DNA of 63,703 nucleotides, counting the filler, from Raillietiella orientalis (Eukaryota), in assembly GCA_036172245.1 (NCBI GenBank). It is 4 parts of 4 records of this genome, joined end to end, with 100 filler letters (N's around TTAATTAATTAA, not from the genome) between each part and the next. Parts side by side here need not be neighbours in the genome. Positions count along the whole stretch, not along the records: positions 17,410 to 34,716 come from JAYWIR010000249.1; 3 more parts are not named here. One strand, given 5' to 3'. The translations under genes were made by a program, and so were the position numbers. Positions 1 through 63,703 of this stretch are shown one piece after another; within the stretch, counting starts at the first letter, position 1; every line of letters begins with the position of its first letter. Under the pieces are notes generated by a model, which saw only the letters and a list, made by a program, of their open reading frames with translations, ran no database searches and was not told the origin of the DNA.

Positions 1-3000
1 ATTGGTTACCATGAAAACAACACAGAATGCAAATTGCCACTTCCTAATGAAATGTCGGACTGTTCTTGATGATCCTCTGAAACCAGGAAATTGGGAGTCT
101 CTTCGGCTCTCCATGACGGGAATTTTCCACTCACTGCAAATGGATGCTTCGTGAAAAGGCACAAAGGTGCAATGGAGAAACCTTCTGACTTCGAGTTCAT
201 TACAAAAGCTCAAAAGTGGCAAATTTGGACGAAATAATGAATAAGATCGAAGGAGAAGATTGCCTTTCAAATTCCGACATTGGTTACCATGAAAACAACA
301 CAGAATGCAAAGTGCCACGCCCTAATGAAATGTCGGACTGTTCTTGATGATCCTCTGAAACCAGGAAATTGGGAGGCTCTTCGGCTCTCCATGACGGGCA
401 TTTGCCACTCACTGCAAATGGATGCTTCGCAAAGAGGCGCAAAAGTGCAATGGTGAAATCTTCTGCTTTCGAGTTGATTACAAAACCTGAAGAGTGGCAA
501 ATTTGGACCAAATAATGAATCAGAGCGAAGGAGAAGATTGCCTTTCAAATTCCGACATTGGTTACCATGAAAACAACACAGAATGCAAAGTGCCACGCCC
601 TAATGAAATGTCGGACTGTTCTTGATGATCCTCTGAAACCAGGAAATTGGGAGGATCAGCGGCTCCCCATGACGGGAATTTGCCACTCACTGCAAATGGA
701 TGCTTCGCAAAGAGGCGCAAAAGTGCAATGGTGAAATCTTCTGCTTTCGAGTTGATTACAAAACCTGAAGAGTGGCAAATTTGGACCAAATAATGAATCA
801 GAGCGAAGGAGAAGATTGCCTTTCAAATTCCGACATTGGTTACCATGAAAACAACACAGAATGCAAAGTGCCACTTCCTAATGAAATGTCGGACTGTTCT
901 TGATGATCCTCTGAAACCAGGAAATTGGGAGGCTCTTCGGCTCTCCATGACGGGAATTTGCCACTCACTGCAAATGGATGCTTCGTGAAGAGGCGCAAAA
1001 GTGCAATGGAGAAACCTTCTGACTTCGAGTTCATTACAAAAGCTCAAAAGTGGCAAATTTGGACCAAAGAATGAATCAGAGCGAAGGAGAAGATTGCCTT
1101 TCAAATTCCGACATTGGTTACCATGAAAACAACACAGAATGCAAAGTGCCACTTCCTAATGAAATGTCGGACTGTTCTTGATGATCCTCTGAAACCAGGA
1201 AATTGGGAGGCTCTTCGGCTCTCCATGACGGGAATTTTCCACTCACTGCTAATGGATGCTTCGGGAAGAGGCGCAAAAGTGCAATGGAGAAACCTTCTGC
1301 TTTCGAGTTGATTACAAAACCTGAAGAGTGGCAAATTTGGACCAAAGAATGAATCAGAGCGAAGGAGAAGATTGCCTTTCAAATTCCGGCATTGGTTACT
1401 ATAAAAAAAACACAGAATGCAAAGTGCCACATCCTAATGAAATGTCGGAATCTTCTTGATGATCCTCTGAAACCAGGAAATTGGGAGGCTCTTCGGCTCT
1501 CCATGACGGGAATTTGCCACTCACTGCAAATGGATGCTTCGTGAAGAGGCGCAAAAATGCAATGGTGAAATCTTGTGACTTGGAGATCATTACAAAAGCT
1601 GAAAAGTGGCAAATTTGGACCAAATAATGAATCAGAGCGAAGGAGAAGATTGCCTTTCAAATTCCGAAATTGGTTACCATAAAAACACCACAGAATGCAA
1701 AGTGCCACGCCCTAATGAAATGTGGGACTCTTCTTGATGATCCTCTGAAAGCAGGAAATTGGGAGGCTCTTCGGCTCTCCATGACGGGAATTTGCCACTC
1801 ACTGCAAATGGATGCTTCGTGAAGAGGCGCAAAAATGCAATGGTGAAATCTTGTGACTTGGAGATCATTACAAAAGCTGAAAAGTGGCAAATTTGGACCA
1901 AATAATGAATGAGAACGAAGGAGAAGATTGCCTTTCAAATTCCGGCATTGGTTACCATAAAAAAAACACAGAATGCAAAGTGCCACGCCCTAATGAAATG
2001 TCGGACTCTTCTTGATGATCCTCTGAAACCAGGAAATTGGGAGGCTCTTCGGCTCTCCATGACGGGCATTTGCCACTCACTGCAAATGGATGCTTTGCAA
2101 AGAGGCGCAAAAGTGCAATGGTGAAATCTTCTGCTTTCGAGTTGATTACAAAACCTGAAGAGTGGCAAATTTGGACCAAATAATGAATCAGAGCGAAGGA
2201 GAAGATTGCCTTTCAAATTCCGACATTGGTTACCATGAAAACAACACAGAAAGCAAAGTGCCACTTCCTAATGAAATGTCGGACTCTAATTGATGATCCT
2301 CTGAAAGCAGGAAATTGGGAGGCTCTTCGGCTCTCCATGACAAGAATTTGCCACTCACTGCAAATGGATGCTTCCTGAAGAGGCGCAAAAATGCAATGGT
2401 GAAATCTTGTGACTTGGAGATCATTACAAGAGCTGAAAAGTGGCAAATTTGGACCAAATAATGAATCAGAGCGAAGGAGAAGATTGCCTTTCAAATTCCG
2501 GCATTGGTTACCATAAAAAAAACACAGAATGCAAAGTGCCACATCACAATGAAATGTCGGACTCTTCTTGATGATCCTCTGAAAGCAGGAAATTGGGAGG
2601 CCCTTCGGCTCTCCATGACAAGAATTTGCCACTCACTGCAAATGGATGCTTCGTGAAGAGGCGCAAAAATGCAATGGTGAAATCTTGTGACTTGGAGATC
2701 ATTACAAAAGCTGAAAAGTGGCAAATTTGGACCAAAGAATGAATCAGAGCGAAGGAGAAGATTGCCTTTCAAATTCCGGCATTGGTTACTATAAAAAAAA
2801 CACAGAATGCAAAGTGCCACATCCTAATGAAATGTCGGACTCTTCTTGATGATCCTCTGAAAGCAGGAAATTGGGAGGCTCTTCGGCTCTCCATGACGGG
2901 AATTTGCCACTCACTGCAAATGGATGCTTCGTGAAGAGGCGCAAAAATGCAATGGTGAAATCTTGTGACTTGGAGATCATTACAAAAGCTGAAAAGTGGC

Positions 3001-6000
3001 AAATTTGGACCAAATAATGAATCAGAGCGAAGGAGAAGATTGCCTTTCAAATTCCGAAATTGGTTACCATAAAAACACCACAGAATGCAAAGTGCCACGC
3101 CCTGATGAAATGTCGGACTCTTCTTAATGATCCTCTGAAAGCAGGAAATTGGGAGGATCAGCGGCTCCCCATGACGGGAGTTTGCCACTCACTGCAAATG
3201 GATGCTTCGCAAAGAGGCGCAAAAGTGCAATGGTGAAATCTTCTGCTTTCGAGTTGATTACAAAACCTGAAGAGTGGCAAATTTGGACCAAATAATGAAT
3301 CAGAGCGAAGGAGAAGATTGCCTTTCAAATTCCGACATTGGTTACCATGAAAACAGCACAGAATGCAAAGTGCCACATCCTAATGAAATGTCGGACTCTT
3401 CTTGATGATCCTCTGAAACCAGGAAATTGGGAGGCTCTTCGGCTCTCCATGACGGGAATTTTCCACTCACTGCAAATGGATGCTTCGTGAAAAGGCGCAA
3501 AAGTGTAATGGTGAAATCTTCTGCTTTCGAGTTGATTACAAAACCTGAAAAGTGGCAAATTTGGACCAAAGAATGAATCAGAGCGAAGGAGAAGATTGCC
3601 TTTCAAATTCAGGCATTAGTAACTATAAAAAAAACACAGAATGCAAAGTGCCACATCCTAATGAAATGTCGGACTCTTCTTGATGATCCTCTGAAAGCAG
3701 GAAATTGGGAGGCTCTTCGGCTCTCCATGACGGGAATTTGCCACTCACTGCAAATGGATGCTTCGTGAAGAGGCGCAAAAATGCAATGGTGAAATTTTGT
3801 GACTTGGAGATCATTACAAAAGCTGAAAAGTGGCACATTTGGACCAAATAATGAATCAGAAAGAAGGAGAAGATTGCCTTTCAAATTCCGGCATTGGTTA
3901 CCATAAAGAAAACACAGAATGCAAAGTGCCACATCATAATGAAATGTCGGACTCTTCTTGATGATCCTCTGAAACTAGGAAATTGGGAGTCTGTTCGGCT
4001 CTCCATGACGGGAATTTTCCACTCACTGCAAATGGATGCTTCGTGAAAAGGCGCAAAAGTGCAATGGTGAAATCTTCTGCTTTCGAGTTGATTACAAAAC
4101 CCGAAAAGTGGCAAATTTGGACCAAAGAATGAATCAGAGCGAACGAGAAGATTGCCTTTGAAATTCCGGCATTGGTTACCATGAAAACACCACAGAATGC
4201 AAAGTGCCACGCCCTAATGAAATGTCGGACTGTTCTTGATGATCCTCTGAAAGCAGGAAATTGGGAGGATCAGCGGCTCCCCATGACGGGAATTTTCCAC
4301 TCACTGCAAATGGATGCTTCGCAAAGAGGCGCAAAAGTGCAATGGTGAAATCTTCTGCTTTCGAGTTGATTACAAAACCTGAAGAGTGGCAAATTTGGAC
4401 CAAATAATGAATCAGAGCGAAGGAGAAGATTGCCTTTCAAATTCCGACATTGGTTACCATGAAAACAACACAGAATGCAAAGTGCCACTTCCTAATGAAA
4501 TGTCGGACTGTTCTTGATGATCCTCTGAAACCAGGAAATTGGGAGGCTCTTCGGCTCTCCATGACGGGAATTTTCCACTCACTGCAAATGGATGCTTCGT
4601 GAAAAGGCACAAAGGTGCAATGGAGAAACCTTCTGACTTCGAGTTCATTACAAAAGCTCAAAAGTGGCAAATTTGGACGAAATAATGAATAGGATCGAAC
4701 GAGAAGATTGCCTTTCAAATTCCGACATTGGTTACCATGAAAACAACACAGAATGCAAAGTGCCACGCCCTAATGAAATGTCGGACTGTTCTTGATGATC
4801 CTCTGAAACCAGGAAATTGGGAGGATCAGCGGCTCCCCATGACGGGAGTTTGCCACTCACTGCAAATGGATGCTTCGCAAAGAGGCGCAAAAGTGCAATG
4901 GTGAAATCTTCTGCTTTCGAGTTGATTACAAAACCTGAAAAGTGGCAAATTTAGACCAAAGAATGAATCAGAGCGAAGGAGAAGATTGCCTTTGAAATTC
5001 CGAAATTGGTTACCATGAAAACAACACAGAATGCAAAGTGCCACGCCCTAATGAAATGTCGGACTGTTCTTGATGATCCTCTCAAACCAGGAAATTGGGA
5101 GGATCAGCGGCTCCCCATGACGGGAGTTTGCCACTCACTGCAAATGGATGCTTCGCAAAGAGGCGCAAAAGTGCAATGGTGAAATCTTCTGCTTTCGAGT
5201 TGATTACAAAACCTGAAGAGTGGCAAATTTGGACCAAATAATGAATCAGAGCGAAGGAGAAGATTGCCTTTCAAATTCCGACATTGGTTACCATGAAAAC
5301 AACACAGAATGCAAAGTGCCACTTCCTAATGAAATGTCGGACTGTTCTTGATGATCCTCTGAAACCAGGAAATTGGGAGGCTCTTCGGCTCCCCATGACG
5401 GGAATTTTCCACTCACTGCAAATGGATGCTTCGCAAAGAGGCGCAAAAGTGCAATGGAGAAACCTTCTGACTTCGAGTTCATTACAAAAGCTCAAAATTG
5501 GCAAATTTGGACCAAAGAATGAATCAGAGCGAAGGAGAAGATTGCCTTTCAAATTCCGACATTGGTTACCATGAAAACAACACAGAATGCAAAGTGCCAC
5601 ATCCTAATGAAATGTCGGACTCTTCTTGATGATCCTCTGAAAGCAGGAAATTGGGAGGATCAGCGGCTCCCCATGACGGGAGTTTGCCACACACTGCAAA
5701 TGGATGCTTCGCAAAGAGGCGCAAAAGTGCAATGGTGAAATCTTCTGCTTTCGAGTTGATTACAAAACCTGAAGAGTGGCAAATTTGGACCAAATAATGA
5801 ATCAGAGCGAAGGAGAAGATTGCCTTTCAAATTCCGACATTGGTTACCATGAAAACAACACAGAATGCAAAGTGCCACTTCCTAATGAAATGTCGGACTG
5901 TTCTTGATGATCCTCTGAAACCAGGAAATTGGGAGGCTCTTCGGCTCTCCATGACGGGAATTTTCCACTCACTGCAAATGGATGCTTCGTGAAGAGGCGC

Positions 6001-9000
6001 AAAAGTGCAATGGAGAAACCTTCTGCTTTCGAGTTGATTACAAAACCTGAAGAGTGGCAAATTTGGACCAAATAATGAATCAGAGCGAAGGAGAAGATTG
6101 CCTTTCAAATTCCGACATTGGTTACCATAAAGAAAACACAGAATGCAAAGTGCCACATCATAATGAAATGTCGGACTCTTCTTGATGATCCTCTGAAACC
6201 AGGAAATTGGGAGTCTCTTCGGCTCTCCATGACGGGAATTTTCCACTCACTGCAAATGGATGCTTCGTGAAAAGGCGCAAAAGTGCAATGGTGAAATCTT
6301 CTGCTTTCGAGTTGATTACAAAACCTGATAAGTGGCAAATTTGGACCAAAGAATGAATCAGAGCGAAGGAGAAGATTGCCTTTCAAATTCCGGCATTGGT
6401 TACCATGAAAACAACACAGAATGCAAAGTGCCACTTCCTAATGAAATGTCGGACTCTTCTTGATGATCCTCTGAAACCAGGAAATTGGGAGTCTCTTCGG
6501 CTCTCCATGACGGGAATTTGCCACTCACTGCAAATGGATGCTTCGTGAAGAGGCGCAAAAATGCAATGGTGAAATCTTGTGACTTGGAGATCTTACAAAA
6601 GCTGAAAAGTGGCAAATTTGGACCAAATAATGAATCAGAGCGAAGGAGAAGATTGCCTTTCAAATTCCGAAATTGGTTACCATGAAAACAACACAGAATG
6701 CAAAGTGCCACGCCCTAATGAAATGTCGGACTGTTCTTGATGATCCTCTGAAACCAGGAAATTGGGAGGCTCTTCGGCTCTCCATGACGGGAATTTTCCA
6801 CTCACTGCAAATGGATGCTTCGTGAAGAGGCGCAAAAATGCAATGGTGAAATCTTGTGACTTCGAGTTCATTACAAAAGCTCAAAAGTGGCAAATTTGGA
6901 CGAAAAAATGAATAAGATCGATGGAGAAGATTGCCTTTCAAATTCCGACATTGGTTACCATGAAAACAACACAGAATGCAAAGTGCCACGCCCTAATGAA
7001 ATGTCGGACTGTTCTTGATGATCCTCTGAAACCAGGAAATTGGGAGGATCAGCGGCTCCCCATGACGGGAGTTTGCCACTCACTGCAAATGGATGCTTCG
7101 CAAGGAGGCGCAAAAGTGCAATGGTGAAATCTTCTGCTTACGAGTTGATTACAAAACCTGAAAAGTGGCAAATTTGGACCAAAGAATGAATCAGAGCGAA
7201 GGAGAAGATTGCCTTTCAAATTCCGGCATTGGTTACTATAAAAAAAACACAGAATGCAAAGTGCCACATCCTAATGAAATGTCGGACTCTTCTTGATGAT
7301 CATCTGAAACCAGGAAATTGGGAGGCTCTTCGGCTCTCCATGACGGGAATTTTCCACTCACTGCAAATGGATGCTTCGTAAAAAGGCGCAAAAGTGCAAT
7401 GGTGAAATCTTCTGCTTTCGAGTTGATTACAAAACCTGAAAAGTGGCAAATTTGGACCAAAGAATGAATCAGAGCGAAGGAGAAGATTGCCTTTCAAATT
7501 CCGACATTGGTTACCATGAAAACAACACAGAATGCAAAGTGCCACATCCTAATGAAATGTCGGACTCTTCTTGATGATCCTCTGAAAGCAGGAAATTGGG
7601 AGGATCAGCGGCTCCCCATGACGGGAGTTTGCCACTCACTGCAAATGGATGGTTCGTGAAGAGGCGCAAAAGTGCAATGGTGAAATCTTCTGGTTTCGAG
7701 TTGATTACAAAACCTGAAGAGTGGCAAATTTGGACCAAATAATGAATCAGAGCGAAGGAGAAGATTGCCTTTGAAATTCCGACATTGGTTACCATAAAGA
7801 AAACACAGAATGCAAAGTGCCACATCATAATGAAATGTCGGACTCTTCTTGATGATCCTCTGAAACCAGGAAATTGGGAGGCTCTTCGGCTCTCCATGAC
7901 GGGCATTTGCCACTCACTGCAAATGGATGCTTCGTGAAGAGGCGCAAAAGTGCAATGGAGAAACCTTCTGACTTCGAGTTTATTACAAAAGCTCAAAAGT
8001 GGAAAATTTGGACGAAATAATGAATAAGATCGAAGGAGAAGATTGCCTTTCAAATTCCGACATTGGTTACCATGAAAACAACACAGAATGCAAAGTGCCA
8101 CGCCCTAATGAAATGTCGGACTGTTCTTGATGATCCTCTGAAACCAGGAAATTGGGAGGATCAGCGGCTCCCCATGACGGGAGTTTGCCACTCACTGCAA
8201 ATGGATGCTTCGTGAAAAGGCGCAAAAGTGCAATGGAGAAACCTTCTGACTTCGAGATCATTACAAAAGCTGAAAAGTGGCAAATTAGGACCAAATAATG
8301 AATCAGAGCGAAGGATAAGATTGCCTTTCAAATTCCGACATTGGTTACCATGAAAACAACACAGAATGCAAAGTGCCACGCCATAATGAAATGTCGGACT
8401 CTTCTTGATGATCCTCTGAAACCAGGAAATTGGGAGGCTCTTCGGCTCTCCATGACGGGAATTTGCCACTCACTGCAAATGGATGCTTCGTGAAGAGGCG
8501 CAAAAGTGCAATGGAGAAACCTTCTGACTTCGAGTTCATTACAAAAGCTCAAAAGTGGCAAATTTGGACGAAATAATGAATAAGATCGAAGGAGAAGATT
8601 GCCTTTCAAATTCCGACATTGGTTACCATGAAAACAACACAGAATGCAAAGTGCCACGCCCTAATGAAATGTCGGACTGTTCTTGATGATCCTCTGAAAG
8701 CAGGAAATTGGGAGGATCAGCGGCTCCCCATGACGGGAGTTTGCCACTCACTGCAAATGGATGCTTCGCAAAGAGGCGCAAAAGTGCAATGGTGAAATCT
8801 TCTGGTTTCGAGTTGATTACAAAACCTGAAGAGTGGCAAATTTGGACCAAATAATGAATCAGAGCGAAGGAGAAGATTGCCTTTGAAATTCCGACATTGG
8901 TTACCATAAAGAAAACACAGAATGCAAAGTGCCACATCATAATGAAATGTCGGACTCTTCTTGATGATCCTCTGAAACCAGGAAATTGGGAGGCTCTTCG

Positions 9001-12000
9001 GCTCTCCATGACGGGAATTTGCCACTCACTGCAAATGGATGCTTCGTGAAGAGGCGCAAAAGTGCAATGGAGAAACCTTCTGACTTCGAGTTCATTACAA
9101 AAGCTCAAAAGTGGCAAATTTGGACGAAATAATGAATAAGATCGAAGGAGAAGATTGCCTTTCAAATTCCGAAATTGGTTACCATAAAAACACCACAGAA
9201 TGCAAAGTGCCACGCCCTAATGAAATGTCGGACTCTTCTTGATGATCCTCTGAAAGCAGGAAATTGGGAGGCTCTTCGGCTCTCCATGACGGGAATTTGC
9301 CACTCACTGCAAATGGATGCTTCGTGAAGAGGCGCAAAAATGCAATGGTGAAATCTTGTGACTTGGAGATCATTACAAAAGCTGAAAAGTGGCAAATTTG
9401 GACCAAATAATGAATCAGAACGAAGGAGAAGATTGCCTTTCAAATTCCGGCATTGGTTACCATAAAAAAAACACAGAATGCAAAGTGCCACGCCCTAATG
9501 AAATGTCGGACTCTTCTTGATGATCCTCTGAAACCAGGAAATTGGGAGGCTCTTCGGCTCTCCATGACGGGCATTTGCCACTCACTGCAAATGGATGCTT
9601 TGCAAAGAGGCGCAAAAGTGCAATGGTGAAATCTTCTGCTTTCGAGTTGATTACAAAACCTGAAGAGTGGCAAATTTGGACCAAATAATGAATCAGAGCG
9701 AAGGAGAAGATTGCCTTTCAAATTCCGACATTGGTTACCATGAAAACAACACAGAAAGCAAAGTGCCACTTCCTAATGAAATGTCGGACTCTAATTGATG
9801 ATCCTCTGAAAGCAGGAAATTGGGAGGCTCTTCGGCTCTCCATGACAAGAATTTGCCACTCACTGCAAATGGATGCTTCCTGAAGAGGCGCAAAAATGCA
9901 ATGGTGAAATCTTGTGACTTGGAGATCATTACAAGAGCTGAAAAGTGGCAAATTTGTACCAAATAATGAATCAGAGCGAAGGAGAAGATTGCCTTTCAAA
10001 TTCCGGCATTGGTTACCATAAAAAAAACACAGAATGCAAAGTGCCACATCATAATGAAATGTCGGACTCTTCTTGATGATCCTCTGAAAGCAGGAAATTG
10101 GGAGGCTCTTCGGCTCTCCATGACAAGAATTTGCCACTCACTACAAATGGATGCTTCGTGAAGAGGCGCAAAAATGCAATGGTGAAATCTTGTGACTTGG
10201 AGATCATTACAAAAGCTGAAAAGTGGCAAATTTGGACCAAAGAATGAATCAGAGCGAAGGAGAAGATTGCCTTTCAAATTCCGGCATTGGTTACTATAAA
10301 AAAAACACAGAATGCAAAGTGCCACATCCTAATGAAATGTCGGACTCTTCTTGATGATCCTCTGAAAGCAGGAAATTGGGAGGCTCTTCGGCTCTCCATG
10401 ACGGGAATTTGCCACTCACTGCAAATGGATGCTTCGTGAAGAGGCGCAAAAATGCAATGGTGAAATCTTGTGACTTGGAGATCATTACAAAAGCTGAAAA
10501 GTGGCAAATTTGGACCAAATAATGAATCAGAGCGAAGGAGAAGATTGCCTTTCAAATTCCGAAATTGGTTACCATAAAAACACCACAGAATGCAAAGTGC
10601 CACGCCCTAATGAAATGTCGGACTCTTCTTGATGATCCTCTGAAAGCAGGAAATTGGGAGGATCAGCGGCTCCCCATGACGGGAGTTTGCCACTCACTGC
10701 AAATGGATGCTTCGCAAAGAGGCGCAAAAGTGCAATGGTGAAATCTTCTGCTTTCGAGTTGATTACAAAACCTGAAGAGTGGCAAATTTGGACCAAATAA
10801 TGAATCAGAGCGAAGGAGAAGATTGCCTTTCAAATTCCGACATTGGTTACCATGAAAACAGCACAGAATGCAAAGTGCCACATCCTAATGAAATGTCGGA
10901 CTCTTCTTGATGATCCTCTGAAACCAGGAAATTGGGAGGCTCTTCGGCTCTCCATGACGGGAATTTTCCACTCACTGCAAATGGATGCTTCGTGAAAAGG
11001 CGCAAAAGTGTAATGGTGAAATCTTCTGCTTTCGAGTTGATTACAAAACCTGAAAAGTGGCAAATTTGGACCAAAGAATGAATCAGAGCGAAGGAGAAGA
11101 TTGCCTTTCAAATTCCGGCATTGGTTACCATAAAAAAAACACAGAATGCAAAGTGCCACATCCTAATGAAATGTCGGACTCTTCTTGATGATCCTCTGAA
11201 AGCAGGAAATTGGGAGGCTCTTCGGCTCTCCATGACGGGAATTTGCCACTCACTGCAAATGGATGCTTCGTGAAGAGGCGCAAAAATGCAATGGTGAAAT
11301 CTTGTGACTTGGAGATCATTACAAAAGCTGAAAAGTGGCAAATTTGGACCAAATAATGAATCAGAAAGAAGGAGAAGATTGCCTTTCAAATTCCGGCATT
11401 GGTTACCATAAAGAAAACACAGAATGCAAAGTGCCACATCATAATGAAATGTCGGACTCTTCTTGATGATCCTCTGAAACTAGGAAATTGGGAGTCTCTT
11501 CGGCTCTCCATGACGGGAATTTTCCACTCACTGCAAATGGATGCTTCGTGAAAAGGCGCAAAAGTGCAATGGTGAAATCTTCTGCTTTCGAGTTGATTAC
11601 AAAACCTGAAAAGTGGCAAATTTGGACCAAAGAATGAATCAGAGCGAAGGAGAAGATTGCCTTTCAAATTCCGGCATTGGTTACCATGAAAACACCACAG
11701 AATGCAAAGTGCCACTTCCTAATGAAATGTCGGACTGTTCTTGATGATCCTCTGAAACCAGGAAATTGGGAGGCTCTTCGGCTCTCCATGACGGCAATTT
11801 TCCACTCACTGCTAATGGATGCTTCGTGAAGAGGCGCAAAAGTGCAATGGAGAAACCTTCTGCTTTCGAGTTGATTACAAAACCTGAAGAGTGGCAAATT
11901 TGGACCAAATAATGAATCAGAGCGAAGGAGAAGATTGCCTTTCAAATTCTGACATTGGTTACCATGAAAACAACACAGAATGCAAAGTGCCACATCCTAA

Positions 12001-15000
12001 TGAAATGTCGGACTCTTCTTGATGATCCTCTGAAACCAGGAAATTGGGAGGCTATTCGGCTCTCCATGACGGGAATTTTCCACTCACTGCAAATGGATGC
12101 TTCGTGAAGAGGCGCAAAAATGCAATGGTTAAATCTTCTGCTTTCGAGTTGATTACAAAACCTGAAAAGTGGCAAATTTGGACCAAAGAATGAATCAGAG
12201 CGAAGGAGAATATTGCCTTTCAAATTCCGGCATTGGTTACTATAAAAAAAACACAGAATGCAAAGTGCCACATCCTAATGAAATGTCGGACTCTTCTTGA
12301 TGATCCTCTGAAACCAGGAAATTGGGAGGCTCTTCGGCTCTCCATGACGGGAATTTGCCACTCACTGCAAATGGATGCTTCGTGAAGAGGCGCAAAAATG
12401 CAATGGTGAAATCTTGTGACTTGGAGATCATTACAAAAGCTGAAAAGTGGCAAATTTGGACCAAATAATGAATCAGAGCGAAGGAGAAGATTGCCTTTCA
12501 AATTCCGAAATTGGTTACCATAAAAACACCACAGAATGCAAAGTGCCACGCCCTAATGAAATGTGGGACTCTTCTTGATGATCCTCTGAAAGCAGGAAAT
12601 TGGGAGGCTCTTCGGCTCTCCATGACGGGAATTTGCCACTCACTGCAAATGGATGCTTCGTGAAGAGGCGCAAAAATGCAATGGTGAAATCTTGTGACTT
12701 GGAGATCATTACAAAACCTGAAGAGTGGCAAATTTGGACCAAATAATGAATCAGAGCGAAGGAGAAGATTGCCTTTCAAATTCCGACATTGGTTACCATA
12801 AAGAAAACACAGAATGCAAAGTGCCACATCATAATGAAATGTCGGACTCTTCTTGATGATCCTCTGAAACCAGGAAATTGGGAGTCTCTTCGGCTCTCCA
12901 TGACGGGAATTTTCCACTCACTGCAAATGGATGCTTCGTGAAAAGGCGCAAAAGTGCAATGGTGAAATCTTCTGCTTTCGAGTTGATTACAAAACCTGAT
13001 AAGTGGCAAATTTGGACCAAAGAATGAATCAGAGCGAAGGAGAAGATTGCCTTCCAAATTCCGGCATTGGTTACCATGAAAACAACACAGAATGCAAAGT
13101 GCCACTTCCTAATGAAATGTCGGACTCTTCTTGATGATCCTCTGAAACCAGGAAATTGGGAGTCTCTTCGGCTCTCCATGACGGGAATTTGCCACTCACT
13201 GCAAATGGATGCTTCGTGAAGAGGCGCAAAAATGCAATGGTGAAATCTTGTGACTTGGAGATCTTACAAAAGCTGAAAAGTGGCAAATTTGGACCAAATA
13301 ATGAATCAGAGCGAAGGAGAAGATTGCCTTTCAAATTCCGAAATTGGTTACCATGAAAACAACACAGAATGCAAAGTGCCACGCCCTAATGAAATGTCGG
13401 ACTGTTCTTGATGATCCTTTGAAACCAGGAAATTGGGAGGCTCTTCGGCTCTCCATGACGGGAATTTTCCACTCACTGCAAAAGGATGCTTCGTGAAGAG
13501 GCGCAAAAATGCAATGGTGAAATCTTGTGACTTCGAGTTCATTACAAAAGCTCAAAAGTGGCAAATTTGGACGAAATAATGAATAAGATCGATGGAGAAG
13601 ATTGCCTTTCAAATTCCGACATTGGTTACCATGAAAACAACACAGAATGCAAAGTGCCACGCCCTAATGAAATGTCGGACTGTTCTTGATGATCCTCTGA
13701 AACCAGGAAATTGGGAGGATCAGCGGCTCCCCATGACGGGAGTTTGCCACTCACTGCAAATGGATGCTTCGCAAAGAGGCGCAAAAGTGCAATGGTGAAA
13801 TCTTCTGCTTTCGAGTTGATTACAAAACCTGAAAAGTGGCAAATTTGGACCAAAGAATGAATCAGAGCGAAGGAGAAGATTGCCTTTCAAATTCCGACAT
13901 TGGTTACCATGAAAACAACACAGAATGCAAAGTGCCACATCCTAATGAAATGTCGGACTCTTCTTGATGATCCTCTGAAAGCAGGAAATTGGGAGGATCA
14001 GCGGCTCCCCATGACGGGAGTTTGCCACTCACTGCAAATGGATGCTTCGCAAAGAGGCGCAAAAGTGCAATGGTGAAATCTTCTGCTTTCGAGTTGATTA
14101 CAAAACCTGAAGAGTGGCAAATTTGGACCAAATAATGAATCAGAGCGAAGGAGAAGATTGCCTTTCAAATTCCGACATTGGTTACCATGAAAACAACACA
14201 GAATGCAAAGTGCCACTTCCTAATGAAATGTCGGACTGTTCTTGATGATCCTCTGAAACCAGGAAATTGGGAGGCTCTTCGGCTCTCCATGACGGGAATT
14301 TTCCACTCACTGCTAATGGATGCTTCGTGAAGAGGCGCAAAATTGCAATGGAGAAACCTTCTGCTTTCGAGTTGATTACAAAACCTGAAGAGTGGCAAAT
14401 TTGGACCAAATAATGAATCAGAGCGAAGGAGAAGATTGCCTTTCAAATTCTGACATTGGTTACCATGAAAACAACACAGAATGCAAAGTGCCACATCCTA
14501 ATGAAATGTCGGACTCTTCTTGATGATCCTCTGAAACCAGGAAATTGGGAGGCTCTTCGGCTCTCCATGACGGGAATTTTCCACTCACTGCAAATGGATG
14601 CTTCGTGAAGAGGCGCAAAAATGCAATGGTGAAATCTTCTGACTTCGAGATCATTACAAAACCTGAAAAGTGGCAAATTAGGACCAAATAATGAATAAGA
14701 GCGAAGGAGAAGATTGCCTTTCAAATTCCGACATTGGTTACCATAAAAAAAACACAGAATGCAAAGTGCCACGCCATAATGAAATGTCGGACTCTTCTTG
14801 ATGATCCTCTGAAACCAGGAAATTGGGAGGCTCTTCGGCTCTCCATGACGGGCATTTGCCACTCACTGCAAATGGATGCTTCGTGAAGAGGCGCAAAAGT
14901 GCAATGGAGAAACCTTCTGACTTCGAGTTTATTACAAAAGCTCAAAAGTGGAAAATTTGGACGAAATAATGAATAAGATCGAAGGAGAAGATTGCCTTTC

Positions 15001-16533
15001 GAATTCCGACATTGGTTACCATGAAAACAACACAGAATGCAAAGTGCCACGCCCTAATGAAATGTCGGACTGTTCTTGATGATCCTCTGAAACCAGGAAA
15101 TTGGGAGGATCAGCGGCTCCCCATGACGGGAGTTTGCCACTCACTGCAAATGGATGCTTCGCAAAGAGGCGCAAAAGTGCAATGGTGAAATCTTCTGGTT
15201 TCGAGTTGATTACAAAACCTGAAGAGTGGCAAATTTGGACCAAAGAATGAATCAGAGCGAAGGAGAAGATTGCCTTTCAAATTCCGACATTGGTTACCAT
15301 GAAAACAACACAGAATGCAAAGTGCCACGCCCTAATGAAATGTCGGACTGTTCTTGATGATCCTCTGAAACCAGGAAATTGGGAGGATCAGCGGCTCCCC
15401 ATGACGGGAGTTTGCCACTCACTGCAAATGGATGCTTCGCAAAGAGGCGCAAAAGTGCAATGGTGAAATCTTCTGGTTTCGAGTTGATTACAAAACCTGA
15501 AGAGTGGCAAATTTGGACCAAAGAATGAATCAGAGCGAAGGAGAAGATTGCCTTTCAAATTCCGACATTGGTTACCATGAAAACAACACAGAATGCAAAG
15601 TGCCACTTCCTAATGAAATGTCGGACTGTTCTTGATGATCCTCTGAAACCAGGAAATTGGGAGGCTCTTCGGCTCCCCATGACGGGAATTTTCCACTCAC
15701 TGCAAATGGATGCTTCGCAAAGAGGCGCAAAAGTGCAATGGAGAAACCTTCTGACTTCGAGTTCATTACAAAAGCTCAAAAGTGGCAAATTTGGACGAAA
15801 TAATGAATCAGAACGAAGGAGAAGATTGCCTTTCAAATTCCGACATTGGTTACCATAAAGAAAACACAGAATGCAAAGTGCCACATCATAATGAAATGTC
15901 GGACTCTTCTTGATGATCCTCTGAAACCAGGAAATTGGGAGGCTCTTCGGCTCTCCATGACGGGAATTTTCCACTCACTGCAAATGGATGCTTCGTGAAA
16001 AGGCGCAAAAGTGCAATGGTGAAATCTTCTGCTTTCGAGTTGATTACAAAACCTGAAGAGTGGCAAATTTGAACCAAAGAATGAATCAGAGCGAAGGAGA
16101 AGATTGCCTTTCAAATTCCGACATTGGTTACCATGAAAACAACACAGAATGCAAAGTGCCACGCCCTAATGAAATGTCGGACTGTTCTTGATGATCCTCT
16201 GAAACCAGGAAATTGGGAGGATCAGCGGCTCCCCATGACGGGAGTTTGCCACTCACTGCAAATGGATGCTTCGCAAAGAGGCGCAAAAGTGCAATGGTGA
16301 AATCTTCTGCTTTCAAGTTGATTACAAAGCCTGCAGAGTGGCAAATTTGGACCAAATAATGAATCAGAGCGAAGGAGAAGATTGCCTTGCAAATTCCGGC
16401 ATTGGTTACCATAAAAAAAACACAGAATGCAAAGTGCCACATCATAATGAAATGTCGGACTCTTCTTGATGATCCTCTGAAACTAGGAAATTGGGAGGCT
16501 CTTCGGCTCTCCATGACGGGAATTTTCCACTCA
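1..16533. repeat. 278-bp tandem satellite array, ~59.5 monomers, open at the window start
   Basis: Unit 'attggttaccatgaaaacaacacagaatgcaaagtgccac...gattgcctttcaaattccgac' recurs every 278 bp (1, 279, 557, 835...); two 277-bp monomers carry the same 1-bp deletion (~6592, ~13263); array ends mid-monomer at ...ttttccactca (16533). Confidence 0.99.
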
Positions 16534-17309
16534 TCATATTTAAAATGTCTAAAGCAGAGACGGTTTAAGGTTTATGCTGACTACTAGAATTGCGTGCCCA
16601 CAATGTTCTCTGTCCACAGAAACATGCCTGAATGGGGCCGTACAAAGCAAATGCATATATGGGCGTTGTTTCCAACGTTCGCTAAGTGTTGGATTAACAT
16701 CGAGAAATTCTGAGCCGACTTCTTGGAATGCCAGCTCGGAAACTACTGATAGTTTTGAAAGAAATTAATGCTGGGTTAGGTACTCAGAACGCATGCTCAA
16801 TAGTTCTTCAGTTTCAAACAATTTGAGAAGCAGTAAAAACAAGTGCGGGTGCACTTGTAAGTTATTATTTTAAATGCCACAGTGATGTGCGGAACTGCTG
16901 CAAACTGGCTCTAAAAATTCTAAGCGAAATGAGGAGATCCTTTCAAGAGGATATCAACTGCTTTTGCGAAGCCATCGTGGTCACAAATGGCTTCGCATAA
17001 GGGTTGAGTCGAGCAGCTGAACAGAAAACCGCATACTAGGCATGTGATCAGATTTGCTATACGGCAACGAGCTAGGATTTCACCTACTCGAGTACCAATA
17101 CGAAGAGGTGTCCCTAGAATCGGGGGATGATTTCACGAGAAAAAAAATTGCGATTTCGATGAAAGGAGTGGTTGAAATACAATGAGACTCCATGACTGCT
17201 TTTTTTCAGAATCTCTTCTGATCCTCGAAATATTCCCCTCATTGATCCATACCCATTTTCCTGTGCTTTAGTGCTTTACTCTGTTTTCAGACAGTGTTTC
17301 AGAAAAAAA

Positions 17310-17409
17310 NNNNNNNNNNNNNNNNNNNNNNNNNNNNNNNNNNNNNNNNNNNNTTAATTAATTAANNNNNNNNNNNNNNNNNNNNNNNNNNNNNNNNNNN
17401 NNNNNNNNN
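17310..17409. other. Assembly gap with artificial TTAATTAATTAA spacer
   Basis: 44 N + TTAATTAATTAA (stops in all six frames) + 44 N. Confidence 0.98.
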
Positions 17410-17990
17410 TCTACCTTAAGAGCGCTGCGCCGTCGCGTTCGGATGTGTTCCTGCGACACCCGAATTCTTTCCCCGTCCCAATTCTGCTCCTCCCTGTCCT
17501 CTCGTTGCAGCTGGCGACTGCAATAGGCATTCTACACCAACTGGCTCTGCACCTTTAATTCTTCCCACTCGGTCCTCTCCCACAAATGCTATTTTACCCG
17601 CAACTACTTCGTCTGCGATTGCTAAAAAAGTTCCCCCTAGGAACCTCACTCCTCCCCTGACTAATCTTCCCCTTCCACCCCTCGAAAATGCAGATATTAT
17701 TCTCACCCAGGATAATCATCTACATGTCAAAGTCCCGGTAAACAGGGCATTAGCTTGCATCATTCCCTCTTGTAGTTGGTTTACTAAAACGGAGGACCCT
17801 AAAAGAACTCTGAATTCTCTAAAGAGACATCTTAAAAGTCACCATAAACTCCCCTTCTATTCACATGACCTCATTTGCCGAAAATGTGTCTATCATTAGT
17901 TTACCTACTCAACACCATGCCTGCTTTAAAAATGATAGAAAGCCATCCCCTCCTCTAGTCAACCTCACCCCTTCTCGATTCCAATGCTCC
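17410..17990 (+). pseudogene. Zinc-finger region fragment of a family-A paralogue (NeSL/Utopia-like N-terminus)
   Basis: Translates to ACIIPSCSWFTKTEDPKRTLNSLKRHLKSHHKLPFYSHDLICRKC / SLPTQHHACFKNDRKPSPP..FQCSH, aligning to the same region of ORF 19143-20909; frameshift near 17887. Confidence 0.85.
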
Positions 17991-18600
17991 CATGTGTCTT
18001 GGTCCCGCGCCTCCCTCCCCCGCCGCCTCCCGTACACCCTGCGTACACACGGGCGGTCGAATCGAAGCGAAGACCGCGAAGACCGATCATCCCTCGGTTT
18101 GAACGCTTACGGCAGAATGCGCCAAACCACGCAAAGAGCAGCAATAATCCAGCTGATGAGCCACCAGGCTCATCAGGCATGAACAGAGTGCGGTCTGAAT
18201 GTTCGGCTCGTCCGAGAACACACGTGCGACCACGTAATAATCAGCAATGCCCACGTGGGACGAATGCCAGATTACGCTCGCACGAGAGCCCGACACGCGC
18301 CGATACGGTTCCAGAAACAGCTCTCCTGGCTCCCAGGGTGAGTTCTGAGCCTCCACCGATGGACAGCCAAAGCAACACGGCTCCCATTCTGACGATGGAG
18401 GAGGACGTTCTCATCGTTTTCCATCCAACGACCAGGAACATGGAATGTCCATTACCGCGATGCAGATGGGCCACCTCCAGGATGGAACCCAAGCGGTTGC
18501 TGGGGTCGCTTCGACGACACATACAAACCGCGCATCGGATACCGGTACGTGGCACCCACCTCCTCTGTCGCCGCTGTAACCAGCGCTTGGCCATACCTGT
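17991..18600 (+). pseudogene. Zinc-finger region fragment of a family-B paralogue
   Basis: PPPVHPAYTRAVE..RPIIPR and EEDVLIVFHP..MECPLPRCRW..LGSLRRHIQTAHRIPV..LLCRRCN align to ORF 23354-25651 (PPVHPAYVRVVE; MACPLPRCRW..LGSLRRHLRTAHWIPV..LVCSRCN). Confidence 0.85.
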
Positions 18601-19010
18601 ATGGTTCGAATTCCCCTCCTCCGTGCAAGATGGCCCATAGTGAGCTCCGATGAAAGGATTAACAGCACTAACTCCACCCTACGACCGGACATATTCCTTC
18701 AGAACTCTACAACCGCAGCAATTGTGGATATTGTGATCCCCTTTGAAAATAGGAAAATATCCTTTAACAAAGCGCGCCAAACCAAGATCACCAAATATTC
18801 TGATCTTGCGAACCAAGTACGTGAAAAAGGTCTGGCCACGATCAACCAGGCAATCGTAGTAGGCGCGCTGGGTTCTTGGGATCCCGAAAACGACGCGGTC
18901 GTAAGACTATTAGGTGTTCCCAAAAACACCATTATATCCTTAGCCAACCAAATGTGTCGCGAAATGATCAAGTTCTCGCGCGAGATTTATATTTCCCATA
19001 TCGCAACGCC
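18601..19010 (+). pseudogene. Restriction-like endonuclease (RLE) domain, NeSL/Utopia type, lacking the upstream CCHC knuckle
   Basis: LRPDIF..IVDIVIPFENR..FNKARQTKITKY..VVGALGSWDPEND..SREIYISHI: PD..D core, K..KY, GALGSW and terminal SRxIY..H motifs typical of NeSL/Utopia RLE domains. Confidence 0.88.
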
Positions 19011-19142
19011 AAACGAAGCCAACCTCACTACCCCATCTGAGTTCCAATCTGCCAGGATCCTACTTCTAATAATCTCAGTCCTGAACTTCCCACTTTTTAG
19101 AAGGATTCCCCCGAAATACTACTACAACTCCACGAAAATCCG

Positions 19143-20909
19143 TTGCTGCCACTTCCTCGGTCCCCGCTCAAGACATCCCCAGAACTGCTGGAAGCCATCG
19201 CGACCTTTCAGAGGAACAAAGATGCGTTTCAACCGCTCCCTGATGAACCTGTTAAGTTGATTCCCCGGGCTGACAGTGAGGAGCCGCATTTAGCCGCTCG
19301 TCCTCCGTCTGCAAATAGTTTTCCCTCGTCTAGTGCTCCTTCTTCGGTGGCTGTATCCTATGCTGATATATTGAAGAAGACCCCTGTTGTGAAGATTTCC
19401 AAGCTTCCAACATCTCCCTCTTTGTTTCGTTCCCTCGATGTTCGTCGTCATGACTCCCCCATCAAGCCCATCCTTTCCATGATCCGAAAGGTCTCATCTA
19501 GTGTAGATCTCTCTTGTGCGATGAAAAAGATTTCTTTGTCTTTCACAAAAAAGAGCTCCCAGAACCCTAAAATTGTTTCCCCAACTTCGTCAATCTCCTC
19601 ATCATCGTTGCCGACGCCCGTGCAATACAGCGTCGTTTCTCAACCCACTAGTCCTGCAATCCCGCTGGTGTCTTTGTCGCCCTTAGGAGAGTCTTCTGAA
19701 CATTTCACATCGCCTCCTCAGATTATTTGTTGGAGATCTGCAATACGAGCTGGCAAAAGAGCGCACTCTACCACTCCCATGCCTTGTAATAACGTTTCTA
19801 CAGTCTTTCTCCGCCCAAATTCCGATCCTCCCTGTCCTCTGGATTATCGACATATCCCCACACCAATAACTAATAGACTTACGTCTGGGTCACAAATTTA
19901 TCCTTTGAGAACTATGAAATATCCTTTTCGTTCATACTCTGTTTCTCCAGCGCGATCAAAGGACTTCCCTACCCAACAATGTCCATCTACTACCAATCTA
20001 AACTCCCTCACAGCATCTTTTACACCTGTACGCCCTCCTTTGCCTATGGCACCTCGTCACCCCATCGTTATATGTCCACAACCAGTTACAATCCCCCGTA
20101 CTGGAAACCCAACACCACCCCTGATAACCTTACCCATTCCCCCACTGCAGAATGAGGATATCCTACTTACTAGGAGTAACCACTCATCTGTCAAATATCC
20201 GATAAGCAAGGCACTTCGTTGCATAATCCCCTCTTGTGACTGGGCCACTAAAACAATGGAACCCAGAAGAACACTAGCCTCCTTAAAGCGACATTTAAAG
20301 ACACACCATAAACTCCCTTTTTATACCCACGACCTCGTGTGTAGGAAATGTCACTCCAACATTACCTTACCCACCCAACACCATGCATGCTTTCGAAACG
20401 ATCATAAACCATCTCCCCCCAAAGTTAACTGCTCATCAACAGAATATAAATGTTCCCATCAGAATTGTTCATGTTCCTTTACCTCATCCAAAGGTCTTCA
20501 AAATCATATAAGATGGCATAAAAGAGTGCTAGGTAGAGCCAAATTAAGAAACCCTCGGCAGGCTAAAGATACAACGCCAATCTCATTATCTAACAAGTTT
20601 TCCTTGCTCCAAACGAGTGAATTATCCATAAATGAACCTGTTTCTGTTCAAAATCTTCCCCCTTCCACTATAAACCACTCCTGCATCCAAATGCCTCAAG
20701 ATATCGGCAACCCTCAGCCATTAAATATTCCTAATCCTCCACCTCCTGCTGAGACCATGCCCCATCACAGGACACTTTGTCGTGGTCCACCACCATCCCT
20801 ATTGGATCCGGTTTCATCCACATTAATATGGACGAGTTCTGCCACTCCTACAAATGAATCCTGGCAAGTCACACTCGACTCCCTTTCTGAGATCATCTCA
20901 CTTATCTAA
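19143..20909 (+). CDS. Pro/Ser-rich protein with triple zinc-finger module (N-terminal part of element A ORF)
   Basis: 588-codon ORF; CIIPSC..LKRHLKTHH, CRKC..HHAC, YKCSHQNCSCSFTSSKGLQNHIRWH; the frame continues past TAA 20907-20909 into 20961-21650. Confidence 0.75.
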   Translation: MLPLPRSPLKTSPELLEAIATFQRNKDAFQPLPDEPVKLIPRADSEEPHLAARPPSANSFPSSSAPSSVAVSYADILKKTPVVKISKLPTSPSLFRSLDVRRHDSPIKPILSMIRKVSSSVDLSCAMKKISLSFTKKSSQNPKIVSPTSSISSSSLPTPVQYSVVSQPTSPAIPLVSLSPLGESSEHFTSPPQIICWRSAIRAGKRAHSTTPMPCNNVSTVFLRPNSDPPCPLDYRHIPTPITNRLTSGSQIYPLRTMKYPFRSYSVSPARSKDFPTQQCPSTTNLNSLTASFTPVRPPLPMAPRHPIVICPQPVTIPRTGNPTPPLITLPIPPLQNEDILLTRSNHSSVKYPISKALRCIIPSCDWATKTMEPRRTLASLKRHLKTHHKLPFYTHDLVCRKCHSNITLPTQHHACFRNDHKPSPPKVNCSSTEYKCSHQNCSCSFTSSKGLQNHIRWHKRVLGRAKLRNPRQAKDTTPISLSNKFSLLQTSELSINEPVSVQNLPPSTINHSCIQMPQDIGNPQPLNIPNPPPPAETMPHHRTLCRGPPPSLLDPVSSTLIWTSSATPTNESWQVTLDSLSEIISLI

Positions 20910-20960
20910 AATAAATATAACCTACGACCCTACTCCTTTAAACCTCGAAATCGATCCAAA

Positions 20961-21650
20961 ATGACGCCTAGTGCAAAAATTCTCCAAAATTTATACCACA
21001 CCAAGTTCTACAGTAAAAACATCAACTTTATTAAAGAATGCTTCCGCCTCACACGAAGCAGGATACACCCCAATCCTATGGCCAACTTGCAACTACGCAG
21101 CTGGCAAATGGATATACTCAAACTCATCAGGACTACACCAGATGCCAGAAAGATTTACTGGTACTTCGACCCAGAAGGAGGCCATGGCAAAACAACATTT
21201 GCCAAATTCCTCTACTTGAAAAAGGGCGCCATTTACATGCACTCATGTAAAAAGGCAGATGCAGCCCACATCTACAACGGCGAACACGTCATCGTTGTGG
21301 ATCTGACCAGAGACAATCAAGAAATAGTACAATACGGCTTCATCGAAACCATGAAAAATGGCATCATGTTCGCATCCAAGTATCAGGGATCCATTAAATA
21401 CTTTCAACCACCCCACATCATAGTGTTCTCCAATTGGGAACCAAATTACGAAAAAATGAGTATCGACAGATGGAGAGTTACAGATATCTTCCTCAATTCT
21501 CAAAGCAAATTGTGTCCATGGATGTTGGATGATGCTGGAGCCACCTTGCCTTGGGCCTGCCCTTCAGGCCCTAGTACAGGGCAGTCCCGCGACTCGCCAG
21601 ACTCCAGTGAATCCACTTTGTCACCCCCTTCCCAAGATATTGAGAAATAA
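20961..21650 (+). CDS. SF3 helicase / P-loop domain resembling the C-terminal half of nanovirus/alphasatellite-like CRESS Rep; no HUH domain
   Basis: WQ..PDARKIYWYFDPEGGHGKTT (Walker A), VIVVDLTR (Walker B), YGFIETMKNG..SKY, HIIVFSN (motif C), MSIDRW (Arg finger), all intact. Confidence 0.88.
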   Translation: MTPSAKILQNLYHTKFYSKNINFIKECFRLTRSRIHPNPMANLQLRSWQMDILKLIRTTPDARKIYWYFDPEGGHGKTTFAKFLYLKKGAIYMHSCKKADAAHIYNGEHVIVVDLTRDNQEIVQYGFIETMKNGIMFASKYQGSIKYFQPPHIIVFSNWEPNYEKMSIDRWRVTDIFLNSQSKLCPWMLDDAGATLPWACPSGPSTGQSRDSPDSSESTLSPPSQDIEK

Positions 21651-21783
21651 AATGAATTCACAATGCAAGTTTTCATGTTTTTCACATATACAAGGAAGGG
21701 TCTCTTAAATGCTTAAATTCCACATAGACAGTGCGAGTCAGTCTAATCTTCCCAGTCCCGTGAATTGCTCCTCCCCCCATTGA

Positions 21784-21918
21784 GGCAATACGCCCCGAAT
21801 CGTGTACTCAGCGATTCGAGCAGCTCGAGACATCTACTTTGCCCATATCACCACCCATCCTTCCTCCGGAGCCGAACCTCCGGTGCAGGAGCTGACACCA
21901 GCCGCCCACCCATCCTAG
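21784..21918 (+). pseudogene. C-terminal remnant of RLE domain
   Basis: Frame not in the ORF track reads PRIVYSAIRAARDIYFAHIT...* and matches EMIKFSREIYISHIAT at the end of the 18601 RLE. Confidence 0.6.
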
Positions 21919-22087
21919 TGCAGCGCGGCTTTAATGGACCTCATCGAAATCTGATCGCTCAGTGTTGCGTCCCTCTTGTGAACTCTGCGTCCTCGATGAA
22001 CACTTGCGTGTTCTTATGTTCAATTCCCCTCTTAGGACTTACAAAGTGCAAAGACTTTGTAACAAGCGATAAACGTGGACTCAATAA

Positions 22088-22495
22088 AGTTACTCCCGCC
22101 GTTTACTCGCATTTCGTTGAATCTCTTCACTTTGACACTCAAAGCACTCGGCAGAAATCACATCGCGTCAACACCGGCAACGGCTATCGCGATGCTTTGT
22201 TTTCATTAGGCAGTCGGATTCCCCTTGTCCGTGCCAGTTCCGAGTCGATCGCTGCATACTGCCCGAAACGCTGCGGGACCACCGAGCGACCACCGACCGG
22301 AAATTCGGGCGAAGCCATTCCACGACTTGGAATACCGTGCAAGACTGCGAGGTGAGACCATCATCACTACGGAGGGCGCGCCATCAGAGTGCGCCACGGG
22401 CCCTGAGCGGAACCGCCGGCACGTGCGCGCCCCGACCGAGCGGAGAAACGCCAATCTGCCGATAGCCTGTTCTTTCGTGCCGCTCTGCCCCAGCT
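22088..22495 (-). rRNA. Degenerate 28S rRNA fragment upstream of the R2 site (probable D8 expansion segment plus conserved core)
   Basis: Reverse complement reads GAACTGGCACGGACAAGGGGAATCCGACTG...GTTGACGCGATGTGATTTCTGCC...AAACGGCGGGAGTAACT, with substitutions at conserved positions. The GC-rich 22250-22495 part is inferred to be expansion segment. Confidence 0.9.
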
Positions 22496-22769
22496 GACGC
22501 AGAAGCACTGCCTCATGTTCCCACTTCCCTTTCCCAAATCAGCAGCATCTCTCATAACAATCGTAAAACGACTCCACCAATATCTTCAGCGTGAATACAC
22601 CTAGTCCTTCAAGTGGCACTACTTTAAACACTCCACTCCATTTTTCAATCGATAATTTCCACCAAGGAATTCACCCACTCTCCACTTCCGAACATCTCTG
22701 AACGATTTCGTGCCCTAATTTCCAAACCTAAAAAGAAAGATGAAGAATAGAAATGCTGAAGTCGAAATT

Positions 22770-22885
22770 GATCTCCCTCGCTGATTTTTTCAAGCCCGTT
22801 CCCTTGGCTGTGGTTTCGGTAGATAGTAGGTAGGGACAGTAGGAATCTCGTTAATGCATTCATGCGCGTCACTACTTAGACGACG
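22770..22885 (-). rRNA. Degenerate 28S rRNA fragment downstream of the R2 site
   Basis: Reverse complement reads CGTCGTCTAAGTAGTGACGCGCATGAATGCATTAACGAGATTCCTACTGTCCCTACCTACTATCTACCGAAACCACAGCCAAGGGAACGGGCTTG, the conserved LSU core. Confidence 0.92.
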
Positions 22886-23353
22886 GACGTGTCTGAGTGG
22901 AGCTCCGGCGCGTCATGAAGTTTGACTTTGGCTTGTGAAAAACTTACCTTGATGACCCCTATTGAATTTTCGTTCTGTGCATCCCCTGCCCACAGTGAAC
23001 CTTATTACCAACTTTTTTGATTGTGTGGTAATTTTTGTGGCTACTGTAGACATTCTCGTCTCCCGCCTGTGTGCTGCCATGGCTTAGACCAGAGAGAACA
23101 CTTGTCGGGAAGGTAAGAGGGATCGACAGTCCGAATTGACATTCTGGGCCCCCATCACGCCCTTGTTAAATACTTTTAACCATTTTTGTGTGGATCTGAA
23201 CCACTGTGGTCGTTAAGCGTGATCGACCACATCGGTTCCACAAACTCCTTTGTTCCCTCGCTCTGCGCGGGAGAAGTTAGCGTCCCCTCTGAGCGATCTG
23301 ATTGGTCGACTCAGCGAACTCGCTTTCCCATTGGTTCCGCCGCATAGTTCCAC

Positions 23354-25679
23354 GTGACTAAGCGAAGCGTCAGGCGCCATCTTGCAACGATGCCTGCGTC
23401 GCATTGTACGCTCTCCGTGGAGCGCGAACTTTGGATTTCCCACGGAACTGACTCTCCTGTGCCTCGTCCTCTCCCAGACTGTGTGTTCGCCACAACGGCA
23501 AATGACATTAAGAACCGTGTACGAAACCTTAAGGCACACTTGAGCCGTATACATGGCGTACACATCCCGGCAGTTCGTTTTTTCTGCCTACAATGCCACA
23601 AGAGTGAGAATACAAACATGCTGCTCTCTCAGCATCGTTGTCTCAACCCTCCTGTGGAACTCCCTGAGATGCTACTTGCTCTCAAATACAAATGCCCGAA
23701 ATGTAATGCTTCCTTTGGGCGCCCATCCTTGCGAAAGGCGCATCATAAATGGAAGCATTTACACATGGACAGAGCCCTTGGTGCGGCAAACGAAGGCCGC
23801 GAGGACCTTGGAGATGAAATTGATTTTCCCAACTCTTGGGATGAGGCAGATTTCCCCGACTCCTCATGCAGCTCCATGGACACTTCACTATTGCACCAGA
23901 AGTGGTTCAACGTGCCAACAACTGCCAGTCACAGTACTCCTCACCAGAACGAGGATCGCCCTGGATCTGCAAAGTGCAAGGGACGTAATGAAACCAGTGA
24001 ACTGATGAACGCTACACCCTCCATCCTTGACATGGAAGTACCCATGGCATCGGCGATGGAAGAGCGTCGCCTTTCTCTGCCACCCCCTCTCCTTGGACCG
24101 CCTGCCTCGGTTCCGATGGAGGGGACAAGAGACTTCCACCAGGCTCTTCAGCCACGAGTTCTCTTGACTCGACTTTCCCAGGCTGAGCTGGACTACTTCG
24201 CCCGCCCTCCACAGCGCAATGTGGTATCTAGAGTGCCCACCCCAGTGCAGGAGTCGCGGCTGTCTGGTCACTCCACCCTGACTCTTGCCTCTCCTTCTCA
24301 AACTGGGGCCGAGCTGCTTGAGCAAGTCTCCCCGGGAAGCGAGCACATCGTACTGATACCTCGCTCTCCCCCACCTGCTCCGCCTGTGCATCCAGCGTAC
24401 GTGCGCGTGGTCGAGAGAAAAAGACCGAGACGCCGCCAGCAGCGCCCAGTTATCCCTCGCCTCCAACGGCAATTACGAATCACGCAGGCTAGCAATGGCC
24501 GAATAAACTTGGCGGATAACGATCGGAGACCCAATTGCGTCCCATCTCCAGTGCCTCATGTGGCCGAACCGTTGGCTCCGGCTCGCCCCCAGGGAACTGT
24601 CACTGACCTGGCACCCTCAGTGCCATCGGCCTTAACTGAGGACGACGTCCTCCTAGTGTATCTGCCATTAAACACCACCATGGCTTGTCCACTGCCGCGC
24701 TGCAGGTGGCATACCAGCACGCAACAGGCGAAATCCACCTTGGGATCGCTGCGCCGCCACCTGCGCACTGCACACTGGATACCGGTTAACAGAGCCCATC
24801 TAGTGTGTAGCCGTTGCAATGCCAACGTGCAGATACCTGTCTGCAGGCATCCCTGTGGCTCGCGGGTGATCCGATTCGAGGAGCCAGCGCCACTCGCCTG
24901 CCCTGAGCAAAACTGCGATAAACATTTCTTTAATCGCAAAGCTCTTGCGAATCATGCTCGGTGGCACGACTCGCTAGGCAGAGCAGAGGAGCGGCGGTAC
25001 ACGCGTGGTCTTAGAGGCCAGAGAACTCTTCCAGTCCCGCCTCGAGCTCGCCAACATACCACCGTTAGCCCACAGCCAACCAGCCAATCCTCCCAGCGGG
25101 TAATTGAACATGTTCCCCAGACGAGTGCACCCTCCATCCCATTGCCTGATCCCTCGCGCAATCAGGAATGGCAAATAGTGACAAGTCGGCGGAAACGTGC
25201 TCCTAATGCCCTGGGGAATCTGGCCCGTGGAGCTAGGCATCCGCCCAGACGCATTACCTCCTCGAGTGAGCCTGAATCTCCGCGCCTCCCTACCCCTGTC
25301 CCTGGCTCACGATTCGCCGTCCTGGACGAAGAGAACATTGGTGAACTGACAGTTTCACCCGACAGCATTGCTGCCCCTGCCCGTTCCTCAACGTCCCCCG
25401 TCCGGAGACGCGCCCGTGACAACCAGCGTGAAAATCAGAGAGCGCTTGGACCCCCTTGGAGAGACTGCAAGGCTTCTTCAGGACATTGGGACACAACCAG
25501 CAACAACAGACAATTGGGGCCTTGCGATACGAGCGCTGAACACTTCGTACAGTGCAATTCGGAACGGCCTGGGCTTACGCCCTTTCACTGTTCCCATGAA
25601 CAATGTGCGACCAATGAGCCTGTCTCCACGCACTCTACAGCGGTTATATAACCAAAACCCTCGACCGTCGTTTAGGTAA
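23354..25679 (+). pseudogene. Element B N-terminal protein with two triple zinc-finger modules; frameshift near 25450
   Basis: Module 1: PLPDC..LKAHLSRIH, CLQC..HRC, CPKCNASF..HHKWKH. Module 2: CPLPRC..LRRHLRTAH, CSRC..HPC, CPEQNCDKHFFNRKALANHARWH. Continues in the 25368-25679 frame (DNWGLAIRAL..LRPF..TLQRLYNQNPR). Confidence 0.8.
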
Positions 25680-25692
25680 CAAACAATTATCG

Positions 25693-26239
25693 GCAAATCC
25701 TCTCGCCAACCTACGTCTCAGAGAGTGGCAACTGGAACTCTTCGACGTCATGAAAAAACCAGCAAACCAGAGAACCATATTCTTATTTTACGACACATTT
25801 GGCAACGCAGGAAAAACTACGATGGTCAAAGATCTAGACCGCAAAAGAGGAACCATCTACGTGCATTTCTGCCGAAAAGCTGACGCAGCCCATATCTACA
25901 ATGGGGAATATCGTTGTCACGTGACACGCGTGTCTTCACACGTGACAACCAAGAATACTACAATATGACTTTGTAGAATCCCTCAAAAATGGGATACTCG
26001 ACTCCAAATATCAAGGATCGATGAAGTACTTTGACGTTCGCCACATACTCATATTTGCGAACTGGGAGCCCGACAACCCAAAAACGAGTGCTGACAGGTG
26101 GGTTATAAAAAATATTGGCAAGATACTACTTGAACAATTAATGAAGAAGGATCCATTCTCCCATGGGTTTCAAGCCCGTGACCCGCCTGACTCCTCTTTG
26201 AGCACGCTTTCACCAACAAACAGCCAAATAAGTCCATAA
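25693..26239 (+). pseudogene. SF3 helicase domain (CRESS Rep-like), frameshifted
   Basis: NPLANLRLREWQ..RTIFLFYDTFGNAGKTT..KADAAHIYNGE / KYQGSMKYF..HILIFANWEP..SADRW..RDPPDSSLSTLSP, collinear with 20961-21650. Confidence 0.85.
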
Positions 26240-26327
26240 AGACATTTTTTATTACTAGTATGTTGCTAAACCTCTGTTCTGACTCAACTCCAAATAGAAC
26301 ATTTGGGTTATTCTAAATATACGGTAG

Positions 26328-26759
26328 CCTTTTCTTAAAGTAGACTCTGTATTTTCCCTCCTCCGTACCCGGTGGCCCGATGCTTCGGTTTACCGTCGAG
26401 TTGACCTAGATGATTCCACCCTCCGACCAGACATTTTCCTTCAGAACCCCTCAACTGCTGTGATCCTTCAAGTAGTAATTGCTTTTGAAAATCGACGTGC
26501 TTATTTTCTCCGTGCTCGTCAAACGAAAATTCAGGAATACGCCGATCTTGCCAATAGTCTACGTGAACAAGGCTTCACCACCATCAATCAAGCTGTTGTG
26601 GTTAAAGCACTTGGATCGTGGGACCCGACAATGCTAGTTGTCCTGAAGCTAATCGGCATTCCGATACATGCCATCAAATCTCTTACCAGACATACGTGCA
26701 GTGAAATGAGAAAATTTACACTTGACACTTACATCTCCCACATAGCTTCTAATGATTGA
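26328..26759 (+). pseudogene. RLE domain of element B, second catalytic Asp replaced by Gln
   Basis: LLRTRWP..STLRPDIFLQN..VILQVVIAFENR..ARQTKIQEY..ALGSWDP..DTYISHI, homologous to 18601-19010. Confidence 0.85.
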
Positions 26760-29700
26760 ACCAATGCCCCAACGGAAACAAAGGCTCAAACTGCACAAGA
26801 TTTCTTTTCGCAGCATGAAAATCCTTCTACGCATAAACACCAACCTCCCGTCGTCAAGGGCATCGGCTTCAATGTACTCCCCACGCCGTCTGTAAACACT
26901 CAAATAGTTCAAATTAAGCTACGACAGATGGACGATAATCGAATTCGATATCCACTCCGACAGCAGAAAGACCAGCTGGACCATGGAGTCGACCGATCCA
27001 AAAGAACAGGATTCCCGTTAAAGATGTGCAGGAGATAAGATTGTACGAGTAGATAAGGGGATGGAAATAGCGCATCAACTGGGGCATTACTGCAGTTCCA
27101 GAAAGATACTGGAACTAGTAGCAATGACAACCACTGCCCTCATACTCAAACGGAACGATAGGCCTACGTCCTATGGATTGAATGGACTATCTCCCAGGAC
27201 GCAATGATGCCCTTCTAGTCCCCACCAGCAGGTACACACACAGACATGCAGTTGCCTACCAGGCATTCAAGGGACTCTTGCTCAAGCTGCAAATTGCCCG
27301 CACATCGAGAACATGACCTTTCAGGGAGAATCATATGCCGAAGTCATACCGAGACCAGAGCCACATCACATCGGGGCAAGGTACATAAATGGGATTCCGA
27401 AGGCACCATTCAACGATGCAGATGCCGACACAACTGTAGAGAGACTTGGTTCTTTCATGACCAATGTCTACCCTCGATCTAGTTGTGTTTATCCCCGCCA
27501 CCATGTCTCGGGATGTTGTTGAGTCTAGGAAGGACTATGTACCTGAATGGGACATGTTCTGTTCTAATGTGCCCAACAAGGTGTCAATTGTTGCGCCGAA
27601 AGATCAGCCTGTCGGAGTTACCAGCGAGATCACAGCTGATTTACGAACCAACCTTCATAGGGCAGCCACAAGGGTCGAGTCCATTAGGCCTACAGTTTTC
27701 GTCTCTAGCAGCCCAGAAAAGCATCCCAGCGAGATAATCCTCGCGACGGACCATGACATATAAACACTCAGATGACTGTCACGCCTCATAATTCATTGTG
27801 ATAACCGGTTGTGATTTGCCATTGTTGATCTCACTTATTCTGCTGAAGATAAAAGTTATTTTCATACACGGAGTAAGGTTCGTTTCAATATTTGTACAGA
27901 GTGACGAGATTTTTAGATGGAAGCACTAGCAATTTAAGATGTAATAAGCATGCGCAAATGCCATTTAAAATAACAACTCAAATTAGGCTCAAACACTGTT
28001 GCAATTTCCTTCACGCACATGAAAGAGCCATCGAACCAGATATCCTCCAAAGAATCAATCCCAGGAAATTTTTCCTTTCTTTTCTGCTACCTTCTCAAAT
28101 TTGCTTTTGTTTTGTAATCCCATCTGCCTCACGGGAGCCTTGTAATAGTCTCACGCACCTCTAAGTCTGGTTGTTTTCCCTAGGAACAGGATACGCACGA
28201 AGAAAAGAATTTGCAGTTCAGTAAGACTCGTAGGCAATATATTTCACAACTTCTGATTACAAGCATACTGATTAGCAAAAAAAAAAAAAAAGAAAAACAA
28301 ATTTTGGCTTTGCTGTATGGAAATTTATGTACAGTCAACTTTCAGTGCAACATCTGTCACAAACCTCAAAAAAGGAAAAAGTATAAATCAAGATTCACAA
28401 CACATCATGTTGAAGAGAATGCACTTCAAGACCAAAAGACTTTCATTTAGCTTCAATTTATAAACATTCAACAACTCCAGACTTTCTATCATCATGATTG
28501 TCATGAGAATAATGTAAACAAGTATCAGGAATGAACAAAAAATTGCATTTTGGAATTTTTTCATGCAACAATATCACATTCCACTTCGGTGCATCACATT
28601 CCACTCCAAACGAATAACGCAGCAGAAATGCCCAGACAGAAACATGCAATCCTGGAAAACTCTGTTACTACTCTCTTATTTTCAAACTATCAAGAGAAAA
28701 GTGGAAACAACCAAATAGTAGCAATGCAATTATCAAAGAAATCATCAAAATCATAACCCATACGAAAATTCCAGTGTTATCACTTTCAATAAGGAACATT
28801 GAACTTTCAAACTGAAAATCCAGTCTCCATATCACCAATTCCAAATTAGAATTTCCAAGAACTTTCTTGGCTTTGGCATCTACAAAAAATTGCAGTCACT
28901 TTTAATATTCATCCACTTGCTGCATTTCAGATTAACTCAAGACGCATACCAGATTGACAAAAGTAAATCACAAAAAATCACCACTCTTTTTCACATTTTG
29001 ATCACAGAACACATTGGTTCCCAGTCTGTACAGAGTTAAATAAGCAATTCAGTTTCCCATTGTGTTAACCTTATTGTGTTTTCCTCTTATCTATTTGTAT
29101 TTGCTCTTTAAATACTATCCGTAACCCTACTTTCAACTTTGCAGGGCCTTCCTATTCCAGAAAGAACAAAGTCTCCCACATAAGAGAATTTCCCACTTTA
29201 CCAAATCTTTGGGGAGTTCCATCTTCATTGATTTGCTATTTTATTTCCTTTCTATATTTGATTTTATCAAAATCCACTGAAACATTTTGGGAGCCACAAA
29301 ATGGAAAACCAGGAAAATAACTATTAACCATTCACTACTGTCTCATGAAAATACACAAACATTTTGCGTTGCACTGAATTTTGCATGCATTTTTTGTCAC
29401 CACATTCTACCTAATTTTCCAAATACATATTTCAAATATAATCTAGTAACACGTGATTCCTTTAAAAACTAAGGCTAGAAGACTGCCACGTGGCAAAAAA
29501 ATGAAATAAACTGTAGAATCTGAAGTGAAAATACTCTGCAACAAATTGTTCGAATCCCATTATCTATGCACTTCATGAACGACGATAAACTCTGAAGCAC
29601 CTTGCAGAACACCCCATAAGCTTTGGTATTTCCAGACAATAATAAAACAATGATGTTCAGATACATGATAAACTAATTGCACAAGCTCGGAGGAAAGGAT

Positions 29701-32700
29701 TACCTCTTCCTCGCATCTCATCCAGAAATGTGTTAGAAGTGACAGAATCCGTGGCATGAAACTCCTAGACTGAAACACCCTATCCTGGGAGCACAGTCTT
29801 TCAAGAGATGCTAATCAAACGCACCAAATCAAGTAATATGCTTGATAACCAAACCTCAAACAGGGCATCTTCTTTAGCCCTTTAGACGTACAAGAATACC
29901 CTTCTGTAGTTCCTTTATCAAATGCTAATGGGATCTCTACAAGAACATCCCGACAACTTCACATTCGTCATCTGCCAGAGAGCAAGCATGCCACTTGCTA
30001 CAAATCAACAAATTGCACCAACACCCACTTCAGCAAGAACTACTCCTCTTCCCACAAGCAGATCATCTCCTTACATCACAATGCAATCCACAGGTGATGA
30101 TTCTCATCTCAAAATTTCCTCCTCTATAACTGAACAGCAAGATTCCATTTCAAACCAGTTTCAAGGGAAAATTCTGCGATTTGCAATAACAACCGAAAGA
30201 TGTGCAAACATGCCAGTTAGCCACAGATACATTGAACGATGTCATCCATACCATTCACACACACTTTCGAACCATGGGTGCAAGCCCAACCTTGGATGGA
30301 CTTACCCAGGTGATTGGCACTCCCGAACATGCCCACCCCTTATCTGGGATTTTTTCATTTTGGGATGCAACCACTATGACAGGGTGTCATGAAAAACATT
30401 GCCAATTCCAAGGTCTTAGCATGTGCAGCTGATCTCGTGATTATAACCAGAAATCCAAACAATCTGCAATCGGCCTTAAACCTGACTGGGGCACTCACAA
30501 AATGCCTTGGTGTACTGCCAAACACAAATTAGTGTAACTCACTTCACTGCCAAGCGAAAACACCGACATATCTGGGAATAACTTTCTTCTCCATTTTCAA
30601 GAGCCTCAAGTGTTGCATTCGACTACCACACAATTTGAAAAACCCTACGATTTGAAAAAGTCAACTCTACCCTCAGCATGCAATGACATTACTGACAGCC
30701 ATCCAGACTTCCCTCTGGCTTAATGTACATTACAAAACAGTTCAGCAACATGCACAAGCATCCCATGCACATCTCATCAGCACAGCAGGCCCTGCTGTAA
30801 CAAAGCATGGCATGAACAAAAACGTTGCAATCCTCATCACAACTGCTGTTCACAGCAGTGCAAGTCCAACAGTCCCACAACCTTTCCTGCTAAAACTCAT
30901 AACATCCCAAGTCTTGCTGAATCATCTCATCACAACAATCAGAACATCAACACACCCTTTTCCCATTCATGAGCTTTCCTGTCAGCAATCACCATCACAG
31001 TAAACGTGCAAAGTGGAACGGGACAAGGATGCAGCTTTCAAATTTTTAGGAGGGCGCCCTGACTTTGCAACTTCACGGCCTTCTCGATTTTCAAAGACTG
31101 AAAAAAAAAAACAGCAGCATTGCAAGTGAACTCCTTTCAACTCCTTTCTTTGCTCCCCATCACTTCAAATGAAATAACAAGCATTCCAGCACTTTTCTTT
31201 TTCCCGATTCTTGCAGCCATTTTCAAAAGAGCAAAAATTACTTCCTTTACCGTAAAGTGCTCACTGCTAACGGCACCTTCCCTTTCCCATCGATCACATA
31301 CTCCTCGAATGCCTACATGCCTTGCAACCCGACCATTCCACCATCCACACTTTGAGCCACAGCATTTCTTCCAAACCGAAACTCAACCGTGCAGCGCCAC
31401 GCCCACTTCCACCGGAAAGCGCAGCCGCCCTCTACCGCTCTTCCCGCTCTTCCGCCTCCTCCCGTGCGCTTCAAGATGTGCATTTCGAGGTGGAACAGAC
31501 AGCGCGGAGTTCGATCTCTCCAAATCTTTTGGCAACAACAGCTTCCCTTCAAATCGCACCTTTCCACTCTTCACCACTCTTCAATGATCCTTTCGCAATG
31601 ATTTCCCTACGTCTTCTCCACTGAAGACATTCCTCGGTTCTTCCACCCATGTCGGTGTTCTTGTGCAATCTGAGGTCTCCTCCGAATGCACAAGAGGCTT
31701 CTCACGCTCTCACACTTCTCACGTCACTTTTATGATTTGTTTGGGAAGTGTTCCATCAGCGGGCGCGCTTTTTCCAAAGGTGCTGCACATGTACAATGAA
31801 ATGAATCGAGTTTTAGATTCTCTTATACACAGAAAAGCTGCTTTCCATCGTAAGGACGAAACCAAATCACGCTTGGAAAGGGAGAACCCTTTCCATGCTT
31901 GGCTTTTCGAGATTGAAAATTCGTACAGAGATTCTTTCACGAAGCTTCCAAGGATATGAATTTCAATTCAGAACGGTGGTGGAGAGAGAACAGCAATCGG
32001 GCACGTCGGAACGAATATCTCACTTGTCCTGATGAAAGCAACACCAGGAATGAGCTTGAAACAAGTTTGTGCTTGTGATTAAATTAGCATTAAATTCTAC
32101 GGATATAAGAATGAAGGAAGGAATCTTTGCAAAAAGAGATCATTCATTGGAACTGCCTATCTTGCCTCCAGGACATCAGCCTTCCTGACTTGCTGAAAGG
32201 ACGAAGGGAAGTGCAAGCTGAACTGCACAGATGCGGGAAATTTTTCCTTAGACTGCAACAGTAAAATCTGATGTCCAAGAATATGTGTTTGCTCCAAGGC
32301 TCAATGCTTTTCCTGCCTGAACGTACTTTTGCGATCTTTGATGCTCCTCACCATGGCCAAGATGATAGTGTTCTCGCTCACAGAATCACACAGAGGACCC
32401 TGCAGCCTGCGGCTTTCATCTTCTGCCGTTTCTCTTTCCGTGGAATCGAGAACACTGGTCACAAAAAATGGCATTCATGTAGCAACCTCTCCTTCTCATC
32501 ATCACACAAATTTTTTCGAGAGTGATGACTTTATTGTTGGTTTCTCACCGCTGACAATATTTTGCTTCCTAAATGCTGTGCAGCTCCTTTCACAGGCAAG
32601 AAATTCATATTCTTTATTTTGCAAATCCCATCGGAACGATGCTCTCCATTTGCAAGAGCATTGGTTTCTCCAGAAAATTGGATGGATCGCCCTTGGATGG

Positions 32701-33267
32701 ATGCTGCTTCTTTCTTTACCAAAACTCGGAAAAGCTTTCTTCATGAATTCGGAGTTCACCATCTCACCTGCTCTTCAAATCGCCTCGATTGGCCATTGCA
32801 AGCACCAGGATTCGTGCTTCCACCTTTCTTAGGTGCGGATGAATTTCAATTAAAACTTGCATCGCAAGTTGGTTTCTTGGAATACGTGTTTTCCCGCGCT
32901 TTCAGTGGGCCTGCATTTCTTTTCCCTTATTTTTCCCCAGAGTTATGTGAATGAGAGGGGATGCATAAGCCTCTCTTTTTCTGATTTCAGATTTTCAATT
33001 GTATGATGTTCAGTGTGAGAAGTCAGCACGAGTGAAGAAGCTTCGTGCAGCTCATCAGATTCCACCGAAACCGAGGAAACGTGCCGTCCGACACACAAGT
33101 GAGTACCTTTTTCTGGTTATTAAATAGTCATGTAATTTTGAACATCTGTTTCAAAGCCATCTTCCGAATCCGAACCCATGCATTCAACATATTTTCTCTT
33201 CAGGCTAACTTTTCTGTGCATTTTGGCGAAATCGTGAGACTGTGATTCTCTAGAGGAGGATTTTTCT

Positions 33268-33699
33268 TTGGATCCGAAAACTCTTCTTATATCCATGCAG
33301 GACAACGACTGCTCCGCGTCATTGAGCAACTGCTTTCATCCAAAGACCCAGGCTTTCAGGAGAAACTTGCCAGAGATTGAAGAGAGTTTAATCGGAATGA
33401 AAGCAGGGGAGCAAAACCCTGGGTCTCCTGTGGCAGGAAAGGAAGAAAAATTCAGTATTAAAGTACAGAAAATAATGAAAGCTGGTCCTCAGGTTTTTGA
33501 CCATGAACTTGCAAATAAGCTAGGATTAAAAGATTTTGCAATGCTTGGAGAAGTTAGAAACCATAGAGTAATTGGAAATGTACCTGTATATTGTAAGATG
33601 TGTAATAAGAAACAGCTGTTTCACAAAATTGATTCCAATTATGACTCAGCATTACCAACTGGCTTTGTGAAGGCTGTAATACAAAATAGCATGCTCTAA
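33268..33699 (+). CDS. Hypothetical host exon/ORF with a CxxC motif
   Basis: 143-codon ORF in AT-rich DNA; a donor-like GTGAGT at 33100 and pyrimidine-rich AG sites lie upstream; no family recognised. Confidence 0.2.
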   Translation: MDPKTLLISMQDNDCSASLSNCFHPKTQAFRRNLPEIEESLIGMKAGEQNPGSPVAGKEEKFSIKVQKIMKAGPQVFDHELANKLGLKDFAMLGEVRNHRVIGNVPVYCKMCNKKQLFHKIDSNYDSALPTGFVKAVIQNSML

Positions 33700-33886
33700 C
33701 ATTCGTTATTGAATATATATTTCTGTTTCTTATACGCTAATCAGTTCGTAAACTTCATCTACTTGCACGTGTGAAAAATCGATAGCATCAATTTTTTTAC
33801 CAACACCCCTAAGCATTTCCATCACACTTCCTCCAGGATTTTTACAGGAAAGATGATCTAGTAGCCTCGTTATCTCTGCTTTTCTA

Positions 33887-34255
33887 TCAAAGTAACTTGA
33901 GTCCTATAGATTTCTTTGATGAATATGATTCATATAGCATACTGTGTAGAAATGGCTCTTGCCCAAGTAACACCATACCTTCTGTAGAACGACCTCGAAC
34001 GATATCCTTGATTCCAGCATCACATCCCAGAATCTCATATAGGTATGGTAATACTTTTGCAAGTGACATACCGAAAATTGTATCTGATACTCCAGGATGT
34101 TGTTCGGATAGTGATAAATATTGTTTTGGTCTGCCAGAATGGCAGATCAATATAACTTTTGTCTCCTGTTTAACTAAGGAAAACACAGTTTCTTGGATTT
34201 GTAACACTCTACTTTGGTTGCTTCTTTGACCTTCATACATCGTTGTCTTGAGATC
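33887..34255 (-). pseudogene. Divergent phosphoglycerate-kinase-like N-terminal fragment
   Basis: EGQRSNQSRVLQIQETVFSLVKQETKVILICHSGRPK..SLAKVLPYLYEILG..GMVLL resembles PGK 'ITNDTRI...TIKYLLEQGAKVILxSHLGRPK..SLAPVA..LSELLG..G.V.LL'; visual alignment only. Confidence 0.5.
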
Positions 34256-34261
34256 AAAGGG

Positions 34262-34630
34262 AGGCTCGCAGGACGCCACGCCATCTTATGCGGCTGCGAC
34301 GCCGCGGCCATTTGCATACGCGGCGGCGGCGGCGGGGAGTTGGCTCACCCGACGAGCCCACGAATTCGGAGAACGGGAAGATTGAAAACGTCGATGAACC
34401 GATAATACGGGTAAGTCCACGCGTGAAACCCATCACGTTCAAGACTGCACTTATCCGTAGAAATAATATTAAAGAGGTTTACCTGGCCCTACACAAGGAG
34501 GATGTGGATTTTGATCGCGTTCAGGCGAGCATGCCGAACACGACGGGGTTCACGGTGTACAGCGGCTGTACAACCATTAACGGAGGCCCTGATCGACAAG
34601 GGCATTAACATACGAGGGTGGATGGTCCTA
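34262..34630 (+). mobile_element. ORF1 fragment of a Tx1-like element related to family C
   Basis: GKIENVDEPIIRVSPRVKPITFKTALIRRNNIKEVYLAL..FDRVQA aligns to GKVQKVDRPIVDLGPNVKPIIFKTGLIKFNNIREVYLSL..FDRIQA of ORF 57914-59023. Confidence 0.85.
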
Positions 34631-34716
34631 TCTCTCAGACAAATTACATCACTCCTCCATTTTTCATTCTTCATTACGTTCCCTCTTCAAATCCAGCCTT
34701 CTTAGTTTCATTCAAA

Positions 34717-34816
34717 NNNNNNNNNNNNNNNNNNNNNNNNNNNNNNNNNNNNNNNNNNNNTTAATTAATTAANNNNNNNNNNNNNNNNNNNNNNNNNNNN
34801 NNNNNNNNNNNNNNNN
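34717..34816. other. Assembly gap with TTAATTAATTAA spacer
   Basis: N run with spacer at 34761-34772. Confidence 0.98.
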
Positions 34817-37800
34817 CACTCTGGATTCCTCCGTGATAAAACATCAGGAAGTCATCCTGGGTGCCCGGCGGAAGGTCACTCCTCCAGAGCGTCGTGCCAA
34901 TCGCTAACAGGTTGATCCGGTCACTCCCGTAGCGATCGGCGGCTTCCTGGGGGCACTAATATCACTGTCTTCTTCTTGAATTAGTCTTCAGAGGTTTGTT
35001 TTGATTACCCAGGACCACGCAAAGTCGTTGTGGTTGAACCACACTTCGCGAGTCATGTGGGTAAACCTTCCTAACATCATCTCTATATACCTAAGTATAC
35101 GAGTGTGATGTAGGTACCCTCCTCGTTTCTACTCCTGGATTCGTTGAAGGGTAACTCTGTACCGCTGGTGGATCCAGCTTCTCGTGTCCGGCGGGACAGG
35201 AAGCATCCAAGGGATCACCAGCATAACTCGTCCTGCCAGAGTTACCCACTTCTCGGCACGATCTTTATTTTGTTGTTTCGCACCAGCCGTTGCTTCCTCG
35301 TCCAGGTTGGGTCGATTTTTTTCCATTCGCCTGCTCGGCCTAGCAGCGCAGTCATCAGGCCTTTCGAATTGTTCAACAACAACGGGTAGGCCCTGTGCGC
35401 CGCATACGGCCAGTCATCCCAGTGAGTGGCAATGTCCAGGATGTGTCGCGTATCCATGATTTCAATGGAGTGTGCAAGCGACTTCATCCCGGAACCGGCT
35501 TCTTCCCTGGGACGACACAGGGGTTTTAGTCGGACTCTTGGGCGATGGTGGCGCAACAGTGTTTTTCTCTGCAGCTTGTCGAACTCTGTCGTGGTGTCCC
35601 TGTTCATCCTCGCGGAGGCCGCCCCAAAGAGCGCTTTTGGAAGGAGTACTCCGTTACATATGTTGGCCTTTCGCTTCATTCCAAGGTCCGTTCGGGTGTA
35701 CTTGGCTGCTTTCTTGTCCGTTTTCTCCAGGATTGTTGTCCACAGTAGCTTCGACGCGGAGACCACGCCAATGTAGACACCCAGGTTCTTGGCCTTGTCT
35801 CCCGTTCGAAATCCCCTTTTCGCTAGAGCGAAGAGATCGAGGATTCCAACGGGCAAGGGCTGGCTTCTCTGGGCGTTGATCTTTAGACCCAGGCCTTGAT
35901 CCATCAGGTCTACCACATCCAGAAACGCTCGTTGATTTCTCTCTCCCTTCATAAAGAAGAGTAGATCATCAGCGTATGCCAGATGGGTAAGACGCTGACC
36001 ATCGATTGTTATGCCTTGCAGTCGTCCGCTCTTCTCGATAAAGGACGACAACGCCTCCATGTAGATGACGAACAGCATCGGACTTAGCGAATCGCCCTGC
36101 CGAACTCCCCATTCCATCCGGATTGCTGCCATCTCAGGGCCGTTGATTTTGATTCGGCAGTACTGGTTCTGGAGTACCACTCTCACGAAGTTGCTAAAGT
36201 GTTCCGGAAAACCTAGCTTCTCCAGAACCTTCAGCAGAATCCCATGGTCGATGGAGTCGAAAGCCTTCTCCATGTCAGTGAACAGCAGCGCCAGATTCTC
36301 GCCGACGTATCGGCTGAGTCCGACGGTGGCCTGGGCACACTTGACATTGTCCGACATGTGACGTCCAGGGACTGCACACGTTAGGACCGGAGAGATGAGC
36401 CTCGACATGACCTTGCCTAAGCGGTTGGACCAGATCTTCGCCAACCACTTCGCATCCGAGTTCAGGATCGAGATTAGCCTCCATTGAGCGACCTGCGTGA
36501 GGTCGCCTCCTTTTGGCGACAATCTCATCCAACTTCCGTAGAAGGACTGTGGAAGTCTTCCGTCTTCGCGGATGCAGAGGGTCAACTGGTGGAACAAACG
36601 CAGGTAGGCATGCAGTTACCGCTGATAGTGAGTGATGGGTACGCTGTCAGGGCCCGCTGCCACGTCCTTGCGTAGTTGACCAGACGCAGTCTTCACCTCA
36701 TCTTCGGAGAACTCCTCTTCCAGTCTGTTCCGCTGGAGATCGTCGGTCCTCTTCTCGAGGTAGCTCATCAAGGTCTGTTGACTAGAGCGACACAGCTGTT
36801 GTCGCCTGAAGTGTTTTGTGTAATGCCTGTGAAAGGCATCCACGATGTCCTCAGACGACTGTCGCTTTTGGCCGTCGTACTGGATGCAGAAGATATCTGT
36901 TGCCAGATTTCTCTTCTCCAGCACGCCGACTTCCCCTTTTATGTTATTGAGGACGTACCGACTCTCGTACTGATCGAAGTACTTTGAGAGGGAGCGATCT
37001 TGGATGTTCAGCTCCCGGTACGCCTCTTGCCTCAAGCGCCTATCCCCGAACTGCATGTTCGCAAACAGGTGTATCCTGTGTGTCAGGCTGTCCCAGTCGG
37101 TGTCTCTTCGGATTGTTGTTGCCTTCAGAATCGTCTCCAGGACAGCCTGATGCTTGGGATGGGTTTCGAACCAGGCAAGCATGCTGATGAGCGCCGCCCT
37201 GATGCCTTGCCTCCGCCGGGGATTCTCCGTTCTTAGGGAAAACCGCACCAGCGGGTGATCGGACACCGTGGTCATAATGTCTCCAAAATCCTAAATGCGA
37301 TTCCCTAGTTCGGTGCTGTGCAGGATGTGATCGATCGGCTTGTGACTTGCTGTTCGCCACACCAGTCTGAACTCGTCGGATAGCCGCCGTTACGCCGTCC
37401 TTCCTCTGGCGTCTTGGGAATGAGTGATCTCATCCAATATGTTGAGATCACCAGCAACAATCACGACGTCCTTGGGGGCGACCTTCTCACGGAGTGCTGC
37501 ATGCAGCGCCTCCGCACAACGATGTTTCAGCCTGTGCGGCCCGTACACGTTCACCAGGATGAGGTGAACAGTAGCGGACCAGCCCAGTCGCACGCCGATG
37601 ATTCGTCCGGGTTGGGGTCATAACACTTCCAGAAAAGTGGGACCCAAGTAATTCTTGATTAGTACCGCGACAACCTGCGTGTTCCGTTGTCCCTCGCTGA
37701 CGAACATCTTCCCGTTGAATCGCCATTCCATTTGCTGAAAAATCTCGAGACCCATCCTGAGGGTCTTCTGCAGGCACACCATGTCTTGTTGTGCGATGGT

Positions 37801-39800
37801 CCGCACCATCCTTTTTCTTTTTCCCTGGTCGACCACACCGTTCACATTCCAGGAGGCGATGTTCAGCCTCCTGGCGGTCGATAGGGAAGAGGCCATAAAA
37901 GGGGAAGAGCTATTTCTTTGCCTTCCTGAGCTTCTTCTGTCTGAGAGGGCGTGCTCTTCCAGACAATGAAGAAGCAGCGGGCTTCTCGCTGCCGACGTCA
38001 CTCTCCGTTCCCGTTAGGTCGGTTACTTCCGCCTCCTCCGTCGAGTGTTCGGCCCGCGCGATCGGTTTTTGAGATAGCGTCTCTAGCTGGACCTTGGCGC
38101 AGAAGTTCGCCTTTACGTCGAGAAGCTGTTCCTCTAGCTTCTCGCGCTCGGTGACCTCCACAACCTGGTTGACCTTCTTCTGTGCATTGCAGATCTTCTG
38201 CAAGATTTTCTTTTACTGGAGACCGCTCTGCACCTCTATTACTTTATTGGCTAGTAATGGCAGCTCCTTTGTAGATTGCAGGGCCTCCTGCGACACCGAA
38301 AAGGCTCTAAATATTTCTTTTTCCGCGCCTTCGTGCACTACCTCCATCTTCTAGCGTTCTTGCTCTTCACCTTCCACGATAAGAGGGGTTTCTTGCTGCT
38401 TGACGAGCATCCTCCTCTTTCCTTTCTTCCCTACATGTATGAAGCCGTCTTCCGATACCGGGACGGCTTGTTTCACCTCCTTCGACCTTCCTGCCTTCTA
38501 GGGTTGTTGCGCCTCCTTGGTATTTCTTTCTCTCACGGGAGAGAGACCCCGAATCCTTTTGCAGTTTGCAAACTCTGGACAGCTCCATTTGGCATGTCCG
38601 TGTTTCTTGCAGAAGAAGCACACCTCCGGCTGCCGGCAGTTTCGGACTTGATGTCCTACTTTGCCGCAGCGGAAACAACGACACGTTGGGCAAGCGCCGG
38701 CCCTGTGGCCGAACTGCTTGCACCCGGTGCTGAATACCGGTTGTTGCCGGTAACGCACGTTCACTCCCTAAGATTGTTCGTCAAGAACGGCTAATCCAGG
38801 GATCACAGCTCCCTCTTTCAACTTCATTTTGGCGATCATGTCGCCAGAAAATATTTTTCCAGAGAAGTTCTGGAATTCAAGGTGCAGAACTTCCCCATAC
38901 TGTTCCAAAAAGTTCCACACTGTTTGTTGCGTTGTGAGGATGGAGATGCCGTTCAGAAAGATGGTTGCGTATGGCATCTCGCCAATAACACAAACCATCC
39001 TCCCTTGTATATTGATCCCTTCCTGGATCAATCGCTCTCTAATATTTTCACAGTCTGTGAAGACTTTGAACCCGTTATTTGCTGGTATGATCGCCTGTAT
39101 GCGATTAAAATTCATGTTCGTTTTATCGAGGGACAGATACACCTTTCTGATATTATTGAACTTGATCAGTCCAGTCTTGAAAATGATGGGCTTTATATTC
39201 GGCCCTAACTCCACGATCGGCCGATCCACCTTTTGGACTTTTCCGCTTAGCGGCTTCCTGAATTTTCTTAGGGGGGAACACTCGCTTGTCCAGCCGCCAC
39301 CGACGCATAGGAAAAGGGCTGAGCCGCCGCAGCCGCACACGATGGCGTCTCGGCTTGCACCTTGTGGACACCCGCGGGTCCTGCCTGGGACGCCGCCGCC
39401 GTGAGCGAAACCCTCGACGTCGCCACCGTTGCCGTCGCGGGCGGCACCCTCGGCATCGCCGCCGCAGGCGCCACCTTCCCTGCCGCGGGCACGATCCTCT
39501 GCGTCGCCGCCGCGGGCACGACCTCCGCCGTCGTCGCCGCGGGCACGACCCTTGGCATCGTCGCAGCCGGCGCAGCAAAGCCCACCGCAAGCGCGATCCT
39601 TGGCATGCCTACCACCGCCTCGCCGTTGCCGCACGTTACCTTCATGGCTTCCATGGGGGACGACGGTCTCTCCACTCCTCCTCCAGGTGCCTGCATCCTG
39701 GCAGCTGGTCTTGCTGCACGGGACGACTGCAGGTCTTCCGCCGTGATAACCTCGGCGCTTCTTTTGTTGTTTTGTCTGGAAACTTTCCCTCTCTGGGCAC
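34817..39800 (-). mobile_element. Tx1-like non-LTR retrotransposon family C, copy 1 (3' end lost in gap; decayed)
   Basis: ORF1 with Ala-rich repeats and three CCHC knuckles (CKQFGHRAGAC, CFRCGKVGHQVRNC, CFFCKKHGHAKWSC); ORF2 from ATG 37896 with APE (WNVNG, NVYGP, GDLN, SDH) and RT (DMEKAFD, VRQGDSLSP, YADD); several stops and frameshifts. Confidence 0.93.
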
Positions 39801-39829
39801 ACACGAGCACAATCAACAGATTTATCGTC

Positions 39830-42800
39830 GCCGACTCGGCAGGAGAGGAGCAATCTCTTGACTGTCGAGAAGGTGACTCCGTTGCCACCTTTTGAAGGCG
39901 TAGCGAAAGCAACGCCCCCTTGAACCCAGCAAAAATCCCGGAGGTTTTCGCAACTACTGTCGCGAAAGCCTCCGAAAATCGCGAAGGCGAATGGAAGATT
40001 GTGGAGACGAGGAAAGAAAAATCTCCAAAAAAAGATTCGCAACATTCATCCCTGAGCTTTCCCAAAGGAAAAAGCAGTCGCGCGAATACGAAAACACGCG
40101 CGGCTTGTGCCTCTACCCAGGAAAAAGCCAGCTTCTTCAACGCGTGCAAGTCCGCTTCTGTGACCTCCGAGAAGACCATTCCGGTGCAATCGGACGGATG
40201 CCAGCGCACGTCGATCGTGCGAGCATCAGACTCCGCAAAGGAGTCCGATAGGGCTGCTGAACGACGCGTTACTTGCGCGGGAGCGAGCGCCCGCAAAGCT
40301 GAAGCCCTGAGGCATGACACGCTCGCCGCGGAACGGCGAGTGCTCACCCCGGAACCCACAAATTCTGCACCCGGGGAGGAGCACTCAATTACGCGCAGCA
40401 CGGTGGAGGCCGGTGCCGACCGCACCCTCCAGCCCGTCGTGCTGCTTACTGCCCGCTCGCCGGATGAGGCGAGCACCACGGCCTCGCTTTTCCAGCCGTG
40501 ATGAGGGCAATCGCGTCTTCTGGTCATGTTGCCGTGACGTCTTGGAACGTCAACGATCTCCAACACGAGGATAAGAGGCGACTAGTGGCTCACGCTCTGC
40601 GCTCCTTTAACTTGACACTCCTGCAGGAGATTCACAGCATCTTCGAAGAGCAGGCTGCCGAAATCGAATGGCGCGCGGGCGGAACGCTACTTTATAGGTG
40701 CGACGTTGCACGTACGTGCGGCGTCGCTTTCCTCGTGCGAGGAACTTTGGCGGAATCGGTGCGCAGCGTTCGTGTCGACATGGAAGGCCGAGTGGGACAG
40801 CTTGTACTCAAGTGGTCCGACTCGATCGACCTTGTCGTAACCAACGTGTACGCGCCGAGTGGTGCTGAACGATGGACCGAAAGAATGGAGTTCCTCGGTA
40901 CTGTTCAGAGCCAATGGCTCACTCGTTCTCACCCTACTGTGAACCATCTCATTGCGGGGCAATTTAACGTCCACCTGCTTTCCGAGAATAGATCCCACAA
41001 AAGGGAAAAGTTGCTTGCGGAAGAGATGTGCGCGTCCGTGCACGCGTGCAACTTGTTCGCTAGCGACCCTGTTATGGCAGCAACGCCGGATCACGTATAC
41101 CTTAATGAACACTTGCTCTCTCGAGTGGGTCGGAGAGGACCCGTGCCGTACGTGCTTTCAGACCACAACAGGCTCGAGTTCGAGTTGCTCCCGCCAGGCA
41201 AGGGGCCTCCAAACTGTTTTTGGAGGATGCCGGCAGACTGGATAAGCCACTTGGAGGTGGCTGAGGATCTTCGTCAGTACCTTCTCGGCTTTGCCATAAG
41301 TGAGCTCGAGGAGTGGGACGATCTGAAAAGATCGGTCCACGAGTTCTGCTGCCGGTTTCCCTTGCACCAGCTTCCGCGCGGCTCCGGAGAGGGCGTAGCC
41401 AACAGCAGAGATTCTCTGCAGGCCCGCTCCTTTTCCAGGCGCGCGGACGTTGGTCGATTATCCGAGTACAAGGCCAAGGCCGAGCGCCAGGTCTGGCAGT
41501 CAGGGGCGACAGTTCTGCTCGACGACCAGGACCGGGAATGCTCGGCTCCAGCCGACGTGCGACGGATAGTCAGGCGCTATTACTCTTCTCTGTATGCAGA
41601 GGCACCGACGGAACGCAGCCTCTCCCGGCTGCTTCTGTCGATTGATGCATTTGTTGCAAACGAGGAGAAACGCGCGAGTCTCGATGAGCCCTTCACGGCA
41701 GAAAAAATTTCCTCGGCCATTTCGGGGCTCAAGAGACGAAAAGCGCCAGGCGAAGATGGGCTCTTCGCGGAATTCTTCCAGTGTTTTGCGGCGGAGCTCA
41801 TCCCCCTTATGCTCCATCTTTCGTCGCTGATGCGACACTGGGGCGATGTCCCCGCCTCGTTTCGCTCAGCGAAGGTGCGTCTACTGCCGAAAGGTGGAGA
41901 TTTGCGCCAACTGAACAACTGGCGTTTGATCACATTAGTGAATTCGGACATCAAGTTGTTTTTGAAACTTCGGGTGGCGCGGATGGGTAGGATCGCGGAA
42001 TCCTTGGTAAGTCTGGAGCAGACGTACGCTGTTCCTAAGCGGTCCATGGACGCGAATCTCTTGTTCATCCGCACATGGCTGCAATTGCAGCATCGTGTGG
42101 CGGTGGATCGTCGTGCGGAAGCGACGCCTTCGATCTCCCACCGACGGAGGCGCGGGACGCAAAGGGAGACACCGGGAGCCTTGGCGGTTGTAGTCGATCT
42201 GCACAAAGCTTTCGATTGCGTGAACCAAAAGCTTCTTCTTGAGCTTTTGGAACGTCTGGGTCTTCCGGCATCCCTGTTGGCGTACTTGCGCTCCTGCTGG
42301 CGCCACGCGATTACATCCGTTTTCAGTAATTGTCGCGTGTACGGCGTGCCGGTACGACGAGGAATTAGGCAGGGTGACAGCTTAAGCCCGCTGCTCTTCA
42401 GCATCTATTTTGAATTGGTGCTGGAGGCTTACAGGCTGACGCTAGCCAACCTGCCGAGCTCCTGTCCAGGTACGCCGGCCGTGGCAGCCTATGCCGACGA
42501 CCTGCTTCTCCTGTTGCCCATGTCCACTCCGGCGACATCGCTTGAAGACTTCTTTGAGTTGATTCGTCGCGGTGCGGGCGTGAGTGTTAACAGGAGTAAG
42601 TGTATGGTTGTTGCGGTGGGTGCGAAGTGGGAGGGGCAGTCCGACTGGATCGACCTGGGGATCCCCACGGGCAGGTACCTCAGGTACCTTGGCGTGCCGT
42701 TGGGCGACTTCTGCATCTCGGAAGCGTGGTCGGACTGCCTTCGGAAGGCAGAGCGTGCACTTGGCCCATTCTCAGGAGGCGAGTTCTTCTTGCCGGAACG

Positions 42801-44413
42801 GGCCTGCATCTGGAACACCTTCGTTGCCCCCCTCCTCCGCCCCCTGTTTTTTGTTTGTCCACCCACCAGGAAGTCAAAGTCTAAGCGCAGCGCCTTCTAC
42901 GCAAAGCGTTGTGGGGCGCCGCAAGATCCCGTGTTAGACTTAAAGACTTGGTGTCGCCGCGTCAGGATGCAGGCTTGGGCATCCTCGACTTAAACAGCAT
43001 CGAACTGCAGCTGCAGTTTCGCATGCTGCGGCTCTGTGCCAAGCTGTGGTGTACGCCGTGGTGCTTACCCGCACGCCTTATACTGAGGCGCTGCACGGGA
43101 AGCGAGGGACTGCTTTCGTTGCTACCCCACTTTCGGCACACCAGAATAGGGTTTGGCTTCCCGCTGAGGCAGCTGTCCTCACTGCTGGAAGCCCAAAGCT
43201 GGATCTCCTGCCGCCTTATGAACATTAATGCATGGCGGCACGAATCTTTTTCATCGTGGGCAGCTTCCGAAGGAACGCGCCCGTAAGATCTTCGACACTT
43301 GCGACTTCTCCTCAGTCATCAAATGGACGAAGTCATGCAGGACAAGAAGTTGTCGGATCGTCTGGCCGTCACACCACTCGCCGCAGCGCTGTCTGCCCTC
43401 AGGGCAAGCAACGACGGTTGCCTACCGGCGGAATGGGAGTTCTCCTGCAAAATAGCGAAAGTCAGTAAGCTCCTCGGCAGCTGGACGACAAAGGAGCTGG
43501 TGCAAGCCGCCACACCTCGGAATAGGGCGAAGGGCCTACTTCGGTGGAGCGAACATTCAAGTGTGCCCCCCGGAGAGATAGTGGTTCCCCCCGTTTGTTT
43601 GGACAGCTCCGTGTTCCCCCTTAAGTGGAAACAAGATGTGCTGCTCTTTTTACATTGTGCATTACACTGTGATAGGCAGCGAAGCATCGTTTCCGGGGGA
43701 GCTGCTTTGCCAAACTGTTTAAGGTGCGGAGAGATCGAGTCTTTTCCGCACCTTTTGCTAAACTGCGGTGAACTCCGGGAACTGTGGCGAAGGCTCACTT
43801 CGGCCATCGTGCCACAAGGAGGCACTGCCATTGATGTGCTGCGGCGCTTCTTCAGCAGAAATGGACTTTCGCTTGGCGCGTTTGTCGCAACCATGTGTTG
43901 CGTTCGCGCCATCGTGAAGGCCCGCTACGCCCTGGAGTTGTCAGCGCAGCGAAGGGAGGCTCACCTGCTTGCAGCTCAATTCGTGGTGAAGGCTTCAAGG
44001 TGGTCTCATCTTCGTGACAAGGTGAAAGACGACATCACCGGCATACATCGCCGGTTTACGGACCTTTGAGATCGGCGTAATCCGGTGACCCCTGCGACCT
44101 CTCGCCCACCCATACCCCGTCGTTGTTCGCTCGGTGAAATTTCCAGTGCCCATGCTTTTATCCCCGTGTCTTCCAGAATGATCCCAAAGAACCTTTTCCC
44201 GTCCTCCTTATTCAATGTTTTTATTTTATTTTGGTTTCTTTGTGTTCCCCGCCCCCCATATTGTTCGCAAAACTGTTACTCTAACCTGGGTGCCAGCAAT
44301 ATTCTCTTCATTCTTGTTCAGTCGTCGGTTGGGAGTTTGGTTCCCAACTGGTTTATTTTATATAATTGTTTTTTGTTTATGTTATATAGAATAAACGCCC
44401 CGGCGTGACCGGG
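39830..44413 (+). mobile_element. Tx1-like retrotransposon family D, copy 1 (ORF1 C-terminal part, ORF2, 3' UTR)
   Basis: Basic low-complexity ORF ending TGA 40501 overlapping the ORF2 ATG; APE-RT-CCHC ORF2; T-rich 3' UTR ending AATAAA + GC hairpin. Confidence 0.93.
40501..44069 (+). pseudogene. Family D ORF2 (APE endonuclease, reverse transcriptase, C-terminal CCHC)
   Basis: WNVN, LLQE, NVYAP, DHVY, SDH; KAPGEDG, LPKGGDL..NNWR, DLHKAFD, GIRQGDSLSP, YADD, YLGVP; CLRCGEIESFPHLLLNC; frameshift ~42865 and stop at 43284-43286. Confidence 0.93.
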
Positions 44414-44971
44414 TGAGAAATCTCTTGCGCTTGTTCTGCAGAGATCACGTGGATCTCCTGCAGCAGCACAAGGTCGAACGATCCTAGCAAGGCGGCCATG
44501 TCTTGTCTCCTGCCGGCGTCTATCATGCCGTTCACGTTCCAAACGGCGATGCGCAGACGACGGCGGGAGGAGATTCCCGGCATTACTGCCGGGAAGATGA
44601 CGGTGTGGGGGAACCCGCATCTTCCGAGGCGGGTGAGATGACCATTAGGGTTTCAGCCTCCTCAGGCACCTTGGGTACCTTTCCGCCTTCAACCCCCTCC
44701 ATCTCCTCCGTGTCTCTGCGTGGTGGTCTCTCGGGTGACGATTCGCGGGATTCTACCACGCTCATGGCACCCTCGCAGTCGGAAGTCATCTCCACGCCTT
44801 CGACCTAGAGAGGGGCTTTCCAAGGTTTGCTGGACTTCCTTCCAGCCTTCCGGCGGGGTGCCGCGGAGATGGAAACTTGGTTTCCGGCCTGCGCTTCGGG
44901 GTTGGAAGTTTCCGACTCCTCGGTGGAGGCCGGACGCCTCACTGCCTTTTTGCCAGCCTTGAAGGTTTACA
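44414..44971 (-). mobile_element. Tx1-like fragment H: ORF1 end and start of APE
   Basis: Acidic/Ser-rich ORF ending TAA overlapping the ATG of MPGISSRRRLRIAVWNVNGM..FDLVLLQEIH; truncated on both sides by 3' ends of other elements. Confidence 0.85.
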
Positions 44972-47900
44972 CCCGGGTACGCCCGGGGCGTTTATTTTTT
45001 AAAAACTCTACATCCGCGGTACAAGGCCCCGCTCACGGCCTTATGCACAGGACCTGCCAGGACGCCGGGACGCAGCCCAGCGTACCGTTCATCAGCAGCG
45101 AAGGGGGATGGGGATAAAACAAAAAGAAAAATTAAAAAATAAACAGACAAAAAGAAGATAGGGGGCAGGTAAGGGATCACTGCTCGCTGTAAGGAGGGCC
45201 CATCCGTTGAAGGAAGCCCTCGAGGTCCGTCCGTATGTTCCCCAGTTGGGGCCATCCGGCAGCTCTCCGCATGAAGCGTTGGGCGTCTGGGATGACATAC
45301 CTCGCGTGTGGACGAACTCCTTCGTAATTGGCGTCGCTCCATGCCGCCACGATGCCACGGACACAGCACAAGGCTGCGATGGCTGCGGCTGGCTGCAGTG
45401 CGTCCTTCACGAAGAGGGGCCGAAGAACGTCTCTGGGGGTGCTGCCCGTAGGGAGCCCGAGGGTCGCCCCGAACCGTTCCCAGAGAAGTCGGATGGCAGC
45501 ACAGTCCACAATAAGGTGATAGAGCGATTCCCGCTCTCCGCACCTGACACACTCAGGATCCACAGCTCCCCTTGTCCAGTGGAAGCGGCGTGCGTTACAG
45601 GGTAAACCCCAGTGCAGCAGTAGCAACGCCGACTCTTGTCACTTAAGGGGTAGGATCCTGGATTCCTTCACTACCGAAGGCCACTTCAGCACATCCGTAG
45701 GGATGGAGAGCAGCTCGCCCCATCTCATTAATCTACGCGGCTGGACGCTCGGGGTCGTGGCGTCCGCCAGTTCTCCTGTGGTCCAGCCGCTTAACATCTT
45801 CTCCCTGCCTGCGATCTGGCAGGTGACTTGCCACCTCGGCTTCTGGCGATCCTGAAGCGCCCAAAGGAGGTAGGGCATCGCCGTAGCAAGGGGGGTCGTC
45901 AACGCCAACCTGCGACTCCGGGGAAATTCCAGTATTTCTCGCAGGGTGCGGTTGGCGTATGGGCCGATTCGCAGGTAGTTCATATGGGTGTCACTCCTCC
46001 GATTCTGATTACCCCATGTGCCAGCAGACTCCTCCAACCAGGCGGAGGAGTTGGCGGGGCCACAAACCATCCAACTGTTCGTCTTCGCCAAGGTTGCTAT
46101 GCGTCCGAGCATAAGGCCGCATCTCCGGATCTTCCGGCCAGGGCACAGAAGAAACGACGCGAGTCCTTCGCATCGGGACACACGCCTGGCGAGGTGACAG
46201 GCCGGAACGCACCAAGGGGTGCTCCACATCTTCGCTGCGATGGCGAGGGTTCGCCACCGCAGCTAAATTTCCACGCGCTCCATCGTCAGGAGACCAAGGC
46301 CGCCGTCCCGACGCGGAGTGCACAAGTCCTTCAGAAGGACTCGGGGCCTCCCCTTCCCCCAAAGGACTATGCGAAGGAGGTCCTTCGTCCTCTTTTTAAC
46401 TACTCCTGGGGCGGGGCAAACAAAAAGCAAGGGGCGGAGGATGGGGGCCGCGAAGGCGTTCCAAACTGCGGCCCGTTCCGGCAAGTGAAACTTGCCTTCC
46501 AGGAACGGGCCGATCGCCGTCTCCACTTTTTGAAGACAGCTGGACCACGCTTCCGCAGGGGAGAAGTCCCCCAACGGCACACCAAGGTACTTGATGCACC
46601 TCGCCGTGGGGATCCCCAGACGGACCCAGTCCTGCTGCACTGCCCACGCCGCACCTACTGGCACCACCGACGACCTCGCCCTGTTGACCTGCAGTCCGGT
46701 CCCACGGCTGAGCAGATCGAAGAATTCTCCGACTGCCCTCGCCGGGGTGGACATTGGTAACATTAGCAGAAGGTCGTCGGCATAGGCTGCTGCGGCGGGC
46801 GTGCCGGGACACGAGCTCGGAAAGGAGGCCAAAGTCACCCTGTAGGCTCTCAGCACCAAATCAAAGTAGGTGCTGAAGAGCAGGGGACTCAGGCTATCTC
46901 CCTGCCTTATGCCCCGCCGCACCGGCACGCCATGCACCTGCTGACTACCTAAAGAGATGGAGATAATCGCATTCCTTCAGCATTAGCGCAGGTAGGTAAT
47001 CAAGGAGGGTGGGAAGCCCTTGCGACCCAGCAGCTCCAACAAAAGCCCCAGGTCAACACAGTCGAACGCCTTATGGAGATCGACTGCGAGCGCTAAGGCC
47101 CCCTTACCCGCCCGGGAGTCCATTCCCTGCCCTGCTGGCGGCCCCAAAGAAGGGTTGCCGATTTTTCCTTTCCCTTCCTTTTGACACCTCTGCGCGTGCA
47201 TCCATGTGCTCGCGAAGAAGAGGTTGGCATCCATACTTCGCCCGGGAACAGCATATGTCTGCTCCGGGCTAATCATGGATTCTGCCACCTGCCCCAGACG
47301 CGAAGCCCATAGCCCGGCAACCAACTTGGCGTCCGTATTCACAATCGTGATCGGACGCCAGTTGTTCAAATTCCTAAGGTCTCCCCCTTTCGGAAGGAGC
47401 CTCACTCTGGCTGACCGAAACGAGGCGGGAACATCGCCTTCGTCTCGGATCAGCCTTGTCAGCTGAAGCAGCAGGGGTGCCAGCTCTTCCGCGAAGCTCT
47501 GATAGAACTCCGCGGGCAAGCCGTCTTCCCCTGGAGCTATCCGCCTCTTGAACCTTTTGATACCGGCAAGAATTTCGCCGGTGGTAAAACGCTCATCGAG
47601 GCTTAACGACTCCTCCTCCCCTATTGCCGCGGCACCATCCGGAAGCAAGAGCCGAGAGGCATCTTGATCCGGGGGCGCCCTGGCGTAAAGGGAGGAATAA
47701 TGACTCCGCAAGAGATGCCGTACCGACGCCGGGGAAGAACATTCCCGGCCCTGGTCGTCCAGGAAGCTGGCCGACCCAGATTGCCAGGCCTGGCGTTCGG
47801 CCCCGGCGCGATACTCGGCCAGGCGACGAACATTAGGGGTTCGCTCGTACCTACGGGCCTGTAAATAGGCCCGATGGTTGCGAGCACCCTCGCCGGATCC

Positions 47901-47995
47901 GGAGAGCAGGCGGTCCAGGGGGAGCTGCTCGCAGAACTCCCGGACCGATTCCTTAAAAAGGTCCCAGTCTTGGAGATTCCAGAGCGTCGAGCGGA
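44972..47995 (-). mobile_element. Tx1-like family E, 5'-truncated (RT, C-terminus, 3' UTR)
   Basis: IAPGEDGLPAEFY, NNWRPITIVN, DLHKAFD, GIRQGDSLSP, YADD, CVRCGERESLYHLIVDC across ORFs 46983-47711, 46263-46937, 45639-46229 and 45177-45626. Confidence 0.92.
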
Positions 47996-50900
47996 CGTGT
48001 CTTTTCGTTGCTCCTGAGTTCCATTTCCGTTGGTGCTTGTGCGTGGTGTGGGTGGAGGATTAGGCAGAAATGCCTGATACCACCACCGGTGAGGATCTGG
48101 GGGCGATGACCTCATTGCCCCCGGAGCAGATGGAGGTGGGAGCTCCCGCATCAGTGGAGGCTCCCGCCAGCACGGATGCGCCCCCGGCTCTACCCAGGGA
48201 TTCGAACCCCGTGGCTGCGGCACCTACGCCAGCGGCTATGGCGAAAATGCGCGCTTACCTGGAGGAGGGGTATAACCCACACCTTCTATATAAGGTAGGC
48301 GGTCTATATTCTCCCGAGAACGCGCGCGCCTTCTCACAGGCGATGCGCGTTCTCGGGAGACTTGTTGGCCGGGGACACGGCCATGGAAAGCAGCATCGAT
48401 CACGTGTACCTTGATCAGCACCTATGCTCTCGGGTGGGAAGGCGCGGCAAGGTACCATCCGAGCTGTCGGACCATGGTCGGATCATGTTCGAAGTGCGTC
48501 CGCGCGACAAGGGTCCCCCCTCGTCAGCGTGGCGCCTGCCAGGGGACTGGCTGAAGTTTCCCGACGCGGCGGAGCACCTCCGCGCGTTTCTTCGGAGCTT
48601 CAAGATGCAGACACTTCAGGACTGGGACCGCTTTAAGCGGTCGGTCCAGGAGTTCTGCGACCAGTTCCCCCTGCATCGCCTACCTGCGGGATTTGGGGAG
48701 GGGACGCGTAACGAAAGGTGCTATCTTCAGGTCCGACGTTACGCGAGAACCCCCGACATGCGCAGGTTAGCAGAGTATCGAGCTGGGGCCGAGAGGCAAG
48801 CCTGCCAATCCGGGTCGGCCAGCTTGCTGGACGACCAGGGCCGGGAGCACTCCGTTCACGCTCAGAAACGCGGGATAGTGAGGAAATTTTACTCCTCCCT
48901 GTACGCCAGGGAGCCTCCGGAGCGAGACGTCTCACGAATTCTGCTTCCGGAAGGTGCTCCAGCGATCGGGGAGGAGGAGAAAAGAAGCCTCGACGAGCCT
49001 TTCACGATGGACGAGTTCCTCTCTTCCATCGGAAAGCTCAAGAGGCGGAAGGCTACAGGGGAGGACGGCCTTCCCGCGGAGTTTTACCAAACTTTCGCGG
49101 CTGAGCTTACCCCCTGGTACAGCAACTCACCTTGCTGATCCGCAAAACAGTTGACGTTCCCACCTCGTTTCGTGCAGCAAAGGTGCGGCTCCTCCCTAAG
49201 GGAGGAGACCTTAGGAGCATGAACAACTGGCGTCCCATCACAATAGTGAATGCGGACGCCAAGTTGCTAGCCAAGCTGTGGGCAGAGCGCCTGGGACGGG
49301 TCGCCAACATCTTCATCAGCTCGGAACAGACATATGCTGTTCCCGGGCGAAGTATGGAGGCAAACCTGTTCCACGCTTTTACATGGTTAGAGCTCCAACA
49401 AGGAAGGAGCATAATAAGCAACCGGAATTCCGGTGCGTCCGTCGGTGGGGGACGGGATGGTCGGGAGGGGAGAGGAGCCCTCGCGGTCGCAGTCGATTTG
49501 CCTAAAGCATTCGATTGCGTCGACCAGAATCTCTTGCTGGAGCTTCTGGAACGCTTGGGCTTCCCGGCCTCTTTGCTGGCCTACCTGCGCTCCAGCTGGC
49601 GCGACGCGCTCATTAATGTTCTTTTCAGCGGGCAAACCGTGCACGGCGTACCGGTGCGACGCGGCATACGGCAGGGAGACAGCCTCAGCCCCTTGCTCTT
49701 CAGCGCCTATTTCGAATTGGTGCTGAGAGCGTACAGGGAGACTCTGGCGCACCTGCCGTGCGATTGTCCCGATACGCCTGCGGTTTCGGCGTACGCTGAC
49801 GACCTACTGCTGCTGCTGCCTATGTCCACCCCGGCTGCGGCGGCCGAGGAGTTCTTCGACCTGCTGAGTCGGGGAACAGGTCTGACGGTGAACAGGGCGA
49901 AGTCGACCGTAATGACAGTCGGAGCGGCGTGGGCAGGGCAGCAGGAATGGGTCCGTTTGGGGATCCCCACGGTGAGGTACTTCAAGTACCTTGGTGTGCC
50001 GTTGGGGGATTACTCCCCTGCGGAAGCGTGGTCGGGCTGCCTTCAGAAGGCTCAGGCGGCGATCGGCCCGTTCCAGGACGGCAGGTTCTACCTGCAGGAA
50101 CGGGCCGCGGCGTGGAACGCGTTTGCGGCCCCCCTCCTTCGCCCCTTGCTTTTTGTTTGACCCCCCTCAGTTGAGTCAAAGAAGAGGACAAAGGATCTCC
50201 TGAGGATCGCCCTTTGGGGCAGAGGGAGGCCCCGAGTCCCTGTTTCGGACTTGTGCGCTTCTCGTCGGGATGGTGGTCTGGGCCTCTTGACGTTGGAGCG
50301 GCTGGAGCTACAGTTCCAGTTCCGAGTTGTTGCCTTTATGGCAGAAAATTGGTGCACCCTTTGGTGCCTCCCTGCACGTCTCCTCGTCGAGCGGGCCACC
50401 GGCAATGCGGGACTCTTGTCCTACTTTGCACTTCGAAGCTCCATCTGCCACTGCGGACTTCAACTTCGGAGGGCGGCCAAGCTCGTGAAGAACAACTCGG
50501 CGCGGATCCTCGTACGCCCCGCGAACGGTCCTGCCTGGTTGCAGGAAACCGTCCGCACGTGGGCGATGATTCAGGAGCAGAGCCCGCAACACGAGCGAAT
50601 AGCTCTGTTCGGGCCGCATGCCCGCCGCACGCTCCGAGAAATCATCGAGAATCCCCGAAGGAGAGCGTGGGCACAAAGAACCTCCCTTGCTGCGGTACTG
50701 CCTAGCCTACGGGAACATCTGGGCAGCGACGTCGCGGCACAATAAGAGGTTACTGTCAAGATCGCCAGCAGGGCAAAGAAGATCGGGATCGGGGACTGGA
50801 GAACGGGTCAGCTCACCAACGCTGCGACCCCGAGGACCACCCTAAAAGGACTCTTGCGCTGGGGAGAGCTACTGGATGTTCCAGAGGAACATCTCGAGTG

Positions 50901-51603
50901 GCCCCCGGTGCTCATGGACTCGCGCACCCTCCCCATGAAGTGGCAACCGTCGGCACTGCTGGGGTTGCATTATGGGCTTCCTTGCAACGCCCGCCGACAC
51001 CACTGGACGCGGGGGGGTGTCAACCCTAATTGTGTCAGGTGCGGGGAGAGGGAATACCTCCCCCACCTGTTAGTGGATTGTGTTGCCCTCCGTCCCTTGT
51101 GGGAACGCTTTGCCGCAGCCCTGGGGATCCCCGGAGGCAATTCCAGAGACGCTTTGCGCCCCCTCTTTGTCCGTGACGCCCTGCCTCCAGCGGCCTCGCT
51201 TGCAGCCCTGTGCTGCCTACGCGGGATCGTCGTGGCATGGAGCAAAGCGACGGGAGGATCCAGCGACAGGGATGCTAACGTGTATGCCCCCCGTTTCATC
51301 AGGATGGCGACGCGATGGCTTCATCTGGAACCACACAAGCAGAAACAGCTTGCCGGCATCCTCCAGAGGATGACGGACCCTCCCAGCAGACTGTGATCCC
51401 TTCCCGCTCCCTCCCTGATTTTTGTTTATTCTTTGTTTTCTTTTTGTTTCGTTCCCCCTCCCCTCTGCTGCCGAGGTCGACCGCGCTGGTCTGCGCACCG
51501 GTAGCCCGGCAGGCTATATCTTTCCAGGGCGTGGCTGGACTACTGTTCCAGTCACAGATTCTATAGGTTTATTCGTGAGAATAAACGTCCCGGCGCACCC
51601 GGG
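47996..51603 (+). mobile_element. Tx1-like family G, internally deleted (putative ORF1 start fused to the APE C-half; RT; 3' UTR)
   Basis: Ala/Pro-rich start at 48070 runs into APE (SIDHVYL, LSDH); RT at 49132-50160 (YADD); CVRCGEREYLPHLLVDC; frameshift ~49115, stops at 50160 and 50745. Confidence 0.9.
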
Positions 51604-53300
51604 TTACAATGGAGATTTCGGAGCGTGACGCCTCCCAGGTATTCGCGAAGGTGTTCCTTCGCACCTGAGAGTCGCGTTTAGTCCCCCGGCAAACGCTGAT
51701 CCCTGAATGGCGGTCCTTTGTCGCGAGGCCGCATCTCGAATATTAGCCGGGAATGGTCCGACAATGTCGACGCAACCCTCCCCCGTTTGCCGGCCCGTGA
51801 ACACAGGTCAGCGTCGAGGAAGACGTGGTCGATGCTGCGGACCATTCCTCTCTCACCCGCGAACAAGTTGCGCGCACGCATGGCGGCGCATAACTCGTTC
51901 ATCGCGTTCACTTGTGTTTCCGGCTCACCTGTTAGCTGACGGAGATTGATATTTATCACCCGGTCACTTCGNNNNNNNNNNNNNNNNNNNNNNNNNNNNN
52001 NNNNNNNNNNNNNNNTTAATTAATTAANNNNNNNNNNNNNNNNNNNNNNNNNNNNNNNNNNNNNNNNNNNNAAGGCCCCGGCTTGACCAAGTGAAAATGT
52101 CGAAATAAACGTTCCGCACCGCCTCCGCCACCCTGCCTCGGACGAGGAACGCTAGTCCGCTCGTGTGCGCAGAGCCTTGCCGCCAGTGTAGCGTCCCGCC
52201 CGCGCGCTGTTCCAGATCCGAAGTCTGCGGTTTGGAGATGCTATGTATCTCCTGCAGCAGCACCAGATCGAACGCGCGCAAAGCGTTGGTTACTGTCCGC
52301 CTTTCGTCAGCATCACGCAGCTCGTTGACATTCCAACAGACCACGCTGACGCGACGAGCGGATGCGAGTCCACACATTACTGCTGCGGACATGACGGCGT
52401 GCTCCTCGCCCCGTCGGGCGAGAAGTCAGCTGGTAGGAGAGCGGATTGGGAAGCGCAACCTCTCTCGTCCTTCACCACATCGCGCCCAGCTGAGTGCTGG
52501 GAGCCGAGGATCATCGCCTCGGTCTCCATGCAGGAGCCGGAACCGCCTCCGGCAACAGGCTCGTGCTTTCGCACTTTAGCCCGGCGCGCTACCGGCTTAC
52601 CCCGGGATGCGCGCTCCATTTGTTTGCACTCGGACTCCACCTCGGAGTCCGAGTGCCTGGCGCGAGACTGGCGTTTTGACAGTCCCTTTTTGTTTCGGCA
52701 GGTGGAGGCTTGCCCTGCCCGCGCGGGTGTCGTCGCAGTCGCCAACGCAGCTTCCGGAGCTTTGGCTTCCGCAACCGCCCTCTCGCGCGAAGCGACGGAG
52801 ACAGAGCACGCAGCCGTAGTGCGTACCTGGGTACGCACCTTCTTCGGCGTGCTTCTCTTTTGCCTCCCACCCACCTTAAGGATGGGGAATATTGAAGGGT
52901 CAACCTTCTTCTTCCCCTTTGTGGGCGTCCTGGAAACGCGAGTCCAGCCCGCGTCGGGGACGCCCTCCTGGGAGACCGACGCCTCCCTCAATTGTTTGGC
53001 CGGAGATGCCGGCTCAGGTTTCGCGCTCGCGACGGGAGACGGCTCCGTTTCCGTTACGCGCTGCAACTGCTCCTTAGCCGGTGCGGAAGAAACGGCGGTC
53101 ATTGCCGCCGTCGCGCGAGGCGCTATTGCAGCCTTCGCTGCTCGTGCCTTCGCCGTGGAAGACGTGATCTCCGCGGCCGTAGGAGGAGACTGCCGTTCAC
53201 AGGCAGCTACGAGTTTGCCCGCGCATGGTTTCCCGTTTGTTCCGCTGGACGCGGAAACGGACGCGGACGGTTCAGCAGCAGATCGCTCTGGTTCTCTCAG
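51604..53300 (-). mobile_element. Tx1-like fragment F: ORF1 C-terminal part and APE, spanning the third gap
   Basis: ORF 52377-53318 is basic and low-complexity; VVCWNVNE..VLLQEIH right of the gap and SIDHVFL..LSDH left of the gap are in collinear order. Confidence 0.82.
51972..52071. other. Assembly gap with TTAATTAATTAA spacer
   Basis: N run with spacer at 52016-52027. Confidence 0.98.
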
Positions 53301-56300
53301 GGATAATAGTGATGGCACCGGTATTTTAGCAGAACGAGCGGGTAAGGGGTATGGGTGGGCTTCAGGACGTAGTGGTCACCGGATAAAGCCGTTCCTAAAA
53401 GTCTGTAAACCGGCGGTGGATGCCGGCGATGTTCTCTTTGAGCTCGTCACGAAGATGCGACCACCTAGCAGCGTTTTTCATGGATTCTGCTGCAAACCGG
53501 TGAGCCTCCCTTTGCTGCGCTGACAACTCCAGGGTGTAGCGGGCCTTCACGATGGCGCGAATGCAACAGATGGTTGCGACAATCGCGCCAACTGAAAATC
53601 CATTCCTCCTGAAGAAGCGCCGCAGCATATCAATGGCAGTGCCTCCTTGCGGCAGGATGGCTGAAATCAGCCTTCGCCACAGTTCACGGAGGTCACCGCA
53701 GTCCATCAAGAGGTGCGGAAAAGACTCGATCTCACCGCACCTCAAACAGTTTGGCGGAGCAGCTTCCCCGGAAACGATGCTTCGATGCCGATTACAGTGG
53801 AAGCCTCAGTGTCAAAAGAGCAGCACATCTTGTTCCACTTTAAGGGGAACAAGGAGCTGTCCAAACAAACGGGGGGAACCACTATCTCTTCGGGGGGTAC
53901 ACTTAAAAGTTCACTCCACCGAAGCAGGCTCTTCGCCCGATTACGAGGAGTGGCAGTTTCCACCAGCTCCTTTGTCGTTTAGCAGCCGAGGAGCTTACTG
54001 ACTCCCGCTATTGAGCAGCAGAACTCCCATTTCGCCGGTAGGCAACTGTCGTTGCTTGCCCTGAGGGCAGACAGCGCTGCGGCGAGCGGTGTGGCGGCCA
54101 GACGATCCGACATCTTCTTGTCCTGCATAACTTCGTCCATTGGATGACTGAGGAGAAGTCGCAGGCGCCGAAGATCTTCCGGGCTCGTTCCTTCGGAAGC
54201 TGCAACGATGAAAAAGATTCCTACCGCCATGCATTAATGTTCATGGGGCGGCAGGAGATCCAGCTTTGGGCTTCCAGCACTGAGGACAGCTGCCTCAGCG
54301 GGAAGCCAAACCCTATTCTGGTGTGCCGAAAGTGGGGCAGCAACGAAAGCAGTCCCTCGCTTCCCGTGCAGCGCCTTAGTATAAGTCGAGCGAGTAAGCA
54401 CCACGGCGTACACCACAGCTTGGCACAGAGCCGCAGCATTCGAAACTGCACCTGCAGCTCGATGCTTTTTAAGTCTAGGATGCCAAAGCTTGCATCTGGA
54501 CGTGGAGCCATCAAGTCCTTAAGTCTTACGCTGGATCCTGCAGCGCCCCACAACGTTTTGCGCAGAAGTTGCTGCGCCCAGACTTTGACTTCCTGGGGGG
54601 GTGGACAAACAAAAAACAGGGGGCGAAGGAGGGGGGCAACGAAGGTGTTCCAGATGCAGGCCCGTTCCGGCAAGACGAACTCGCCTCCTGAAAACGTGCC
54701 AAGTGCACGCTCTGCCTTCCGAAGGCAGTCCGACCACGCTTCTGAGATGCACTAGTCGCCAAACGGCACGCCAAGGTACCTTAGGTACCTGCCCGTGGGG
54801 AACCCCAGGCGGATCCAGTCGGACTGCTCCTCCCACGTCGCTCCAGCCGGAACAACCATGCACTTGCTCCTGTTGACGCTCACGCACGCACCGCGAGGGA
54901 TCACTTCAAAGAAATCTTCAAGCGACGCTGCCGGGGTGGACATGGGCAATAGGAGGAGCAGGTCGTCGGCATAGGCTGCCATAGAGCTCCTGGAGTAGGA
55001 GCGGGCCTGCAGAAAATCTCTGCTGTTGGCTGCACCCTCTCCGAAACCGCGCTGAAGCTGGTGCAAGGGAAACCGACAGCAAAACTCGCGGACCGATCTT
55101 TTCAGATCGTCCCAGTCAGCAAGCTTACTTATGGCGAAGCAGCGGAGGTACTGGCGAAGATGCTCCGCCGCCTCCGAATTGCTAAGCCAGTCGGCCGGCA
55201 TCCTCCAAACACAGTTTGGAGGCCCCTTGCCTGGCGGGAGCAACTCGAACTCGAGCCTGTTTTGGTCTGAAAGCACGGACGGCACGGGACCTCTCCGACC
55301 CACTCGACAGAGCAAGTCTTGATCAAGGTATACGTGGTCCGGCGTTGCTGCCATAACAGGGTCGCTAGCGAACAAGTTGCACGCGTGCACGCACGCGCAC
55401 ATCTCTTCCGCTAGCAACTTTTCCCTTTTGTGGGATCTATTCTCGGTCAGCAGGTGGACGTTAAAGTCCCCCGCAATGAGATGGGCCAGAGTAGGGTGAG
55501 AGCGAGTGAGCCACTGGCTCTAAACGGTACCGAAGAACTCAATCCTTTCGGCTCATCGACCAGCACCGCTGGGCGATGCCACCAGGATACGCCGGGACGT
55601 TTATTAAAAACATTTCAACGGTCAATACAGAACGTGGTACAAGGCCCCACTGACGGCCACGCAATACCGGAACTGCCGGGACACCGGGACGCAGCCCGGT
55701 GTGGCTCTCCTCGGCAGTGGAGGGGGATGGGGGAAAAAACAAAAATAAAATAAAAGAGAAAAACAAACCACAAAAGAAAGTTTGGAGGGCCGGGAAGGGA
55801 TCACAGAAAACTGCTGGGAGCGCCCATCCTTTGCAGGATGCCTTCTAGTTCCATTTTCAGCTTTCCTAGATGGGGCCATCGGGTAGCTCTCTGCAGGAAG
55901 CGAGAAGCATACTCGATGATGTCCCTCACGATGCAGTCTTCATCTTCGGCATCACTCCAGGCCGCCACGATACCACGAATGCAGCAAAGTGCTGCCAGGG
56001 CTGCGGCTGTACTGAGGGAGTCCCGCACGAAGACAAGACTGAAGACACATCCAACATTGCCACCATCCGGTATTCGGAGGGCCGTTTTCAGACGATCCCA
56101 AAGAATCTGGACGGCAGGGCATTCAACTAAGAGGTGGAGGAGCGACTCCCGCTCCCCACACCTGGCACACGCAGGTTTTACTCTTCCCCGCGTCCAGTGG
56201 AAGCGGCGCGCGTTGCAGGGTAGACCCCAATGCAGCCACAGAAGCGCCGATTCTTGCCACTTTAGGGGGAGAATCCTGGATCCAAGTAGAACCAAAAGCC

Positions 56301-57810
56301 ACTTCAGGTCATTCAATCGAATGCCTAGCAGCTCGCCCCATCTTCTTAATCCACGCGGCTGGAGACTAGGGGTCGTTGCATCTGTCAACTCTCCCATGGT
56401 CCAGCCGCTCATCATCTTCTCTCTGCCTGCGATACGGCAGCAGACTTGCCACCTTGGCTTCCGGCTTTTGTGAAGCGCCCTATGGAGGAAGGGCATCGCC
56501 GTGAAAAGGGCTGTGCCTTCCGACCACGTGCAACTCGTTGGAAATTCAAGAATTTCACGGAGAGTTCGGCGGGCGTAAAAGCCGACTCGCAGGCAGTTCA
56601 TCCGTTCTTCGCACCTCTGGTTCTGCTTGGACCAGGTGCCAGCAGTCTCTTCCAGCCAAGCTGAGGAGTTGGCAGGGCCACAAACCATCCAGTCGTTCTC
56701 CTTTGCCAGGGTTGCCATGCGGCCGAGCATTAGACCGCATCTTCGAATCTTCCGGCCAGGGCACAGAAGAAACGATGCGAGTCCTTCGCAGCGGGACACA
56801 CGCCTGGCGAGGAGGCGGGCCGGAATGCACCAAGCGGTGCTCCACATCTTCGCTGCGATGGCGAGGGTCCGCCATCGCAGCTGGATTTCCACGCGCTCCA
56901 GCGTCAGGATGCTGAGACCGCCGTCCCGCACGTACGTGCGACGCCGCACCTATAATGCAGCGTTCCGCCCGCACGCCGTTCGATTTCGGCAGCTTGGTCT
57001 TCGGAGATGCTGTGAATCTCCTACAGGAGCATCAAGTCGGAGGCGCGCAGAGCGTTAGCTACTAGTCGCCTCTTCTCGTCGTGTTGGAGCCCGTTGACAT
57101 GCCAGCACGCCACGGCAACACGACGAGAAGACGCGATTGCCCTCATCACGGCTGGGAAAGCGAGGTCGTGGTGCTCGCCTCACCCGGAGACAGGCTGGAG
57201 GGCGTGGTGGCCACCGGCCTCCACCGTGCTGCGCGCAATCGAGTGCTCCTCCCCGAATGCAGAACCTGTGGGTTCCGGGGTGAGCACTCCCCGCTCCTCG
57301 GCGAGTGTGTCACGCCTCAGGGCTTCAGCCCTGCGGGCGCTCGCTCCGGCGCGAGTAACTCGTCGTTCAGCGGCGTTATAGGACTCCTTTACGCAGTCTG
57401 ATGCTCGCGCGATCGACGTGCGTTTGCATCCGTCCGATCGCGACGAAATCGTCTTCTCGGCGGTCACTGAGGCGGACTTGCAAGCGTTGATGGCGCTGGC
57501 TTTTTCCAGGGCAGAAGAACCCTCCGCGCGTGTTTTCTTGTTCACGCGGCTGTTCTTTGCCTTCAAAGAGCTCGCGGATGGAGGTTCAGAAGCCTTCTTG
57601 GGAGATTTTTTTTTTCTTCTCTCCACAACCTCCCATTCTCCGTCACGATTTTTGGACGCTTCCGCGACTTTCGTCTCGGAAACCTCCTGAGTTTTCGCTG
57701 CCGCCTCTAGAGGCGTCGCTTTCTCCACGCCTCTAAAAGGAGGCAGCGGAGTCACCTTCTTGGCAGTCTGGAGATTGCTCCTCTCTTGCCGAGTCGGTGT
57801 TCTTGCTTCG
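53301..57810 (-). mobile_element. Tx1-like family D, copy 2 (about 1 kb of RT deleted at ~54980; interrupted by E')
   Basis: Reverse complement aligns with 39830-44165; the peptide jumps from QARSYSR directly to AAYADD. Confidence 0.9.
55582..56927 (-). mobile_element. 5'-truncated family E relative (E') nested in the APE region of D copy 2
   Basis: ORF 55801-56949 aligns to 45177-46310 (RDGGL..LERVEI..SRCEGLASFLLCPGRKIRRCG..CARCGERESLLHLLVEC); ends in AATAAA+hairpin; D sequence resumes on both sides. Confidence 0.9.
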
Positions 57811-58012
57811 AGGTTCATTGTATTGCGTACACGACGACGGTTAATCATTTAATTGTGATCGTGTGTGTCCGGAGCAGAAAAGTGTCCAGAAGAAAGTGAG
57901 TATGGACTAGAGTGTGCTGCATAGGATCAGCTCATACAGCTACAAAAGAAGCGCCGAGGAGATCACGGAGGAAGACCTGCAATCGTCCAAGGCAGCAAGA
58001 CCAGCTGCCAGG

Positions 58013-59769
58013 ATGCTGGCACCTGGAGGAGGAGTGGAGAGACCGTCGTCCCCCATGGAAGCCATGGAGGTGACGTGCGCCAACGGCGAGGCGGTGGCAG
58101 AAATGCCGAGGATCGCGCCCGCGGCGGGCATTGCTGCGCCAGCGGCGGCGATGCTAATGGTCGTGCCCGCGGCGACGCCGAGGATCGTGCCCGCGGTGGG
58201 GAAGGTCGCGCCTACGGCGGCGATGCCGAGGGTGCCGCCCGCGGCGGCAACGGTGGCGACGTCGAGGGTTGCGCTCGCAACGGCGGCGTCCCAGGCAGGA
58301 CCCGCGGGCATCCACGCGGTGCAGGGCGAAACACCATCTTGTTCGGCTGCGGCGGCGCAGCCCTTTTTCTATGCGTCGGTGGCGGCTGGACAAGCGAGTG
58401 TCCACCCACCAAGAAAATTCGGGAAGCCGCTATGCGGCAAAGTCCAAAAGGTGGATCGGCCAATCGTGGATTTAGGGCCGAATGTGAAGCCCATCATTTT
58501 CAAGACTGGGCTGATCAAATTCAATAATATCAGGGAGGTGTATCTGTCCCTCGATAAAACGGATATCAATTTTGATCGCATACAGGCGATCATACCGGCA
58601 AACAACGGGTTCACAGTCTTCACAGACTGTGAAAATATTAGAGAGCGATTGATCCAGAAGATGATCAATATACAAGGGAGGATGGTTTGTGGTATTGGCG
58701 AAATGCCATACAAAACCGTCTTTCTGAACGGCATCACCATCCTCACACCGCAACTAACGGTGTGGATCTTTTTGGAGCAGTATGGGAAAGTTCTGGACCT
58801 TAAATTCCAGAACTTCTCTGGAAATATATTTTCTGGCGACATGATCGCCAAAATGAAGTCAAAAGAGAGAGCTGTGATCCCTGGATTAGCCGTTCTTGAC
58901 GAACAATCCCAGAGAGTGAACGTGCGTTACCGGGACAACCGGTATTCTGCACCGGGTGTAAGCAGTTCGGCCACAGGGCCGGCGCTTACCCAACGGGTCG
59001 TTGTTTCCGCTGCAACAAAGTAGGACATCAAGTCCAAAACTGTCCGCAGCCGGAGGTGAGCTCCTTCTGCAAGAAACACGGACATGCCAAATGGAGCTGT
59101 CCGGAGTTTGCAAACTGCAGAAGGATTCGAGGTCTCTCTCCCGTGAGAGAGAGAAACACCAAGGAGGCGGAACAGCCTCAGAAGGCAGGAAGGCCGAAGA
59201 AGGTGAAAGAAGCAGTTTCGGTATCGCAAGACGGCTTCATACAGGTAGGGAAGAAAGCAAAGAGCAGGATGCTCGTCAAGGAGCAAGAAGCTCCTCTTAT
59301 CCTGGAAGGTGAAGAGCAAGAAGGCGAGAAGATGGAGGTAGCGCAAAAAGGCGCGGAAGAAGAAATAGCCGAAGCCACTCCGGTGTCGCAGGAGGCCCTG
59401 CAATCTACGGAGGAGCTGGCATCACTGGCTAATAAAGTCCTAGAGGTGCAGAGCGGTCCCCAGCAAGAGAAAACCTTGCAGAAGATCTGCAATGCACAGA
59501 AGAAGGTCAACCAGGTTATGGTGGTCACCGAGCGCGAGAAGCTAGAGGAGCAGCTTCTCGACGTAAAGGCGAACTTCTGCGCCAAGGTCGAGATAGAGGC
59601 GCTATCTCGAAAATTGATCGCGCGGGCCGAACACTCGACGGAGGTGGCGGAAGTAACCGACCTCACCGGAACAGAGAGTGACGCCGGCAGCGAGAAGCCC
59701 GCTGCTTCTTCATTGTCTGAAAGAGCAAGCTCTCTCAGACAGAAGAAGCTCAGGAAGGCCAAAAAATAG
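58013..59769 (+). pseudogene. Family C ORF1 (gag-like, zinc knuckles, acidic/basic tail)
   Basis: Pieces 57914-59023 and 59056-59769; CKKHGHAKWSC knuckle; matches ORF1 of copy 1. Confidence 0.85.
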
Positions 59770-59782
59770 GTCTTCCCCTTTT

Positions 59783-62700
59783 ATGACCTCTTCCCTATCG
59801 ACCGCCAGGAGGCTGAACATCGCCTCCTGGAATGTAAACGGTGTGGTCGACCAGGGAAAAAGAAAAAGGATTGTGCGAACCATCGCACAACAAGACATAG
59901 TGTGCCTGCAGGAGACCCACAAGATGGGTCTCGAGATTAGTCAGCAAATGGAACGGCGATTCAACGGGCAGATGTTCGTCAGCGACGGAGAACGGAACAC
60001 GCAGGGTGTGGCGGTCCTAATCAAGAACAAATTGGTCCCCACTATTCTGGAAGTGTTCTGTACCCAACCCGGACGAATCATCGGCGTGCGACTGGCCTGG
60101 TCCGCTACTGTTCACCTCATCCTGGTGAACGTCTACGGGCTGAAACATCGTTGTGCGGAGGCGCTGCATGCAGCACTCCGTGAAAAGGTTGCCCCAAAGG
60201 GCGTCGTGATTTTGGCTGGCGATCTCAACATATGGGATGAGATCACTCATTCCCAAGACGCCAGAGGAAGGACGGCGTATCGGCGGTTATCCGACGAGTT
60301 CGGACTGGTGTGGCGAACTGCAAGTCACAAGGCGATCGATCACGACCTGCACAGCACCGAACTTGGGAACCGCATCCAGGGGTTTCGCGACACTATGACT
60401 ACGGTGTCCGATCACCCCCTGGTGCGGTTTTCCCAGAGAACGGAGAATCCTCGGCGGAGGCAATGCACCAGGGCGGCGCTCATCAGCATGCCCGACTGGT
60501 TCGAGACACATCCTGGACATCAGGCTGTCCTGGAGACGATTCTGAAGGCAACAACAATCCGAAGAGTCGCCGACTGGGACAGCTTGAAACACAGGATACA
60601 CCTGTTTGCAAATATGCAATTCGGGGATAGGCGCTTGGGGCAGGAGGCCTACCGGCAGCTGAACATCCAAGATCGCTCACTCTCAAAGTACTTCGATCAG
60701 TACGAGAGTCGGTACGTCTTCAAGAACATAAAAGGGGAAGTCGACGTGCTGGAGAAGAGAAATCTGGGAACAGATATTTTCTGCATCCAGTACGACGGTC
60801 AAAAGCGACAGTCGTCTGAGGACATCGTGGATGCCTTCCACAGGCATTACACGAAACACTTTAGGCGACAACATCTCTGTCGCTCTAGTCAACAGGCGTT
60901 TCTGAGCTACCTCGAGAAGAGGACCGACGATCTCCAGCGGAACAGACTGAAGGAGGAATTCTCCGAATTCGAGGTGAAGACTGCGTTTGGTCAACTACGC
61001 AAGGACGTGGCAGCGGGCCCTGACAGCGTACCCATCACTCAATATCAGCGGTATCTGCATGCCTACCTGCGTTTGTCCCACCAGTTGACGCTCTGCATCC
61101 GCGAAGAAGGAAGACTTCCACAGTCCTTCTACGAGAGTCGGATGAGATTGTTTCCAAAAGGAGGCGACCTCACGCAGGTCGCTCAATGGAGGCAAATCTC
61201 GATCCTGTACTCGGATGCCAAGTGGTTGGCGAAGATCTGGTCCAACCGCTTAGGCAAGGTCATGTCGAGGCTGATCTCTCCGGTCCAAACGTGTGCAGTC
61301 CCTGGACGCCACATGTCGGACAATGTCAAGTGTGCTAAGGCCAACGTCGGACTCAGCCGATACGTCGGCGAGAACGTGGCGCTGGTGTTCACTGACATGG
61401 AGAAGGCTTTCGACTCCATCGACCATGGGATCCTGCTGAAGGTTCTGGAGAAGCTAGGCCTTCCGGAACACTTTAGCAACTTCGTGAGGGTGGTTTTCCA
61501 GAACCAGTACTGCCGAATCAAAATCAACGGCCAGGAGACGGCAGCAATCCGGATGGAACGGGTAGTCCGGCAGGGCGATTCGCTAAGTCCGATGCTGTTC
61601 GTCATCTACATGGAGGCGTTGTCGTCCTTTATCGAGAAGAGCGGACGACTGCAAGGCATAACAATCGATGGCCAGCGTCTTACCCATCTGGCATACGCTG
61701 ATGATCTACTCTTCTTTATCAAGGGAGAGAGAAATCAACGAGCGTTTCTGGATGTGGTAGACCTGATGGATCAAGGCCTGGGTCTAAAGATCAACGCCCA
61801 GAAAAGCCAGCTCTTGCCCGTTGGAATCCTCGATCTCTCCACTCTAGCGGGGAGAGGATTCCGAACGGTGGACAAGGCCAAGTACCTGGGTGTCTACATT
61901 GGCGACGTCTCCGCGTCGAAGCTATTGTGGACCGAGATCCTAGGGAAAACGGCCAAGGAAGCAGCCAAGTACACCCGAACGGACCTTGGAATGAAGCGAA
62001 AGGCCAACATATGGAACGGAGTACTCCTTCCAAAAGTGCTCTTCGGGGCGGCCTTCGCGAGGATGAACAAGGAAACCACGAGGGAGTTCGACAAGCTGCA
62101 GAGAAAAACACTGTGGGGCCACTATCGCCCAAGAGTCCGACTAAAACCCCTGTGTCGTCCCAGGGAAGAAGGCGGTTCCGGGATGAAGTCGCTTGCACAC
62201 TCCATAGAAATCATGGATACGCGACACATCCTGGACATTGCCACTCACTGGGATGACTGGCCGTATGCGGCGCACAGGGCCTACGCGTTGTTGTTGAACA
62301 ACTCGAAAGGCCTGATGACTGCGCTGCTAGGCCGAGCAGGCGAATGGAAAAAAATCGACCCAACTCGACGAGGATGCAACGGCTGGTGCGAAAGCACAAA
62401 ATCAAGATCGTGCCGAGAAGTAGGGAACTCTGGCAGGACGAGTCCATCCTGGTGATCCCTTGGATGCTTCCTGTCCCGCCGTACACGAGAAGCTGGATCC
62501 ACCAGCGATCCATAATTACCCTTCAACGAATCCAGGAGTGGAAACGAGGAGGGTAGCTACATCACACTCGTATACTTAGGTATATAGAGATGATGTTAGG
62601 AAGGTTTACCCACATGACTCGCGAAGTGTGGTTCAATCACAACGACTTTGCGTGGTCCAGGGTATGCAAAACAAACCTCCGAAGATTAATTCGGGAAGAA

Positions 62701-63291
62701 GACCGTGACATAAGTGCCCTCCAGGAAGCCGCCGATTGCTAAGGGAGCAATCGCATCAACCTGCCAGCGATCGGCACGATGCTCTGGAGGACTTATCATC
62801 CGCCGGACACCCAGGATGACCTCCTGATGTTTTATCATGGAGGAATCCAGAGTGAGTCCCGATTGCAGTACTATACCGGAAGACGGGAAGATCAAGACTG
62901 CACGGCATGTGGAGACAACGACACGAGACTCCACGTCTAGACGTGTCCCACATTGCTGCATGACTGGCTGATCCTGAAAAGGATCATCGGACTTACGAAC
63001 AGATCCGTAATGGAGATCCTCGCCGGGATGTTTCAGGGGGATGGTAATGTTCCCTGTTACAATCCCATGGTGAGGACGACCATCGCCCTCTTCATCACCG
63101 CCATACTTGTGCGGTGGTGGAAAATGAGGAAAGCCAGAAGAGCCGCACCACCGATGGAGATCCTACAAGGGCTCCTGAAGAGGGAAATCGGCATTAGAAA
63201 CTGTGGGAAAATCCAAGCCTGGACGTACCGATTCATCCTGAAGAGGATAGAAGACGACGCCCGGGACCAAACAGCAGGAAACCCACCATGA
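59783..63291 (+). pseudogene. Family C ORF2 (APE + RT), open for ~860 codons then frameshifted
   Basis: WNVNG, CLQETH, GDLN, IDH, SDH; AAGPD, FPKGGDL..QWRQIS, DMEKAFD, RQGDSLSP, YADD, YLGV; frameshift ~62365 and later disruptions. Confidence 0.92.
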
Positions 63292-63703
63292 GTGCAGAAC
63301 TTGTGAACTCATGGTCTTCAGAGTGGTAAAAGCAGTGCTAATGGTATGAATGAGACTATAGTGTGAATGTTTTTGTAGAAAAATTTTGAAAAATAAATTT
63401 ACCCCACCCCTTGTGGGACCTGGGAAAACTTGCCGAGTCGGTGAAGGGGCGGCTGCATGCAGCGTGTTTTTGCGCGGCGCGCCGCGGCTTGCTACGGGTT
63501 TCGTAGCCGCCGCAGAGACCCCTACGTTGGATTGGGGTTTGCCGGTTTGGGGAGGGACAGCGGGTTGGAGCTGGAAGTCTTCGCCCTGTGTCGATCTTCT
63601 TGCTCACCTACCTTTCCTACCGAGGTTCTTCGGATATTTCTTGGTTCCTGGCCTGGAGAGGTGTTTCCCAGTACGGCAGCGAGGGCGGGCACGGCACGCG
63701 TAG

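Follow-up and report, generated by a model that had tools for sequence, protein, structure and literature searches.

Closest described systems

LINE-type retrotransposons are defined by their reverse transcriptase (RT). The clades of the RLE-type non-LTR retrotransposons (RLE-LINEs), i.e., NeSL/Utopia, R2, R4, CRE, and HERO, rest on RT phylogeny, and the three elements reported here (0, A, and B) carry no RT. In the description of Utopia given in PMC4640811, one to three N-terminal zinc fingers are followed by the RT, and then by one zinc finger and the RLE. The zinc-finger module, the pre-RT QxLY motif, and the C-terminal PD-(D/E)xK core of R2, NeSL, and Utopia have homologs in the present elements, in identical order. 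However, the RT, thumb, linker, and CCHC are absent, and a viral helicase is found there instead.

R2 SIDEs, and template jumps of the R2 RT onto other RNAs, are among the phenomena described in PMC3414825. SIDEs, which are short, non-autonomous, and non-coding, correspond to a full-length RLE-LINE minus its internal RT-coding part, as the present elements would, and dependence on the RT of a partner is presumed. The elements here differ in being 2.5-3.4 kb long, with long selected ORFs and a foreign viral domain.

The helicase itself resembles CRESS-DNA virus Reps and their captured copies. For avipoxviruses, PMC10193959 describes helicase-only Rep captures under purifying selection, of which apvRep-5 is a precedent. 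The SF3 domain with all conserved motifs is found here too, nested among HUH-bearing Reps, but the elements have no HUH domain, and LINE zinc fingers precede the helicase as an in-frame fusion. The recipient is a LINE derivative here, not a virus or an ordinary host locus. Helitrons and Replitrons are likewise eukaryotic mobile elements based on Rep-related proteins (PMC10288648). They are HUH-dependent, with an SF1B helicase in Helitrons and no helicase in Replitrons, the converse of the SF3 helicase without HUH found here.

Layout of the locus

The window, i.e., the whole stretch of 63,703 nucleotides that was analyzed, filler included, is composed of four contigs joined via N44-TTAATTAATTAA-N44 spacers. 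All evidence comes from one contig of 17.3 kb (17410-34716). By tblastx self-comparison, three elements of one orientation were recognized, arranged head to tail within 10 kb in the order 0, A, B (Table 1). N-terminal zinc fingers and a C-terminal RLE core are common to the three, the RLE of A being a remnant. The first-pass annotation had described only two elements, A and B. Their shared order stands, whereas the count does not, as there is a third copy (17410-19056), which lacks the helicase and has its RLE immediately behind the zinc finger.

Table 1. Features of the three elements and of the related RT fragment on the contig
Feature	Position	Strand	Basis and remarks
Element 0, 5' part	17410..18601	+	5' side cut by contig edge; tblastx self-comparison, tblastn, NG86
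Element 0, zinc-finger module 1	17642-18005	+	67% aa identity with A module
Element 0, zinc-finger module 2	18377-18601	+	after Pro-rich stretch; 55% identity with B zinc-finger module 2
Element 0, RLE-core ORF, 226 codons	18580..19260	+	homology 18616-19056; PDB R2, RLE HMM
Element A, zinc-finger ORF, 602 codons	19101..20909	+	TAA stop 20907-20909; module 20133-20552
Element A, SF3 helicase ORF	20910..21650	+	LQNLY 20982-20996; PF00910, phmmer, alignment, AlphaFold2, hhalign
Element A, RLE remnant, last ~23 residues (IRAARDIYFAHI)	21799..21867	+	RLE HMM E 0.012; full-length HMM 1136-1158, E 0.0045; translation
Element B, zinc-finger ORF, 767 codons, two modules	23348..25651	+	P0176 homology 24638-25369
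Element B, pre-RT motif LQRLYNQNPRPSFR	25635..25676	+	frame differs from zinc-finger ORF; hhalign E 0.006, 16 columns
Element B, SF3 helicase	25669..26239	+	Walker A GNAGKT; frameshifted; TAA stop
Element B, RLE-core ORF, 143 codons	26328..26759	+	core homology 26358-26798; 54% identity to element 0 core
Decayed RT fragment of related RLE-LINE	30350..30604	+	3.6 kb downstream of B; tblastn, HMM, translation

The long frames of A and B are not chance, because ORFs of 602 and 767 codons exceed all of 300 mononucleotide shuffles each, whose maxima were 297 and 257. In A, the zinc-finger and helicase ORFs lie in one frame with a single TAA between them, as had been annotated. None of the three copies is intact. 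A has this one TAA and an RLE remnant of 23 codons. In B, several frameshifts are found, and one catalytic D is changed to Q. An intact helicase and an intact RLE occur together in none of the copies.

Zinc fingers, pre-RT motif, and the absent RT

The zinc fingers of 0, A, and B match the N-termini of the RT- and RLE-bearing proteins P0174 and P0176, with E-values that refer to small search spaces. Those of B show 29% identity to P0176 residues 23-270 (E about 1e-12 in such a small space). The last ~90 codons of the B zinc-finger ORF are probably read in the wrong frame. Of the 11 RT-bearing relatives, 10 have the motif Q.LYR.NRR upstream of the RT. In P0176, the alignment with solved R2 proteins (E 1e-63) starts at residue 365, three residues ahead of its QRLY at 368. 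The B counterpart is LQRLYNQNPR at 25635. In both A and B, the helicase sits just after this motif.

The RT (PF00078) was found in none of the 76 ORFs of at least 75 aa on the contig, and the HUH endonuclease (PF02407) in none of the same ORFs, in agreement with the earlier claim that both are missing. By comparison, PF00078 was found in 11 of 15 longer RLE relatives. In A and B, positions ~345-1035 of the 1179-position full-length profile were unmatched, i.e., ~690 positions covering RT, thumb, linker, and CCHC knuckle. These gaps and the flanking homologies bear out the annotated order, i.e., zinc fingers, QxLY, Rep-like SF3 helicase in the RT slot, and RLE or its remnant. The coding N- and C-terminal parts of the parent LINE were kept and the RT is gone in three diverged copies.

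The only RT remnant on the contig lies outside the elements, beyond the range for which absence of RT had been claimed. It has KVLACAAD in place of YADD, 31% identity to P0174 residues 787-866, and a match to HMM positions 621-659. A decayed related RT is thus present on the same contig and strand, as a derivative that depends on a partner might have it.

RLE core

The cores of 0 and B (18616-19056 and 26358-26798) match the R2 RLE in PDB (E 6.5e-8) and the C-termini of P0174 and P0176, and their E-values with the RLE HMM are 2e-37 and 8e-27, respectively. Element 0 covers HMM positions 103-226 of 229, or 1036-1157 of 1179 in the full-length HMM, and all PD...D...E...K residues are present when aligned to the R2 RLE. 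In B, Q replaces the second catalytic D (ILQVV). The N-terminal truncation of B falls at the same point as that of element 0 (positions 107 and 103, respectively, of the 229-position HMM). Both matches begin downstream of the CCHC knuckle and the RHD consensus, so that these and everything upstream are missing. In A, all but ~23 terminal residues of the RLE were deleted. The RLE lies in another frame behind a stop that is conserved in A and B. What had been annotated as "RLE domain or remnant" is a core with the Q substitution and no CCHC in B, and a remnant in A.

An autonomous element that moves with no reverse transcription would use zinc fingers to pick a site, the RLE to nick it, and the helicase to unwind it, and host polymerases would copy the DNA. 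DNA binding, nuclease, and helicase make a coherent DNA-handling set of retained, selected domains, and the elements contain no RT. However, this is highly improbable, since nuclease and helicase are never intact in one copy, the RLE without CCHC knuckle lies out of frame behind the conserved stop, no terminal repeats or hairpins were found on the elements, and HUH or another strand-transfer activity is absent. We know of no precedent for an autonomous element of zinc fingers, RLE, and SF3 helicase that moves without RT.

Helicase domain

The A helicase (20910-21650) scored 23.6 bits against Pfam PF00910 (cut-off 21.5), and phmmer against 1.84 billion representatives returned 7495 proteins at E<=1e-3. 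Among the 27 top matches scanned, the HUH family PF02407 was found in 23, counted at E<=0.001 with some matches under Pfam's own cut-off; one had PF23343 only, and three had no HUH family. Identity to the HUH-bearing Reps was 42-47% (E about 1e-35). In a tree of 163 domains, the A helicase was nested among CRESS-DNA virus Reps.

In a 26-row alignment, 19 columns are nearly invariant, and A conforms to every one of them, including W65 Q66, G90/G93/K94, R134, N175, and D186 R187 W188. Its motifs run as WQ, then GGHGKT as Walker A (21177-21194), VVDLTRD as Walker B, FSN as motif C, and DRW, before a Ser/Pro tail and TAA; the arginine finger of SF3 helicases is present as well. The AlphaFold2 model of A has a core pLDDT above 90, and the predicted fold is AAA+/SF3-like, with a best Z of 10.6 that is not Rep-specific. 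By hhalign, A aligned to the Rep linker (E 3e-4), and the 5' junction of the helicase is weakly placed (E 0.12, 0.006, and 3e-4). In tblastn, three full Reps aligned across the window solely from residue 121, 162, or 188 onward.

The helicase of B requires at least three frame changes, as several frameshifts disrupt the region of Walker B. Downstream of the break, motif C FAN, DRW, the conserved Ser/Pro tail, and TAA are found. The helicases of A and B were sisters in the tree (support 0.99), and the tail and stop position behind the helicase are common to both.

By these comparisons, the domain of A and B is classed as a Rep-type SF3 helicase of the CRESS-DNA virus kind that lacks the HUH nuclease. 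The surroundings are not those of a small circular or integrated Rep genome, as the helicase lies between LINE-derived zinc fingers and RLE on the 17.3-kb contig. The 80 helicase relatives from IMG/VR are contigs of 2-5 kb, with RLE in none.

Selection and divergence

Between the A and B helicases, pS was 0.79 and pN 0.29 over 134 codons (bootstrap pN/pS 0.29-0.48), and between the RLE cores of 0 and B, 0.81 and 0.30 over 146 codons. These estimates are biased downward because the segments were picked by protein similarity. For the zinc finger of element 0 (0a) against A, dN/dS was 0.10 (NG86). The A and B helicases are 0.63, 0.76, and 0.43 identical at codon positions 1, 2, and 3, and overall third positions were 0.34-0.51 identical versus 0.69-0.77 at second positions. 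Protein divergence of A and B is ~50%, with identical gross order.

Sequence comparison shows that, while the copies diverged, purifying selection acted at the protein level on the helicase as well as on the zinc fingers and the RLE core; saturated synonymous change stands against a pN of 0.29, and the RLE cores behave alike. It also shows a single origin for the two helicases; since they are mutually closest and share tail and stop, A and B would have diverged after the capture. Thus, what the first-pass annotation had called an old, once-selected chimera agrees with the tree and the codon positions, and its assignment to SF3 Rep homologs agrees with the PF00910 score and Rep matches. The B helicase it listed is present, but not as an open frame.

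The locus could also be a non-functional one-off chimera, in which a rearranged, RT-deleted LINE copy acquired an endogenous Rep fragment before being duplicated locally, and the selection signal is an artefact or built up in the autonomous LINE and viral lineages ahead of separate captures. There are zero intact copies on a single contig, the choice of segments via protein similarity would favor such an artefact, and element 0 shows that large internal deletions occur in the family. Nevertheless, this is quite unlikely. The sister placement of the helicases, with their common tail and stop, puts the divergence after the capture, identity is close to random at third positions but 0.76 at second positions, and 0 and B have the same RLE truncation point. 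ORFs of 602 and 246 codons with one stop are not what neutral decay to 61% DNA identity would leave.

The same selection could be that of a host gene cluster. One ancient LINE-Rep chimera would have been domesticated, e.g., as a zinc-finger-targeted ATPase or antiviral Rep decoy, and tandem-duplicated, and the copies would be diverged paralogues and pseudogenes that had not transposed. Purifying selection was strong and lasting, and the avipoxvirus account (PMC10193959) gives cases of Rep genes that a new owner captured and kept under selection. Retrotransposition hallmarks were not found, i.e., the 3' flanks of the three copies had no detectable DNA similarity, no 3' tail, target-site duplication, or target sequence was recognized at them, and an Rfam scan of the window gave 0 matches, with no 5' ribozyme, snRNA, or rRNA. 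The head-to-tail arrangement within 10 kb also suits a tandem cluster, but RLE-LINEs, typically target-specific, would cluster in one orientation as well (PMC4640811, in its account of these elements). We consider domestication unlikely, because all three copies are broken, the surroundings are repeat debris with no intact host gene, and the RLE core was selected alongside the helicase, which a decoy would not need.

Proposed origin and spread

In the best explanation, to which we give a probability of about 0.5, the elements are non-autonomous derivatives of an RLE-LINE that captured a Rep helicase and are mobilized by the RT of a partner. It is favored over a DNA-based element on parsimony only. 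The family would descend from an RLE-type non-LTR retrotransposon, of which zinc fingers, pre-RT QxLY, and RLE catalytic core were kept. The whole block of RT, thumb, linker, and CCHC would have been lost, and the linker and SF3 half of a CRESS-DNA Rep, without HUH, would have taken its place, either through recombination or because the parent RT switched templates to a Rep transcript. Being incapable of copying themselves, the elements may spread as RNA in the manner of R2 SIDEs, with the RT of an autonomous relative carrying out target-primed reverse transcription. All three copies are presumably dead or crippled.

Non-autonomous LINE derivatives normally lose coding capacity. For this reason, long-term selection on three domains fits the non-autonomous model poorly, and a benefit from the protein would be needed. 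Coding capacity may have been retained because the zinc-finger-helicase protein acts on the target DNA of the element, where the fingers would bind and the ring ATPase would open the DNA.

A bolder form of the idea is very unlikely: a previously unseen class of mobile element without its own RT, in which site-choosing LINE zinc fingers and a nicking endonuclease, together with a viral ring helicase, would nick and unwind DNA at a chosen site and so recruit host DNA synthesis, or else an obligate pairing of the elements with an RT-bearing LINE, where the helicase protein would take an active, selected part in integration.

No second example was found across protein, metagenome, and viral collections, and no published description of the combination of zinc fingers, Rep helicase, and RLE was found, in line with the novelty already claimed for this architecture. 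If the derivative reading is true, a lineage whose RT was replaced by a viral helicase, yet whose zinc fingers, helicase, and nuclease remained under purifying selection, would represent a novel mode of retroelement persistence. ssDNA-virus genes would likewise have gained a novel way into eukaryotic genomes and of surviving there, and modules would have passed between mobile elements of two unrelated classes. A single decayed locus would still be instructive, as an endogenous viral element caught within a LINE. The natural fusion of programmable-looking DNA-binding fingers, ring ATPase, and nicking nuclease has an activity that is directly testable.

Other zinc-finger helicase proteins

A partly similar arrangement was seen in P0001-P0011, zinc-finger/coiled-coil/SF3 proteins of ~300 aa in which Pfam names nothing (7/7 scanned of 11). 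They are not the nearest relatives of helicase A, and they differ in finger and linker, with no LINE parts, on contigs of 0.9-3.6 kb, most of ~1.2 kb. However, they too have a C2H2-like finger ahead of a Rep-type helicase (27-34% identity to helicase A) and lack HUH.

Architecture of the elements

Three same-strand copies of an RLE-LINE-like element, i.e., elements 0, A, and B, were recognized on one contig (17410-34716), from which all the evidence on them comes. A and B carry a helicase in the position of the reverse transcriptase (RT). In element A, a zinc-finger ORF of 602 codons ends at a single TAA (20907-20909). Past it the same frame stays open for 246 codons, taking in the pre-RT motif QxLY and a helicase that looks intact, until a TAA stop is reached. 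The first-pass annotation had correctly placed the two ORFs of A in one frame, parted by this TAA only. Reading this TAA as a sense codon of an alternative genetic code was rejected, because TAA also closes both helicase ORFs, that of A and that of B, and there are more stops beyond. In element B, the reading frame differs between the QRLY, the two halves of the helicase, and the RLE, and several frame changes are needed in the Walker B region. Behind the helicase, A and B have a Ser/Pro tail in common, and they stop at the same position. Two tandem three-finger modules are present in each of elements B and 0, and one module in A.

No terminal repeats bounding the elements were found by repeat search, and the 3' flanks of the copies showed no DNA similarity to each other. 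The whole window gave 0 Rfam matches at gathering score; therefore, neither a 5' ribozyme nor an RNA-gene target was recognized.

Features of the three copies and their surroundings
Feature	Position	Strand	Remarks
Filler N44-TTAATTAATTAA-N44	17310-17409, 34717-34816, 51972-52071		three identical spacers joining four contigs
Element 0	17410-19056	+	cut by contig edge; two zinc-finger modules directly into RLE core; no helicase
Three-finger modules of element 0	17642-18005, 18377-18601	+	conserved Pro-rich stretch (PPPxPPVHPAY...) between
Element A	19101 to ~21867	+	zinc-finger ORF, TAA, helicase ORF, RLE remnant
ILQNLYH of element A	20979-20999	+	hhalign E 0.12, 12 columns
RLE remnant of element A	21799-21867	+	23 codons of RLE end
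Element B	23348-26759	+	767-codon ORF with two zinc-finger modules, then helicase and RLE
Three-finger modules of element B	23348-23780, 24617-24994	+	conserved Pro-rich stretch (PPPxPPVHPAY...) between
QxLY motif of element B, LQRLYNQNPRPSFR	25635-25676	+	hhalign E 0.006, 16 columns
Decayed RT piece (KVLACAAD)	30350-30604	+	related element, same strand as elements 0, A, and B
Retroelement ORF, GC-rich contig	35242-36612	-	RVT_1
Retroelement ORF, GC-rich contig	40468-42990	+	RVT_1
Retroelement ORF, GC-rich contig	46983-48056	-	RVT_1 28.1 bits, under 29.6 cut-off
Retroelement ORF, GC-rich contig	49105-50157	+	RVT_1
Retroelement ORF, GC-rich contig	59657-62452	+	RVT_1 plus Exo_endo_phos nuclease

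The GC content is about 0.43 in the first and second contigs of the window and higher, 0.55-0.60, in the third and fourth. The retroelement ORFs of the GC-rich contigs, of which all except 46983-48056 scored 67-111 bits for RVT_1, had no more than some 25% identity with the RLE-LINE relatives. The ORF with the Exo_endo_phos nuclease is therefore of an ordinary APE-type LINE. A 278-bp satellite fills positions 1-16533, on a separate contig, with 59.5 tandem copies and 93% matches.

Retrotransposon-derived parts

In translation, region 18616-19056 of element 0 matched the endonuclease at the C-terminus of three R2 proteins of solved structure (E 6.5e-8 to 2e-6). Its PD, D, E, and K residues line up with those of R2, and all catalytic residues of this RLE core are kept. 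Among 15 longer database relatives of this RLE (34-47% identity), with ants and ticks as named sources, PF00078 was found in 11.

Two database proteins with RT and RLE, P0174 and P0176, matched the zinc fingers of A (20133-20552), B (24638-25369), and element 0 (18392-18595) at their N-termini and the RLE of the elements at their C-termini, with E-values that refer to small search spaces. The zinc-finger region of B was 29% identical to P0176 residues 23-270. P0176 aligned to the solved R2 proteins (E 1e-63) from its residue 365, and its motif IQRLYRKNRR lies three residues further, at residue 368. The motif Q.LYR.NRR was found upstream of the RT in 10 of 11 RT-bearing relatives.

On a 1179-position profile built from nine full-length relatives, A was matched at 12-89 and 1136-1158, B at 7-166 and 1040-1154, and element 0 at 1036-1157. 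Positions of about 345-1035 had no match in any of the three, so RT, thumb, linker, and CCHC knuckle have been lost, in agreement with the earlier view of A and B as RT-less. On a knuckle-containing RLE profile (229 positions), matches begin only at 103 in element 0 and at 107 in B, i.e., these two have a common RLE truncation point. The RLE domain or remnant proposed behind the helicase was confirmed. B has the core and A the 23-codon remnant; the knuckle and the region upstream are lost in B, and the second catalytic D of B is replaced by Q.

Rep-type helicase without HUH domain

The helicase of A is a Rep-type SF3 helicase, as first proposed, on the grounds of its Pfam domain, its Rep matches, its invariant residues, and its AAA+/SF3 fold. 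ORF 20910-21650 scored 23.6 bits for PF00910 (RNA_helicase), above the cut-off of 21.5. Among 1.84 billion representative proteins, 7495 matched at E<=1e-3, of which 4468 reached E<=1e-10 and 51 reached E<=1e-30. A typical top match is about 300 aa long and aligns by the C-terminal half, with 36-50% identity. Of the 27 top matches scanned, 23 contain the HUH family Viral_Rep (PF02407, E<=0.001, in some under the Pfam cut-off) and one contains PF23343 alone; P0015, P0016, and P0018 had no HUH family.

By pattern scan of IMG/VR with the helicase, 327 of 353 matches were relatives, and the best 80 of these lay on 2-5 kb contigs at 33-45% identity. The A and B helicase alignment found 15 loci in viral contigs, all of CRESS type and 2-3.4 kb. 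In an alignment of 26 rows, all 19 nearly invariant residues were present in helicase A, including WQ, G-x2-GK, FD..R, asparagine, and S-DRW. We take G-x2-GK to be Walker A, FD..R the Walker B region, and the asparagine motif C.

The AlphaFold2 model of helicase A showed pLDDT >90 over approximately residues 60-190. In fold search it was a generic AAA+/SF3 match (best Z 10.6), with E1, RuvB, MCM, D5/E5, and SaPI5 primase-helicase as relatives and no Rep chain among the matches listed. PDB sequence search gave no significant match, the best Rep chain having E 0.58. In a tree of 163 domains, the A and B helicases were sisters (support 0.99), helicase B having been entered with X at its break.

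The expected lack of an HUH domain was borne out, with none in 76 ORFs of at least 75 aa on the contig by Pfam. The alignments of three complete Reps to the window begin no earlier than Rep residue 121, 162, or 188. In A, the 34 residues after ILQNLYH could be aligned with the part of the Rep linker that immediately precedes WQ (hhalign E 3e-4). From this alignment and the QxLY matches, the 5' junction is weakly placed, probably within about 15 codons past QxLY.

Selection on the copies

With 602 and 767 codons, the two zinc-finger ORFs are longer than any obtained by mononucleotide shuffling (300 shuffles each), for which the maxima were 297 and 257. Copies were compared by pairwise Nei-Gojobori pS/pN and by identity at the three codon positions.

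Pairwise comparison of coding segments, picked for their protein similarity, a choice that biases pN downward
Segment	Codons	pS	pN	Ratio	Identity at positions 1/2/3
Helicase A vs B	134	0.79	0.29	pN/pS 0.29-0.48 (bootstrap)	0.63/0.76/0.43
RLE 0 vs B	146	0.81	0.30		0.61/0.77/0.36
ZnF 0 vs A	121			dN/dS 0.10	0.73/0.77/0.51
ZnF 0 vs B	115	0.79	0.32		0.63/0.69/0.34

Both the identities by codon position and the length of the open frames agree with the direction of pN/pS. Because synonymous sites are saturated and the proteins are still about 50% identical, with codon positions and open frames of the same tendency, A and B diverged under selection at the protein level, at a time when they already had the helicase. 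The pairwise dN/dS check thus supports the earlier suggestion of an old, once selected element. A functionless one-off chimera is hard to reconcile with this signal and with junctions common to the copies, and we regard it as distinctly unlikely.

Origin of the elements

Most economically, the elements are read as derived from an RLE-LINE in which the RT block would have been lost and the helicase half of a Rep gained. The copies would then persist as a family, for which a related autonomous element would presumably have supplied the RT. Each step has a precedent in known biology. In one R2 study (PMC3414825), R2 is described to form internally deleted non-autonomous SIDEs, and its RT to jump onto foreign RNAs in vivo. 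Another study (PMC10193959) describes helicase-only Rep genes captured by avipoxviruses under purifying selection.

Lasting selection on three protein domains sits uneasily with an element unable to copy itself, which keeps two further explanations alive. The copies could be a domesticated tandem gene cluster, which we consider rather unlikely. An RT-independent DNA-handling element is less likely than the cluster, to the point of being very improbable.

Search for further members and other Rep helicases

For the RLE-LINE derivative with a Rep helicase, no further member of the chimeric family was found in protein, metagenome, and viral collections. Helicase A and the RLE as single-protein queries gave no relatives in metagenome or viral contigs, and the 274 pattern matches of the A and B helicase alignment in metagenome contigs included no relative. 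The zinc-finger-to-helicase query of A, with the stop read through as X, gave 4315 candidates among proteins of 466-1486 aa, none at E<=0.001. No LINE-type element carrying an SF3 helicase was described in the literature searched, with subscription journals and Repbase Reports outside it.

P0015, the best match of helicase A (E 3e-63), is a protein of 354 aa with two tandem Rep-type helicase domains and a linker, without HUH. Eleven other database proteins (P0001-P0011; 222-330 aa, most about 300) have a Rep-type SF3 helicase without HUH, and Pfam gave nothing significant in the seven scanned. Most of them show one C2H2-like finger, then a coiled-coil-like stretch, then the helicase, and their source contigs are 0.9-3.6 kb, most about 1.2 kb. 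These proteins may represent a further case in which the Rep helicase was independently reused.

Follow-up and report, generated by a model that had tools for sequence, protein, structure and literature searches.

The window analysed here, by which we mean the whole 63.7 kb stretch of Raillietiella orientalis DNA (GCA_036172245.1), is a concatenation of four contigs that are separated by three identical linkers (N44-TTAATTAATTAA-N44, at 17310-17409, 34717-34816, and 51972-52071). All of the helicase-RLE element (RLE, restriction-like endonuclease) and 28S features lie inside contig 2, JAYWIR010000249.1, which occupies 17410-34716 (17.3 kb). Contig 1 is mostly a 278-bp satellite (59.5 copies, 93% matches). 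Non-LTR retrotransposons have left remains with RVT_1, and in one case an APE endonuclease, on contigs 3 and 4, which have a 3.2 kb stretch in common at 92% identity. One DNA sequencing run and no RNA run shares words sampled from the window (a fraction of 0.08), which is uninformative on habitat or expression. The features of contig 2 that enter the argument are as follows.

17420-17896, plus strand: copy A0, zinc-finger module (ZF profile E 8.3e-33), cut at the contig start (17410) and ending mid-module
17939-18637, plus strand: copy A1, proline-rich stretch and B-like zinc-finger module (ZF profile E 3.1e-35)
18616-19013, plus strand: copy A1, R2-type RLE (RLE profile E 3.9e-63), with the PD, D, and K-x2-KY residues present
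19101-20906, plus strand: copy A2, 602-codon open frame that encodes a Ser/Pro-rich region and, at ~20133-20555, a zinc-finger module (ZF profile E 3.9e-37)
20910-21650, plus strand: copy A2, CRESS-Rep-type linker and SF3 helicase, with no HUH nuclease domain (Pfam PF00910 E 7.8e-5)
21784-21918, plus strand: copy A2, what is left of the RLE C-terminus (positions 160-191 of the RLE profile, E 1.8e-4), then a stop codon
21919-22088, plus strand: copy A2, 3' UTR of 170 nt ending in AATAAA (22083-22088)
22088-22230, minus strand: 28S pseudogene fragment from the 5' side of the R2 site (LSU_rRNA_eukarya 2121-2264, ending GGGAGTAACT; Infernal 99.3 bits, E 6.3e-24)
22231-22789, no strand: spacer between the 28S pieces, GC-rich from 22231 to ~22500 and AT-rich in the remainder
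22790-22885, minus strand: 28S pseudogene fragment from the 3' side of the R2 site (LSU model 2293-2388, starting CGTC; Infernal 72.2 bits, E 7.5e-17)
22886-23347, plus strand: copy B, 5' leader of ~460 nt, from the 28S junction to the first ORF (fold z -2.5, a modest value)
23348-25651, plus strand: copy B, ORF1 (767 codons), which encodes two paralogous zinc-finger modules at ~23456-23800 and ~24620-24997 (ZF profile E 1.4e-37)
25618-26236, plus strand: copy B, SF3 helicase whose coding sequence spans two frames (helicase profile E 1.9e-20 and 9.9e-23)
26328-26756, plus strand: copy B, RLE in the next frame (RLE profile E 1e-57)
26757-26905, plus strand: copy B, partial 3' UTR with no 28S flank beyond
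26908-27018, plus strand: copy C, weak remnant of the helicase C-terminus (KLSYDRW; helicase profile positions 275-305, E 1.4e-3), direct repeat D3

The sequence-only reading had described two helicase elements, A and B. The helicase is indeed present, but three points escaped that reading: A is composite and comprises at least three copies, namely A0 (A2-like), A1 (B-like), and A2; the copies encode an RLE; and no reverse transcriptase (RT) was found in them. In total, profile searches of contig 2 return five zinc-finger modules, three RLEs, and four helicase matches, all on the plus strand and all within 17420-27018. These belong to at least four or five copies of deeply diverged lineages, arranged head to tail on the plus strand. 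Comparison of the A and B proteins yields three shared parts, that is, the zinc-finger module, the SF3 helicase, and the RLE.

The individual copies are preserved to very different extents. A0 is ~70-73% identical to A2 (20106-20429) at the nucleotide level. A1 resembles B: its 17939-18637 segment matches 24350-24841 of B (41% identity over 206 aa, tblastn E 5e-20), and the two RLEs are 54% identical in amino acids. In A1 the RLE is joined straight to the zinc fingers, such that positions equivalent to 24843 and 26353 of B are fused by a deletion of ~1.5 kb in which the helicase was lost. A short CTGTAT-like microhomology at this junction would fit either a deletion or a template switch. Splicing was considered as the cause of the missing helicase and rejected, as no GT...AG is found at the corresponding points in B. 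In A2, a lone in-frame stop (20907-20909) lies between the 602-codon frame and the helicase frame, which encodes Walker A (GGHGKTT), Walker B (VVDL), and motif C (FSN), and most of the RLE has been deleted. The B helicase is 43-47% identical to that of A2 (tblastn E 6.6e-39), and it ends in the same C-terminal tail and stop codon. In the B RLE, the second acidic residue is Q in place of D.

The order of parts common to the A2 and B lineages is fingers, helicase, stop, RLE, and short UTR. Given this common order, with a short UTR following the RLE, the 170-nt UTR of A2 that ends at 22088 is a believable true 3' end. The start of this UTR is weakly similar to 26837-26905 of B (17 of 1000 shuffles reach the score), its fold is no better than that of shuffled sequences (z -0.07), and the region after the A1 RLE has no similarity to the other UTRs (369 and 927 of 1000 shuffles reach the respective scores). 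Since A0 ends mid-ORF and the UTR of B is cut short, the copies do not form a clean stack of complete 3' ends.

All five zinc-finger modules have C2H2 spacing. The ZF profile has 209 matches in the PDB, which are mostly generic C2H2 proteins and include residues 26-98 of the R2 entry 9nl2, its N-terminal fingers (E 0.0018). When a profile of the A1 and B RLEs was searched against the 177,635 distinct PDB sequences at E<=10, all three proteins matched were R2 proteins, in each case over the C-terminal RLE (best 9nl2, E 1e-6) and with the PD, D, and K-x2-KY residues aligned. A further 17 short RLE homologues were found; those with names come from arthropods (spider, thrips, and tick), and some of them have a CCHC motif upstream. 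No such zinc knuckle was found upstream of the RLE in these copies: with a profile that includes the CCHC-bearing homologues, the match begins no earlier than position 48 for A1 and position 42 for B, and the translated frames upstream of the RLE contain no C-x2-C...H-x4-C motif.

The helicase is of the CRESS Rep type. An exhaustive HMMER search gave 7495 library matches at E<=0.001, 51 of them at E<=1e-30. The Viral_Rep HUH domain, a typical feature of CRESS-DNA virus Reps, is present in 9 of the 12 best helicase matches scanned, and the best ones are Reps with Viral_Rep plus RNA_helicase; P0006 and P0007, also among the best matches, are helicase proteins without HUH. The neighbours of the helicase in a language-model atlas belong to Cressdnaviricota, and alignment with the Reps displays invariant G, K, D, and N columns. 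As this alignment begins after Rep motif III, the HUH nuclease is missing from these elements, and Viral_Rep has no Pfam match in any A or B ORF. Judged by profiles and alignments, then, the elements are shown to combine C2H2 fingers and a predicted CRESS-Rep-type SF3 helicase without HUH with a predicted R2-type RLE. Protein word searches gave no longer relatives of either the helicase or the RLE. A metagenome scan with the finger alignment gave three weak loci that share the finger motif only, with no helicase, RLE, or rRNA, and there were no relatives in a viral collection scanned with the helicase or in prokaryote genomes scanned with the RLE.

RVT_1 is absent from the 13 and 22 ORFs of A and B in Pfam searches at E values up to 5, and Pfam found no RT in 26757-34716 either, where 66 ORFs (>=55 aa, both strands) were searched. 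The same Pfam library detects RVT_1 in other contigs of the window. The RT elements of the window are found only on those contigs, and the ones that were checked are APE-type or unclassified, not RLE-type. Furthermore, B leaves no room for an RT between its 28S junction and the stop codon of its RLE. With no RT found, any route by retrotransposition needs an unseen partner.

Between copies, synonymous sites are saturated (pS 0.74-0.85), pN is 0.27-0.55, and within the conserved domains (fingers, helicase, and RLE) pN is 0.27-0.35; for A0 and A2, pS is 0.74 and pN is 0.29. Synonymous saturation together with non-synonymous divergence of ~0.3 indicates that the element proteins evolved under selection. 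These values show the copies to be old lineages that would have evolved as working proteins under purifying selection, and not recent duplicates. This pattern bears on whether the copies are mobile at all. Instead, rDNA-derived heterochromatin could happen to house a host gene family in tandem or viral Rep genes that became endogenised, or the contig could be a product of repeat mis-assembly, and in keeping with this the helicase is closest to viral Reps, neither an RT nor terminal repeats nor target duplications were found, and all of the evidence comes from one 17.3 kb contig. (The search for terminal inverted repeats returned only short, chance-level pairs, and that for target duplications returned none.) We nevertheless regard such an origin as very improbable. 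The only PDB matches of the RLE are R2 retrotransposon proteins; truncations and internal deletions differ from copy to copy, yet the parts held in common evolved under purifying selection, as is typical of a transposon; and the HUH domain, which is required for viral replication, is absent.

The two 28S pieces lie between A2 and B, on the minus strand. The layout is A2, the 28S 5' half (reverse complement), the spacer, the 28S 3' half (reverse complement), and B. On the Rfam LSU_rRNA_eukarya model, the alignment of the 5'-side fragment runs to GGGAGUAACU, at model position 2264 as counted on the printed consensus, and that of the 3'-side fragment has high posterior support throughout model positions 2293 (CGUC, at 22885 in the window) to 2388 (at 22790). 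In faster Rfam runs these matches were broken up or absent, and Infernal recovered the 3'-side fragment once it was aligned alone. The sequence AGTTACTCCCGCCGTTTAC occurs once in the window, at 22088-22106; given that it begins at 22088, AATAAA and the 28S match share 1 nt, the final A of the former.

Between the two fragments, the consensus reads AUGACUCUCUUAAGG (15 nt) followed by UAGCCAAAUGCCU (13 nt), that is, 28 nt that include the R2 site. We take the R2 nick to fall at AAGG/TAGCC, which puts the 28S breakpoints (model 2264 and 2293) at -15 and +13 relative to the nick at 2279/2280. The 28 intervening nucleotides contain TAAGGTA, which the legend to Fig. 5 of PMC10499050 gives as the R2 insertion motif (RASIN). 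The 23-nt core of this interval, CTCTCTTAAGGTAGCCAAATGCC, has no match on either strand of the window at up to three mismatches. Infernal thus bears out what had been read from the sequence: the 3' end of A, with its AATAAA at 22083-22088, abuts reverse-complement 28S 15 nt before the R2 cut (model 2264); the 5' end of B abuts it 13 nt past the cut (model 2293); and the 28-nt core is absent from both fragments. The claimed antisense relation is likewise real, as both sets of ORFs read along the plus strand and the two 28S pieces along the minus strand.

We considered several extensions of these 28S matches and accept none of them. In Infernal's own alignment, the 5'-side fragment can be carried 11 nt further to the R2 site across a 6-nt gap; this extension is not significant, as the gap may be chosen freely and only five of the eight added letters match. 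Up to three extra nucleotides could be read as 28S on the B side of the 3' fragment, and these are not significant either. A remnant seen by eye at the 3' side of B (~26868-26890) has a local alignment score that 317 of 2000 shuffles reach, and is instead weakly homologous to where the A2 UTR begins. A 28S-like stretch within the A2 ORF (20567-20800), whose score is reached by 3 of 2000 shuffles, is treated as chance as it is the best among 215 windows tested. An Rfam search of the spacer (22231-22789) gave noise only, and its GC-rich part, from 22231 to ~22500, may be a 28S expansion segment.

By manual counts on the Infernal alignments, the 5'-side piece has ~8 mismatches at ~100 strongly conserved positions and the 3'-side piece has ~3 at such positions. 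Mismatches at conserved consensus positions make both pieces pseudogene-like, and the junctions of A2 and B are therefore not insertions in working rDNA. Contig 2 (17410-34716) as a whole is best explained as decayed, rDNA-derived, repeat-rich DNA. A2, by comparison, is nearly intact, with one stop in ~850 codons, whereas by our estimate several stops would be expected in a 2.5 kb frame that had decayed like the 28S pieces. Either A2 arrived after its flank had aged or the history of the flank has been misread. As far as sequence decay can date these events, the difference would fit a young A2 copy that landed on an old 28S flank.

The same disparity in age, with 28S pieces that look much older than A2, is also part of the case for the main rival to insertion by these elements themselves. 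Here the 28S breaks would have been made by another user of the hotspot, such as an earlier R2 with a target deletion or an element since lost, and the helicase-RLE elements would be secondary neighbours brought in by insertion into that resident element, deletion, and recombination in decaying heterochromatin. The junctions would then be uninformative on the elements' own specificity. The canonical R2 site lies between the two breakpoints, stretches of 28S are known to be lost to R2 on insertion (a passage in PMC5035012 describes a fish R2 insertion that replaces >100 bp of 28S), and the region is a graveyard of truncated and internally deleted copies. We consider this explanation unlikely, since no trace of an RT or of an R2 body is found between or beside the fragments, the breakpoints coincide with plausible true element termini (the 170-nt UTR and the leader) rather than internal points, and all copies have one orientation relative to the 28S.

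Another explanation is that the 28S pieces travel with the elements, either as 3' and 5' flanks transduced by read-through or as parts of a duplicated segment of element and rDNA, in which case their present location would not be a primary site. The AATAAA at the very end of A2 would place cleavage inside the flank and so yield a transcript that carries antisense 28S, and the pieces are short and diverged from the consensus. However, A2 and B are only 30-54% identical in protein and are thus not recent duplicates of one segment, and neither 28S piece has a second copy in the window. Moreover, even a transduced flank implies an ancestor at the same 28S position. We therefore hold this explanation to be quite improbable, more so than breakage by another hotspot user.

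The reading that we favor is site- and orientation-specific insertion by the helicase-RLE elements, with a first nick in the 28S sense strand after GGGAGTAACT and the loss of ~28 nt of target; judged on the present sequence, we consider the case for it to be evenly balanced. The 28S gene is several kb long, and chance is unlikely to have put both breakpoints as close as ~15 nt to a single site in it. They also coincide with what appear to be real termini of the elements, given that the A2 3' UTR directly follows the remnant of the RLE C-terminus and that the B leader precedes the first ORF of B. An R2-type RLE together with C2H2 fingers makes site specificity the natural expectation. It is this combination, that is, breakpoints close to one site, their coincidence with element termini, and the RLE with fingers, that leads us to favor site-specific insertion. 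The loss of target sequence also has a precedent in R2 (the fish case of PMC5035012). Against it, the 3' side of B is not 28S, and the 5' side of A is lost at the contig end. The pseudogene-like flanks, the missing RT, the lack of a fold signal in the A2 UTR, the untidy stacking of the copies, and the failure to find relatives with this architecture in the scanned collections weigh against site-specific insertion too. The sequence-only reading had gone further and proposed a new antisense target specificity shared by two families. The junctions, the orientation, and the loss of the core all stand, and the specificity itself is only partly supported, as there is one 3' junction (from A2) and one 5' junction (from B). 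For comparison, passages among PMC5035012, PMC10499050, and PMC4640811 assign R9 to another 28S site and R8 to 18S. If site-specific insertion is correct, then most A2-type 3' ends would abut AGTTACTCCC....

Under site-specific insertion, contig 2 would have repeatedly received insertions of a site- and orientation-specific family of elements. The fingers would bind the 28S beside the R2 hotspot, and the RLE would act on the sense strand, with a nick after GGGAGTAACT that lies 15 nt upstream of that of R2, such that the element is installed antisense to the rRNA with the loss of ~28 nt of target. The 28S pieces would then represent the outer flanks of antisense insertions in neighbouring rDNA units, the rDNA between them having been deleted; A2 would be the youngest copy, sitting directly on an old flank, and B would be older, inserted at full length and with its 5' junction still preserved. 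Our preferred guess for the mode of copying is target-primed reverse transcription with the RT supplied in trans. The transcript might be cut just past the terminal AATAAA, leaving a short antisense-28S tail that could pair with the nicked target. Both the truncated copies and the terminal AATAAA fit an RT acting in trans. A bolder alternative is RT-free homing among the rDNA repeats.

Taken further, these elements may belong to a site-specific, selfish class that is so far undescribed and that descends from an R2-like ancestor whose RT was replaced by a CRESS-virus helicase. They would cut the sense strand of the 28S by the R2/I-PpoI hotspot and spread through a hijacked RT or through RT-free, helicase-assisted homing. 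We offer this broader proposal tentatively and think it less probable than the insertion specificity itself. Under it, insertion antisense to Pol I transcription implies that the elements have their own promoter. Literature searches returned nothing relevant on an SF3 helicase combined with either an RLE element or an rDNA target, and no relevant title or abstract on inserters with antisense or opposite orientation in 28S; in both cases the poor coverage of subscription journals and Repbase reports makes this weak evidence.

Pending more copies, the more interesting result would be the apparent union of R2-type targeting parts and a helicase of viral origin in elements where no RT was found. 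Work on site-specific retrotransposition takes R2 as its model, and R2 is in development for gene insertion at the 28S safe harbour. If our interpretation is correct, the R2 targeting module is separable from reverse transcription and can be reused with other enzymes, the elements are a further instance of a cellular mobile element that took a gene from a CRESS-DNA virus, and the question arises of how an element without an RT is copied. Should the junctions prove secondary, the domain architecture would still demand an explanation.

Among known systems, R2 shares with these elements a C-terminal PD-(D/E)xK RLE, N-terminal C2H2 fingers, and the same 28S hotspot, and like R2 junctions the 3' junction of A2 has no poly(A) tail. 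There are differences as well. A viral-type SF3 helicase stands in the place of the RT, which is absent; the zinc knuckle is unmatched, with RLE profile positions 1 to ~41 missing in A1 and B; and the elements are antisense to the rRNA with junctions at -15/+13, whereas R2 inserts in the sense orientation at the nick. The Reps of CRESS-DNA viruses (Cressdnaviricota) share the linker and the SF3 helicase, which are 36-50% identical over ~135-180 aa, with Walker A, Walker B, and motif C in place. However, the elements are without HUH, and their helicase has zinc fingers fused to it and an RLE downstream. Helitrons and Replitrons, which have a Rep HUH endonuclease, differ in that there is no HUH here and the helicase is SF3 as opposed to the SF1 helicase of Helitrons.

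The homing endonuclease of the Physarum LSU intron, I-PpoI, has a site, which we take to be CTCTCTTAAGGTAGC, that covers the R2 site. Homing genes of this type resemble the helicase-RLE elements in placing a site-specific nuclease gene at the same 28S hotspot, one that could spread by cut-and-repair among rDNA repeats without an RT. Here, in contrast, there is no intron context, the nuclease is of another family, the orientation is antisense, and the target core is deleted; the truncated copies, furthermore, resemble incomplete copying more than homing. Finally, the non-autonomous derivatives of R2 (SIDEs) and other RT-less passengers of LINEs are short and non-coding. The helicase-RLE elements are like them in that they would need the RT of another element and would keep ends suited to insertion in rDNA, and unlike SIDEs they keep long ORFs that evolved under purifying selection.

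Copy A1 of the zinc-finger/SF3-helicase/RLE element joins zinc fingers to the R2-type restriction-like endonuclease (RLE), and relative to copy B it is missing 1.5 kb that comprises the end of ORF1 and the helicase. The junction was compared with B at 24843 and 26353:

18603-18611: junction in A1

A short CTGTAT-like microhomology is found at this junction, and GT...AG is absent from it. Based on these two features, the junction looks more like the product of a deletion or a template switch than like a spliced copy.

Both B (25946-26756) and A2 (20910-21918) have the RLE in frame +1 with respect to the end of the helicase frame, and in each case the helicase ORF is closed by a conserved tail, DSSxSTLSP..., followed by a stop. 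There is no ATG near the start of the RLE frame in either copy. Frameshifting, reinitiation and splicing are possible routes by which the RLE could be translated.

The window contains three identical linkers, each consisting of 44 N, TTAATTAATTAA and 44 N:

17310-17409: linker
34717-34816: linker
51972-52071: linker

Thus, the window consists of four joined contigs, and neighborhood across the linkers is an artefact of the joining that reflects no real adjacency. The first contig is almost wholly occupied by a 278-bp satellite (1-16533; 59.5 copies, 93% matches). The approximately 7 kb past copy C (27019-33800) contain numerous plus-strand open frames, all of them short, and have no similarity to Pfam, to rRNA or to other parts of the window. 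At 33890-34285 (-), phosphoglycerate kinase (PF00162) is matched weakly, with an E of 8.5e-5 that falls short of Pfam's cut-off, and this stretch may be a gene fragment. Retrotransposon sequences are found on other contigs:

34817-38000 (-): APE-plus-RT non-LTR retrotransposon, copy 1
59679-62854 (+): APE-plus-RT non-LTR retrotransposon, copy 2
40468-42993: RT remnant
46263-48059 (-): RT remnant
49105-50160: RT remnant

The two APE-plus-RT copies, which lie on separate contigs, share 92% identity across 3.2 kb.

Two of the top-ranked relatives of the element helicase in the protein library, P0006 and P0007, have no Pfam match to the Viral_Rep (HUH) domain, and P0006 carries a tandem pair of helicase units. 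Both proteins may be members of related cellular elements.
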